Positions 1 to 64,000 of a stretch of DNA of 64,000 bases are shown here, one piece after another. Positions within the stretch are counted from its first letter, which is position 1. Each line of letters begins with the position of its first letter. The notes under the pieces were generated by a model. It was not told the DNA's origin and made no database searches. It saw only the letters and a list, made by a program, of their open reading frames with translations. Both the position numbers and the translations under genes were made by a program. The stretch is from Schmidtea polychroa (Eukaryota): positions 55,428,001-55,492,000 of the forward strand of contig CM097887.1 of NCBI GenBank assembly GCA_044892525.1, read 5' to 3'.

Positions 1-158
1 TCATCGACGCTTCGGTTCGCGCGACCTCTACGTCTACATTTATTTACCATCGGCTCCCTGGCTGGTTTAATCACCTCTCTTATTTCATTTAAATCATTTA
101 TTTTCATTCAATTACCATCGGCTCTCTGGCCGGTTTAATCAACTCATTTTAATCTCAT

Positions 159-906
159 GAAGTCTTTTACGACTCCTAGACGCCTGGGCTTTAACACCAT
201 TACGCCATATAATTCACTATCAACCATCAACGCTTCGGTTTATTCGACCTCCGCGTCGGCATCGGCTTCCGGCCGGTTTAATTATACTTTTAATCTCCGA
301 AGTCTTTTACGACTCCTAGACGCCTGGGTATTTACACCATTACGCCATATAATTCACTATCAACCATCAACGCTTCGGTTTATTAGACCTCCGCGTCGGC
401 ATCGGCTTCCGGCCGGTTTAATTATACTTTTAATCTTTGAAGTCTTTTACGACTCCTAGACGCCTGGGCTTTAACACCATTACGCCATATAATTCACTAT
501 CAACCATCAACGCTTCGGTTTATTCGACCTCCGCGTCGGCATCGGCTTCCGGCCGGTTTAATCATATTTTAAACTTTGAAGTCTTTTACGACTCCTAGAC
601 GCCTGGGTTCTTACACCGTTACGCCATATAATTCACTATCAACCATCAACGCTTCGGTTTATTCGACCTCCGCGTCGGCATCGGCTTCCGGCCGGTTTAA
701 TTATACTTTTAATCTCCGAAGTCTTTTACGACTCCTAGACGCCTGGGTATTTACACCATTACGCCATATAATTCACTATCAACCATCAACGCTTCGGTTT
801 ATTAGACCTCCGCGTCGGCATCGGCTTCCGGCCGGTTTAATTATACTTTTAATCTTTGAAGTCTTTTACGACTCCTAGACGCCTGGGCTTTTACACCTTT
901 ACGCCG
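159..906. repeat. GC-rich tandem repeat, 140-bp unit, about 5.3 copies
   Basis: GAAGTCTTTTACGACTCCTAGACGCCTGGG recurs at 159, 299, 439, 578, 718 and 858; degenerate partial units lie in 1-158. Confidence 0.95.
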
Positions 907-1089
907 TATTCGCGGTCTTCGGTCCCTGATCGGTTTCAAATGCCCTAAATGAGGTTTCTTCAACCCCCAGACGCCTTCAGTTTTTACACCTACTATCGTC
1001 CCTACCGCGATTAAATTGAGTTGACAGTTGACTTTCGGACCAATTAAAAATTTAAGGTTCCTCCTACTCAAATTATTAATCTGCTGAGG

Positions 1090-1600
1090 CCTCACAACTA
1101 GCTCAATTCTTGGCCGCCTATTGAAAAGAGTTTAATACCGGTAACCCTAATCTCATCGCCGTTTCACTGGGCCTATCGGTACTCGGTGTGGGCATCCGGG
1201 TTTTGTACCGACCCCTGCTAGCAATAATCACGAAGAAAAAAACATCCTATCTATCAGGATTTAAAAAACACGGAAATGCCTAATCGCCTCGATCTTGATT
1301 CTCAAAAGTGATGAACCAGATCTCCCGACTAGTGAAGATAAAAGGAAATTGGATATGCAGTTGACTCTCGGTCTCCCGCCTCACAACTGGTCCAATCTTG
1401 GTTGCCTGTTGAGTACGAGTCCTTTACCGGTTGACCCGCATCTCACAACCGTTTCACTGGGCTCCTTAATACTCGGTGTAGGTAACTGGGTCTCTCTCGC
1501 TCGCTACCCTTCCGGGTTTTTGTATCAAGTCCCGCTAGCCAATCAAAAAAAAAATGCACCCAATACTCGGTGTGGGTATCCGGGTTTTTGTATTGGGTGA
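1090..1600. repeat. Diverged direct repeats (about 290-bp offset)
   Basis: CCTCACAACT...CCGTTTCACTGGGC at about 1090-1175 and 1379-1465; TACTCGGTGT(G/A)GG at 1180, 1470 and 1564. Confidence 0.75.
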
Positions 1601-2296
1601 TCCAGCATCATCAGTCCCTTGGCTGATAATCTCCTGGACACTACAGTCCGGTGGTTAGCCGCTGTACTCGGGTGCCTCATCACTCGCTAGGGAAAAATTC
1701 ATATCATCCAATTTGAAGTCCAAAAACGGTTTCTTCAAATCCGCAGCTGCTCTCGGATAATTAAAATTTTTATCTTTTGGTGCACCTTTTCAATTTTTAT
1801 TTTTTATCTTTTTCTTTTTATTTACCTTCTAGTTTGTCCTTGTCTCCCAAATTCAAAAAATATAATAATCGCGTTGGTTCATTTCCCACAAGTGGTGATC
1901 AGTCACTCGACAGAAACTCCCCAACATTTGCGATGGGCCCTACTATACTCTTCTCATCAAGGTGATCAGGATTTCCCCATCCGGGTAAGCATCGTAGGGA
2001 CGATATGCTTCTCATCCCCTTATGGTCCTGTCTCTCTATGCCAAAAATAAAAAAAAACAGGAAAAAAAAATGGTAATCGTACTGATCTTATAGATCAGCT
2101 CACACTTGATGCGATCCCAGCCAGTCCTGTATTTAATTCACGGCTTTCGCCAATTTAATTTGTGTGTTGCTTGTCTATTTATTTAACGGCTTTTGTGTAT
2201 TTCATATGTCTATGTTCAACGTATGTTTTATACCTTTCGGTTGCTATTATGGAATTAGTTTTACTAACATTCTACTAACTCACACTCGGCTGCAAT

Positions 2297-2708
2297 TCAT
2301 TTCATCATCTTCAATTTTTCTACATCTCCCTCAGGGAGGTACACTACTACTCTTTCTCTCATGTTTGCGTCACATACATTACAATCGCTTCAGTTTCAAT
2401 GCACAATCTTGGCAATAACATAGATGTCCGCAAGGTACCATCATTATTTTTATCTCATTGCTTCTACACACACAACATTTGAATTCATTATCGATCGCCT
2501 CTCTTATCGCATCTTCAACCGTTTAAATTTTTATCTTTAATTCTTGCCATTTGATGTTAAATTTGGCCTTATCTAAACGTAAATTCTGAATCTGATATAC
2601 TCTTTGAGTAGTTAATTCCACATTTGGTGTAGCAATTCTCATCATTATACACAATTCATCATCTACTGGTCTTGGTTTTAAGATCAGCCCTTCTTGAGTG
2701 TTTGCCAA
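2297..2708 (-). pseudogene. IAP/MDM2-type C3HC4 RING finger gene remnant
   Basis: The ORF 2523..2708 frame continues past a TAA as TVEDAIREAIDNEFKCCVCRSNEIKIMMVPCGHLCYCQDCALKLK; a 1-nt shift near 2387 gives DCNVCDANMRERVVVYLPEGDVEKLKMMK*. All eight RING ligands are present. Confidence 0.7.
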
Positions 2709-4575
2709 CTGCTCTGCTTTTCAATTCAATCTTTGTAGTGAGTTGTTAGTTAAATTTACGAATTTTCAAGTTTCTTTATAATGTAGCCGGTTAATTCCAT
2801 CAAGTTATACTTTATTAATTCAGCATTTTATTAAGTGTTCTTATTCCCCTTTAATTAGCTTACCTCTACACATTTATTTCCTTATTCAAATTATGTAAGT
2901 TCAATAGCTGTTTTACCCTGTTAGTTTAGGCTCCCAATCCATTAAATGATGTTCCGCGCATTCTTATCCGTTCCATCTAGTTTATTATCTTAGTCTACAT
3001 AACCCTTTTGATCCCAGCTTGTCCATAATTTTAGTCATTTTATCAAATACTCAATATACCCCTTTAATCTTTAACGTAGTTTTACATCTTCCCCCTATTT
3101 TTAATTAATTGCATCATCTATCTATTTCTATTTCGCAATTCACTGTTTTATGCTTTATCCCCTTTTTCTTTATACCGTTATTTTCTATTCCCCCCCTTTT
3201 CCCTATTTTTGAATTTTTTATTATTTTCTTATATCCAAAGTATTAGTTGTTTATATTTACAATTTTTATTATTTTTGATTTTTATTTCATTTCTTACCCA
3301 TCAACATTCTGTCCCATCAACACGGAACGCTCATACATTATTCTCATACCCAGTTTTATCGATTTTCTATATTTACATAATTTAAAACATTTTATTCATC
3401 ATGTACAACATTCAACATTCATTTTGATCATACACGCATATTCACACATCATGTCTAGTTATTTGAGAAAACAATCTTTCTTACTCTTGCATAAAGCATT
3501 TCATTTCCTGATCAAAAAACTGCTATGCATTCCCGTCTACTTACAGGTTCTTTACCAAGAAAGTTTAAATATCCCGGCTGAGCCCCCAAATTTGTATGGT
3601 GGGTTACTGATGATCAAATATTTTGCTCTTTAGTGCTGTTACCAGCGTAACCCAAGATACAACATTGTTTACCGCTTGATACCCGTTGAACGATCAACGT
3701 TGGTACTGTATCAAGACGGTGAGTACTCGCAAAAAGTGAGCGCACTACTTGCACTGTAATTGTCGAGCACTCTAATGGGTTCACGGACTATCGTTAGAAG
3801 ATGTATGTCCGATTTACGCAGGTCCCTTATTATAATCACTTCCTCAACTATGCCTATACAAACTTTCTATCCTCAAACGATCATAAGTCATCAGGAATCA
3901 TACATTACTCTATTAAAGCCTGTTCATACAACACCACATCTAAAATGTTTGAATATAAATTAAGTGAAACATAACCATAGTTTATTAAACAAACCTCAAG
4001 AAATTTTTGAGACTAATGAATTTAATTAGAAAATAAAAAAAAAACTTAATAAACTGAAACAATAGAAATGATAAAGATAACATGCATTCCCCACGATAAC
4101 CTGATCAAAAGAAAATTTCAATTTAGTTAAGTTAACTTACAACCTATTTTAACATAATCCAAATATCACTTGTAAATTATGGGTAATATTAATATATGAA
4201 GTTTAGATTCATTACAATCATAAAAGTTCTTATGAAGAGTAAATAATTCTAATCTACTTAAATTTTCAATTTATAATATTCCTCAAACGACCAAACTAAC
4301 TCCGTAATATACTTGAATTCATTATGTTAAAATACTAGAACAAGTTGGTAACTAATAATTTAAATAAAGTAATGGAATTTTGATTTCATTATTACTTTTT
4401 GTTTTGTTAAAGTTATTTAACATTATTTAAATTTTCGTTGTTTTATTATAGTAATTATAATTAATGTTAAATAACAAATTTTGAATAAATATATGATTTT
4501 AGTTAACTTTGATATAATAATGTAAATAAATTAAAATTTTAAGCATTTATATCCTAAAATTTCATAATATTTCAG

Positions 4576-5041
4576 GAATATCAGCATTTGGCCGAATCTC
4601 CGAACAATTACTATTGATCAATAATGTATTATGACATCTCGAATGAGCAAAGATCATTTGACAACACCAATGAGAAAATTGTAATTAACTTCCTTAATTT
4701 AATTAATTAACTTCATTAATTTCCTTAGCAATCGAGTTGATAATAATTCAGTGAGGTACGAAGGTTTGATTGCCCCAAGGTCAGTTCCACCAACTAATCT
4801 TCCTGGCGGAATTATCTGACAATGACTACTCAAAAAGAGATGCAAGGAATATAGTTGGCCATCCAACAATATTACGTCAAATCAATATGTAAGTCATTGA
4901 ACCAAAAGGAACGAAGCAGAAAATAAGGAATTATCCAGAAGTCTTCCAACTCCAGGAAATGTATTTCATTGGGATGGTCCATCAACCGTGCTCGAAGGAC
5001 CTTGGTATAACTATGATTCAAAGAAACAATTATATGAATAA
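4576..5041 (+). pseudogene. NDUFA7: NADH:ubiquinone oxidoreductase subunit A7 (B14.5a)-like, frameshifted
   Basis: After a 48-nt GT-AG intron (4681-4728): VRYEGLIAPRSVPPTNLPGG / frameshift near 4810 / LSDNDYSKRDARNIVGHPTIL ... LPTPGNVFHWD. These match the family motifs LRY..I..R..PPP.LP.G..HKLS.NYY..RD.R and LPTPG..Y.WD. The 5' end is unresolved. Confidence 0.6.
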
Positions 5042-5295
5042 AGTTGATGATCGAAATCAATAAACTTAGTCTTTGTTTTTCTTTTTTTTTTGATCTAGTT
5101 AAAAATAAATTTAGTCTCTTTTGATTTAGTTAAAAATAAATCCAATAATTCTAATAAATCAATAAATGATTCTACTAAATTACTTCAGTAAACTACTCTA
5201 ACCTCGCTCCATCACCTTAAGGGGGTTGTGACCATCACATAACAGGGGTCTTGAGGGGGAAGGTTATCGTATTTTTATAAGGTTGCTTTATAAAT

Positions 5296-5715
5296 CTGTA
5301 TGTACATACACACACACACATATATATACACACACATATATATATACATATACATATACACACATACCTATATATGGATATAATTTAAATTAATAATATT
5401 GATGTCGTTTTCCGGGGGGGGGGTGTTACTAAAAATAGATTTTAGTGATTTTCCGTAATTTTATTGGAAGATAGGGCCATTGAGACTAAATTTAGAGATA
5501 GGGGAATCCCAAAATCAATAATCGGTTTTATAATTTTATTTTTTGAAATAAAGATAATTATTTTAATAATATAATAATAATAGTAATGATAATAGTAATA
5601 ATAATGATAAGAGTGGTAATGTTAATGGTAATAATACTAATAATAATAATAATAGTAATAATAATAATAATAATATTAATAACGATAATAATAATAATGT
5701 TAATAATAATAATAA
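5296..5715. repeat. (CA/TA)n microsatellite and (AAT)n-rich low-complexity tract
   Basis: CA/TA runs at about 5296-5378; AAT/GAT/AGT triplets at about 5563-5715. Confidence 0.9.
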
Positions 5716-5869
5716 ATGTAAGTTTATTTTTTTACAAGATTCCCACATATGGGGGTATCTTTTGCGAAAATTATGGAATTATTTATTTTTTGGTTTGATT
5801 TGAAATATAATTTAACTCTATACGAAGATGATATAATTTAGTGTACCTAAGGAATAGTTAATGGCTACA

Positions 5870-6410
5870 TGATTTGAAGGGGGGTCATTTATGAAAATTT
5901 TCAATTTATATTTTAAAATATAATATAAGTTAAATATATATTAAGATAAGTTAATTTAAAATACTTAGGTAATGGGTAATGACTGTATAATTTTGAGGGG
6001 GTCATTCATGAAATTTTACAACTTATATTTTTTATTATAATGTAAGTTAAATATATATTAAAAATAAGTCAATTTAGTATGCTTAGGTAATGGGTAATGA
6101 CTGTATAATTTTGAGGGGGTCATTCATGAAATTTTACAACTTATATTTTTTATTATAATGTAAGTTAAATATATATTAAAAATAAGTCAATTTAGTATGC
6201 TTAGATAATGGGTAATGACTGTATGATTTTGAGGGGGGTCATTCATGAAAATTTACAATTTATAGTTTTAAATATAATATAAGTTAAATGTATATTAAGA
6301 TAAGCTAATTTAGTATATTTAGGTGGTAGTTGATGACTATATGGTTTATGGGGGGTCTTTGATGAAAAATTTTCAACTATGATGTTAAAGGCAATCTAAG
6401 TTAAGTTAAA
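5870..6410. repeat. Minisatellite, about 118-bp unit, 5 copies
   Basis: GGGGTCATT-like anchor at about 5881, 5998, 6116, 6235 and 6352. Confidence 0.9.
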
Positions 6411-7130
6411 TTTATAGTTTATATTTTAAAGCTAATATAATTTTATAATTTATACTTTTAAGTTTATAATTTATATTTGGTGAAGTTCAATTTATAGTTT
6501 ATATTTCTAAAGCTAATATAATTTTATAATTTATATTTTTAAGTTTATAATTTATATTTTTATGAAGCTAATTTTATGGTTTATATTTTAAAGCTAATAT
6601 AATTTTATAATTTATATTTTTAAGTTTATAATTTATATTTGGTGAAGTTCAATTCATAGTTTATATTTCTAAAGCTAATATAATTTTATAATTTATATTT
6701 TTAAGTTTATAATTTATATTTTTATGAAGTTAAATTTATGGTTTATATTTTAAAGCCAATATAATTTTATAATTTATATTTTTATGAAGTTAAGGTTATA
6801 ATTTATATTTTTAAAGCTAATATAACTTTATAATTTATACTTTTAAGTTTATAATTTATATTTTTATGAGGTTAAGTTAAATTTATAGTTTATGTTCTAA
6901 GGCTAATATAATTTTATAATTTATACTTTTGTAATTAACTTAGAGTTATAATTTATAATTTTACCGTCAATATAGATTTGTAATTTATATTCTTAGGAAA
7001 TTAAATTTATAATTTATACTTTTATAACTAATCATAATTTATATTTTGAAGAAATTGAATCTATAAGTATAATTCATATTTTTATGAAATTGAGAGGATA
7101 GTTTATACTTTTATGGGTTTACGATTGGTA
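6410..7130. repeat. AT-rich minisatellite, 81-bp unit with alternating variants
   Basis: AAGCTAATAT-like anchor at 6429, 6510, 6591, 6672 and 6753, decaying afterwards; GGTGAAGTTCAA and TTTATGAAG variants alternate. Confidence 0.85.
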
Positions 7131-9189
7131 TTTTTATAGTTAGTTTAGAGTCTATTCAATTTAAAATCCAAGTCTTGCTGATGCGCATGTCGAACACCTT
7201 TATGAATACTATCACTACTAAATTAATCATCTTTAAAAATCTTTGCTTTACACTATTACTAAAAAAATTTATTTAAGACATTCATGAATCTAGATTCGAC
7301 AAACGTATAGGTAGAGTGGGTTCTTGATGATATTTAACCGTCTACATTAATTGTGAATTGTAGAGTTGTGATTAATTTAGGTCTGAGATCTACTCTGTTT
7401 ATTAACCTTAGTGTATTGTATTGTGATGATTTTGGATGTAGATTTTAACTATGTAAGTTATTCATGTATTGAAAGTCGGGAAGAGTGTTTGCTTTCGCGA
7501 CCCCACTGTGACCACTACGACAAACCTTACTGTTGTGTGGTAAGTCAACCCTTTACGGCTGACCTATAATAAATAGGTAGAGTCAGACGGAGGATTTCAT
7601 CGACTTAACTCCATGGCAGAACCATGAAGTGGTGCGACCTCCGAATGACCTGAACAAACAAAAAAAAAACCCAATAATATTGATAAGTGCGTGCCAGGCA
7701 GTGGCCTGCAATCATTGTAGGCTGTTTACTCATCGATGATAAAGTGCATAGGTGCAGGGTTGGCTGGGATCTCGCTTCAAAATCAATGATAACCGACGAT
7801 CTCACTCAAACCTACATTTCTATAGTTAAAAAGAAATAATGAAAACAAGGTTTCAATAATAATAATTTATAATTCACAATGAAATCGTCCTTACCTACAA
7901 TCTCAGAAAAATCAAAACCAAAAATTTGGCATAAGAGTAAAAATATTCATTTGCATTTTTTCCTTGCTTTTAAAGTGACGAAATGTGTTAGTTTATATAG
8001 CCTCTGTTTGACGTGTAAGTATACATGCGTGCATTGATGCAGTAAAACAAATTCAGATTATTTTAATTCTCGAACATTCGATTTTTAATTTTTATCGATT
8101 TTGATGGCGATTTTTCAGTAAGAATTTTTGTTTTTATTTTTGAAATTTTATTTTCGAATTATTTTTTATTAAATTTGCCTCCATGATAGATTTCAGCATT
8201 TCCAGAACAGTCCATGCTAAATTTAATCTATTTCTTATTTTTAAATTGTTTTTTATGATTTCTTTTCTAAAATATTTATTTTTTAAACTAAAATATTTAT
8301 TTTTTATAAATTTTATTGGGTCGTTTGGCCGTCATGATGGATTTCGCCATTTTTATGAATTGTTCTGGATTTTTATTCAAAATATCGATATAATTTTCTT
8401 TACGTAAGATTTTATGAAGATTTTCTTTAATTTTCTTTTTTAATTTTTACTAATCGCCTTTATTCGAATTTGTTTTTTGTTGTTTTATGTCTTTCGGTTA
8501 TATTTGAGTAAGTTTTCGTGTAATACTTCTTGCTCGTGTTTTATTTTATTTTTAATTCAGATGTTTTATTTTTGGGTATATTATCTCTCTATTATCATTG
8601 TTTACTTGGTGTTTTATATATTTTTATTTAAGTAAACTTAATGCTGGGTATGCGTGTTGTGTACTGACACATTTCGTCCCATTCCCAACTTTGGGTCTAG
8701 AAATCAGTTCTAGCCCAACAGAATATTAAAAAAATTATTAAATAATAAATGCACCTGAGAGAATTTTTTTGTGTACTTTATTTTCATTTTCAATTAAATG
8801 GTGATCGTAAGTATATTTCATATCTGAAAAAGCCCGTCCACGAATATATAGGTACTCTCGATCATAGATTTTAATTTTAAACCAAAATCCTGCAAATTAT
8901 GGTAATTTTCTTTTGGAAACATTTAAAATAAATCTACGTCAGTCTCTTAATTTTAAAAAAATGCATCAGTTTGAAGTTTTCCATTTGGTATTTTATGTTG
9001 GTTTCTTCCATGTCGATGTCAGCCAGATTATTAAAGAATTTTAGTTGCGGTTAATGTCCATCAAAACTTACAAATCTGGTATTAAAATTATTGTTAATCA
9101 CACACAAAAGAAGCAAACGTAATTTATTATCAATTCAATGACATTTTGATTCTTTCTGCAGAATTTTGTTCAAAATATTCAAATACAGA

Positions 9190-9570
9190 ATTGGCCATTT
9201 AGTTTCTGTCAATATGAAAAGATCTTCAGTCGCTCGGTGGATATTCAGGCCGAAATGTGAAGGCTTCTTCACAGTGTCTGTCGCCGGTAGATGTCAGTGA
9301 ATTGAAAGTTTTAATACAAATGCGTAAATCGAGATAGCATCTGAAATCGAATTGAGAACGACAATGAATCTAAATAACTTACGAGTAACACAGTGATTGA
9401 GGCATCGTAAGTCTGAAGTAGGAGAGATTTTCCTCCGTAATAATATAGCATGATCAGGATCCTCTGCATGAATTCCAGTACAATAAGGAAATTTCCACCG
9501 ATTCTATAACGGCTCATTAAAAATTTACATTTTGAGGCGACATTTAAATTCCAGTAATCACTAGGAACCG
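9190..9570 (-). mobile_element. Possible highly decayed PIF/Harbinger transposase fragment
   Basis: NRWKFPYCTG resembles Harbinger RWNFP.C.GAIDG; a downstream EEAFTFRPEYP is weakly similar to DEAF.L..RPYP. Many stops and frameshifts. Confidence 0.3.
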
Positions 9571-10239
9571 ACTTCTAGTGCTAATGCAACCAAAAGTTTT
9601 CTTTGAATAATTTTTCCGTCACTGTCTTGTTCCAGCCGGGAACCTCAACCTGGTACACCGAGTCGTTTGCAATTTCCCTTAAAACATTGATATTTTACCA
9701 AAATCACCCTTAAAAAATCATAAATTCCAACCTTATCCGATCCTTCATTAAATATAACCGATTATATCCCCCTTAAAAGATCATATATTCCCATCTTAAC
9801 TGATCTCTCACCAAATATTTCTACATATTTAAAAATCTAACCGACTATATCTCTTAATCCTACCTACTTGAAGTCATATCCCCTTTAATTCAGTCAATCC
9901 ACTTAAAATCCTTAGAGAATTTCAAAAATATGAATTTTCATTAACTGTTACTTTCTTCCATTGAAATAATTTAGAAGCTAAATAACAAGATCCCACTAAA
10001 AGATCAAAAATCAATATTTTCTACAAATATTTCACACATCAAATACCTAACTAGAGATGATATATATTGATTATAATTCTTCAACGATTCAGCCAATCAT
10101 TTTCAAGCAATTATAGCAAACTAACTCACAAATTTCAGTATATTCCACAATAATTTTCAAGTAAATTTAAAATATCTATCCTTGATAAAGTTAACTAGTT
10201 TCTTAGCTTATGATTTTTAATATTTAAGTTCATCAATTT

Positions 10240-10735
10240 GTAAATGAAAATATTCTTAGAAAATATAATTATTGAAAAAATTATTTAGTCAAATTCAATA
10301 TATTACAAAGTCATCATAAAAAATTAATCCTGTCACTTGATTATCTTTAAAATTAATTTTTATTTAAAATTTAAAAACAAGTCAATAAAATACAGCTAAT
10401 TATCAAGAAATTAATTAAATTTATCAATTAAATTTATCAATTAAATTTATTAGAATCACCTTTAAAACCTTTAATTTTAAAATATTCTTTCAGTCAACAT
10501 GAAATTCTTAGAAAATTATTGAGAAAACCATTTTGTCAAATTCAATATTCATCTTCAAAATTTAACCTATCATTGATAAATTAACCTAACTGTCATTAAA
10601 AATAATTTTTATTTAAAATTAAAAAACAAGTTAATAAAAATACATCCAATTATCAAGAAATTAATTAAATTTACCTTAGAATTAACATTAAAACTTAAAA
10701 TTTTTAAATATTCATTCAATCAACATGAAATTCAA
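10240..10735. repeat. Diverged tandem duplication of about 250 bp
   Basis: TTTTTATTTAAAATT-AAAAACAAGT-AATAAAA...AATTATCAAGAAATTAATTAAATTTA at about 10355-10425 and 10605-10675. Confidence 0.75.
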
Positions 10736-11514
10736 AAAAATGATAAAAATTCACATAAACGATAAAAATTTACGAAAATAATAGAAATTTACAAAAATGA
10801 TAGAAATTTACTTGAATATTTACTAAAACCATCAACTTTAAAAAACTACTAATGAATGCTTTAAACACCAAAATTTGCCTAAATAAAATCATTAAAACAC
10901 ACCAATACCTTTACGACTAGTACCTTTACGACCAGAACTTTTTATGAAATAATTTTCAAAGGCAAAATTAAATACAAATTTTTGTTAAATTAATTTCAAA
11001 GACAGATTTCAATTAACTTCTAATAATAGCAAATAAGGGATATATTTGGTAAATAAGTAAATGAAGGATTAAATTTTAAAATTAAGTAATAAATTTTGAA
11101 TTATCATGAGAATTCTAAATATTATAACATATTATAACATAAATGTAAAAAAAATATTGAAATGGGTGTGGTGGCGAACCGGTAATTATCGCCACCAGTC
11201 TTTCGAACACCCATGGGATCGATCCCCACTCGAGTCAACTTATTTGTCTTTGGTTTCCTCTTTTGAATCTCTTTCAAATTTCATTTAATAACACGCATTA
11301 CAACTATCGAATTCATTCTGATGTATGAGTCTGGCTAGCTTGTATATTGGAAGAGATTCGATAAACGAAAGAGGTTAAATTGATAAATAAAAAAAAATAA
11401 TCCGGATCAAAAAAAAACTGTTGAGAGGACAGTAAAAAAATACAAATACCACTGTCCTCTCAGAGCAGTTTTACTGTTTCATAAATTTTTTTTATTCTTT
11501 TAATTACAAGACAT

Positions 11515-11690
11515 CATATATTTTTCAATTATTATATTTTTCAATATTTATATTTTTCAATATTTATATTTTTCAATATTTATATTTTTCAATTATTATA
11601 TTTTTCAATATTTATATTTTTCAATATTTATATTTTTCAATATTTATATTTTTCAATATTTATATTTTACAATTTTTATATTTTACAATT
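11515..11690. repeat. 16-17-bp minisatellite (TTTTCAATATTTATAT)n
   Basis: About 10 near-identical tandem copies. Confidence 0.9.
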
Positions 11691-11705
11691 TTTTATGTTA
11701 AAGTG

Positions 11706-12000
11706 TAGTAGTGTATATAATGGGAACACCGGCTTACCCCACCTATTTTAGAAATTACTAGATAGAAAAATTACTTGGTTCAACAAAACTTTAGATTGAA
11801 GTTTCTATTGCATATATATTTTGGGTATCTATTTTTTTCAAAGTACCCATCCTTATTAAAAAAATATTTTTTCAATGTTTATAATTTAGGTATTTAAATT
11901 AGTAAATATTTTTTTCAGTATTAAAAATCGTTAATTTCAAGATTTTTTAAATAAGTAAATACCTTAGATATGTAGGGTGAGCCGGTGTTCCCACACTACT
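11706..12000. mobile_element. MITE with about 21-bp TIRs, superfamily unassigned
   Basis: TGGGAACACCGGCTTACCCCA (from 11721) is inverted with TAGGGTGAGCCGGTGTTCCCA (about 11973-11993); the outer AGTAGTGT/ACACTACT also match. No clear TSD. Confidence 0.75.
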
Positions 12001-12379
12001 CTAGTATAATAGAATTTCATGGGTACATCAAGATAAGATTCATACATTTTCCGATGGCAGGGGATCGTGCACATAATAATTTGTAAAATTGTTTGTGTTG
12101 ATCAACAGTTTAAGAATAATATAGGTGATAATTTAGACTATATAGTATATTCCTTATATATATAAATAATAATTTAAGCTGAAAATTTATGGGTTTCGCA
12201 ATAATATACGACTGCATTTACAATAGTAATTTTTAATAAAAGTTTATGAATTCAACAATACTAGTAGTGATGTTCAATAATTAATGTATATTAATTATAG
12301 TGGTTTTAATAATAGAAAGGACACGTTTGATTATTTAAATATACTTTATTTGTATTATGAATTGTGAAGAAATTGTAAC

Positions 12380-14010
12380 TGGCGACCACACCGAGAAAAT
12401 CGAGCTGATTCAAGCAGTGACAAGAAATCAGCATAGAATGATGGTTATGGAATCTTTACCTAAACAGGCAAAAGACATTTTAAATTTTAATATCAGAAGA
12501 TTCGAGGGCCGAAGCACGATAGAAGCAGAAAAATGGCTCAAGGATATTAAAGATTGGATGATCTTTAATGATCTAAATTTAGTAAGTATTTTGATTAGTT
12601 ATTGTCTGAAGAGGCATCTATTCTCTGGAAAGAAATTAAAGACATCCCCACAACAAATGAAAAAGCTCGTGAATGGCTTAATGACACATTTACAAAAAAG
12701 AAGTTCATTATGGACAAGATTTGTGACTTATCATCAGTGAAACAAAATCATGATGAAAGATTCGTTACATTCGAGATACGAGTAAAGAAACTCGTTGATG
12801 AGGTTTTCGACTGTGGAATTTCAAAAGAGAATATTGTTGAAATGATTTTGTGCAACAGAGTTCGAAACGATCGACTATTTATCCTTGATACGGATTCTAG
12901 TTTTGGAGCCATAGTTGCAGTTTTATCTCAGATTAAAGAAGACGGTACTGAAGGAGTGATAGCATATGGTTCAAGACATTTGACAACACATGAAATGGGA
13001 TATTGTGTTACTAGAAAAGAGTTGTTGGCACTCCACGAGTTTATTGTACATTTCAGACAATAATTATAAGGAAGAAGATTTGTAGCCAGAACAGATCACA
13101 AGGCATTGGTGTTTATGAACACGACAAAGAAATCAATAAGCCCACAGTTTCAAACATGGATGGAAAATTTATCTGAATGCGATTTTGAGTTACAATATAG
13201 AAAGGGAGAATAACATGGAAATGCAGATGATATGTCTCGTTTAACCCTTAAATGCATGATTTTTCCAAAGTGCGTATTCGAAAATGCTGCGCCAAGCTGT
13301 CAAATTTTGACAATTGAAAAAGTTAACTGCCATATTGTGACAGCTTGCGTTCAGAAACTAATAATATCAAAATAAAAGCAAAAAATACTGTGTTTGAGTT
13401 ACCGTTTAGAAATTATTTAAGGACAAATACACTGATGTATAAATACATCATCATGCATTTAAGGGTTAAATAATACGATATGCGCTCATTGTCAGATGAA
13501 ACACAAGAACGCCAAAGAAACAAAGTGCAGAACTCGGTACATAAATAGTCTACAAGGAAGTTCAAACATTATGGAAATTATTTAACGGAAGCAAAACGAA
13601 GACAAAATTATTTCAGAAATCATATCACATCTTAATGGAAATGAGGCTCATATATCTTATGAAGCAATCAGTAGTAATATTTTCAAGTATTTAAAAATAT
13701 TACAGATACAAGACGACGTATTGATGATTAATACAGATGGAAAAATTGCAGTTGTACCTGAACGCAATAGTACCTGACGCATACGTGAAAACATTGGTAA
13801 ATTATTTTCATATTGAATTATGCCATCTGGACATTTAGAAGACCTTATGTTATTTAAAAGATTTTTTCTTTCGACCATCCATGAATTAAAGTATTACGGA
13901 ATGTATTAATAAATGCAAGATCTGTGCTAGTAGAAAAATTGATCAAAGAAGAACAAAGGAAATCCGATTGCCAAGAATAGGAGAATGGTTTTTAGAACAG
14001 ATATCAATAC
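12380..14010 (+). mobile_element. Ty3/gypsy LTR retrotransposon remnant (PBS, gag, RNase H, integrase zinc finger)
   Basis: PBS-like TGGCGACC at 12380; gag FEGRSTIEAEKWLKDI; RNase H FILDTDSSFGAIVAVLSQ...IAYGSR...KELLAL...TDHKAL...GNADDMSR; integrase H-H-C-C (HIELCH...CKIC). Stops and frameshifts; protease, RT and integrase core are absent. Confidence 0.9.
13245..13465. mobile_element. piggyBac-type MITE, 221 bp
   Basis: 16-bp perfect TIR CCCTTAAATGCATGAT, with TTAA at 13241-13244 and 13466-13469. Confidence 0.92.
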
Positions 14011-14769
14011 TATTTAGATATGACGAAATTAAGAAAGACGGATACGGAGGTCGGCACTTCATCTGCCGATCTCAACCACAAGACGACCTTGGTCCGGAAT
14101 GAAATCCAGGTCAACCTCGGGAACACCGAAGACTCATCCATCACTCAACTGCGTTCCAGATGGATCTGGTACCGGATCCATGAGTGGATTTATGAAGACA
14201 CGGTACCGGTACCGTCAAAAATCTCTATAGAGAATTATCGCTTTCTTCACCACGAATTGTGAGCACAAATATAAAGGAAATCACGAGCTACCAATCTGAC
14301 CGCACTGATTTAAATAATAATTCATTTCCAAGAATATAATCAAAGTTGTTTGTTAATGTGTTATTTGGTTTTGATTATTTCAATTCACACAGCTCTGTTA
14401 AATAAGCGATGGAAAAATTAGGAAATCATTTTCTCGATTGAAAAACTAGGTCGGACGTGTGGTGGGGGTCTTTTAATACTGGATTGCCGTTCCACTATCA
14501 AACAAATTTAAACAAATGGAGATTTGATGTTCAATGCAGCAGTTTTTGTAAATAAATTGGACCAACGAAATAATGTCATATGATAACAATACGATCAGAA
14601 AATTTATGAAGTCAATAGCAAATGAAGTTTAGATACCATGATAAGGTGAAAGAATAGTGCTGACAATGAGTTGAAAAGAGTAGTCTTTATCTAAATGGAT
14701 TGATAAAGGTTAGAAAAAATGGTAGTAAAATCCAAGTAATACTTTGATCAAATTTAGAATATAATAAGT

Positions 14770-15300
14770 GGTGATAGTATTCGACATCGCGGGAATATAT
14801 TTGCAAGTTAGAATTCCAAGAGCAGACCAACCACATCACTGATTCTAATGGCTGAATTTTAAACAAATTACTAAATCAATTTCAGCTACTTGTCTTCAAA
14901 ATGAATACATCCCAATAAAAAGTTGAAATAATATGAAAGCAATGATAGTTATTTTGAAATCCGTCTACATGGATGACACCATGACATCATTGCAAATAAA
15001 TGTGGAAGCTTACAAAGTGGAAAAAGAAGAGAATGGCATTAGGCAATGACTGGAAATAATGTGCTCAATTAATGTCTCATTTAAAAGAGAGTTACAAGAA
15101 CATCCTATCAGCAAACCGAAACAAAGCTTAGGGTTTAAAAGTTAAAATGCAATTTATGTGTAAAGTAAAATTTAGGAAATGATAAATTGGAGATCCACAC
15201 ATTTTCTAAAATTTTAACGAAGCTTGTTGAGCTTTTGCTTACTATTAAGAGGAAAGTTTAGGAGAAATGAAAATAGGTGGGATTGCCAAAGTGCGTATAA
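14770..15300 (+). mobile_element. BEL/Pao reverse transcriptase remnant
   Basis: VFDIAGIYLQVRI..D...H*F*W matches the Pao DIA.MYLQV...D....RFLW motif; KSVYMDDTMTS with YMDD at 14966-14977. Confidence 0.7.
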
Positions 15301-15519
15301 AGAATTGTGGCCAAAAACAGAAATAGACAATGGCAGACGGAATGGAAAAATAAGAAAGCAAACTACATGTTTAGCCAATACTAAGCATCAACGACATTAA
15401 AATATAAAGTTAATGTGTTCGATTCAGAAATATATTCATGTTAAAGATTATTTAAAATTAGTAAAACATGAGTTTGCAGGTTCACTAAAATACTTGTAGT
15501 TAACCAATTATAGTAATTG

Positions 15520-15987
15520 AAATCTGAGAAAATAATCTTTCTATGGAAATTAACACTGTTTTCGTTGACTATCCAAGAACAGAATTCAACCCTTCTATCT
15601 GGATCATCTTCTCCCAATGCTTGATTAAAAAAATATTTGAAAGGTTTTATTTTTTCTTCTTAATCTGTGAACAGAAGTTTGTGAAGTCATACACACCCGT
15701 GCTGATTCTCGTTGATTTGTGCCATAATTCTCTTTTACAAAATTTACTACCTTTTCCTTCATGATTTCATCATACGGTCTTCCTCATTGAAATCTAGTGG
15801 ATTAGTTTCCAGTTTCTTCAAACTTCTATGTCCAGTATTGCACTGTTGTCCTAGCTGGTGGTGCACGATTAAAATGTTGTTGAAATTATTGGCGAGCTTT
15901 GGCTCTACTTTGTTACACTATTTCATGGTTAACTAAAAACACTCTATCCGCAAGTGAATATTTGGCATCACCAGCTGCATACATCAT
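15520..15987 (-). mobile_element. Tc1/mariner (DUF4817 HTH-type) transposase, 5' half, inactivated
   Basis: Near-continuous frame: ...FQQHFNRAPPARTTVQYWT*KFEETGN...GRP...QALGEDDPDRRVEFCSW...KIIFSD, with five in-frame stops and truncation at the first catalytic Asp. Confidence 0.8.
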
Positions 15988-16662
15988 ATTGTTAATCAAT
16001 GAGTATAAATATGTGAGTATAAATTATATTGTATTTTGTTGTTTTATTTTAGTTTAGGAGACGAAGACTTGTGAATATCACGGTATATTGAAAATTCAGA
16101 ATTTTAATCCTTTTTGCGCCTTAAGCTTGTTAATACACTCCTCTTGTCGATCTACATCAGGCAGACTATTTGACTTTGTATTCGTTTTACTTGTTAAGGC
16201 CGAGTGTTTTGTGTGACATCTCGATCTTGAGTTGATGAAAAAATATTAGTTCTGGATAATTAATTTGTGACGTTAAGATTAATATAAAAAGTTTTGAAAG
16301 TGATAACCTGTTTTAAATTTTCAGAAATAAATAATATAATACAATAAATACATTTCATATTCGACTTCATTTGATCATTTATACTTTCATTTCAGTCATT
16401 TGTATTATAATTCAACTAAACTATAATTATAAACACATTATATATGATATTATATGAAAACACTTAATTGGAATATTAATATTATTTAATTTAATAATAA
16501 ATGCAAAGATCATACTAATAAATGAGTAAAAGTAAATTTTCAGAATACTCAATCAAGTTTTCTTCTATAACATCTTGTTTTAATTTATAATTTTTTTAAA
16601 CTTAGCTTATTGTAATGTAAGTAATTTATTAATTATTAATAAATACTTTTATTATATTCAGT

Positions 16663-17783
16663 ATGTCGAACTTTTCACAAATTTCTAAAAGTGCTACTGA
16701 TTCGTCAAAAATTTCTAAAGTTGTCGTTCATCCTTTAGTCTTACTAAGTGTTGTTGATCACTATAATAGACTTAGTAAGGCGTCGGGTAGTAAAAGAGTA
16801 GTCGGTGTCTTATTAGGCTATATGAGAAAAGATGTCTTAGAAATAACTAATAGTTATGCCGGTAAAAAAATAATAGAAATTAAAATTTTTATAGTAGTAA
16901 TTTAGTTCCATTTGAAGAAGACTTAGGTGACAAAAATGTATGGTTTTTAGATCATGATTATCTAGAAAGCATGTTTTCTATGTTTAAAAAAGTTAATGGT
17001 AATAGATTTTTGAATTTAATGTATTTTTAATTCATAAGTTTAGCCAAAGAAAAAATTGTTGGTTGGTATCACTCTGGGCCTAAATTGAAGCAGAATGATA
17101 TTAAAATTAACGAATTATTCCGTAGATATAATCATTGTTCTGTAATGGTAATAGTTGATGTTGAACCTAAAGAGAGTGATGGGTTACCAACTGAAGCTTA
17201 TTTAGCAATTGATGAAGTTCATGATGTAACATATTTTAAGGATATATTATTTTTAAATAAATTTTTCAAGGATGGAACGTTGACTACTAAAACTTTTAAA
17301 CATATTCCTTCAGAGATAGGCGCTGAAGAAGCAGAAGAAGTTGGCGTAGAACATTTATTAAGGTAGTTTTAGATTAATAAATAATTATCTAAAGTTTAAT
17401 GCAGAGATATAAAAGATTCATCAATTGGTAGTTTATCGCAAAGAATTAAAAACCAATTAATGGGATTAGAAGGTTTGAAAGCTCATTTAAATGAAATTTA
17501 TGACTATTTATCATTGGTTATGACTAAAAATATTCCAATAAACTATTCCATTCTGTACCATCTGCAGGATATTTTTAATTTGTTACCCGACGTATTTCTC
17601 GATGACATGATTAAATCGCAATATATTAAAACCAATGACCAAATGCTTGTTCTTTACATGGCATCCATGATTCGATCGATTTTAGCTCTCCACGATTTGA
17701 TAACTAATAAATTAACGAACCGAGAAAAAGAAAATACCGAAGAAATGGACAAGAAAATCGATCATTCTGTCCAAGTCAAATGA
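16663..17783 (+). CDS. PSMD7: 26S proteasome non-ATPase regulatory subunit 7 (Rpn8, MPN domain)
   Basis: Exons 16663-16861, 16906-16998, 17044-17225, 17271-17362, 17405-17783 (945 nt, 314 aa); GT-AG introns of 44, 45, 45 and 42 nt. Motifs [21 protein letters not shown]...[48 protein letters not shown]. Confidence 0.97.
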
Positions 17784-19367
17784 ATATTGAGTTATTAATA
17801 TATATATTTTGTTGCTTCTTATTTATTATTTTAAAATTTGTCAACTTATTGATATTTATTTTCTTATTTCATATATTGTGAGTCATAACTACAAATTATT
17901 TGTAAAGTTAATTGTTAAGATCATTTAATTTTAAATTATTTCATATATATTATCAATAATTTTTCTTGGACTTCAATGTCTGTCAAAATCTTTTTTCCGA
18001 ATGATTTTCTAACTAAAACTTGGGTTACGTTATGAATCTGGACTTGACTATTGGTGGGGAATTTTTGAAAAGGTGAATTTAACATATATATTACGGTTAT
18101 AAATTTTGTAATGTTTTCTACCCAATTTATGTTTTAACACTAATGTGCCGGTACCAATGAGCCAAAAATTTTAAACAGGATTTTTTTCCGGCTAAATGTG
18201 ACACTGTCAAAATATTACCACAAGCTACCATTTAAAATAAATTAAAAAGAATTAATTGAATTACGAACTTATTTCCAGGGTAGAGAAAAAACTAGTGTTT
18301 AAAAAATAAATGATTTTATGGAAAAAGATCTAAATGCAAAATTAAAATAATTAATTTAAAATTTATTTGCACATCAGTCATCATGAAATAGAGAAAATTG
18401 AATTTTTGACGGACGAACTTAAGATGACAAGCAAAAGAATAGTAGAGATTATTTTTTCATTGAGAAAACCCGTGCAAGACCATCGTGGCCAACGCTTAAT
18501 GTATAAGCATTTGAATTTTATATAAAATTTGTTTTTTTTGGAAGAAAGCATAAATATTACTTAATTTTGATGGAAGGAAATAATGTCAATGAGTGTAATA
18601 TAAGATGTCGGTACGATTCATGAATAATTTTTTTTGCTGAAGTAACTTTAGTTATTTGAAGATTTTAAGTGAAATTTGTGCTGTTGAATATGTCTACTTT
18701 TAAAAAAATCGAAAATTGCCTTAATTTTTGTGTTGAGGTATCAATTTTATTTAAAAACCTAACGGTACACTGGTGATTCTTAAATAAATAACAAAATCGG
18801 AAGATTTAAAATATATTTTAAATAACACAATAATTACCAAAATAATTTTCTTTAAAAAATCAGTTTACTCAACAAGACCCAATTCTTTGACGTTCAATTA
18901 AATCCAAATTTGTACTTGCTGTGTTATCGTTAAATGTTGTATAGTGAATGTTATGTTTATTAGTGCTATTTTAGAAATACTTTGGAACTTTTCTGTCTGT
19001 TCCGTAGTTTAGAGCATTTAGAAGATTACTTTTATAAAGCAAGAATACTAATTTATATATCTATATTCTGCAGCTGCTCCTATTAAAAATAAATCATTAT
19101 AACATAAATAAATCACAACCCGTATACCACATTAGATATGGTCGATCCGAATGCGAGGATTTATATCCAGACCGATAGAGACATGATAAACCACCAAATG
19201 AAATAAATAAACAAAAGACGATTTTTAGAGAAAACCGAATCACCTGGTAGTGATGTGTTTGAATACAAGTCCAAAACTATATGCTAATTCGCTGAATTAC
19301 TCTCATTTTGAGTCCTGGGGTCCATCGTGATTTTTGAGTTGTCATTCAGTTATAAAATATTTAGGTT

Positions 19368-20075
19368 ATGTCCACTTCAGCCAGTCATCGATGCAATCTC
19401 AAGCCAGGTTTTTCCTGTGCCGACACAAATGCGCAGATCCAAAAGCACCTCGAAGAAATCCGATTATTGCGGTTAAAAACAGACCACTTAGAAGGAACGT
19501 GGTTCAATCCAGCACAAATGAAAGAAGCAAACAAGAATCTTTTGCGACTCGAACACTGTTGAGAATCTTCTGGAGGAGATTCGAGTGCAGCGGATACTTA
19601 TCAAGGAGCAATTTTAGAGTCTGAACCAATTATACACGAGTACGGAACTCAAGTTAAGGATTAAAGAATTAAAGACTTAACGAATGCCTATCTAGCTAAT
19701 CATTTGGTGGTAGAGTCAGTAACTCACGAATCCGATTGCGCAGGATGCGTGTCGTCAGCTACACCAACTGTCGTAACTATCAATAAGGATGCCGGATCAG
19801 CCACGACTCCTCAAATTTCTAACAATGTGGTGCCTCAGTCTTCCACAGCACGTCCCAAACGCAACCAATTATCACGGGCAGAACGCACCCGTCGGAAAAT
19901 GATCCGGCAGGCGGAACCCGAAACAAAAATCTCGATTTCTACCTCTGTTGAGTCTGTAATTCGCTTAATCCCTCCAGTGGATCTACACTGGGAGGCAACT
20001 GTTAACATAGATTTTGAATTAGATGATCTACTTGCCGATGCCAAGGCCGCTTCCTTATGGGCCGATTCGATGTGA
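19368..20075 (+). pseudogene. Unidentified single-frame ORF of about 235 codons with two internal stops
   Basis: ORFs 19368..19562 and 19704..20075 share one frame (offset 336 nt), separated only by a TGA and a TAA; GC-richer than the flanks; AATAAA about 100 nt downstream. Confidence 0.4.
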
Positions 20076-21591
20076 TTCCAACAAGAATTTCATATTAACT
20101 AATTCCGAACCTTGTGAGTTATTTTGTTTTCTCCATTAGATTGTCTTGTACTTGATTGTTTGATATCTTTTCTGGTAATAAATGTCTTGTAAGTTGTTAA
20201 ATTTCATTGTTTCGGTTGAGTAAATGAAACCTCTACGGAAAAAGATAATAGAATGATGTAGTGATCCATCGTGTTCCAAAGTAGTTCGATTCTGATATGG
20301 TAGAAGTAAGACCTTCCAACGGCAGTCCAGGATCCGAACAAGAAATACATGAGGGAGTAGTGCTTATACATGTGCTCACCTGCCTCATGTTCTCTAATGA
20401 CTTTTTACAGAACCAACGTGAAAGATCCTCACGGGTGCTTAGTCGTGAAGTAATAGTCACGTAGCTAGTTGGGGAAATTTGGCCCTTGTGCTCGCTTGAT
20501 AATGAAGACTATACTCTTGTTAGATGTATGAATTAGTTTGTTTAAATCTGCGGGATCCTTTCACCCCACTCACCCAACAATATTATCTATCCTTGTGCTT
20601 AAATTTTAAAATAACAAAATAAAATATAATTTGTACAGCTAAATAAAATGTCAAATACATAGATAATAAAAAATAAAAATATGGAATGAGTAATTGTTAT
20701 ATACATTTTTATAATTTACATAATTTCTACTAATTTTATCTTAATTTTTATTATTTTATCAGTTCTACTGGAATTTCTTTAGTTTCAATTTTTAAATGTA
20801 TTTATTTCTTTATTTTACTTTATTTAATTTTTAAATAAATCTTTTCTGTTCCTTTTCTTAACGTTGCCATAGTTTCATTGTCATAGCTCCTTTGCATGGA
20901 ATTGCGAGCCATAACATCCCTAATTAATTCGATAATGGCCTTTCGTATGTAAATATGACCAATAATCCTTCTTAAAATTTCTTTTCATATTATTAATTAA
21001 TTTTTTATCAATTATTATTTTATTTATATTATTCTTTTATTTTTCTATTAGGCAGATTTCCAGCATGCGTTATTTTTCTCTTAACTGTGATTGTGATTGC
21101 AACTTCTTGCGTTTCTTGAATTTATTATACGTGTTTTATTTATTCTCAATGTGTTGTGTACTTTATTTTGTAATATTTGGTGTATGATCATAGATTTTAA
21201 TTCAACTTGGTGCTGTTTTTATTTATATGTATTTCCGATCCATTAAAACAAACTCTCAATTCTCGGTTCTAGCCCAGCAATTTTTTCGTTTTGATTAACA
21301 CATTTTATAAAATTAAAATTCCTATTTAAGTTTGTGGATTCGGAGTTGGAGTCGTATGTTCTTTTGCAGACTTAGCAACTCTGCTTCGTACTTGTTTCAA
21401 TTACTCATAAAAATAGTATCCATTTATAATTTCTTGAGTAATGTTATGTAATAATTAATTCTTTTTTAATTGAAATTTTTATCTAAAGTAATAATGTGAT
21501 ATTTATTAAATATAATAAAAAGTAAAATTCAAATTATAAATTCAGAAGAGAAAAAATGAAATTGTTTGTATAATATTATAATTTATTTAAA

Positions 21592-22686
21592 ATGTATAAT
21601 TCGAAATTTTCAAGTTTCGGAAATGTTGTTGTTTGTGATCCCCAGAAACACTTATTGTATAATTTCACCGTGTATAAAGTTATTTATCAAGTTATAATTT
21701 TTATATATTTATATTTATTACACAAATTTTTTGCAGAGTTATGATGAATGCGGCAAATACGAAGTACATTAGATATTTTAAATATTTTAAAAATTGTATC
21801 AGATAGTAGTATTTAAGAGATTCAGCGAATTCATAAAGCTTAATAAATCAATGGAAAAAGTTTATTCATATTTATACGATTCTAAGTGTCCCCAGTTTTT
21901 TGTCACATCCGATTACCTTAGTATTTTATTTTTTATGAATAATTGAAAGATTTAATAATAATTTAGAGAGATTTGAAAAAAATACAATTGAACATAGACG
22001 AGAATTGGCTGAGAAATTTCTAAAGTTTATTTGCAATGACTCACAACTTCACCAAAACGACGAATTTATATTATTTCTAAAATCAGGTATACGGACATAT
22101 TTAAGTAATTTTATTAAAAAGTTTTAATCATGATAATATGTAATTAGAAAACGAAAACTCGTGTCCTATTTTAAGCACTGAGTTAAAAATGCACCATCAA
22201 GATTTGCAAAGTGAAGATCATTCTAGATTTGATTACATTTATCCAATAGATAACAAACTAACAAAGAATTTACATATAGCTGATTATGATAATTTTCAAA
22301 AGTCAGTAAATTTTATTACAGATGCTATTCAATTTGAAAGTTCTATCGATTGGCCAAATTCCATCAATAAATATATCGAATGTATTGAAACTTTGCTGGA
22401 TTTGAAGAAAGCTTATCAAAACCTAGAAATTATTCATTATGTCAACCACCAACTTCAAATGTGTTATAAGAAGGCCGAATTATTGCTGTATTCCTACATT
22501 ATGTATCATGAAGGCATTCCGAATAAAAACATTTCCGAATTGATGTTTGCGGATTCATCAACCAATCTATTGGTAAGTTTTTTAAAATTATTTTATAGAT
22601 ATTAGCATATAGAGAGAGATTTTATTATTAAAATTTAATATTAGCAGTCACTAGAGGACCATGCCAACATTGGTTACAGCGGGTAG
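21592..22686 (+). CDS. SNX15: PX + MIT domain protein (sorting nexin 15 / RPS6KC1 family)
   Basis: Exons 21592-21690, 21737-21763, 21803-21920, 21967-22086, 22148-22572, 22645-22686; introns of 46, 39, 46, 61 and 72 nt. PX: VCDPQKH...TVYKV...IVVFKRFSEFIKL...RFEKNTIEHRRELAEKFLKF. MIT: FQKSVNFITDAIQFE...Y..C...CYKKAELL. The last exon is the least certain. Confidence 0.8.
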
Positions 22687-23399
22687 TTAGTGGTAAATAA
22701 CATTATGAGGTATTGCGATAGAGAATAGTACATGAAATCGATTGTTTAGGATCTCAATGGAAAGTGAGAGTTAGTGTGTAGAGGTGTGGTCACGGCTGAT
22801 GAAGTAGGCGCTGGCTGCATTCAGAACTAATCCTACTCATCTCGTTTCGGTTCTAAGCTAGTTTTAGAAAGATTTACAATAACTATGTGCCTAGTCTCGT
22901 TGTTATGTATTACCTTAGATATAGTGCATTGAGATAATAAATTGTCATGATGATTGTAGGTTTGGAAATTCGTTGGACCCAACCGAGTCAGTCGCCTGTG
23001 AAAAGATCTGTCTCGGGACAGTTGGGGTGCTTGTGTGTGTTATGATAAATAAATTACACAAAAAACTATTAAATTGAATTACAACTTTTATTAGAACAAA
23101 AAATAATAATAATACGCACTTTATTACCAACGTCCTGTTGAATTGCTTAGTTATTTATACCTTTGTATTTCAATTCTTCGAGGCAATTTCAATATATAGT
23201 TATAAGAGTTAAGATTATTGGATTCTCCAAAGATTTCCGAACTCCAAAATTCAATTGGCTAGTTATGAATTTGGATTTTTTATCTTTTTAATTTACCAAC
23301 TATTCTTCAAAAACATATTTAGGAACTGAACGGATACAATTTTGGATTGTTTGCTTTCTTTTAATACTTACAAGTTTGGATATAATTAATTATACTATT

Positions 23400-24403
23400 T
23401 AGGCTTGCCAACTTTTGATTCGACCAAAAGCGTATTCAAATTTCTTTTAACCATATAGTAACAAAAATGACAAATAATTGCAATAAATAAAAATTGAGAT
23501 AAAATAACAAAACTCTTTTATTATAAAAAAAACAAACAAATATTTTTTATAAATAATCATACCAAAATACTGAAATAATTTTTAATTTTTAGTTTTAAAT
23601 TTATATTTTTTCGTGGATTTAGCTGCCTCGATTAATTTTTTATTTAAATCTGTGTTTTTTTTTATAAAAGTAGCAAATTCACTGCACGTCATCCCAAAAT
23701 TGAAATTGATTAATAATTCTGCTTTGACCATATCTGTTTGGAGTCTATTTCGCTGGTTTGTCCAAATATTTCCCATTACGCTAAATTTACGTTCAATGTA
23801 ACAATTGTTTGGTGGAACAGCAAATACATATTTGCAGAGTTTAAGCAACATTGAAGAATCTTTGTTAATTTTAAAATATTGTATCCATTTTTCAACGCAA
23901 GTACCAGTTAATAATGGAATAGTTTCATTTAAAATTCGCACTTCAGAAAAAAGTTTATCGCCATCAAATTCTACTCCGAACAGAGTTGCTACTTTGGATA
24001 CTTGTTCCAGTGATAGTTGTTCATCCAAGTTGAATGAACTACAAATATTAAGAAAGGAATCTGTGCTAAAATCGAACCATTTACTTAAATATGTTAGCAT
24101 TCTATTGTAAATTTCTACTCCTTCTGTATTTAGTTTATTCCTTTCTGATGTGCTTAAGTGTCGTATATTTTGGTGAACTTTAAATCCAAAAAACAGCTTG
24201 TCTCTACGACAGATTAATTCCATTCTTAAATCATCGAAAATAAAAACCAAAAATTGACGTCAATTTGACGATATTTTTATCCCAGCAAGCTAAAAGCGCA
24301 TTTTTTCGTATATCTATGAAAAGCGTGCGTATAACGTATACATGTTTGTTTTTTGCACGAAAAGCGTAGGTTACTCTTCAAAAGCGTACAGTTGGCAACC
24401 CTA
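23400..24403 (-). mobile_element. Internally deleted hAT element, 1004 bp
   Basis: TIR TAGG(C/G)TTGCCAAC at both ends; exact 8-bp TSD ATACTATT (23392-23399, 24404-24411); subterminal AAAAGCG(T/C)A repeats; ORF 23582..24250 encodes the hAT C-terminal dimerization region (FAVPPNNCYIERKFSVMGNIWTNQRNRL). Confidence 0.95.
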
Positions 24404-27400
24404 ATACTATTTCTGTTAATATTTTATTCTTATCGACTTTTTTTTTAATTTGCCAATTCTTTTATAGCGATAATTTACCATAGTAAATTATCGCTATATA
24501 GTTTTTTAATTTTATTTTCTCACGCGCAACACGCGACAACCAAAATAACAAAACGCTACAAATCCTAAATACCAATAAAACTATAGTATAACAATACATT
24601 AATACAGGTTTTTGACTTATCGATTTTACTTAGCAGAGTAAGCTCTCTACACTAGGTTTAGCATTATATTCATTGGTTTTAGGCCTATTTAAAAAGTTAT
24701 GCTTTCATTTACTGTAATAGGCTAATTTAACCACATTCGAAATGACCAAATTATTATTATGCCATTTTTTTCTGAAATTTTTCCGAATTACTTAAAGTGA
24801 GGAAGTTTAATTTGCATATTATATTTATGAATATTGACTTTTCTTTCTTAGCCATGTGAACGTAGGATTGACTGAGACCTTTGTTGTTACTATTTTTAAC
24901 ACGAGATCCCAGTCAACCCTACACATAATTAAATTAATTCTGCAAGAGGTCCACAACCTGCAAATACAAGTTAACAAAATGAATAACGACCCGGAGTGGC
25001 GGTTTGGATGCGCTGTGTATACGGCGTTGTGTATCCGCTTAAAAATATTCTGTGGTGCGCAACTTAGTTGATGAAACTATGTTTGCTTTTAAACTAGATG
25101 TAATTAAGAAAAATGCGGCTACAACCGGCTTTTTGTTCGGCTGTAACTGCAATAGTACGTAACACTAGGGTTCGACGTACCGTGTCGAGTCGACCGGGAA
25201 ATCGAACAACTTTAATAATTAAATATACTCATAGGCATGCCATTTACCATATACCTAAATTCGACTTTTGACATATCATATACTGCACTAACAGTTCGTT
25301 ACAGAAGTCATGTTGACCGAAGAGGCGTACAATTAACTTCAAATACTCAAATTCAATTATAACAAGCTAATTTTAGCAGTCAACTCAGTTGATACTAATT
25401 AAGAATAACTATTGTGGTAAAATTAATATCAAATATCATTATGAGGATCGATAGAGGTCCTTATTCAATACACTTCAACCAAGACTCCGAGAAAAATTAT
25501 CCTAGACAAATTTATTCAAACTCCTAAATCCCGCTAATTCGACTGTAATAAGTATAGAACTTACTACTAAATTTTTACTTACTAAATTTTTTAGATAATA
25601 TTTCCTTGGTTACCATTCAGAACGAGGAATCTAGCCAAAATTTCATAATAGGAAAATATTATCTACATATTAGCCACATACAATAGTGCCGCAAAATAAT
25701 AGTAACTTCCGAGATATATAACACGAGATTCATATCGTAAAGAGAGAGTAATGGATGACAAAATACACCTCTGATTATTTTCACGATTATATTCAGTCAT
25801 TCAAAATAAATTTCCAACGATTAAACATATCGATACTCTGAATATATATCGATATAGAGATTTGCCATATATAATTGGGCAAAGGAGTATAAAACTGCTA
25901 AATAACCTCAATATAAAATACGGACATAACAGAAAATGATTTAGTTTTATTAAGAATCAGAACATTTAATCACTAATCAAGTGCAAGGCGTAGTCCATTA
26001 CAATTGGTATATCATATCTCATTTGCAAATGTATATTCTCCACTGTTGAGCATCTCTTTATAATAGAAAACACGAATGAATACATTCTTTTTAATTACAG
26101 AATGGGTACTTGGCTGATGAAAACACCGAGATCAGCATTTAATATTTTGCGCCTGAATCATTTGGAGATTTCGGGTCACATTTTAAATATTCGACTCGTT
26201 CGGCAATCTAAGGGATTTTGGACATTATAAAATCCAAATTCCAATCTTCGTTCTTTAAACGATAAAGGGTACAACCTCTTGCAGGTGCCGCTTTTAACAA
26301 TTGCAACTGAGGGGAAAGTGTGGAACTCAGGTACATTTGCCTAGTGTAATGGATATTAGCGGCATTGCACACAAAAAGTTCTTAAAACATTGATTAAATA
26401 TTTCTGTAAATAAAACGAAATACTTAAACAAGCCGACTTAACAATATTTAAGTTAACTGTTAAAATAAGGAAAAGTTAATTTAAATTTAATTCAAAATTG
26501 TTTGTAAAATTAATTGAATATTAAAATAGACTTAAAATTATTTTGAATCTAATAAGATATTAAATTAAATATAAAATTACTTTAAATTTACTATAGTAAT
26601 ATAGCTAACTTAGAATTCAGGGATAGGTTATAAAAACCGGATTGTATTTAAGGTGAAATCGATGTAGAACTATCATAACAACACAGAATCAATCAAAACT
26701 TAGGCTAAGCATAATAATAGACAAAAGCAAATACAAGGTAACCAGAGAAAATTAGATGTATGTAGATGAAATCACCCAGAAGTAAGATGGCAAGTATTTG
26801 CGTAGTTCTTTACTTAGTGGGTAGATAATGATATTACACTAAGAGTCGAATTATAGGAAATTGATTATCGGTGAAGGAGCCTATTTGAACCCATTTGAGT
26901 ACCTGGAAATTATAGTATACAAAGATATACCCACTTCTTGCTGGTACTCATCCACTTGATATAGTTCCAACGTTGATCACTCAACGGCTATCAATTGGTA
27001 TCATTGTATTCTGGGTTACGTCGGAAACAGCACGAACGGTGAAAATGTGGTCTACCTGTAACACCAATAGTTATTATATCCGACGTGATGATGACAGAAA
27101 ACTGTCAAAATATATCGTGAAATGAATGTCTGACTGGCGATTTCTTATAATTAAATCATTGCCATTTATGTTTAATTATTTATAAATTAAAGATATTTTA
27201 AAAAGGATTGCGAGAATATAATAAAGAAAATTAATTAAGTAAATAAATGATTTCCACAATGTTTATTTTTAATTTATTGTGATTTGCTAAATTCATTAAC
27301 CTTTCATTACTTTATACAGAAAATTTTGTTAAATAAAACAATTGACTGAAATTTGTACCTATTGTAAAGTATAGTTCCAGAAATCCACAAACGTGTAGGG

Positions 27401-30400
27401 TAGATGAGGTTTAATACTAGTTGTTGGTCTTTTTCAATGTGAGAAGAAAGTGAAAACCAACGTTCATTAGAGTAATTGTCCGAACTCATCAAGATTCTAT
27501 CCGACAAAACTGGAGTGCTGAGTACGTTTAATATCGACACAATATTTGTAATCAATTAGTACGAATAAACGACCAAAAGAAAATCGCGAATAAGTAACGC
27601 TGGAATCATACATTTTCTCACAGCCTCACATTATAAAGTATAACAAATGAGAATACAGGTGGTTAATGGCTCCCGGTAACAGTTGAAACAGCTGTTTTGA
27701 TTTATAAATCCGACCCATTAGAAATATTGTTCATATCCCTATCAATATTTGTCACCAGAAAATCTTTTGCTGAATGAACTGTCAAAAGTTTGCTTTGTTG
27801 AAAGGCTCTTATCATCTCTATAGGTTAACAATTTGAATCCTATTTCGTCAGAGAAACCCGATAAGTTGTATGTTGCCCATAAATTAACCCCTTCCAATGG
27901 AGTTGGCCGCATAAAATTAATAGGTTGATAAGAAATGTCAATAGAAAATAGAAAATTTTCTTTAAAGCTGTGTCTCCGACTCTTGTAGGCCTCTCAAGTT
28001 CGTGGATGGTTTCTGGTTATCCGGTTATCTTGATTATATGGCATTTTCTTGCAAATTCCAAGTAGATAAACGATTATTTTGTTGACTTCCTCTGATTAAA
28101 TGAATGCACCAACTGTGTGTGCACTCCGGGGATTTTCCTTCTCTGCAGAATGGATCTTGTCGACGTAGCATTAATGCTCTATCTCAGTGGATCGCTGGGG
28201 TCTGACCTTATCTTACTTATTTAATTCCTTAAAGTTAGAATTAAAATTTAGGTTTTGATAATTTTGAAGGGGATCTGCCCTTATTTTACCCACGGTAGCA
28301 TTATTATCTGTGCTGATTCATTAATTAATGTTTTTTTGTATGTTGTGATGATTTTGCATCGATATGGTTTAAATGCTCCTTTCTCTCAGAACGCTGGACG
28401 TCCTACATATTGAAACACTGGTCTGAATGTCGATTTTGTTTATGTGGTCTTACTGCGATATAGATTTATTATTATACAAGAAAGAAATCAAAATTGTTCA
28501 TCACACACGGGTCACTGTGTGACGAACTCTTAGTGTTGTATGTTTATACCCTGTAGTTACGATCAAACCAAAAGCCGGTCGCAGTTCCCGATCTAATTAT
28601 AAGTAATTTAATGACCTAGGTTGTTGTGAATTTGTACTAGAAGTAATTTCTCTTGGGCATCGAATCGTCGGCTTGCGGATGAAAAATTATAAAACTTGAA
28701 CGCATGCTTACTAAGGCCGTCAAACAATTTATATGAATGTGGCGATCACCAAAATAATCCAAATTATGTCGAATCATCCTACAAAGAATCCAAACAATTG
28801 GGTTAATATTAATAATTGTTATATTAATAATGGTTATTGTTAAGTTAATAAGTTCTTATTATATTTGTGTGTGTTATGAAATTTGATGAGCCCGAAAGAG
28901 TCACCGTTAAAAATGTGGCGGGACAATCGGGGTGCGTGTTATGTATGTTTACAATTTAAATAAAAGCAGAAATAAAATTAACAATAACCAATAATAACAC
29001 TTATTAAAAGCAAAATAAAAAACCTTGATATTCTTCTTGAACACAATTTAGTCCAACTTCGCGATTTAATAGTTTATTCCACTTGATTCCAGTTTCTTCT
29101 TGTTCATATAGTTTTCATAATTCTCTTGTATACAATTTAAATTCTATAATAATTTTCAATTTTGTTATTGATTTTTTTTTCTATAGCGATAGTTTACTAA
29201 AGTAAACTATTGCTATATAGTTTTTTTTAATATTTTTTATTTCAGACAATTAAAAAATGTAAAATGCTACTACAGTTATATTAATAATGGTTCGATCTTT
29301 GATCGAAGGCAGATAACTAATTAATTCTCTATGAACCGAGTTAAAATAGTTATTTTCTGCAACGATTGGAAAAATGATTAATGAAATATAAATGGAAATG
29401 TCAGATAAATAATTGTAAATGAGCCTTTTTGAAGGCAGAATTATATCTTGGAATTGCTGCAGCAATATCGCATAAGCTCGAAACTTCGAGTTTTTTATGG
29501 ATTCATATATAAATTACCACCAGTGCGAAATGTTCTTGATCGAAACTAGAACAAGCAATTTAGTGAATGAAACTGCTAAGGAAAAATCGAATAATAGTTT
29601 TCTGTAGCATTCATAATGCTCGGAATGTCGGCATAATTCAGAAACCAACAATAACCATTCGGAAGAAAGACGATTGTAAATAATGATGAAAACTGAAATT
29701 CCAAATTGAAAAATTATGTTCACAAAAATAAAATAATAATAAAATTGTTAAAACAAATAAGTTTTATTATCTAGGTAATAAACGAAAATACATATTTATA
29801 TGCTAAAAATAAAGTTTAAAACTTAGCAGTGAGTTGGGAGCACAGACGCATTGCACTTTTCCTGTTTTCTACCAAGAAAATTTTGCCAACTTCCAACCAA
29901 TTCCTCAGAGATATGGTTACCTGAGTAATATTGTTGGTCGTATCATTCAAGCTTCATAAATGTCGGCTTCGTACTCTCATCATCACATATTTGTGGGCGA
30001 TCTCCCAATGTATTGCCAAAACTTCCGTTGTCCAACTATCATATCTCTCGTTAAATCTAATTTCTAGTGGCTTCGACATACCCTTGGCATATATCTTCAC
30101 TATTCATGCCTTTTCCAAATCAACATTCTTCCAGCATATTGAGTATCATTGATATTCGTAAATCCTAGGCGATGTCACTGATAGAAACTACCCAAAACAT
30201 TTCATATAAATCATATATTTGCATGAAGAGAAAAAGGATTTAGTAACAATTAATTTATTAAATTTATTTGATTATCATACTATTCATAATAACTTGTAAT
30301 GGAATAAATAAAAATGAATAAAAGAAAGTTTACATTTTTCCTTAATATTCGATACGATTTCAAGTTTTGCTTCGATCGGTGAGTTCTGATAGAGTATCGT

Positions 30401-30729
30401 TGGGCTGATCGGTGGCTAAGTCTGTATAGAATTTTGTAGAATTTAAAAAATTATGAACAAAATAAATTTTTACCTGTATAGAATTTTGTAGAATTGAGGG
30501 AACTAATCAAGTGTTTCCTTATATAGTAAATTTAGTCCAATCAGGACTTAGCTTGTGTGTAAATTGATGTTTTATCTTATTTCTTGTGTTTTTAATCATT
30601 TTCTTAGTTAATTATTTATTTTTCTTGTTAATTTATTAAATAATTTAATTCTTTATTTTCCTCCTATTTTCTGCTAAGTTCTGATAATTTTGTTTGTAAT
30701 TTTTTGATTTATTTTTTCTTTGTTTTAAT

Positions 30730-31455
30730 TTATAGTTTTATAAGACAGGTATTGATCAGCCAAATCAACACCATTCATATAGATATTGTAATCTTTCTTA
30801 ATTTTTCTGGCTTTCTTATCATTTCACCAGTTTTTCGATTAATTTTACCGGTTTCTACTAGTCTCGCCTGGTGTATTGTTGAAATCATTCTGACATATCT
30901 TTTATCTTTCCATACATGAATTAAAATATCATTTTTTTCTACGGAAAACATGTTGACCTCTTAACTTAATTTTTCTTATATCTTGAGGTAACCCGCTATT
31001 TTCTCTTATTGTACCAAAAATTCTTCTTGAAGAGTAACTGCTCCGCTATTTCAACATTATTTTAATAGTTGTCCATGTAAACATGGTGCCAAATATTTTC
31101 ATATTTATCTAAGAGAATGTTTACGAGATTTTTGTACGCAACTTTTTTCCACTACCGCTATAGAATTTAAAGTTAGTTATGTATCCACTTTTAGACTCGC
31201 AAAGCATTCTGACAAGCATCCCATATTTATTAATCTTTCCTTAGTTGTAAACACGGAAACTTAGCCAGCCTCTGTAGGGTATAATGCCTCACCCAAAGAA
31301 AGATTTTGTTTTGGTTTATAAACTGTATAAAATTTATTTAAAAAATATTCTACTACTGGTTCAATTTTAAAGAGTCTATCTGCGTTTTCAGTCATTTCAT
31401 CATTATTACAAAAATTTAACGATTGTAATATTTGCCTGAACCGATTTCAAGGCAT
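30730..31455 (-). mobile_element. piggyBac (PGBD4-like) transposase central fragment, inactivated
   Basis: NRFRQILQSL...DRLFKIEPV...YKPKQNLSL(G)E...KYGMLVRMLCESKSGYI...HHVYMDNY...WKDKK...YNIYMNGVDLADQYLSY, with frameshifts. Confidence 0.9.
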
Positions 31456-32011
31456 GACTTCAAAAACAATTAAACCTACTTACAAACAACCGAGCTTCCA
31501 TTGCTCGCGTCTGTGTGCGCACACCAACAATATTCGGTCTAACCAGACCGCGCACACAGATGCCATAGAAAAACTANNNNNNNNNNNNNNNNNNNNNNNN
31601 NNNNNNNNNNNNNNNNNNNNNNNNNNNNNNNNNNNNNNNNNNNNNNNNNNNNNNNNNNNNNNNNNNNNNNNNNNNNNNNNNNNNNNNNNNNNNNNNNNNN
31701 NNNNNNNNNNNNNNNNNNNNNNNNNNNNNNNNNNNNNNNNNNNNNNNNNNNNNNNNNNNNNNNNNNNNNNNNNNNNNNNNNNNNNNNNNNNNNNNNNNNN
31801 NNNNNNNNNNNNNNNNNNNNNNNNNNNNNNTTATTATTTCATTATTATTAGTATAAGGCCAAAGTGCCAATTAATGAATTATTATTATGGTAGCTTTTGA
31901 GACAAGGAAGGCTAATTATAATAATTATTAAAAATTATGGTACTCTACCATAATAAATAAATGATTAATAAATGAATAGATTCGAGGACGAATCTTAATT
32001 AAAGGGAGATA

Positions 32012-33559
32012 TGTTGGGGAAGCGCAAAAACCAAAAATTCATATATAAAAGGAAAGCATAACAAAAATGGGTAAAAGCAATAAAAAAAAAATCAATATTG
32101 AACGGGATATCGGGTATGGTTGAACGCCAGATTGATAGACGAGTTCAGAAATTATAATTAAAATTTAATAAGGTGTTGACAAGGAAAGTTAAGGCGAAAA
32201 AACAAATTAATTAAAATTAATTAATTGGTAATGGAAAACTCGAGCCCATGGGAAACCCGAGCGCTGTAGAAAACCCGATGCGCAGTGAGACCCGAGAAAC
32301 AAGATTAAAGAGAGAATATTTTGACCCATAATCAAGGGTAAACAAATTCTTATTGGAATTTTCCAAAATTTCAATCAATTTATTCGTTTCCAATAAGATT
32401 TCTTCAAGCATTTTTGATTGACATTTCATTACAATTCCGGATATTAACTCCAGAATTTAATATATTTGGATAATTTACAAAATTTTTTGGTGGTGTTTTA
32501 TTCCATACCATACCTGATTTAGACGTAAACGTATCTTCCAAGTCAAGCTCTGAATTCGAATCAAGTGATTGAATTGATATATTATCGTCGTTTTCAGATA
32601 AATCTCCATCACCTTATATTTTCGAATTCGATGTCACTGTCGTAAAAATCAGGATCAGAACTTTTATGTTCCATTTTTGATACCAAATAGTAATATTGAT
32701 AATAATAACAATTGAAAAACACGTGAAAAAATTAATTATAATAATGACTATATTTGTAGAATAATTATAAAGAAATAATTAAAAATAATTGTAATGAAAA
32801 TATAAAACAAAATTATCGATAAATGATTGACTAAAACTAAACTAAAAATTAGAACGAATAATACAACTAAATATAAATCTTACTGACCAATGGTATATGC
32901 GATAATGCGTGGTGTATGTACTCTCCCCCACTCTATATTATTTGGAGGTTGCATTGCCATGCTTCACGATTGCGTGCCTGTCAGTGCGAGCTCAATTATA
33001 CATATAACATATGTTTTGTTTCTCTTTTTATAACTCTTTTTTAGCCAATAATTTTAAGTCGGTCAAAATGACCGGCTTGGTATGCGATGTTCTAAAATGG
33101 CTTGGTAAATGGCGGGTTAAAGTAATCAAAAACCCTCAAATATTGATTTTGGGCCCCGGAGAAATAATTTAGATCAATTTTATAGATAATTGGCCTCTTA
33201 TGAACAGTATAAAAAGAGAGCTCAGAAGTGAACAAGCCGCCAGTTGGTCGAAGAAAAGGAAACGAAAAATTTAGCGAGAGTAACAAAGAAAACCTTGAAG
33301 TTAGTGTCAATTGAATAATTTAAATCGAGCGTACCAGAAAGGGACATCTTCCATTGGAAGATTCATCCCTACGTAAGATTTCCAGTAGTATTGAAAGGTG
33401 CAAAAGGAAGTTGTATCAAGTGTGGTGGAATCAAATAAAAAGTGTAACAAAAGTGGAATTGTATTAGTCTCGAATAAAGATTTTGTGTTGGGTGTTTAAC
33501 TTATTTTCAAAGGACACGAAGGAGTCAGACATGATACTGACTTGCACAAATACCCAACA
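32012..33559 (+). mobile_element. Solo LTR (copy A), interrupted by a piggyBac 5' fragment
   Basis: Termini TGTTGGG...CCCAACA; TATAAAAAG near 33208; AATAAA near 33474; homologous to 46379-47599; no PBS or internal ORF adjacent. Confidence 0.7.
32350..33116 (-). mobile_element. piggyBac 5' end and N-terminal transposase fragment
   Basis: End reads TTAA|CCCGCCATTT on the minus strand (TTAA at 33117-33120); acidic N-terminus, then FTSKSGMVWNKTPP...MLEEILLETN. The other end is missing. Confidence 0.7.
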
Positions 33560-34627
33560 ATACATATATTTGATAAATATAATTATTATTTGATGTTCAG
33601 GATTTTATTGAGAGGTTGTTTTTATTTTTTTTGTGCCGAGGGATTTTAGAGGGTGCCAGTTGGTTAGATGCCTTGTGCATTTATTCTGGTGGGATCCTCG
33701 AGAGTCTTAAGCACCGGCCGGTTGAATCCGTCGAAGGCGGGTTCGTCGCTTATAGTATATAACAGTAGGAAATCGCATCTTGAGACGATGTAGTATGAGA
33801 AACAAATATCATGACAATACTAATGAAACTGAGTTTTCAGAGAATGTAGTAATCTTCGCAGAGTTTTGTAATACGAAATAATAGAAGAATTGATGTGACA
33901 CTAGGGATGATGATGATAGTATAATGTAGTAAAACTGTGTATGCTGCGAGATTTGTGAATTTACCGTCAACACCGAGAATTAATGTATGATACTGTGATG
34001 ATGAGGAATCTAGGTACATCCACATTGTTAGCTTCCGACGAGCTTTGAGGTATAATCCTGCAAGTTAGAGAATCATTTTATCCACCATCGTTAGAATTCC
34101 AGATGTCTACAAAAAATTTCACTTGTTAAATTATCCGATACAAATTCAGTAGAGCGAGACGACATGTCAATACTTAGACATAATAATCCACTTTTCAGTT
34201 TTCCTACATGCATAACATATGATAATTCGACAATTAACATCATTTCGAATCTTACGTAGCGAATAGTCAGGAGTACATCTAACATGAACGTCTGATGTCT
34301 ACAAAAATTTCCTCAAGTAACATTCACCAGTTCAGCGTACAATTTTCGACGATGAGCGAGGTTAATAACGACATAAACAGTGGATATAACTGACTATCAT
34401 ACAGAGTCTGGGTCAACCTGACAAAGTATTGGTAAACCTGATTGTTTCGAATATAATCCACATGATTCTGAAACGAACGCACCATCGACTTCCGTTATAT
34501 AGAAAATAACAAAGGCGATGAATTATCCAGGGGATAATTGGGTAAAAATAATTCACCTGTCCAAATTATGGGATTTGGCATTGTTAATCGTCTAATAACA
34601 CAAATTCTCCACTAGTTCTTTTTAGTC

Positions 34628-35525
34628 TTAACTTCTGTTATTTCCTATGAATCCATTTACTACATGTCGAAATGCTTGCCACGCCATCTTTTCTAAACTA
34701 GACATTTCTAAGTCCTCGGACTCCAATATGCAACGTATCTGTGGTCCAGTGAAAACACCGACTTTCAGTTTTGCATCCGATAACTTAGGAAACATGGGAC
34801 ATATGTACTGGAAAGCTGGTGACTTCGAATCCAGTGCCTTAATGAATTGTTTGGTTAGTCCAACTTTGATATGCAAGGGTGGTAGCAGAACCCTCTCTGC
34901 CAAAATCAAATTATCACGAATTACATTGTATTTACCAGCTGTTAGGTCCGTGCTTGCAGGCCAGTCTCGAGTAACATAGTGTTGCTTTGACGCTCTGTTT
35001 CAGTCTGGATGTCAATATTTCGACTCCAGACTTTGATAAACCTAGGTGTCGCACCAAATCATTCATTTCGCTTTGGTTTGGAAAATGTGGCTGTTCGGAA
35101 AGTGGCGGACACCACTCTTCTGATTCATCTGTAGAACTACAATTGTCGGACAGATACGATGATGATGTTGATGGAATGCGAACTGGCAGCTGATCATTAT
35201 GTGGATTTGGCGCAATTGATGATATGTTAGGATATGTTAGCTTCGATCTACCCGTGGTTCGTTGGTTCTCTCCACACGCGAGAAATGGCAAATGGCATGC
35301 ATTTTCGTTCTCCCCGTAGCTAGCACTCCAAAGTTGATCTGCAAGTACCACAGGATACATGAGGAGCCAATTTCTTGTCTTGATCACCTATTTGGATCCC
35401 GAAGTACGCAGCATATCCGGTCCATAGCTTGGTCCCACGCAATAATTGATGTTTTTGCCCAATATAGTAGCCACAAATATGACAAAATTAGTCAGAAGAT
35501 TGTTTACAATTTCGAGAAGATCCAT
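34628..35525 (-). mobile_element. Chapaev3 (CMC) transposase remnant with internal deletions
   Basis: FCHICG...YFG..IGDQDK.LAPH..C..C...VWREPTNH; F.NQSEMNDLVRHLGLSK...LTSRLK; LPPLHIKVGLTKQFIKAL...FPKLSDAKLKVGVFTGPQIR. Confidence 0.8.
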
Positions 35526-36779
35526 AATTGTGTTAAACAATATCCTATCAAAAAATAAAAATAGCAAAAATGCATATTAAAAACAATTTCAGTGAAACAG
35601 ATTAACTTCAATAACAAAACAACGCGAGACGCTAGATAAAAACTAATAAAAACTGATATTTGAATTCAGAGGTTAGATTTGTTGAGGTCTCGTTAATCGA
35701 AAGCTCCAACCTTACTGGTTCTTATATATAAGAGAATGACAAAGATATAAAACTGTTTAAAATGTTTATTAAAAATCAAAAATTTACCAAATTGAATATA
35801 CAATTTTCTTTCAAATTAAAAGTTCGATTCGTCAGACAATGCGTGCAAATGTGTAAGTGTGTGACTGTTGTGCTATGTTGTGTGTGATTTTTAGACTTTT
35901 CTGTAGTGTCCGTCTGAGTTTAAAATCTAATAAGGATTTACCTTTTTAGATTATGTAAAAAGCGGTTTTAATTTTGGGCGAAGAATAGTGATTTTACGTC
36001 GCTATTTATACTATTTTCTATGCTTCCTCTTAATATCAAATTTAAATTAATATATTTCCTATCTGTGTTCAAATATGGTTAATTGATATTATTAAAAATG
36101 TGTTAATTACCATTATTATGTCGCAATATACTGCTTAAAATATGTTAATTATTATTATAAATGCGTCGTTCTGAATTCTTAATTACTTTTATTATAAAAC
36201 ATATGTCTAATTTTTTAAGTATTTTTGCTTATTAATTTTGAGTATTGGGAAAAATGTGTTTCGTTATTTTAATTGCCACTTCAAAAAAATATGTTAGAAT
36301 TTAATTGCTATTTTACTTTAATGAACCACCTAATAATTAATTAAATTCCCAAATATATATTTATATTAAAATGTATATGAATAGTATTAAAGATGTACAT
36401 GAAGGAATACACATAAACCAAAAATAAAAATAAATAAGTCATAAGGATCAAATGAAATGTCAATGATAATTATAATAATAGGTCAAATTATATATCAAAC
36501 TGAATAACAAAGATTTTAACAGTTATATTTATAATATAGTCACTACTAGATTGAATTGGATTGCAAAACTCTCTGGGCTGAATTGGGTTGGATTGAGAAA
36601 TATGATGTTATGAGGGCTCTATATAAACATTTACCCTGTATTTATTTGGACCCACTGTATAATATTTAGTGAGCTCGAACTCCCTTATTGCTCGTCCCAT
36701 GTTATCCAACAGATTTACTATAGAAATGCTCTCAAAGTAACAGAACTATTTTTTTGTTTTGTGGTGTCATAGGGAATAA

Positions 36780-36960
36780 AGTTCTTATTTTCCGGTTTGT
36801 GACTAACTGAATTGCCAATTCTTTAATATTAGTGTCCATAATTTCAAGAACTCAATATTTTCTTTTAATGTTACCTCGAGGTTTGCCTCGATTATTCTTT
36901 AATTTAATAAATCTGGACCACATAATTTGTCCCTCCTAATCGTAATGGGAATCTAATGGA
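36780..36960 (-). mobile_element. Possible Merlin (IS1595/ISXO2-like) transposase fragment
   Basis: LGGTNYVVQI...KNNRGKPRG...*VLEIMDT...LVTNRKIRTLFP resembles Merlin LGG.G..VQIDES...KYNRGR...WVLG..D...V.DR..TL.P. Confidence 0.4.
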
Positions 36961-37412
36961 ACCTAAAATTAATATTAATGTACATTTTACTCTAAACTTT
37001 GTACCATTTGATTGCGATTTTGGGATTAATACTTGAATTTCCAGAACAGAAACAGGAGTTTTATAACTCCACTCATATAGAATAATTAATATATTTAAAA
37101 GAAATTTTAGAACCTTCCATAAAAGAATTCACCGTAACGTCCGTTTGGTAATCGTTTTTCTCTTTTTTATTTTGAACCTGTCAATGCTAGAGAAATCCGT
37201 TTTGATTAGTTACTTTTTTCACTTATCTCATTTATTTAGAACAATATGAAAACAGCTGTATAGATTTGATCAAATTTTAATGCATAAAAAACTAGATTGT
37301 TTTTTCATTATCTGCTAAAATTACACTGAGATTAGAGCATCCAATACCGGTCAATTTTTTTGATCCCGGGATTTCGGTACTAGATTTTTTCAGTACCGGG
37401 TTCCCGGTACTG

Positions 37413-39507
37413 CAATGGTTCCCAACCCGTGGCCCGCCGGGCATAAAAAAGTGGCCCTCTCCTCAACCAAGAAAACTAAGAAAAAATTCACATTCACACC
37501 TTCTTTGGGAAAAGTTTGTCTTGAACTTCGCTTAAAACCATGATAAAACCATGATAAAATCAGATGCCAATTTAATAATAAAAGAACTATGTATCGATTA
37601 ATTTTGCTTGGTTTTCATCAATAATCTGATTTTATTTCAATCTTCTGATTTTTTTTATAAATTCTTTTAATTATCTAATTTGGTTAAAAAACGAGCTCGG
37701 AATTTAAAATCATGGATAAAAGAAAGTTTGAACAAAATAAAAACTTAGCATGTCGTGAATTTAATGACGAGTGGAAAGAGAGGTATGTGTTTGCTCTTGG
37801 TCGTAACGGAAAGCCGGTCTGCTTGGTTTGTGGATTTAGCGTTTCAGTTGTAAAGAAATATAATATGGAAAGACATTTCAACAGTAGCCATGCAGATTTG
37901 GTCGATAAATATCCAATGGCCTCTGATTTACGAAGGGAATTTATCGCCAAGAAGGAGAAAGGAATGAATGTCCAACAATCTTTATTTACTGCTATACTAC
38001 AGCAAAACAAAAGTATGGTAATTGCATCGTATGAAGTGGCACTTCTTTTGGCAAAGAAGAAGAAACCCTTTACTGATGGAGAAGAGATTGTGAAGCCAGT
38101 TCTTGAAATAGCCGCCAGAATGCTAGGAGAAAAAAACATTGAAGCCAAGTTTAAAGATATTTCACTATCGAACGATACAATGACAAGACGGGTTGAGGAA
38201 CTTGCTAATAACGTTAGTGAGCAAATTGCATTTCACGCATCAAACTGCAAGTTTTTCTCACTGACATTAGCGATACCGCACAGGTAACAATTTTTATTCG
38301 CGCGGTGAGTAATACTTTCGAGGTTATCGAAGAGCTGCTTGGACTTGAGTCCATACAAGGGACAACCAAAGGCACAAATTTGTTTGAGGTTTTAAAATCA
38401 TGCGCAGAAAAAAATAAATTGGATTGGAAAAGGTTGGATAGCATTTGCACAGATGGTGCGCCAGCTCTAACAGGCAGACATGTAGGATGTTTGTCTTTGC
38501 TCGAAAAATTTCTTGCTCGTCCACTTTTAAAATATCACTGCATTATTCACCAGGAGTCGCTTTGTGGGAAATCCATGAATATGAAGCACGTTATGGATGT
38601 AGTAGTGAAGTGTGTGAACAAAATCCGTGCAAAATCATTGCATAGGCGAGAATTTAGACAGTTTATTTCAGAATTAGATGCTGAATATGGTGAACTTGTG
38701 AATATAGATGGTGAATATGGTGAATGTGGCTCTTTTTACCAATCCTTTCAACTTTCCAGACAAAAGGATCAACTGCCTAGATGAGAATTTGCAACTTGAA
38801 ATTATAGATCTGAAATGTAACTCAGTTTTGAAAAGTCGATTCGCCGAGCTTCCGGTTATTCCAACTGCAGATGATATGATATCATTTTGGAACCTGCTCC
38901 CAGAGAGTGACTTTGAACATATGCGATCTTTTGCACAACGTTATGTTTGTCGTTTTGGTAGCACATACAGATGCGAGCAGTCATTTTCTGCAATGAAATT
39001 GATTAAAAGCAAGAATCGTTCACGCCTTACTGATTCGAACTTGAATGGACTTATGATTCTGGCAACAACTAAACTTCAACCTGACATTGAAAAACTGGCT
39101 TCTAGTATTCAGCCACAAAATTCACATTAAATCCAAATGCCTGTGAATATTTTTATTGAAATTATAAATATATTTTAACTATGATAATGATTTATTTCCA
39201 AATTCACTATCTCTGGACTTTATTGGTGTTCTATTTAATCCACAATTTCTTTATAAAAGTTAAAAACCAATATTTATCTCTGTAAATTAATTTACTAAAC
39301 TAAAGTTACTAATCAGGAATTTGCCAATTGTAAAATATTATTGTAAATTATGTCATATAAAAAATGTATCTTGGTTTTTTTCATCTAGGGTATTAACTCA
39401 CAATAAGGTTTCTTCTTCGCCGTTTTTTGTTGTTTTAAAAATTTTGGCCCTTCGTGCCCTCCACCTAAACAAAGTGGCCCTAGGCCAAAATAGGTTGGGA
39501 ACCACTG
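37413..39507 (+). mobile_element. hAT transposon (SPIN/Charlie/GTF2IRD2-like), nested, 2095 bp
   Basis: TIR CA(A/G)TGGTTCCCAACC; exact 8-bp TSD CGGTACTG (37405-37412, 39508-39515). Confidence 0.95.
37712..39130 (+). pseudogene. SPIN/GTF2IRD2-like transposase with deletions
   Basis: REFNDEWKERYVF...PVCLVCG...KKYNMERHF; KPFTDGEEIVK; SLSNDTMTRR; CTDGAPALTG...YHCIIHQESLC; FGSTYRCEQSFSAMKLIKSKNRSRLTD. Lacks LDES and the RWLS region. Confidence 0.92.
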
Positions 39508-40648
39508 CGGTACTGGCACCGGGACTGAAGGGAAATCTGAAACTGAAATATATTAAAAGAAAAATGGATATATTGTTAGGGATAGGCCTGGAGCCTTGAT
39601 GATAAAATAAATAAAAATTACTAAAATTAAAATTGGTGTAAATAAAAACAATAAAGAATTACCTAAAATAAAGTTTAGACATATTTAAATACTATAAATA
39701 ATAAATAATCTATAATTGGTAACAACTAGTGTTACTAATACTATATATAGTAATTATAAAATTACTATTAATATAATAAATAATTATAATATAATATAAA
39801 TACTGGTTCAAAACGAGAACCAGAGGAACGCAGAATTTAGAGAAAAATCATTTTGACATTAATACAATTAGGCGGAAAAACGTGATTAGAAATCACTGAA
39901 AATATTTAAATTAGCGAGACAAGAATTCGACTCAAATTCCGATCAAATTTGGTTCGTGTGAATTTACTATAAATTGCTAACAAGAGCAGTTCAGAGAGAG
40001 AGAGAGAAGAAACTAAAATTTGATTAGAACAGATCTGTGACAAAATTTCAATTGTATTAGTATTCAAGGAAGAACAGACTCAAATTTTTGGTTGACGAAT
40101 TACTTTCAAAAAGGTAAAATTATTGAATTGAGGGATAATTTATTATCCTGGTGAGAGTAAATAAAAGCGAATACAAAGTATTGATAACTTACTTTCGTAT
40201 TCCCTGGGAGCCCAAAAATCATTCCCACTTGCTTGCCCAACTCTTTTGTCTACTTTGCGATCGTTGTGCTACACAGGAGCCATCGATCTCTTGCAGACTG
40301 AGATAAACAGCAGGGATTAACAAATCCGTTATCTTATATATCTGTACAATAGTTGTAAGTTATTATTTTGTAAATTGTCGAATAAAAGTTTCATAAAAAG
40401 AAAGTGGTTTGTTCTTGATTCATTAATTTAAACTTATACGCGCAACCACATTAAATATAATATATTTATACTTATTTTTGTTTATTTATCTATTCATTTA
40501 TTTATTAGAGTCATTGTGTTGAGATCAGTAATCCCCGTTTTTCGATCTTAACAATATCAAAAAATTTATTATAGTAAATCAAACAAAAAATAAAAATGAA
40601 ATACAAAAATGAATAGAATTCAGTAGAAATAGAAAATAATTAATAAAT

Positions 40649-42587
40649 TCAGTTGTTGGCAAGTTTAAAATATGATCGAAGAAAGCACAATATATCCAAG
40701 CTTTTATCATTTAATGATGATCGAATTTTAGTTGCAACTATTGAACATCCGGTAAAAACTTGCTCCGATTCTACGCTGGTAGGCGGTACAGAATTCAAGT
40801 AGTTGTAAGTTTTTTCGAGTATGGATCCGCGACAACCTTCTGCCTCGAAAACTGTCAGCTCTTTTTTGACAATACTTACTCTATCGTTTGCTGTTTTTGT
40901 CGTTTTTGGTACAATTTTGGAATTAGTTTCTTGACTAATTGCTCTGTCCAGTTTTTCTTGTAGAGACACCAATGCTTCTTCATCTACAGTTATTTCAATT
41001 TCTTTGTCTGATTCGCATTCCTGCGGTGGTTCGCTGGTAAACGGTTTGGACATACGATTAACCAACCCAAAAATTCAGTTAATAATCTGAGTTTTTGTTA
41101 GCTTTTTAAAGTTTAAATACAAGTCGTAAACTTGATTTCCTTTCTGCAAATATTGTAGCAAATTAGATAAGTTGGTTCGACTCTCGTTTATTCGACGGAT
41201 TATTGCTTCTTTGAGATGAAGAGCTAAATAGTTGTTGCCCAAATTATTGATTAGAAAAGAAATAGTTGCATCTGCTGTCAAAAGTGTTGAATCACGACGG
41301 CATAATGCTTGAACAGCTAATTTAACTGGCTCTAGTGTTGACAGAAAATTCTTAATCAAGTCCATTTCTTCTTCATTGAACGATAACGGTGATTTGATAT
41401 CAATCAATAATTTCAGTACAGCATTTTTTACTTCAAAAAAACGTTCTAGCATAACATAAAGACTGTTCCAGCGAGTTTTTATGTCAATTAACAACGATTT
41501 TCTCTACCAAACTCTGCTTTGATATATTTTTGAAGAATATCGTCATTTTTAGTTGGTAAGTGTCGGAACAATCTGACGATACTTCTTACTTTTGTTATCA
41601 ATGGTAATAGCTCATCTAATAATTCTGGTTCAGTTTCCTCAAAAATTAATTGAAATGCGCTATCGTAGTGATCAATTCTGATTCGAAATCGTCATTATTG
41701 GCTTCGATTTCAACTGTTTTCTGCTGGACTATCTGTGCAGGCTTCTTATACAAAATATCGACTACTGCTAGATCGATTGCATGTGCAAAACATAGCTGTC
41801 GATCACAGGTTAACAATCTGCCAACTTTTTTCATGACCGAAGCTCCATCGGTTGTAATACAAAAAATGTCTTCATACAAGCTCAAACTAAATGATTTTAA
41901 ATTTTCAGAAATCTGTGTGATGCACTTTTCTGCTGGTAACGATCCATGCACTCGTAATAACCCCAAATTCCAATGTTTTCCTTTGATATGCAGGTTTAAA
42001 TTCCGATATCGACGATTTCTTGTAGAAGTCTATTCATCGAAGGATAGACTGAATCGCTCGCCGTTGGATTTCAATCTTTGCAGTTCGACAGCTAATTTTT
42101 GTCGAATAAATTTACCATATTTGATTACCATATAACGAATCGTAGACTCCGATTCGGCACATCAAATCCACGAGCAGATAAGGATTTGCGCAGCTCCACA
42201 GAAGCTACAAAGATTCTAAATGGCAAACCATCAACAGCGGTCATTCTGGCTAATACTGCATCAAGTGAGTTGTCATCAAGGTTGAAAAAACTTGTAATTA
42301 TTGATTTTTTTTGCATTGTTTGCTGAGTTACTACTAGTTGAAACGATTGACGATAATTGAACATCGGATGCAGGTTTTTTTAACGTGTTGATGGAGTGAA
42401 CTGACATCATGTGCTTATGTAGTCCACTAGTTGAACCGCCACCCGTTTTTAATTCTTTATTAAACTTACACGTCTTACATTTTGCGAATTCTCCTGATTT
42501 TTCACGTAAGAAATAACCCCATATAGAAGTTTTTTCAATTACGCTTCGAGTGCACTCTACGTATTCCTTGATTTTGTTTGTGGACAT
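40649..42587 (-). pseudogene. BED-finger hAT transposase of the outer element, frameshifted
   Basis: BED finger WGYF...AKCKTC...GSTSGLHKHMMSVH; FSLSFDE; TTDGASVMKK...CFAHAIDLAV; DIKTRWNSLYVMLERF; PPTSVESEQVF...RSSL. Spread over several ORF pieces. Confidence 0.92.
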
Positions 42588-43215
42588 GATTGGTTTAAAA
42601 GGACTGGAAAATTTTTATTTTAAATATTGAAAACTAAATTTTTATAATAAATAAAAATTTACCTGACTTGACGAACAATGCAAATTGTTTAATATATTAT
42701 ACTTTTAATGTTTGGCACTATTATGATAACTGAAATTTCAAGATTACTTAGTTTAATGCTGTTTAACTATTTTAAAAATATTTACTATCAAATTCAAATC
42801 AAATATTTTCAGCTCACTTAAACTGCTCTTTAATTATTTCAAATTAATATTTACTATTCCTATGGAAATCAAATTTTTGCCGAACTTTTTTTTTGTATTG
42901 ACGACTACTTAGTTTATTTCAAAAAATCACTTTAACTATTTGAAATTAATATTTACTATTCCTATGGAAATCAAAAGTTTTCAGAACTCACTTTATAAAT
43001 TTTTTTCGGTACTGAATTTGACAACACTTGAGTTTATTTTGAATATTTTCGCATAATTTCACATACAAGTAGTCAGTACCGAAATCCCGGGATTCGAAGA
43101 TTCTCAGCACCGGGATTCTGGTGCCACAATTAAGCCGGTATTCCCGGGATCCCGGGATTGGATGCTCGAACTGAGATCAAGCAAATTCATTTAGGGTGAT
43201 GCAAATACTAATTAA

Positions 43216-43401
43216 CCGTTTGTGGACGGTAGGCCAGCGAAGCTGGCCTCGAATTTTTTCCCAGACGTTCTACGATGTATAATGGCCAGCTGTGCTGGCC
43301 AAACTTTAAAAAAAATCATACCACGATATCGGGCATTCGTATACTAAAAAATTATGCTACAATATATACTACTTATTAAAATTAATTCCGTCCGCAAACG
43401 G
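43216..43401. mobile_element. TTAA-flanked (piggyBac-type) MITE, 186 bp
   Basis: TIR CCGTTTG(T/C)GGACGG, with TTAA at 43212-43215 and 43402-43405. Confidence 0.85.
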
Positions 43402-43985
43402 TTAATTAATATATTTTTTAAAAGTCTTGGGTAGTGTTCTATGCAACTTTCTTTCATTATTTTATTAACAGTGAAAAATATATTATTTAAAATACTTGTA
43501 TAATTCAAAGAATAATTTTCAGAAAGGATTATGTGAAGAAACATATCAAAAATTACTACCATTCAAATACGTTCGTTGCTATTCATATTTATTCTATTAT
43601 AAAGTTGTAAAAATTGTCAACAATATTATTCATGTTGAAGATTTGCGAACGAAGTTCAATTATGTTGTTAAGGTAAAAAATATATTATCATTGTATTTGA
43701 TTTTATTTTGAAATATTTTTAGTCAATCGATTTTCAATTTGGAACAAAAATCGATATTGATAATAATTGTCTAATCAATGCGCATAGATTGATCTTTACA
43801 AATTATCGATTATTTTTTGTAATTTCCTCTAATTTATTAAACAGCTTCCAGATTTAATGTTAATGTTTATTTGAATACGATAACAACAAATAAAAATGAG
43901 GATTAATTTTTTTTTATTTACATTGATGAAGCAAAAAAACAATACATTTATTTAAACATCCCTAAATTAAAATTAATTTATTAAT

Positions 43986-46900
43986 TTATTCAAGACTGTC
44001 AATTTCAAGAAAATCATTTTCAAATGGATTTTTAAAAATTGTTGATCCAGCTTGATCAGCAAGACTTTCTATCTTTTCAAGGTTTTCCTCTCTGATCTTG
44101 TTTGTACTTTCATTTAGAAAGGCTTTGATTGGAGCTGCTTTATTCAACATCTTATTCTGGGAAGAAGGCTGTAATGTAATAGTTTCTTCGACATCTGAAT
44201 GAAAATAAATAGCTAATACATTTTGACACGTGTTAAATCTAACCTGTAACTTCTTGAATCAAAACCCGATTTGGCGAGGAAAATTCATCAAATGGAATGG
44301 ATTTGGGTATCTCGGTATCTGATTACAATAAGAATTTAAATGAATGTAAATCATTTACTTTGATTATATATCTGAAATATAGAATTTGAACGATCAACCT
44401 CTTCGTCTAATGTACTTTTATCGATTGTCTAAGATAATAAATTTATTTTCAAAGAAAACCCAGAAAAATTACATCATTCGATATTGTCAGTTCATCAGAA
44501 ACTTCTCCAGGGCCATATAACCAATCGACTTCTCCTGGTTTTACAATAATATCTGCTGTTGGTTCTCCGAGACTGTCTTTTTCATTTTTCAATTTCAATT
44601 CATGGTTTTTTGCTTCAATTTTTGCTCTTCTTTGACGAAGCCCTGGAAACACCGTTTATAAATTTCCACAGACTATAATTGTTTTACATTCGAAACTGTC
44701 ATCCATTCTTTTTTGTTCCATTGCTACCCATTTATTTCTTTCGTCCTTTTCTTCTTCAATGCCTCCTCGGCAACTGACAAAATATTTTTTAAACAATCGT
44801 AATTCGACTTTAATACTTACAATGCTTCTGCGCAAGCTCTATCTTTATCAAAGACAGGCCTTTCATCCAAGTATGTTAAATTTTTCTAGAAAAATTACTC
44901 GTTTCAATATGATTTTTAGATTATTATAAAACTTTTATGTTAGATTTTATTATTATTAAAATGGATTAATTACAATTTTCTGTTACTACATCCTAATATA
45001 GCACAGAGTTGTGTCTAAATCGTTTATTAACATATTCTAAATGAGATGTTTCCTATTTGGGTCATAAGACCTCTTTTCTTAGAGGGCTGCAGGATAATTT
45101 CTAAAGAAGCCAAGAGATATTCCATAATTTGTTGGTATAAATATGTACGATAGCTAATCTCAGTTCAAATTTTAAAGTCATCCATAAATAAGCTTTTTAA
45201 TAAATCTGTCCGCAATGTTTTGATTGGACATAATACCGCTATGCAAAGATGTATGCATGAAACTAAATATTCTAACTAAATATTTGTTGGGTTGTTTTCA
45301 GAATTTTGGCATTGTTATGAAGGTAATGTATATTTTTGTATCTTTCGTTTAACTTTTATTTAAATCATTTTTTGAAAGCTCGGAAATTATTTCTTATATT
45401 TTTATATTCATAGAATTATTACAAATTGCATTCTTATATAATGTGTTTTCATAATTATATTTTAGCTTTATCAGTTCTCAATAACAAACCAAATATAAGG
45501 AACTTTTCTCGTTTTTTGGCATTATAAAATTGATATTATTTTACAATAAAATTGAACTAAAAGCAAATATATTAGAGATATGGAAACGTCGAGAAATTTA
45601 ATAGAAATCAGACAATCAAACTCAACATGCAATAATATTATTTAAAACAGGTTATCCTACAGTTATCCTACAGTTACGTCAATTAAATTAACCATTCTAA
45701 ATCTAATTTCGGTATAAATTAATTTTCATTTTCGCATGACGTCTTGGATAAAATTACGTTTTTAGAGTGATATTCAATGAACTTTCTAATGACAAACTCG
45801 CATGAGTACCATGTAGGAAACTAGTATATATATATTTATATTAAAATGTATAAGAATCGTATTAAAGATGTACATGAAGGAATGAAATTTTTTAACTCCT
45901 ATAAATTTTAATTTTCAATGTAATTTTTATCAGTGTTTTTTTACTAAATTAAAAAATATATTTATTAAAATTTTTTTTTAATGAAGTCACAATTATATAT
46001 TTTGTTTTTAGTGAAGTCTAAATTTTTATATTTTCGTTTTAATGGAGTTAAATTTTTATACTACCGTTTTAATGAAGTCGCAATTATATATTTTGACTTT
46101 TAATGAGGTCTAAATTTTTAAATTTTTGTTTTAATGAATTCATAATTATATATTTTTGTTAGTAGTGAAGTCACAATTTTTATATTTTTGTTTTAATTAA
46201 GTCAAAATTTTTTAAAACTTACCAACTTGCAATACACCGGAATTTGAACCTTAAATGACTTTTCAATCGTAAACTGTAGTTAAAGTTCAATATCAGATTT
46301 TGTAGAGTTGTTTATGTAAACATATTTCTAAATTTCGTACAACAAATTTTCCTTTGTAATGTTAAATTTGTTGTATTTAGCGCAAAAACCAAAAATTCAC
46401 ATATAGAAGAAAAGCATAAAAAATGGGTAAAATCAATAAAAGTGCAAAATTAGTAAAAATTAACTAAAAATGAAAAATCAATATTGATCGTGTATGGATG
46501 AACGCCAAATTGATAGACGAGTTCAGTATTAATAATGAAAATTTAATAAGGTGTCCGCAGGGAAAGTTGATGCGAAAAAAATCAAATTAATTAAAATTAA
46601 TTAATCGGTAATGGAAAGCCCAGGCGCTGAAGGAAACCCGATGCGCAGTGATACCCGAGAAATAAGATAAAAGAGGAAATATTTAGAGCCCTAATCAAGG
46701 AAAAACAAATTAAAACAATCATAAACCCTCAAATATTGATTTAAGGTTCCCGGGGAAATAATTAAGTGCAATTCTCTAAATCAGGGTTTACCAAACTTTT
46801 TCAGCGACGGAACACTTGGCAAATCCGAAAAACTTTAGGATAATTTTTAGTATGGTAATTCATAATAGTGAGTTGTGCCTCTGGACGGGATTGCGTGAGG

Positions 46901-49900
46901 CTGACTTCCGCGCGATGTGTAAACACGAAAAAGCGAACTATCCTTTCGCGAACCGAAGACCATACTAACAAGACTTTAGCGAATGAGGTAAAAACAATCC
47001 CATCTTCGACATCTCTTTCATGCACACAGGATGAGAGATCTTTCTCCCTCATTAAAAACTATTGGCACTTGTTAAAGACTTTTATTGCTGTACCCAACTT
47101 CTAAAAATCTTCGCTTGCTCTTGATGTCATAAAACTCAATGAAGTTTAGCCATCGCTCGTTTTTCATTATGAAGTAGAATATGTTCAATTTTCTAAATTT
47201 ACTCCAAATTTTTGCGAAATATCTATTTAGGTTCCGCGGAACATAGTTTGGGAACCCTGCTCTAGATAATTGGCCTCTCATAAATAATATAAAAAGAGGG
47301 CTCAGAAATGAGCAAGCAAGTCGAAGAAAAAAAGAGAAAAGAAGCAGATATCCGGCGATCAGTAATCGAAAGAAGAAATCTAGTAATTCTAAAAAAGGTG
47401 AGACTCGTACAAGAAAAATGCCCCTTGAGTTTTTTCTACCTTATCGAGTGGAAATTTCTCTGGAGAAAAGTGCAAATAGTGACAAAGTGTAATTGTGATA
47501 CAGATTGAATAAAAATATTCTGTGTTGGGTTTGATTTATTTGGTTGAATAAGAACACGAGGAGTCAGGGAGGGAACCGACTTTCAAATAAAACCCAACAA
47601 ATTAAAGAAATGGTAAAAGCTAAAATTTTAACCTAGAATAAATATATAAATAAAATGTCACTTACGCAAAGATTTATAACGTGCTTTCGATAATTTTTTA
47701 CGTGTTTTATAAATTGATTTCCTTGAAGATAGAGAACTCTCTGAATGAGAAATTTTGTAGAATATCAGAGAATCATATAATTTTACCAATGATTTCATTT
47801 TGGCAAATATTTCCTCAATAACATTAGGATCACTGATCTGATTGTGCTGTAAATCTAATACTGAAATATTATCACAATATATCAATTCCTTCAAATCGGA
47901 AATCGTTTCAACTTTATTGTGAGCTAAAATCAGTTTTGTGAATTTTGGCAAATATCCTTAACAAATTAAAGAATTTTAATAATGGAAATATTTAATAGTA
48001 GATTAGAGGCGTAGTGAGGAGTGCCGAGCACATGTGGATATTGGATACAGTCAGTCCTACCCTTCCTACAAAAGTTCATACTAGTTCTATACTAGTATTT
48101 GTAATAGCTGGTGCTTTCAAAGAAAAAATAAATAGAAAGCTCTTTCTTAAAAATCCTACTCTTTATTCATAACATAGAACTAAAGTTGCCATCGCACAGG
48201 AAGGTCATTTCTATAGACTGTTGCTGTTTTACTCATCTTCAACAAAAGTCGCACGGTGAGCCATGGTTTTTATCACGGGCTAGGCAACATGAAGGCTTAT
48301 AGATACTAATAAGTTGCCCTAGAACTGGAGCTGCTGAGGTCATTAACTTGAAGTTGGGTGTAGTGAAAAATATAAGTAGAAATAGCCTGAGATGCTTTAG
48401 GAAATCTGGATCTGTTCATTCATGGTCTATGCCAGGGTTATTCAATTACAGAAATCTGGAAATGGTGGGGGTGGGCTGGCAGAGGCTCGGAGTAGGGGTT
48501 TAGAGAGGTGAACTGATGAGCACATTCAATAAATTTTTTAAATAATACACGTGCAATGGTGCATTTTGGAAGCTTTTAAAAGTGAAATAAAAATTTACTA
48601 TGTGTAAATTCTAGAATTTAATTCATGTGAAAAATATATATTATAGATATAAAATTCAAACAATTATAATTCTAATAACTCAAAAACAGATTTATAAAAT
48701 CCCTAAAATTTTGGGATATGTCCATGGGCCGCTAATTGAAAAGCCCTGGTCTATGCTATGTAATGAATGTCAAATAAATAAGTCCTGCTAATTCTCTATT
48801 TAACCCATATAGAAAGTATTAAAAGTCTGTTAGCAATTGAAAATATTAAACTGCTGAAGACTACTGGAAATTATATGATAAAAAGAAGATTTAAGTTTAA
48901 TATAGAACGGATAATAACTGGCATAGATACTAATCATGCGTAATTTCAAGATATGAAACAAAAGGAACGGCAACATCCAAATATCTGATTTCAAAAAAAA
49001 ATTTGAGATTGAAGGCGATTTAATGATAGGATGTGAAAGTAAAGTATTGTGAAGAGAATAACAGTAAATACTGGAAGAGAGACATATTTAAGCATAATCA
49101 GATCGGTATAAGACAAAAATAATAGAATGCTAAAGAGAATTGGAATGAATCTCTGAGAGATAAGATTATGGAATCAGAAACCCAACTAGTAACGATTGAC
49201 ATATTTGCTTAGTATAATTGCAATTTCCCATAGGCAAGACAATCAGGCAGATCCTTTTGCATAAATCGATAGTTGTTGCTGAGAATTTAAATACGAAGAA
49301 AGTTGATGCTCGTTATATATTAATTTTGCTGAGTGATAAATTCAAATATACATCACAATATCGCACCACAAGTCAATGGGAAAGCTTTATTGAGTTTATT
49401 TTTAGGTAATTTTAATTGAAAAATTGATCTAAAAAAATTAACCCTCCTAAACAATTTCATATTGAATACTACATACATACAACTATCAATAAATGTTGTA
49501 AAAATGCCTCGAATTGTCCCAGAAACAAATTTAGTGGATAAGCAGTATTTTGTTAACACATTTATCAAAATTCTTATGAATAGCATTTGATTGGTCGAAT
49601 CGTTTAAAAAAGAAAATTTATGAATAAAACCTTTAAAACATATTTTTATCAATAAATGATGTCTAAAAATGACCCTTTAATCGACTAATGGACAAATCTA
49701 ATGTATCGTTAGAATCTGTTAACACATTTACCAAGTTTCTTATAAGTAGCATTTGATTGGTCGAATTATTAAAAAAAGGAAAATCACTGATTGGACAATA
49801 AAAAGCCAGTAAAATCTGGTGTCAAATGCAATGTATTCTCCCATAATACAATTCTATGTGTTTCAGTAGAATTTTATTAGATTTTCTATTTAGATCTGTT

Positions 49901-51075
49901 AAAACTGGCTGTTTATTGATTGGTTACACTTAATGGTAAATAAGGCCTTATAGGATAGCATTTGTAAATAAACAAAATGTGACCTGTAATCAGTATTCAT
50001 TTCTCCACCCACAAAGCCTTTATGACCCAAAACAATTGCAAATCTCGAATATAATCTTCATTATACAAACACAAATAGTTTTAAAAAAATCAATAAAATA
50101 TTTGAATGTATCAAGTTAAATTTGAAAAAATATTTGTTAAATAAATATAACTTACTCAGATTTTCAATTTTCGATATCAAATTGTGGCTCAGATCGATGC
50201 TATCCAAATTGACTAGAGTGCCAATATTTTCTATTCTGGAAATCAGATTTTTGCTCAAGTACAAGCATCGAAGTTCTGTGAGCATTTCGAGATTTTCAAT
50301 TGTACTTATCCCATTAGTCTCGAGAAATAAGCACCTTAACCCGACATATTCGTCGAGATTTTCAATGAATGCAAAACCTTAATCAACTTTAACTTTTTAT
50401 TAATTAATCAAGTTGTTGCAACCTTTATAATGCAAATAAAGTATGTCGTTCAATCTTGGTGTTATGTAGAGTTTATTTTCTTTACAATGCTTCTTTAAGT
50501 AATCTGTAGTCATTCTTTGAAAAGCATTAAATATATATTGAAAAAAAGATTTACCTCGGCCATTTATGTTTCTCGATTTCTGCATCTATTTCTCGTTTAC
50601 GTTGCTCTTTCTCTTCTGTATTAATATTGGAAATATCATTCAATGGATGCTGAACTGTTTTTTCATCTTCCCCATCATCTGAGATATTTGTTAATATTGA
50701 TAAATCTAAACACATTGACGATTTGTGTGGATCTTCAATTGTATTTAAGTTTATATTGACAGTTTCATCATCGTAAATTTTGAAATTTACGTTATGATTA
50801 AAATTTTCGTCAATTAATACTTCATTTTTATCGCATTCATTATTATTAACATAACTTAAATTACATTTATTTTCAAGTTCTATTTCTTCGATATTTTGGT
50901 CAAATATACCATTTTCTTGTTGGAAATCAATTTCTTCAACACTAGAAATTGGAGTAGGTTCCGAATTTAACTTCGAATCTTCAGAAATTTAAAATGAATT
51001 ATATGAAATATATGAACTTAATATTAAAATATTACCTTCAATACCAACAACAAAGTTGTCGCAATTGTAATTCAT
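43986..51075 (-). CDS. DNAAF1: Dynein axonemal assembly factor 1 (LRRC50/ODA7)
   Basis: Exons 51075-51036, 50978-50555, 50514-50423, 50377-50156, 47956-47787, 47740-47666, 44885-44821, 44773-44688, 44642-44473, 44428-44359, 44318-44244, 44194-43986 (1698 nt, 565 aa; phases consistent). Motifs [48 protein letters not shown] and [20 protein letters not shown]. Confidence 0.93.
45880..46210. repeat. Degenerate AT-rich minisatellite in DNAAF1 intron 6
   Basis: Repeated TTTTAATGAAGTC-CAATTATATATTTTTG-like units of about 30-33 bp. Confidence 0.7.
46379..47599 (+). mobile_element. Solo LTR (copy B) with hAT MITE insertion; 5' terminus missing
   Basis: Colinear with copy A from AGCGCAAAAACCAAAAATTC to CCCAACA; TATAAAAAG near 47289. 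Confidence 0.7.
46782..47259. mobile_element. hAT (Charlie-like) MITE, 478 bp
   Basis: Imperfect TIR CAGGGTTTACCAAACT / CAGGGTTCCCAAACT; TSD CTCTAAAT/CTCTAGAT (7 of 8). Confidence 0.85.
48433..48748. mobile_element. hAT MITE, 316 bp, in DNAAF1 intron 4
   Basis: TIR CAGGG(T/C)T(A/T)TTCAATTA; exact 8-bp TSD GTCTATGC (48425-48432, 48749-48756). Confidence 0.92.
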
Positions 51076-52545
51076 TTTATTAACAATGAAGTATAAAACA
51101 AAAAAATCGTAACCTAGTTTCCTTGGTAAATTTCTATTTAAACAAATTAGTAAGAAAGTTTTTTTATGTAAATAAATAAAATTTGATTTTCTCGATAGAG
51201 ATATAAAGTTATTTGACGAATAATTTTTAATTGAATTATAAAATAAAGTTATATATGACATTTAAATTATTTTCTTAATATTCTGTAACTGTAATTACTA
51301 TTATATTTGGTCAACATTGCACTAAAATTAAGAGCAACAACTATTTGAATACAGCATCAAGTAATATAAATAAACAATTTTGGGCTGCAACAATGATATC
51401 TCTTAGAAATTAAAAGATAAATGAATTATAGATTTCATATAACAACCAAATTTCTCAAATAACTACATCTTTTACAGAATATCAGGCGTTTGTTCAAGAA
51501 AATATATAAAGAAAATTTTCATAATCGGAAGTTACTTCAACATTGTTTCTTAATCTTACACACTATTAGGCTCGTCTGGTTTATAGGTAGTTTAATTCAT
51601 CGTTTGGAAAGCTTATATTCCTTTTTCTGGGATGGGCCTTCTGAGTTAACAAAAGAGCATGGAAAACAAACTTAATATTTATCTATTTCTTATTACCGTT
51701 CATGATTCACACGAGTTTACATTGCTTTATCTGCTTATGGATAAGTGGCTTCGGTCGTGATGTTTTATTAGCCATAATTGATGTGGCTATAGTTGAGAAA
51801 GACGTAAATACTTATACAATAATAGTATAGTTAGAGAAGTGCCATCGCCAAACCAAAGATAGCTGTTGGTGATAAAACATACGACTAATTTTGAAATGTG
51901 TAAAATCGATTTTATATTTTGTTTTTAAAGAAGCAATTGATTTTTTATGGGTGTTGAATCCCCTTGAAATTGAAATCAGCCAATATCATTGATAATGGAT
52001 ACATCATTAAATACCTTAGTAAATGAATAAATACCAATAAACTAAGATAATGATAGTTAATTTTAATGTGCAGTTTGATTATAAATTATTTATAAGTATT
52101 TATAAACTCCTGACAGTAAGATCGAAGTGACTTTAAATTTAACTGCCCAGAAAAAACAGCAGAATATTTCTTCGTTTCTATATTAGGTTACAAATATTAA
52201 GACTATAAACTACCTCGGTGGATTTAATTCCTCATGACTTGCGCAAACAAACAAAGTAATATCGACTTTATAATTTTAAATTACAACTATTTTCTCTTCA
52301 ATTTGCTATGCTTTTGATTATTAGTCACTTGAAATCATCAAAGCTCTCTAGTCCCCATATATCTGATGGAATTTCAGAGCTCAAACTTTATCCATTAAAA
52401 AAGTGTTTTCAAAAATCATTAAGCCTAAATAACTAAAATCGAGACAAGTGTTGAAAATACTGTTTATAAGATCTACATTAAAGTTATTATTTGTCTCATT
52501 GACGTCTCAAAATTATCAATCCCATAATTTCTAAAATTCTTAATA

Positions 52546-52772
52546 CCGTATATTTCGGCGTATAAGGTGACCGTCAGATAAGACGAGGTACAAAATTAGA
52601 GCAAATTTTTATGATTTATCATATATCGGTTGTAGTAGTATAAATACAACTAGTATAAATACAACTACCTGTACTGTAATACTTTCTTTTATATTGGTTG
52701 TATAAGACGACCCACAATTTTCAAGGGTGATTTTTTGACTTTAAGGGTCGTCTTATACGCCGAAATATACGG
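52546..52772. mobile_element. pogo/Tc1-mariner-type MITE, 227 bp
   Basis: Perfect 21-bp TIR CCGTATATTTCGGCGTATAAG flanked by TA on both sides. Confidence 0.92.
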
Positions 52773-52787
52773 TAAATAAGTTTAGTA

Positions 52788-52995
52788 AGTATAGGGGTCC
52801 GCTAGATCAGGAGTCCGCTAGATCAGGAGTCCGTTAGATCACATTTAAAATTCTTTTCAAAGTCAAATATTTTAAGGTAAAGGTCAATTTTTTTTAAAAT
52901 TTTGTAATTTGAGAGTTCGCGCCAAGAGATATTATTATTTGTTAATTCGTTTTAAAGGTATTTGAAAAGGTTATAACGCATAGGGATAAAAATGA

Positions 52996-53055
<60 letters not shown>

Positions 53056-53957
53056 CCAATATAAAGGTACTGGTCACANNNNNNNNNNNNNNNNNNNNNN
53101 NNNNNNNNNNNNNNNNNNNNNNNNNNNNNNNNNNNNNNNNNNNNNNNNNNNNNNNNNNNNNNNNNNNNNNNNNNNNNNNNNNNNNNNNNNNNNNNNNNNN
53201 NNNNNNNNNNNNNNNNNNNNNNNNNNNNNNNNNNNNNNNNNNNNNNNNNNNNNNNNNNNNNNNNNNNNNNNNNNNNNNNNNNNNNNNNNNNNNNNNNNNN
53301 NNNNNNNNNNNNNNNNNNNNNNNNNNATTAGTTTTCATAATAATGATAATAAATTAAGACATTAAAAGATATATTAAATCACAGATCAATTCGATAACAA
53401 TTCGTCATCTATATCAATATCATTGTCATCATCATTGAAATCTAGACTTAGATCAACATCTAAGGCATCTATTCCTAAATAATGCCCAAATGCAAGACTG
53501 GAATTTTTCTCCACCCATAGTCGTTTGTCATCGTTGTTTGACAATGCAATCTTGGTATTTTTAAACGTAAGAAGCTGGTGGTTGCGTGTCCCTATTTTCN
53601 NNNNNNNNNNNNNNNNNNNNNNNNNNNNNNNNNNNNNNNNNNNNNNNNNNNNNNNNNNNNNNNNNNNNNNNNNNNNNNNNNNNNNNNNNNNNNNNNNNNN
53701 NNNNNNNNNNNNNNNNNNNNNNNNNNNNNNNNNNNNNNNNNNNNNNNNNNNNNNNNNTATTTTCAAAGACCTTTAAACGAGTTATCAAATAATAATATCT
53801 TTTGTCGGGAACTCTCGAATTTCAAATTAAAAAAAAATTTGACCTTTACCTTAAAATATTTAACCATTGACCTATATATTTGACCTTGAAAAGAATTTTT
53901 AAAAGTTTCCCCCGGAGAGGGGGGGTATGTGATCCAGCGGACCCCTATCTATCTACT
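52788..53957. mobile_element. Miniature Polinton/Maverick-like element
   Basis: Imperfect TIRs of about 190 bp (52788-52975 vs 53760-53957); both ends begin AGTA; 6-bp TSD TTAGTA/TTAGTG; carries a DNA polymerase B C-terminus. Confidence 0.7.
53386..53599 (-). CDS. C-terminal fragment of a Polinton-type (protein-primed family B) DNA polymerase
   Basis: KIGTRNHQLLTFKNTKIALSNNDDKRLWVEKNSSLAFGHYL matches the recalled pattern H.L.T....K.ALS..DDKR......TL..GHY; acidic tail; TGA at 53386-53388; 5' part runs into the N gap. Confidence 0.7.
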
Positions 53958-56900
53958 TTAGTGATATTTGTTTTTTGAATTATTTAGAAAATTGCCTAGA
54001 AAATTGAATAAATAATTTCAATTGAAATTCTGTTTGGTTTTAATTAAAAAGATAATACTAGTAGGTGATTCTGAATTCTCCTGTTTTACAAAATAAAACA
54101 AAGCACTATAAATACAAAAAATATTTGTATTTACATTAATATATAACAAATTGCACGCTCGAATTGTCATAGCAAGAAATGATATGCGTTATGAAAATCC
54201 AACGAGTCCCGCTGAAGCTATTTGATTCCTTGCACTCTGACAGAATATTCACGTTCAATTATCTGATCCTGATTTGATCTTAATTAATTTATTGACTTTC
54301 TTAATCCATCGTTAGCCCTAATTACAATAAACTTAGTATATTCGCAAATCCTACTCTCAAGTTCTTCACCCCTACGCGAGGCAAATTCTGGTGGCTTCTA
54401 ATTTCGATTTGTCTTATATAGTAGAATAATTCATTTAATTATTGTTTTAAGCCAAACCGCTTGTTTGACAAATTTCTTTGCGTGGCTTCCTTTCATAATC
54501 CCGTTTTATGCAACTTCCTCGTGATAATCTTTATCTAACTCTTCCCAATAATCATGCTGTCACGATAATCGCTTCCCAAAACCAACTTTGTTTATCATTT
54601 TTGTTGTTTAGATAAACTCGAATTATCTATAGTTAATTAATTAATTTTATTCCCTTGATTTATCAGACTTTTTGGTGTTTTTAAATTGCAGATGGTAAAT
54701 AATAATGAAAAGTTGTTGTCGAATCTTGACGGCAATCGATAACGTAAATTTTGGGAACCCCTTATCTTTAAGCTTTCACTTTAGAACAAGACTGTAGAGA
54801 GATTGGAATCGAGCTCTCACCAACTTAGAAATACTTGAAGACGGTTGGATAAAAACCGATATATTTTCTTAAGAATGTCTTGCGGCGTTTTTAGGTTTAT
54901 TTAAATTATAATCCGAAAATCATATTGAGCGAATCATATCTAATATATTATAAACGAAATAGGCTTGTCTTAGTTATTTAAACGCACTTAATATTTTGAA
55001 GTCAGATAATGCAAACTATGTTAGTCGTATTACTCACATACGATCGTAACAACAAGGTCGTTCTTAATCAACAATTATGGAAAATATTTTAACGGCTTGG
55101 CCAAGAAAACGTATCGACAATTAGGGAAATCTTAAAAATAAAAAGACATATGGACAGTCACTTGAGATAGTAAGAATGAACAAGAAAATCGGAGATTTCT
55201 TCTAAGTACCAGCAAATGATAGTCTATATATGGCAAAAACACAAATCAGAATTTAAGACAGAATTTAAAGGAAAATAAAAATTAAGAAAGTTAAAAATTG
55301 GAATCAATAAAAAGAGCATTGACTACCAAATTGATACCAATATCGTGAATCAAATTAATAATAAAGTATTAAAGTATCTGAGTTGAAGATATACCAATTA
55401 TCAGTTCAGCAACGATAGTCGAGTGGTTGTGTATTCAAACTTGTTATCAAAAGTGCTATTCCTCGCGAAGTGTTCCAATAGGCAATAATCTGTAAAAATC
55501 AATAAAGTTTTATATTGTCTGGAATTTTTTGTTGTTACCAAACACCACTTGCTTTTTTTGTCATTTCAATAATTAGTAATGCTGAGTTTTTAATCAGTAA
55601 TGTCGGTTAGTTTCTGACTCCTCATGTCCCTTTTAAAATTCAAATAATTAAGACACAACACAAAACCAATTTATTGATTCTCAATTTAATTTACACTCGT
55701 CGCTAATTTGCACCTTTTTTCAGAAATTTCTTTTGATTTACATTAAGGTGAACAGTCCAATGTAGCCTTGCCAAGAACGTAATTGTAGTTTTATTCAAAG
55801 TTTGCTTCTCTCTCTTCACTAACTTCTGTCTGATTCGCTTTTGGCTTCACCTCAAATAATTCGTTTAAATCTTTTTCTTCAACCAAATGGAAATTTAGTT
55901 CTCAACCGTCTCCTTTTTATACTCTCTCTTTCAAAACAATTTAATTGTCGTTCAACAATTATAATAGTTGCTTCCACAACAAGCAAATTGTTGGGCCTCG
56001 TCTCCTTGATGATTTATTCATTTTCACTATTATTTGATCTTATTTTGTGAAATAATTTGATTTTTTATTGAGTTTTGGGTCACAATGAGTTCTGACATAA
56101 GTGTTATAAGCAGCGATCCAGGGTGCAAAAATTTTAGAAGCAAAAACACAATGTTTTAAAGCAATATTCTTATGATAATACAAAAAACTATTTTTATAAA
56201 AACAATAGTTAGCGAATCTAAACTAAATCTACTATTCAACGCTAATTCAAAAACTCGACAACAATTATAGAATTATAAGAAATTTTTTCAATTTTCATCA
56301 CTGATTTCTTTTCAATTGACAATGTATTTATTATAGATCTCTTAACACTTCAAACCAGTTCAAAAACGCATTCGCCTTGCATCGACAGTGCGACGGTAAA
56401 TTTGCATTCAAGACACTTTTAGACACTTTGTTGAACCTATCTACTATTGATAATAATATAGATCAAATTTGATAAAGAACATGATAAAGAGTGCTATATG
56501 TTTTGAATGTTGCATCTATAATAATTTGTCCGGATGCTTTTAATTGCATCCCCAACTGTTTAAACACGCGGAAATTTTGGATAAAAATTATGACAAAATC
56601 TTTTGTTTATATACTAAATCTTTTTGTTTCAACCAATAAAAACTGATTGTCAACATTTATTATATTTTGATGTCTGACATAACTTATTTTCATTGACAAT
56701 ATAATTCTTTACTTATTTTTTTTGATAATTACAAATTGATTAATATAAAATTTTAACCTTATTTACTATCGACTCTATTATTTAGGCATTTATTATTTTA
56801 TTATTTTAAAGATTTATTATTATTTGTTTCCGCCAATTTTGGCGTGGCTTTTGTATCGCGTCTGTGTGCGCGGTTGTTAGACAGGTTCTATTTTTAGTGT

Positions 56901-56998
56901 GCGCACATAGACGCGAGAAATAGGTTTTTGTATTTTTATACTAGAGTTTTGAAATTGTTAGTTTTGTAGAATTGATTTATGTTTCTGAAGAATAGAAT

Positions 56999-57756
56999 TT
57001 GTTTTACGAGGAGGATTTTTGGATGTTTTTTAAAATGGAGTTTGATCATGTCATTGGAAATGAATTGATACATGATGATGATGTATATTCTTACAAATAT
57101 AAAGTAGAAATTCAAAATATGTTCAATAACAAAATTCGTTCATTTGATTTCCCCAAATCTGACAATTTCAAAATGAAAATCTCTTGTACATTTTTTAGTA
57201 TCATCCAAGATTTCGAAAATCTTAAACAGTCGTCGGAAAATGTTATTAAATCATCTGGTGAATATTATGACACCTCTATTAGACAAAGTGTTGACAGAAT
57301 AATTGCTGCAAAAGATAGTGCTATATATGATGCTGGAACTCCGTTTAGAATTACAAGTCAAACCATAGATTTTTGGTCAAATGCCACTAATAGTTTTGTT
57401 CATCGTTTCATGTCAAAGAATAATAAAACGGAATATGGAACTGCCGAAAAGAAGGAATATGATATTCTATTTAATCGAGCTCTTAAAAGGATAAACACAA
57501 TTCAAATGTTTGCTGGCAAAAGTGTTGAACAATTATCCAATTAATTAATTAATTATCCAATGTTTTGAATTCAATATACGATCAATCAGTGACAAAAAAC
57601 AAAGAATGGTTGAAACAATATTATGATGACTTCACAGATGAAATGATAACAGTTGTGTTGGATTATATTTCTAAAGTTAATAAAGAAAGTCTTCTTCTGG
57701 GTCTTAATGTTTTCTGTAAACAATTATTATTTTTGGTTCCAAGAATTATATATTAA
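56999..57756 (+). other. Intronless orphan ORF (181 aa) plus a frameshifted continuation (63 aa)
   Basis: An ORF of 181 codons is long for this AT-rich context; no family recognised; lies about 85 bp downstream of a conserved inverted-repeat element. Confidence 0.35.
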
Positions 57757-59609
57757 ACCATAATCATAAAAAATAGAATAATTGTCACCTTAAAAATGTA
57801 AGATATCTACAGTAATACTCAAATTATAAAGTTAATCAGCGAGAATCATAAAACGAATTGTCAGATGATTAGAGAAAAACAATTTTATAAAAAATATTGG
57901 AAAGGGAATTGATCTAATTTGGGTTAAATTGTGTGATACAAATTTGCAGAATTTTTTTAATTATTAACTTTATTCTAAAAAATAATTTTTATCTCTAATT
58001 CTAATTTTATGTCATCTTCGTGCTCTATTTGGTTCGATTTTTATTAATTTTAATTAAATTTAATCTAATTCCCTTGTTATTTACTAAATGGTTTAAATCA
58101 CTTAGTATTACTTGTTAATGAAAAATTTGTAATTTAAACTTTGTGCCTATGTATATGTATATGTTATTGTCTTAGTAAAACAAATCTTCAATGCCTTCTA
58201 TTTTGCTTTAACATATTTAACACTATTTTTTCTCACATTTTTCACAAGCGTGTTAAACATTCGATAAAGGACATACTGAAAATTATTACAATTACTTAAT
58301 TAAATTTCAAAGAATATTTTTTTCCAAAAAAAAATATTTTAAAAAAATTTTCCGGGAACCAAAATTTTGTATTCGTCATTTTTTCTCAGTTTACCACAAA
58401 TTAATTAAAAAGCAAACTGTAAACCATTTCAAAGTTTGCTATCAAGGCAGCATTCATATTTTCAACGCGTATTGAAGCTATGTTGAATGTTAAAATTTCC
58501 GAAAAATAAATATATTAGATGATATCCAATCTCTGATAATAGACACTTAGAAATGTCACAATATCAATGCAACTGGTGACGATTCCTTAAGTGCCAAATT
58601 TCAGACAACTGTTTAATAAAAAGAAAGTCCTAATTAATCCAAAAATAATTACATAAAATTATAGAAAATATTTAATATGCATAATAATAAATATCATAAT
58701 AATTTATTTAATTACAAACTTTACAAAAAAACACTTACTGGGAAATAATTAATTTCATCAAGTTATCTGAAACAAACAGAAATATATGGAAACTTAAATA
58801 GAGTAATCTTAATAACAAGCTCGCAATTCTCAGCTTGTGTGCCTGGGCTTGTTCCTGTATTCATAGATTCTATAGTAGAATTAACCTAACTTGACGCATG
58901 CCGTCTCTTCAACAAAAACGGGTACAAATAAATTTCCACACAATTCAGACACACTTTAATGTTTTCATTTTTGTAAGTTGTCATAGTTGCCCAGTGAATG
59001 AGTATTTCTATGTATTAGAAGAAATAGGATTTTCAATCTTGTGCATAAAATCCAATGTGCCTCATTAGAATATAATCACTATAATAATGCAGAAATACAT
59101 CGCGCAGTTTTCAATGTAAACAAACGGATTTAGTTTAATTTTCCTAAGTTTACTTAAACAATAATACAAGGAACATTAATAATAAATTTTGAGTATAACA
59201 TAATAGCGAAGAAAATTAGATTTGTTAGAAATTATTTAAAATAAGTTTCAAATTGCTTATAGAAGGGCGGAGTTTGCCAAGCAAAAATAATAAATGATTG
59301 TTAAATTAGTTGTTTAATTAAACTGCTGCATTCTTTTTTAATAGTTTGCTTTTTGAATTAAAAATTAAATATAATTATATACAAATGTAGGAAATGAAAT
59401 TTGCGAATCTTTAAAAATTTTTAATATGATAAATTTTAATGTTAGATAACATTTGTTTTCATATCACTTTTTTAAGGGAATATTTATTCCTTTTATTATG
59501 TTTAGAATAGTTTTAGGAGTGTTGACTTTTAAAAATTTCAGAACTTCATGAATATATAATGCAAATAAATTATGTAAATATTTAGCTAGCTATTGATACT
59601 GGACGTGCA

Positions 59610-59850
59610 TTCTCATTTAGATCATCTTTGTGGCCTACAAATTATTATCGACGTTTTATTAAAGATTCACCTGTTGCAACACCGGGAAAAAATAAATACA
59701 ATGCGGACTGATGAATACAGTCAGTTTTTATAATTTAATGAGAACTATGCAAAGCTTTAGAACTTGTGTTTCTGACTTCAGACGGAATGTTTACAATTGA
59801 TGCCAGTTTTGGAGTGATTTGTGCTGTGTTAAGAGACCAAAGCACATCCT
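59610..59850 (+). mobile_element. Ty3/gypsy RT-RNase H junction remnant
   Basis: NYYRRFIKD...ELCKALELVF...FTIDASFGVICAVL. Confidence 0.6.
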
Positions 59851-60529
59851 GTTTACAAAAAAAACAGCTCTTCATAAATTTATTTTTCATTTTAGTAAAT
59901 ATCTATATGACATTATATTCACTTACAAGAACAGATCATAGATTTGATTTGCAAGAGCACTGTTCAGTAAGCAAGCAAGAGTTGCATCAATAAATAAACA
60001 ATAAATACTTTCTTTGGTAAACTAGGTGGTAAATTAACTGATAGAAAGAAGATTTCGAAATTTCGTTTATCGGTGGCCTTTTCAGTGGCCTTTTTTCAGT
60101 TTCTCGGAAAATCAGGAAAAATAAGGAAATAATTAACTGTCCCATCAAGCGTCTCCTTTGTGGTAATCTTTTTTTGGTTTTCCCATTACTTATGCTGTCA
60201 TTATAATGGTTTCCCACCATCGAGTTTATTTCCTCCTCTTTCTGCTTAGCTCGGGTCTTCCATGAATTTCTTAATTAATTAATTACAGATTTTCTGTTTT
60301 GTAAGTTTCATTGCATTTCGACCATTTCTGAACATAATCAGCTAAATACATTCTAGCCATGATCTTCCATACATTTTTACTGGTTGTTACCCCATTTGGC
60401 GAATAAATTTAAACAACTCTTAATTAATTTTCTTGTTTTTAATTAATTTATACAGTATCTCTTTTAATAAATTCTCATCCTTAAGAGGAGGCTCTATTCC
60501 ATCTTTAGTATTCTGCTTTTTATTTTTAT

Positions 60530-61250
60530 CAATATATTCCATCATACTCGAACTCAACACACTTCACATAATTAGTAGTAATATCCTTCATCGATCGAAG
60601 TATATGAAAGTATAAACTTTCAATCTTAGCACATAATTTTGTTTCATAAACTCTTTTCTTTGTGGAATGATTGGGACCAAATTTCAAAATGCGATCTTCC
60701 TCTTCAGACAAAACAACTTTACTTATGTTTATTAATGCATTCTCTACATTAAATTTAGAGATTCCAAATAATTTTCTCAGAGTTTTTTATTTATTAATAT
60801 GAGCATTCTCTTTTGATTTTAATTAAGAAATTGAATTTTTAATACACCATTCAACACATACCTGCAAACAAAACTCATTTGTTATTTCATTCTAAGTAAA
60901 TACAATATTTAATAGTTTTTATCCAAGGATGTTCTCCTTATCTTCTATAATTCCAACATTCTTCTTAACGTTTTTTATGTTTTATTTGAACATCTTTACT
61001 TGAAAGACAATCAATAAGTTTCATTTTAAAAATGATCGAAGGAATCATCTTTTTTTCTAGACTAGTGTATTATAAATCTTCATTAATCTTTTGAATACTG
61101 GAACAGCAGAAACATGGTTAATAGTTGTTTTAATATTATTTGCAATTAAATATAATTTTCGAAATGAATACAAACCTAATAACTTTTCTTTTATGTTACA
61201 CGTACTTGTTCTTCTGTACTTTTTGCAAACATGATATCCAGTCGCAAATT
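60530..61250 (-). mobile_element. Penelope-like element N-terminal ORF remnant
   Basis: LINISKVVLSEEEDRILKFGPNHS...CAKIESL resembles the PLE motif INLS...LS..E..+L..GLNF...IE; no RT core follows. Confidence 0.5.
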
Positions 61251-63599
61251 TCAATTTTTAAATAAGTCACTTTGATTCATATCAAAATCAAGTGTCAAAA
61301 AGCAAATTTCAAGAACGAATACTTTGTTTTAACTCCACATAAGTTATGTAATAACTTATGATTTTATCTTCAATCACTTTATTTTTTATATTTGATGGCA
61401 AATAAGAGCACTATCATTTTCAAAATAAAAATCTTGAATTAGTTTCTCAATTAACAGTATTCTTGATTCCAGGGATCATCTTTATTTTAATAGTAACATG
61501 AAGGAGATGGCTCCTAAGTCACTCATATTGCGTCATTTCAATGTCAAGAATGTTGATTTTCTCGTTAATAAGTTACAATAAAATGTAGACATTTATTATA
61601 ATTTACTTATTTATTATACTATTTGCTTTTTAGGTATCCTCAACAATAAATATTACAATTTAATCATTTTTTTAGAATCTTCTATGATAATAAAAAAATA
61701 TTTCTATTTCGAATGACGAATACGATGTTTGTGTTCTCAAGGTATGGCAAATGACTTTGCTCAAACTTAAACCTCTTCCAACTGTTTTAAAAGTCAGGAA
61801 GGCAACTATTTTTGGCGTCTAAATTTTTTTAATGTGTCACTCTATAATAAACGATAATAAAATAATTAAATGAATAATTAGTTTGCAGTGAATTAATTTT
61901 AATCTAATAAACTTATATATTTTGTCAATTCTGTCCTCATTGAGTGTTTGATTCAATTACACCTTTCACAAGGGCTTCGAAAATGCATAACAATAACATT
62001 ACATCACCAATTTTTAACAATTTAAGGAACATAAGGACTGTGTGCCTGAATTTCATTAATATTTTTAAAAAATTGAATAAATGATTTTATAAGGACTATC
62101 TTATAGTCGAAAATTTTTTCATTAAATACATTATTTGCAACAAAAGGCTTAAATTATCATTTTATGGTATTAATAATAGTAATTACAATTTCGTATTTAT
62201 TATGAATTTATGATTAATTTTTGAAAACGGAAAGATTTATTAAATTATTATTTAAATACATTTTTAAAGCTATTCTAAAATGTTTTCAAATACAAATAAT
62301 TTTTTATGTGATCGCAAAAATGTTTTTCTTTGTTTCATAACTTCGATCAACTTTTTATTTTATCAATTTCTTAGTATTACAAAATATTTAACTTTAAATT
62401 TATTATTTCAATAATAAATTACGTTCTTTGAGATTTTTCTACCATATTTACCATAATTTTCGGTAATCTATCATTACTTTCCAGATTTTTAAATAAATTA
62501 TAATATACCCTACACTCTTTTGCTTCGCTACTATTTATGGAAAGATATAATGTGAAAAAGCGGCCAGAAAATCCTCAAACTGCATATATTTCTGCTTTTC
62601 AATTACCTTCCGTCAGCACATTAAGGATATGAGATATATGATATCTGGCCACATAATAATAAAATAAAATTTCATTCTATTTTCAACTTTTCTTGGTTAA
62701 CTAAAAATTAAAACAATTCTCAATATTGAAAATTTTCTGGGATTAACAAGCATATCGAAAGTTGAGGGTAAAATTAATAAAAAAATTTACTAAATTTACT
62801 AATAATCTAGGTGTTTATTTAAATGAATAGAAAGACAATCAATTAAGCTCAGATGCCAATTTAAAAATAACCAAATCATCTGTTACTACAATCGGAGTTG
62901 AATATTGGCGAGTAAATCGCTTTGCATGACTAAAGCTAATGAGCGATGACGAAATGTTGGATTTTGTAAATGTATTTGTGATATTTACATCTTCAGATTT
63001 TGAAGCTACAATCTAAAAATAAATATTTTTATAATAATAAAAAAAATAATCTTTAGTAAAAGATGACAATTATTATTTGCATTTCTAATATGAGGTATGC
63101 AACTTATCTATTTAAGTCTTCCATGTTAACTTGTGTCGTATGTTTATTCATTATTCATTAACCTTGAAAATAGTTGAACGTAAATTGAAGGTGTCAAAAT
63201 GCGCTTCCACACACGATGAATAATTACGCATTGTCGATTTGTCTCAATCACTTGTGCTGGAATGGCGTATGAAACACGCAATTGTCACTACTCAAATATG
63301 GAAATTGTGTGTAAACGTAGCTTTCAATTCCATTCTACAATATTTCCCCAAAAACTATCACTAAGATATCAGCATCACAATGTAACATTTTTGAAATCAG
63401 TTATGAAAATTAAAGGGTAACACATGGGTTTTAAGGTGCCCTCAGTTTTTTTAGGAAAAATTATTTAGATTAGCAAATATTTATATTTCAAAAAAATTTA
63501 CATTGCTCTATATCTAAAAACTGGTTTCAATAATAATCAGATATATTTTTAAATCAACTATGAAATTGCTTGAATTGATTGAATTAACAAAAACAGACT

Positions 63600-64000
63600 A
63601 GCGCATTTGAAACCGCACTTGGTCTGGGCCTAATAAACACCACCAAAAGACTTTGCAGTATTTTTAAAGGGACAATGCATATTGAAAAGGATAAGCTAAG
63701 GCATGAATTATATGGAAGATGGAGATATTGTAGAAAAAACTGCCTTAAAACAGAAAGGATTTATAAAGGTACAATTTTTCATCAGGCACATTTGCCAATT
63801 TCAAAAATACTGCGGCTTCTATATATGGTGGGAATGAGCTTGCCACCTTTTATCATAAATGATGACCTAAACATAAATGTTGAGACGGTGTATAAATATA
63901 AAAATATGGTAAAAAAATAAGCTATTGACTTAACATTGATGAAGGGGAAATTGAGAGAAGATGGAAGTGTAATCGAAATTGATGAAACACATTTAGTTAT
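63600..64000 (+). mobile_element. Merlin (IS1595/ISXO2-like) transposase, inactivated, continues past the window end
   Basis: RWRYCRKNC.K...IYKGTIFHQAHLPISKIL..LY...NINVETVYKY..., then a stop, then KLREDGSVIEIDETH (Merlin KLGG.G..VEIDET). Confidence 0.85.

Follow-up and report, generated by a model that had tools for sequence, protein, structure and literature searches.

An insertion of very probable Polinton/Maverick origin, short as assembled, that carries the tail of a protein-primed DNA polymerase

A stretch of 1170 bp, bounded by inverted arms and containing the end of a polymerase gene, raises the question whether a Polinton/Maverick was inserted at this locus and, if so, whether its short length is real. 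It was analysed within a window of 64 kb (the whole stretch of DNA examined), the GC content of which is mostly 22–37% in 2-kb blocks, and in which transposon debris is abundant (hAT, BED-finger and reverse transcriptase pieces in a Pfam scan of the ORFs). The window contains three N gaps of 254, 248 and 158 N; the latter two lie inside the element and make up 406 of its 1170 bases, and the piece between them is an isolated 273-bp contig (53327–53599). According to the best explanation, which we hold, as a whole, to be somewhat probable, the element sits between genes in an animal genome rich in AT. Its features are compiled in Table 1; Rfam matched nothing between positions 51500 and 55200.

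Table 1. Features of the element and its flanks (positions within the 64-kb window)
Feature	Position	Strand	Remarks
Probable target-site duplication, left copy	52782–52787		TTAGTA; 5/6 match to 53958–53963
Left terminal inverted arm	52788–52968	+	AGTA start; inner boundary dictated by the gap that cuts the right arm
16-bp tandem unit	52793–52841	+	3.1 tandem copies in the left arm, a single unit in the right
AT-rich segment	52969–53078		16% GC; (TA)n tract at 53000–53055; may still be arm
Assembly gap	53079–53326		248 N
C-terminal tail of putative protein-primed family B polymerase	53386–53598	-	70 codons and stop
Assembly gap	53600–53757		158 N
Right terminal inverted arm	53760–53957	-	Minus-strand start AGTAGATAGATAG
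Probable target-site duplication, right copy	53958–53963		TTAGTG

The arms were compared by local alignment of the left end with the reverse-complemented right end. A sequence-only reading had described inverted arms of about 190 bp, and these were recovered (181 bp on the left, 198 bp on the right) with 152 of 175 aligned bases identical and a score of 188.5, as compared to a maximum of 65 in 200 shuffles. Both lengths are lower bounds, because the match stops at the right-hand gap, which the alignment approaches to within 2 bases; for the same reason, the (TA)n tract, found as previously described, may belong to the arm as well. The inner portions of the arms are identical at 109 of 118 positions and differ, in addition, by a 20-bp indel and by small indels in homopolymer runs, which amounts to a divergence of about 8% plus indels; the sequence-only reading had mentioned neither this divergence nor the truncation of the right arm by the gap. 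Just inside the termini, the two arms are built differently. The left arm carries the 16-bp unit in the three copies reported before (93% matches, the third copy being imperfect) where the right arm has one, and the right arm contains a segment rich in G/C. A segment of 20 bp in the right arm is missing from the left. One base is common to all three left units and different in the single right unit; the triplication therefore would have arisen after the arms began to diverge. A role of the termini as hairpins was considered and dropped, the arm termini folding no better than shuffled sequences (z of −0.48 and +0.43).

Both termini begin with AGTA, as had been noted, and hence with the 5'-AG of Polintons/Mavericks, the left one reading AGTATA and the right one AGTAGA. 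The 6-bp flank duplication proposed earlier, TTAGTA/TTAGTG, matches at five of six bases; it can also be read as a perfect 5-bp duplication, TTAGT, with the left end placed one base earlier. In either form (5/6 or 5/5), it conforms, weakly, to the target-site duplications of 5–8 bp, mostly 6 bp, that are typical of the group. A match of 5/6 is expected by chance with a frequency of 0.9–1.1% for this fixed pair of ends, but of 17% when the ends may be chosen freely among 16 AG/CT pairs, and because of the latter figure the duplication is modest evidence, supporting rather than decisive.

The three pieces of the element are all separated by gaps, and this, like the unlike structure of the arms near their termini, would be compatible with a scaffolding accident or with misread ends, that is, with arms belonging to some other inverted-repeat transposon or to two insertions, and a misplaced polymerase contig. 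We consider such an accident very improbable, since AG ends, a duplication of 5–6 bp and a protein-primed polymerase fit one and the same family, and since the flank duplication suggests that both arms mark a single insertion. Formally, the ends could also be placed at GGGG or AGGGG, with TA or AT as the duplication, but 2-bp matches of this kind are a consequence of the inverted repeat as such. Ends of other transposon types were tried and rejected: hAT-type ends at TAGGG leave 4 of the 8 bases expected of an 8-bp duplication, Mutator-like ends 3 of 9 duplication bases and Harbinger ends 0 of 3, and the TTAA of TTAA-type transposons is not matched.

The open frame between the two gaps contains neither a stop nor a frameshift within its 70 codons. 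Direct family searches are blind to the encoded peptide: Pfam and PHROGs did not match the 70 residues, the ESM Atlas and the phage records gave no match, and among the PDB sequences only a chance match (E = 0.51) was obtained. The polymerase match is visible only through full-length relatives. A phmmer scan of 1.84 billion proteins yielded 26 matches at E ≤ 0.001, mostly within query residues 1–45; only about the first 41 of the 70 residues match relatives. Among these 26 proteins, Pfam identified PF03175 (DNA_pol_B_2) in two and PF02945 (Endonuclease VII-like insert) in one, while the other 23 (65–246 aa) were without a Pfam match. When the C-terminal third of one of the 26 proteins served as query, at least 120 polymerases were retrieved, and a profile was built from 118 new relatives among them, leaving out the peptide; the motif DTDS is present in 116 of the 118. 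Out of 1966 six-frame segments of the window, this profile matched a single one, namely the open frame in question (E = 4.3e-15, 52.4 bits); none of 1000 shuffles scored above 4.5. The peptide retains 14 of the 15 conserved columns. The suggestion that the frame represents the last 70 codons of a polymerase thus stands on the relatives-based profile, whereas the direct comparison with Pfam profiles was unsuccessful.

Among the matches listed, the closest full-length relatives measure 1242–1326 aa, and the closest of them, P0165 (1242 aa; PF03175 at E = 2.7e-32), shares 61% identity with the peptide over 51 aa at its C-terminus. Eleven of the best 12 matches show 54–71% identity over 40–51 aa of the C-terminus, and the remaining one 50% over 60 aa. 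Judging from these similarities, the frame codes for the C-terminal end of a family B polymerase of the protein-primed type. The environmental protein-primed polymerases P0165, P0167 and P0176 combine PF03175 with an Endonuclease VII-like insert and have a C-terminus like that of the peptide, and several relatives of this kind end, as the peptide does, in an acidic tail; however, their records come without genomic context, and no near-identical longer protein was found among 126 candidates in a word-index search, which is a weak test. Within the sets searched, the polymerase is without a close relative, the best match being 71% over 41 aa. Polymerases of this type are divided into Alpha and Beta subgroups in PMC8502044 and into pPolB1 and pPolB2 in PMC10748475. 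No solved structure matched P0165 below E = 0.08. A phage or prokaryotic plasmid polymerase was also considered as a candidate and rejected: the peptide (P0001) had no match in phage records or prokaryotic genome contigs, and its relatives P0020 and P0165 had none among plasmids or prokaryotic genome contigs, collections outside which eukaryotic linear plasmids fall.

About 1200 codons of the polymerase are missing, and the 158-N gap as written is too small to hold them. Searching the window by tblastn with nine relatives revealed no other polymerase piece, the remaining matches having E values of at least 0.025. Genes for integrase, capsid, ATPase and protease were found neither in 34 of the 44 ORFs of at least 100 aa, the interior of the element being gapped, nor in 30 of the 66 ORFs of at least 55 aa located at 44–64 kb. 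As assembled, the element is predicted to encode no working enzyme and to be incapable of moving alone.

Polintons encode a protein-primed polymerase that copies them from their ends, and their insertion, by an integrase of retroviral type, leaves a short duplication. The publication cited here gives a protein-primed PolB, terminal inverted repeats of 100–1500 bp and a duplication of 5–8 bp as their hallmarks, and states that they are present in most invertebrate phyla (PMC10748475). With respect to the polymerase (though by a C-terminal fragment only), the arm length of at least 181 and 198 bp, the size of the duplication and the AG ends, the element resembles the Polintons/Mavericks (polintoviruses, adintoviruses). 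Its termini, however, correspond exactly to neither of the motifs (AG)3 and (AGT)2 given for the ends of vertebrate Mavericks in the section cited (PMC8097293). Because long AG-ended arms, a duplication of 5–6 bp and a protein-primed polymerase occur together, we consider a Polinton/Maverick origin, as suggested by the sequence-only reading, very probable; some doubt remains because gaps separate the three pieces and because the relatives of the polymerase come without genomic context. The placement of this polymerase clade in the Polintons rather than in the Polinton-like viruses rests on the anatomy of the element.

As to the length, it appears rather probable that the element is an old and defective insertion of a Polinton/Maverick from which most of the interior has disappeared, its real length being about 1–2 kb. 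An internally deleted old copy is the likeliest reading; it was not among the two options of the sequence-only reading, which were a short derivative mobilised in trans and a full element collapsed into the gaps. A divergence of the arms by about 8% in addition to their indels, and a mismatch in the duplication, suggest age. Insertion by a retrovirus-like integrase would have left the duplication of 5–6 bp, most of the coding sequence would have been deleted after or during insertion, and the arms may then have drifted apart by substitutions, the triplication of the left 16-bp unit, and indels. The gaps probably represent TA-rich or repeated sequence with which short reads could not cope. The right gap opens at a position that mirrors the (TA)n region, and a mirrored TA tract is a likely cause of an assembly break. 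Since the gap sizes of 254, 248 and 158 N are unequal and non-round, they would be estimated distances, summing to an element of 1.2 kb. Such a relic shows only that this animal lineage once hosted a Polinton.

Alternatively, the element may be a much longer, possibly full-length Polinton, the interior of which collapsed in the short-read assembly, so that the scaffolder joined the ends around a repeat contig with the polymerase tail. Contigs that enter a repeat for 200–290 bp and then break are a usual sign of a collapsed repeat, and the arms indeed reach just 200–290 bp from the unique flanks; moreover, more than a third of the element consists of N, the open polymerase frame continues directly into the right gap, and the middle contig is isolated and well conserved. 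We nevertheless regard a collapsed longer element as unlikely. The gap sizes, which look estimated, give a total of 1.2 kb, and an interior of 13–25 kb would presumably not be spanned by read pairs unless these were very long. A young full copy is expected to have near-identical arms, in contrast to those observed, while an old one is expected to assemble as unique sequence. If a collapse did occur, the locus flags a full-length element that is absent from the assembly.

The state of the polymerase tail, which looks better preserved than the arms, bears on the same alternative. For neutral decay at the arms' own rates, the probability of finding no stop is 0.72, and that of finding 11 conserved columns unchanged is 0.33, these columns being taken from an alignment that had itself been selected for similarity to the peptide. 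The probability of finding no indel in 210 bp ranges from 0.01 to 0.41 depending on how indels are counted, one of the five indels being located at the edge of the variable zone. The figures lean, if weakly, towards a collapsed or younger repeat as the source of the middle piece. Moreover, the stop of the polymerase frame faces the left arm, and an internally deleted copy therefore requires either a parent with an outward layout or two large deletions. In the section cited, the gene modules of most vertebrate Mavericks are described as pointing to the centre, with the cane toad as an outward-facing exception (PMC8097293).

A short element with both ends might also be mobile in trans. In the names of Polinton families, N1 denotes non-autonomous families, and families of the Polinton-1N1_DR type would share ends without having the full gene set. 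The element could belong to such a short family and, like a defective viral genome with both ends intact, depend for its copying and insertion on a full-length helper that supplies polymerase and integrase. Both ends and the duplication, presumably what a helper requires, are present, and a zebrafish family is mentioned by the name Polinton-1N1_DR in the part of the paper cited (PMC9341505), but a second copy of the arm or of the polymerase piece was not found within the 64-kb window, which is a weak test confined to that window, and the diverged arms and the imperfect duplication give no sign of recent movement. Membership in a mobilised short family thus seems quite unlikely. Even less probable is a special case in which mini-Polintons of 1.2 kb, their arms unequal, form a family that spreads in this isolated animal lineage as satellites of the full-length elements, moved by a helper integrase without the end-copying replication that equalises the arms. 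To our knowledge, movement of a Polinton has never been shown in experiment. A short mobilised family, if real, would provide a natural minimal substrate and mark the cis-acting end sequences that a Polinton needs.

Several other features of the window were recorded. A MITE of 231 bp (52544–52774), flanked by TA at either end and having 29-bp inverted ends that are 93% complementary, terminates 13 bp to the left of the Polinton end; its ends resemble those of pogo/Tc2-type elements. According to BLAST, its inverted match extends to 52521–52572/52746–52795 (83%), but this extension is probably due to chance in AT-rich DNA. A spliced leucine-rich-repeat gene at 47658–51000 (-), with Pfam LRR matches and an acidic N-terminal exon, presumably codes for the cilia dynein assembly factor DNAAF1; the Polinton element lies about 1.8 kb upstream of it. 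The proteasome gene Rpn8/PSMD7 at 16654–17780 (+) contains three introns of 42–45 nt with GT-AG pairs. Its last exon is 98% identical to P0032 but unusually distant from named animals, which reach no more than 65% identity among the 120 matches listed; the host is read as a fast-evolving invertebrate from the Rpn8 distance and the short introns. Broken hAT transposase remnants with dimerisation domains (Pfam) are located at 23582–24259 (-), 37688–39130 (+) and 40649–42614 (-); one of them carries a Spin-doc zinc finger, another a BED finger. A piece of the reverse transcriptase (RNase H) of an LTR retrotransposon lies at 12599–13063 (+). Tandem arrays occur at 116–909 (140-bp unit, 5.7 copies, 93%), 5835–7066 (118/81-bp units), 11517–11693 (16-bp unit, 11 copies, 95%) and 45976–46212 (30–31-bp unit), and a dispersed repeat is present in two diverged copies (77–87%) at 32021–32348/46379–46711 and 33117–33237/46710–47317. 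Two open frames of 182 and 67 aa at 56996–57756 (+) read like exons of one gene and are without a Pfam match, and an open frame at 22144–22605 (+) gave a weak MIT-domain match (E = 0.003) under the curated cut-off.

An intact autonomous Polinton comprises 13–25 kb with genes for capsid, ATPase and protease. Unlike such elements, the one described here measures 1170 bp as assembled and possesses diverged arms, and its 764 known bases contain neither integrase nor capsid, ATPase or protease sequence; the contrast in length and gene content would lapse if the gaps hid a collapse. In the literature covered, short or non-autonomous Polintons appear in passing mentions only, which is not evidence of their absence, the original Polinton description and supplementary family lists being outside that scope. 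Insect polinton insertions without polB are described in a preprint cited here in part (bioRxiv 10.1101/2025.02.07.637071). Degraded Mavericks, on the other hand, are the norm in published surveys, as far as the cited sections of these go: 96% of the vertebrate Maverick loci are eroded (PMC8097293), and Maverick consensus sequences of the Hessian fly, Mayetiola destructor, comprise 600–4500 bp and retain nothing but polymerase or integrase (PMC8504770). The degraded Mavericks of animal genomes are likewise short and deleted, with a partial polymerase only; whereas many of their loci are without discernible arms, both ends and the flank duplication persist in the element described here.
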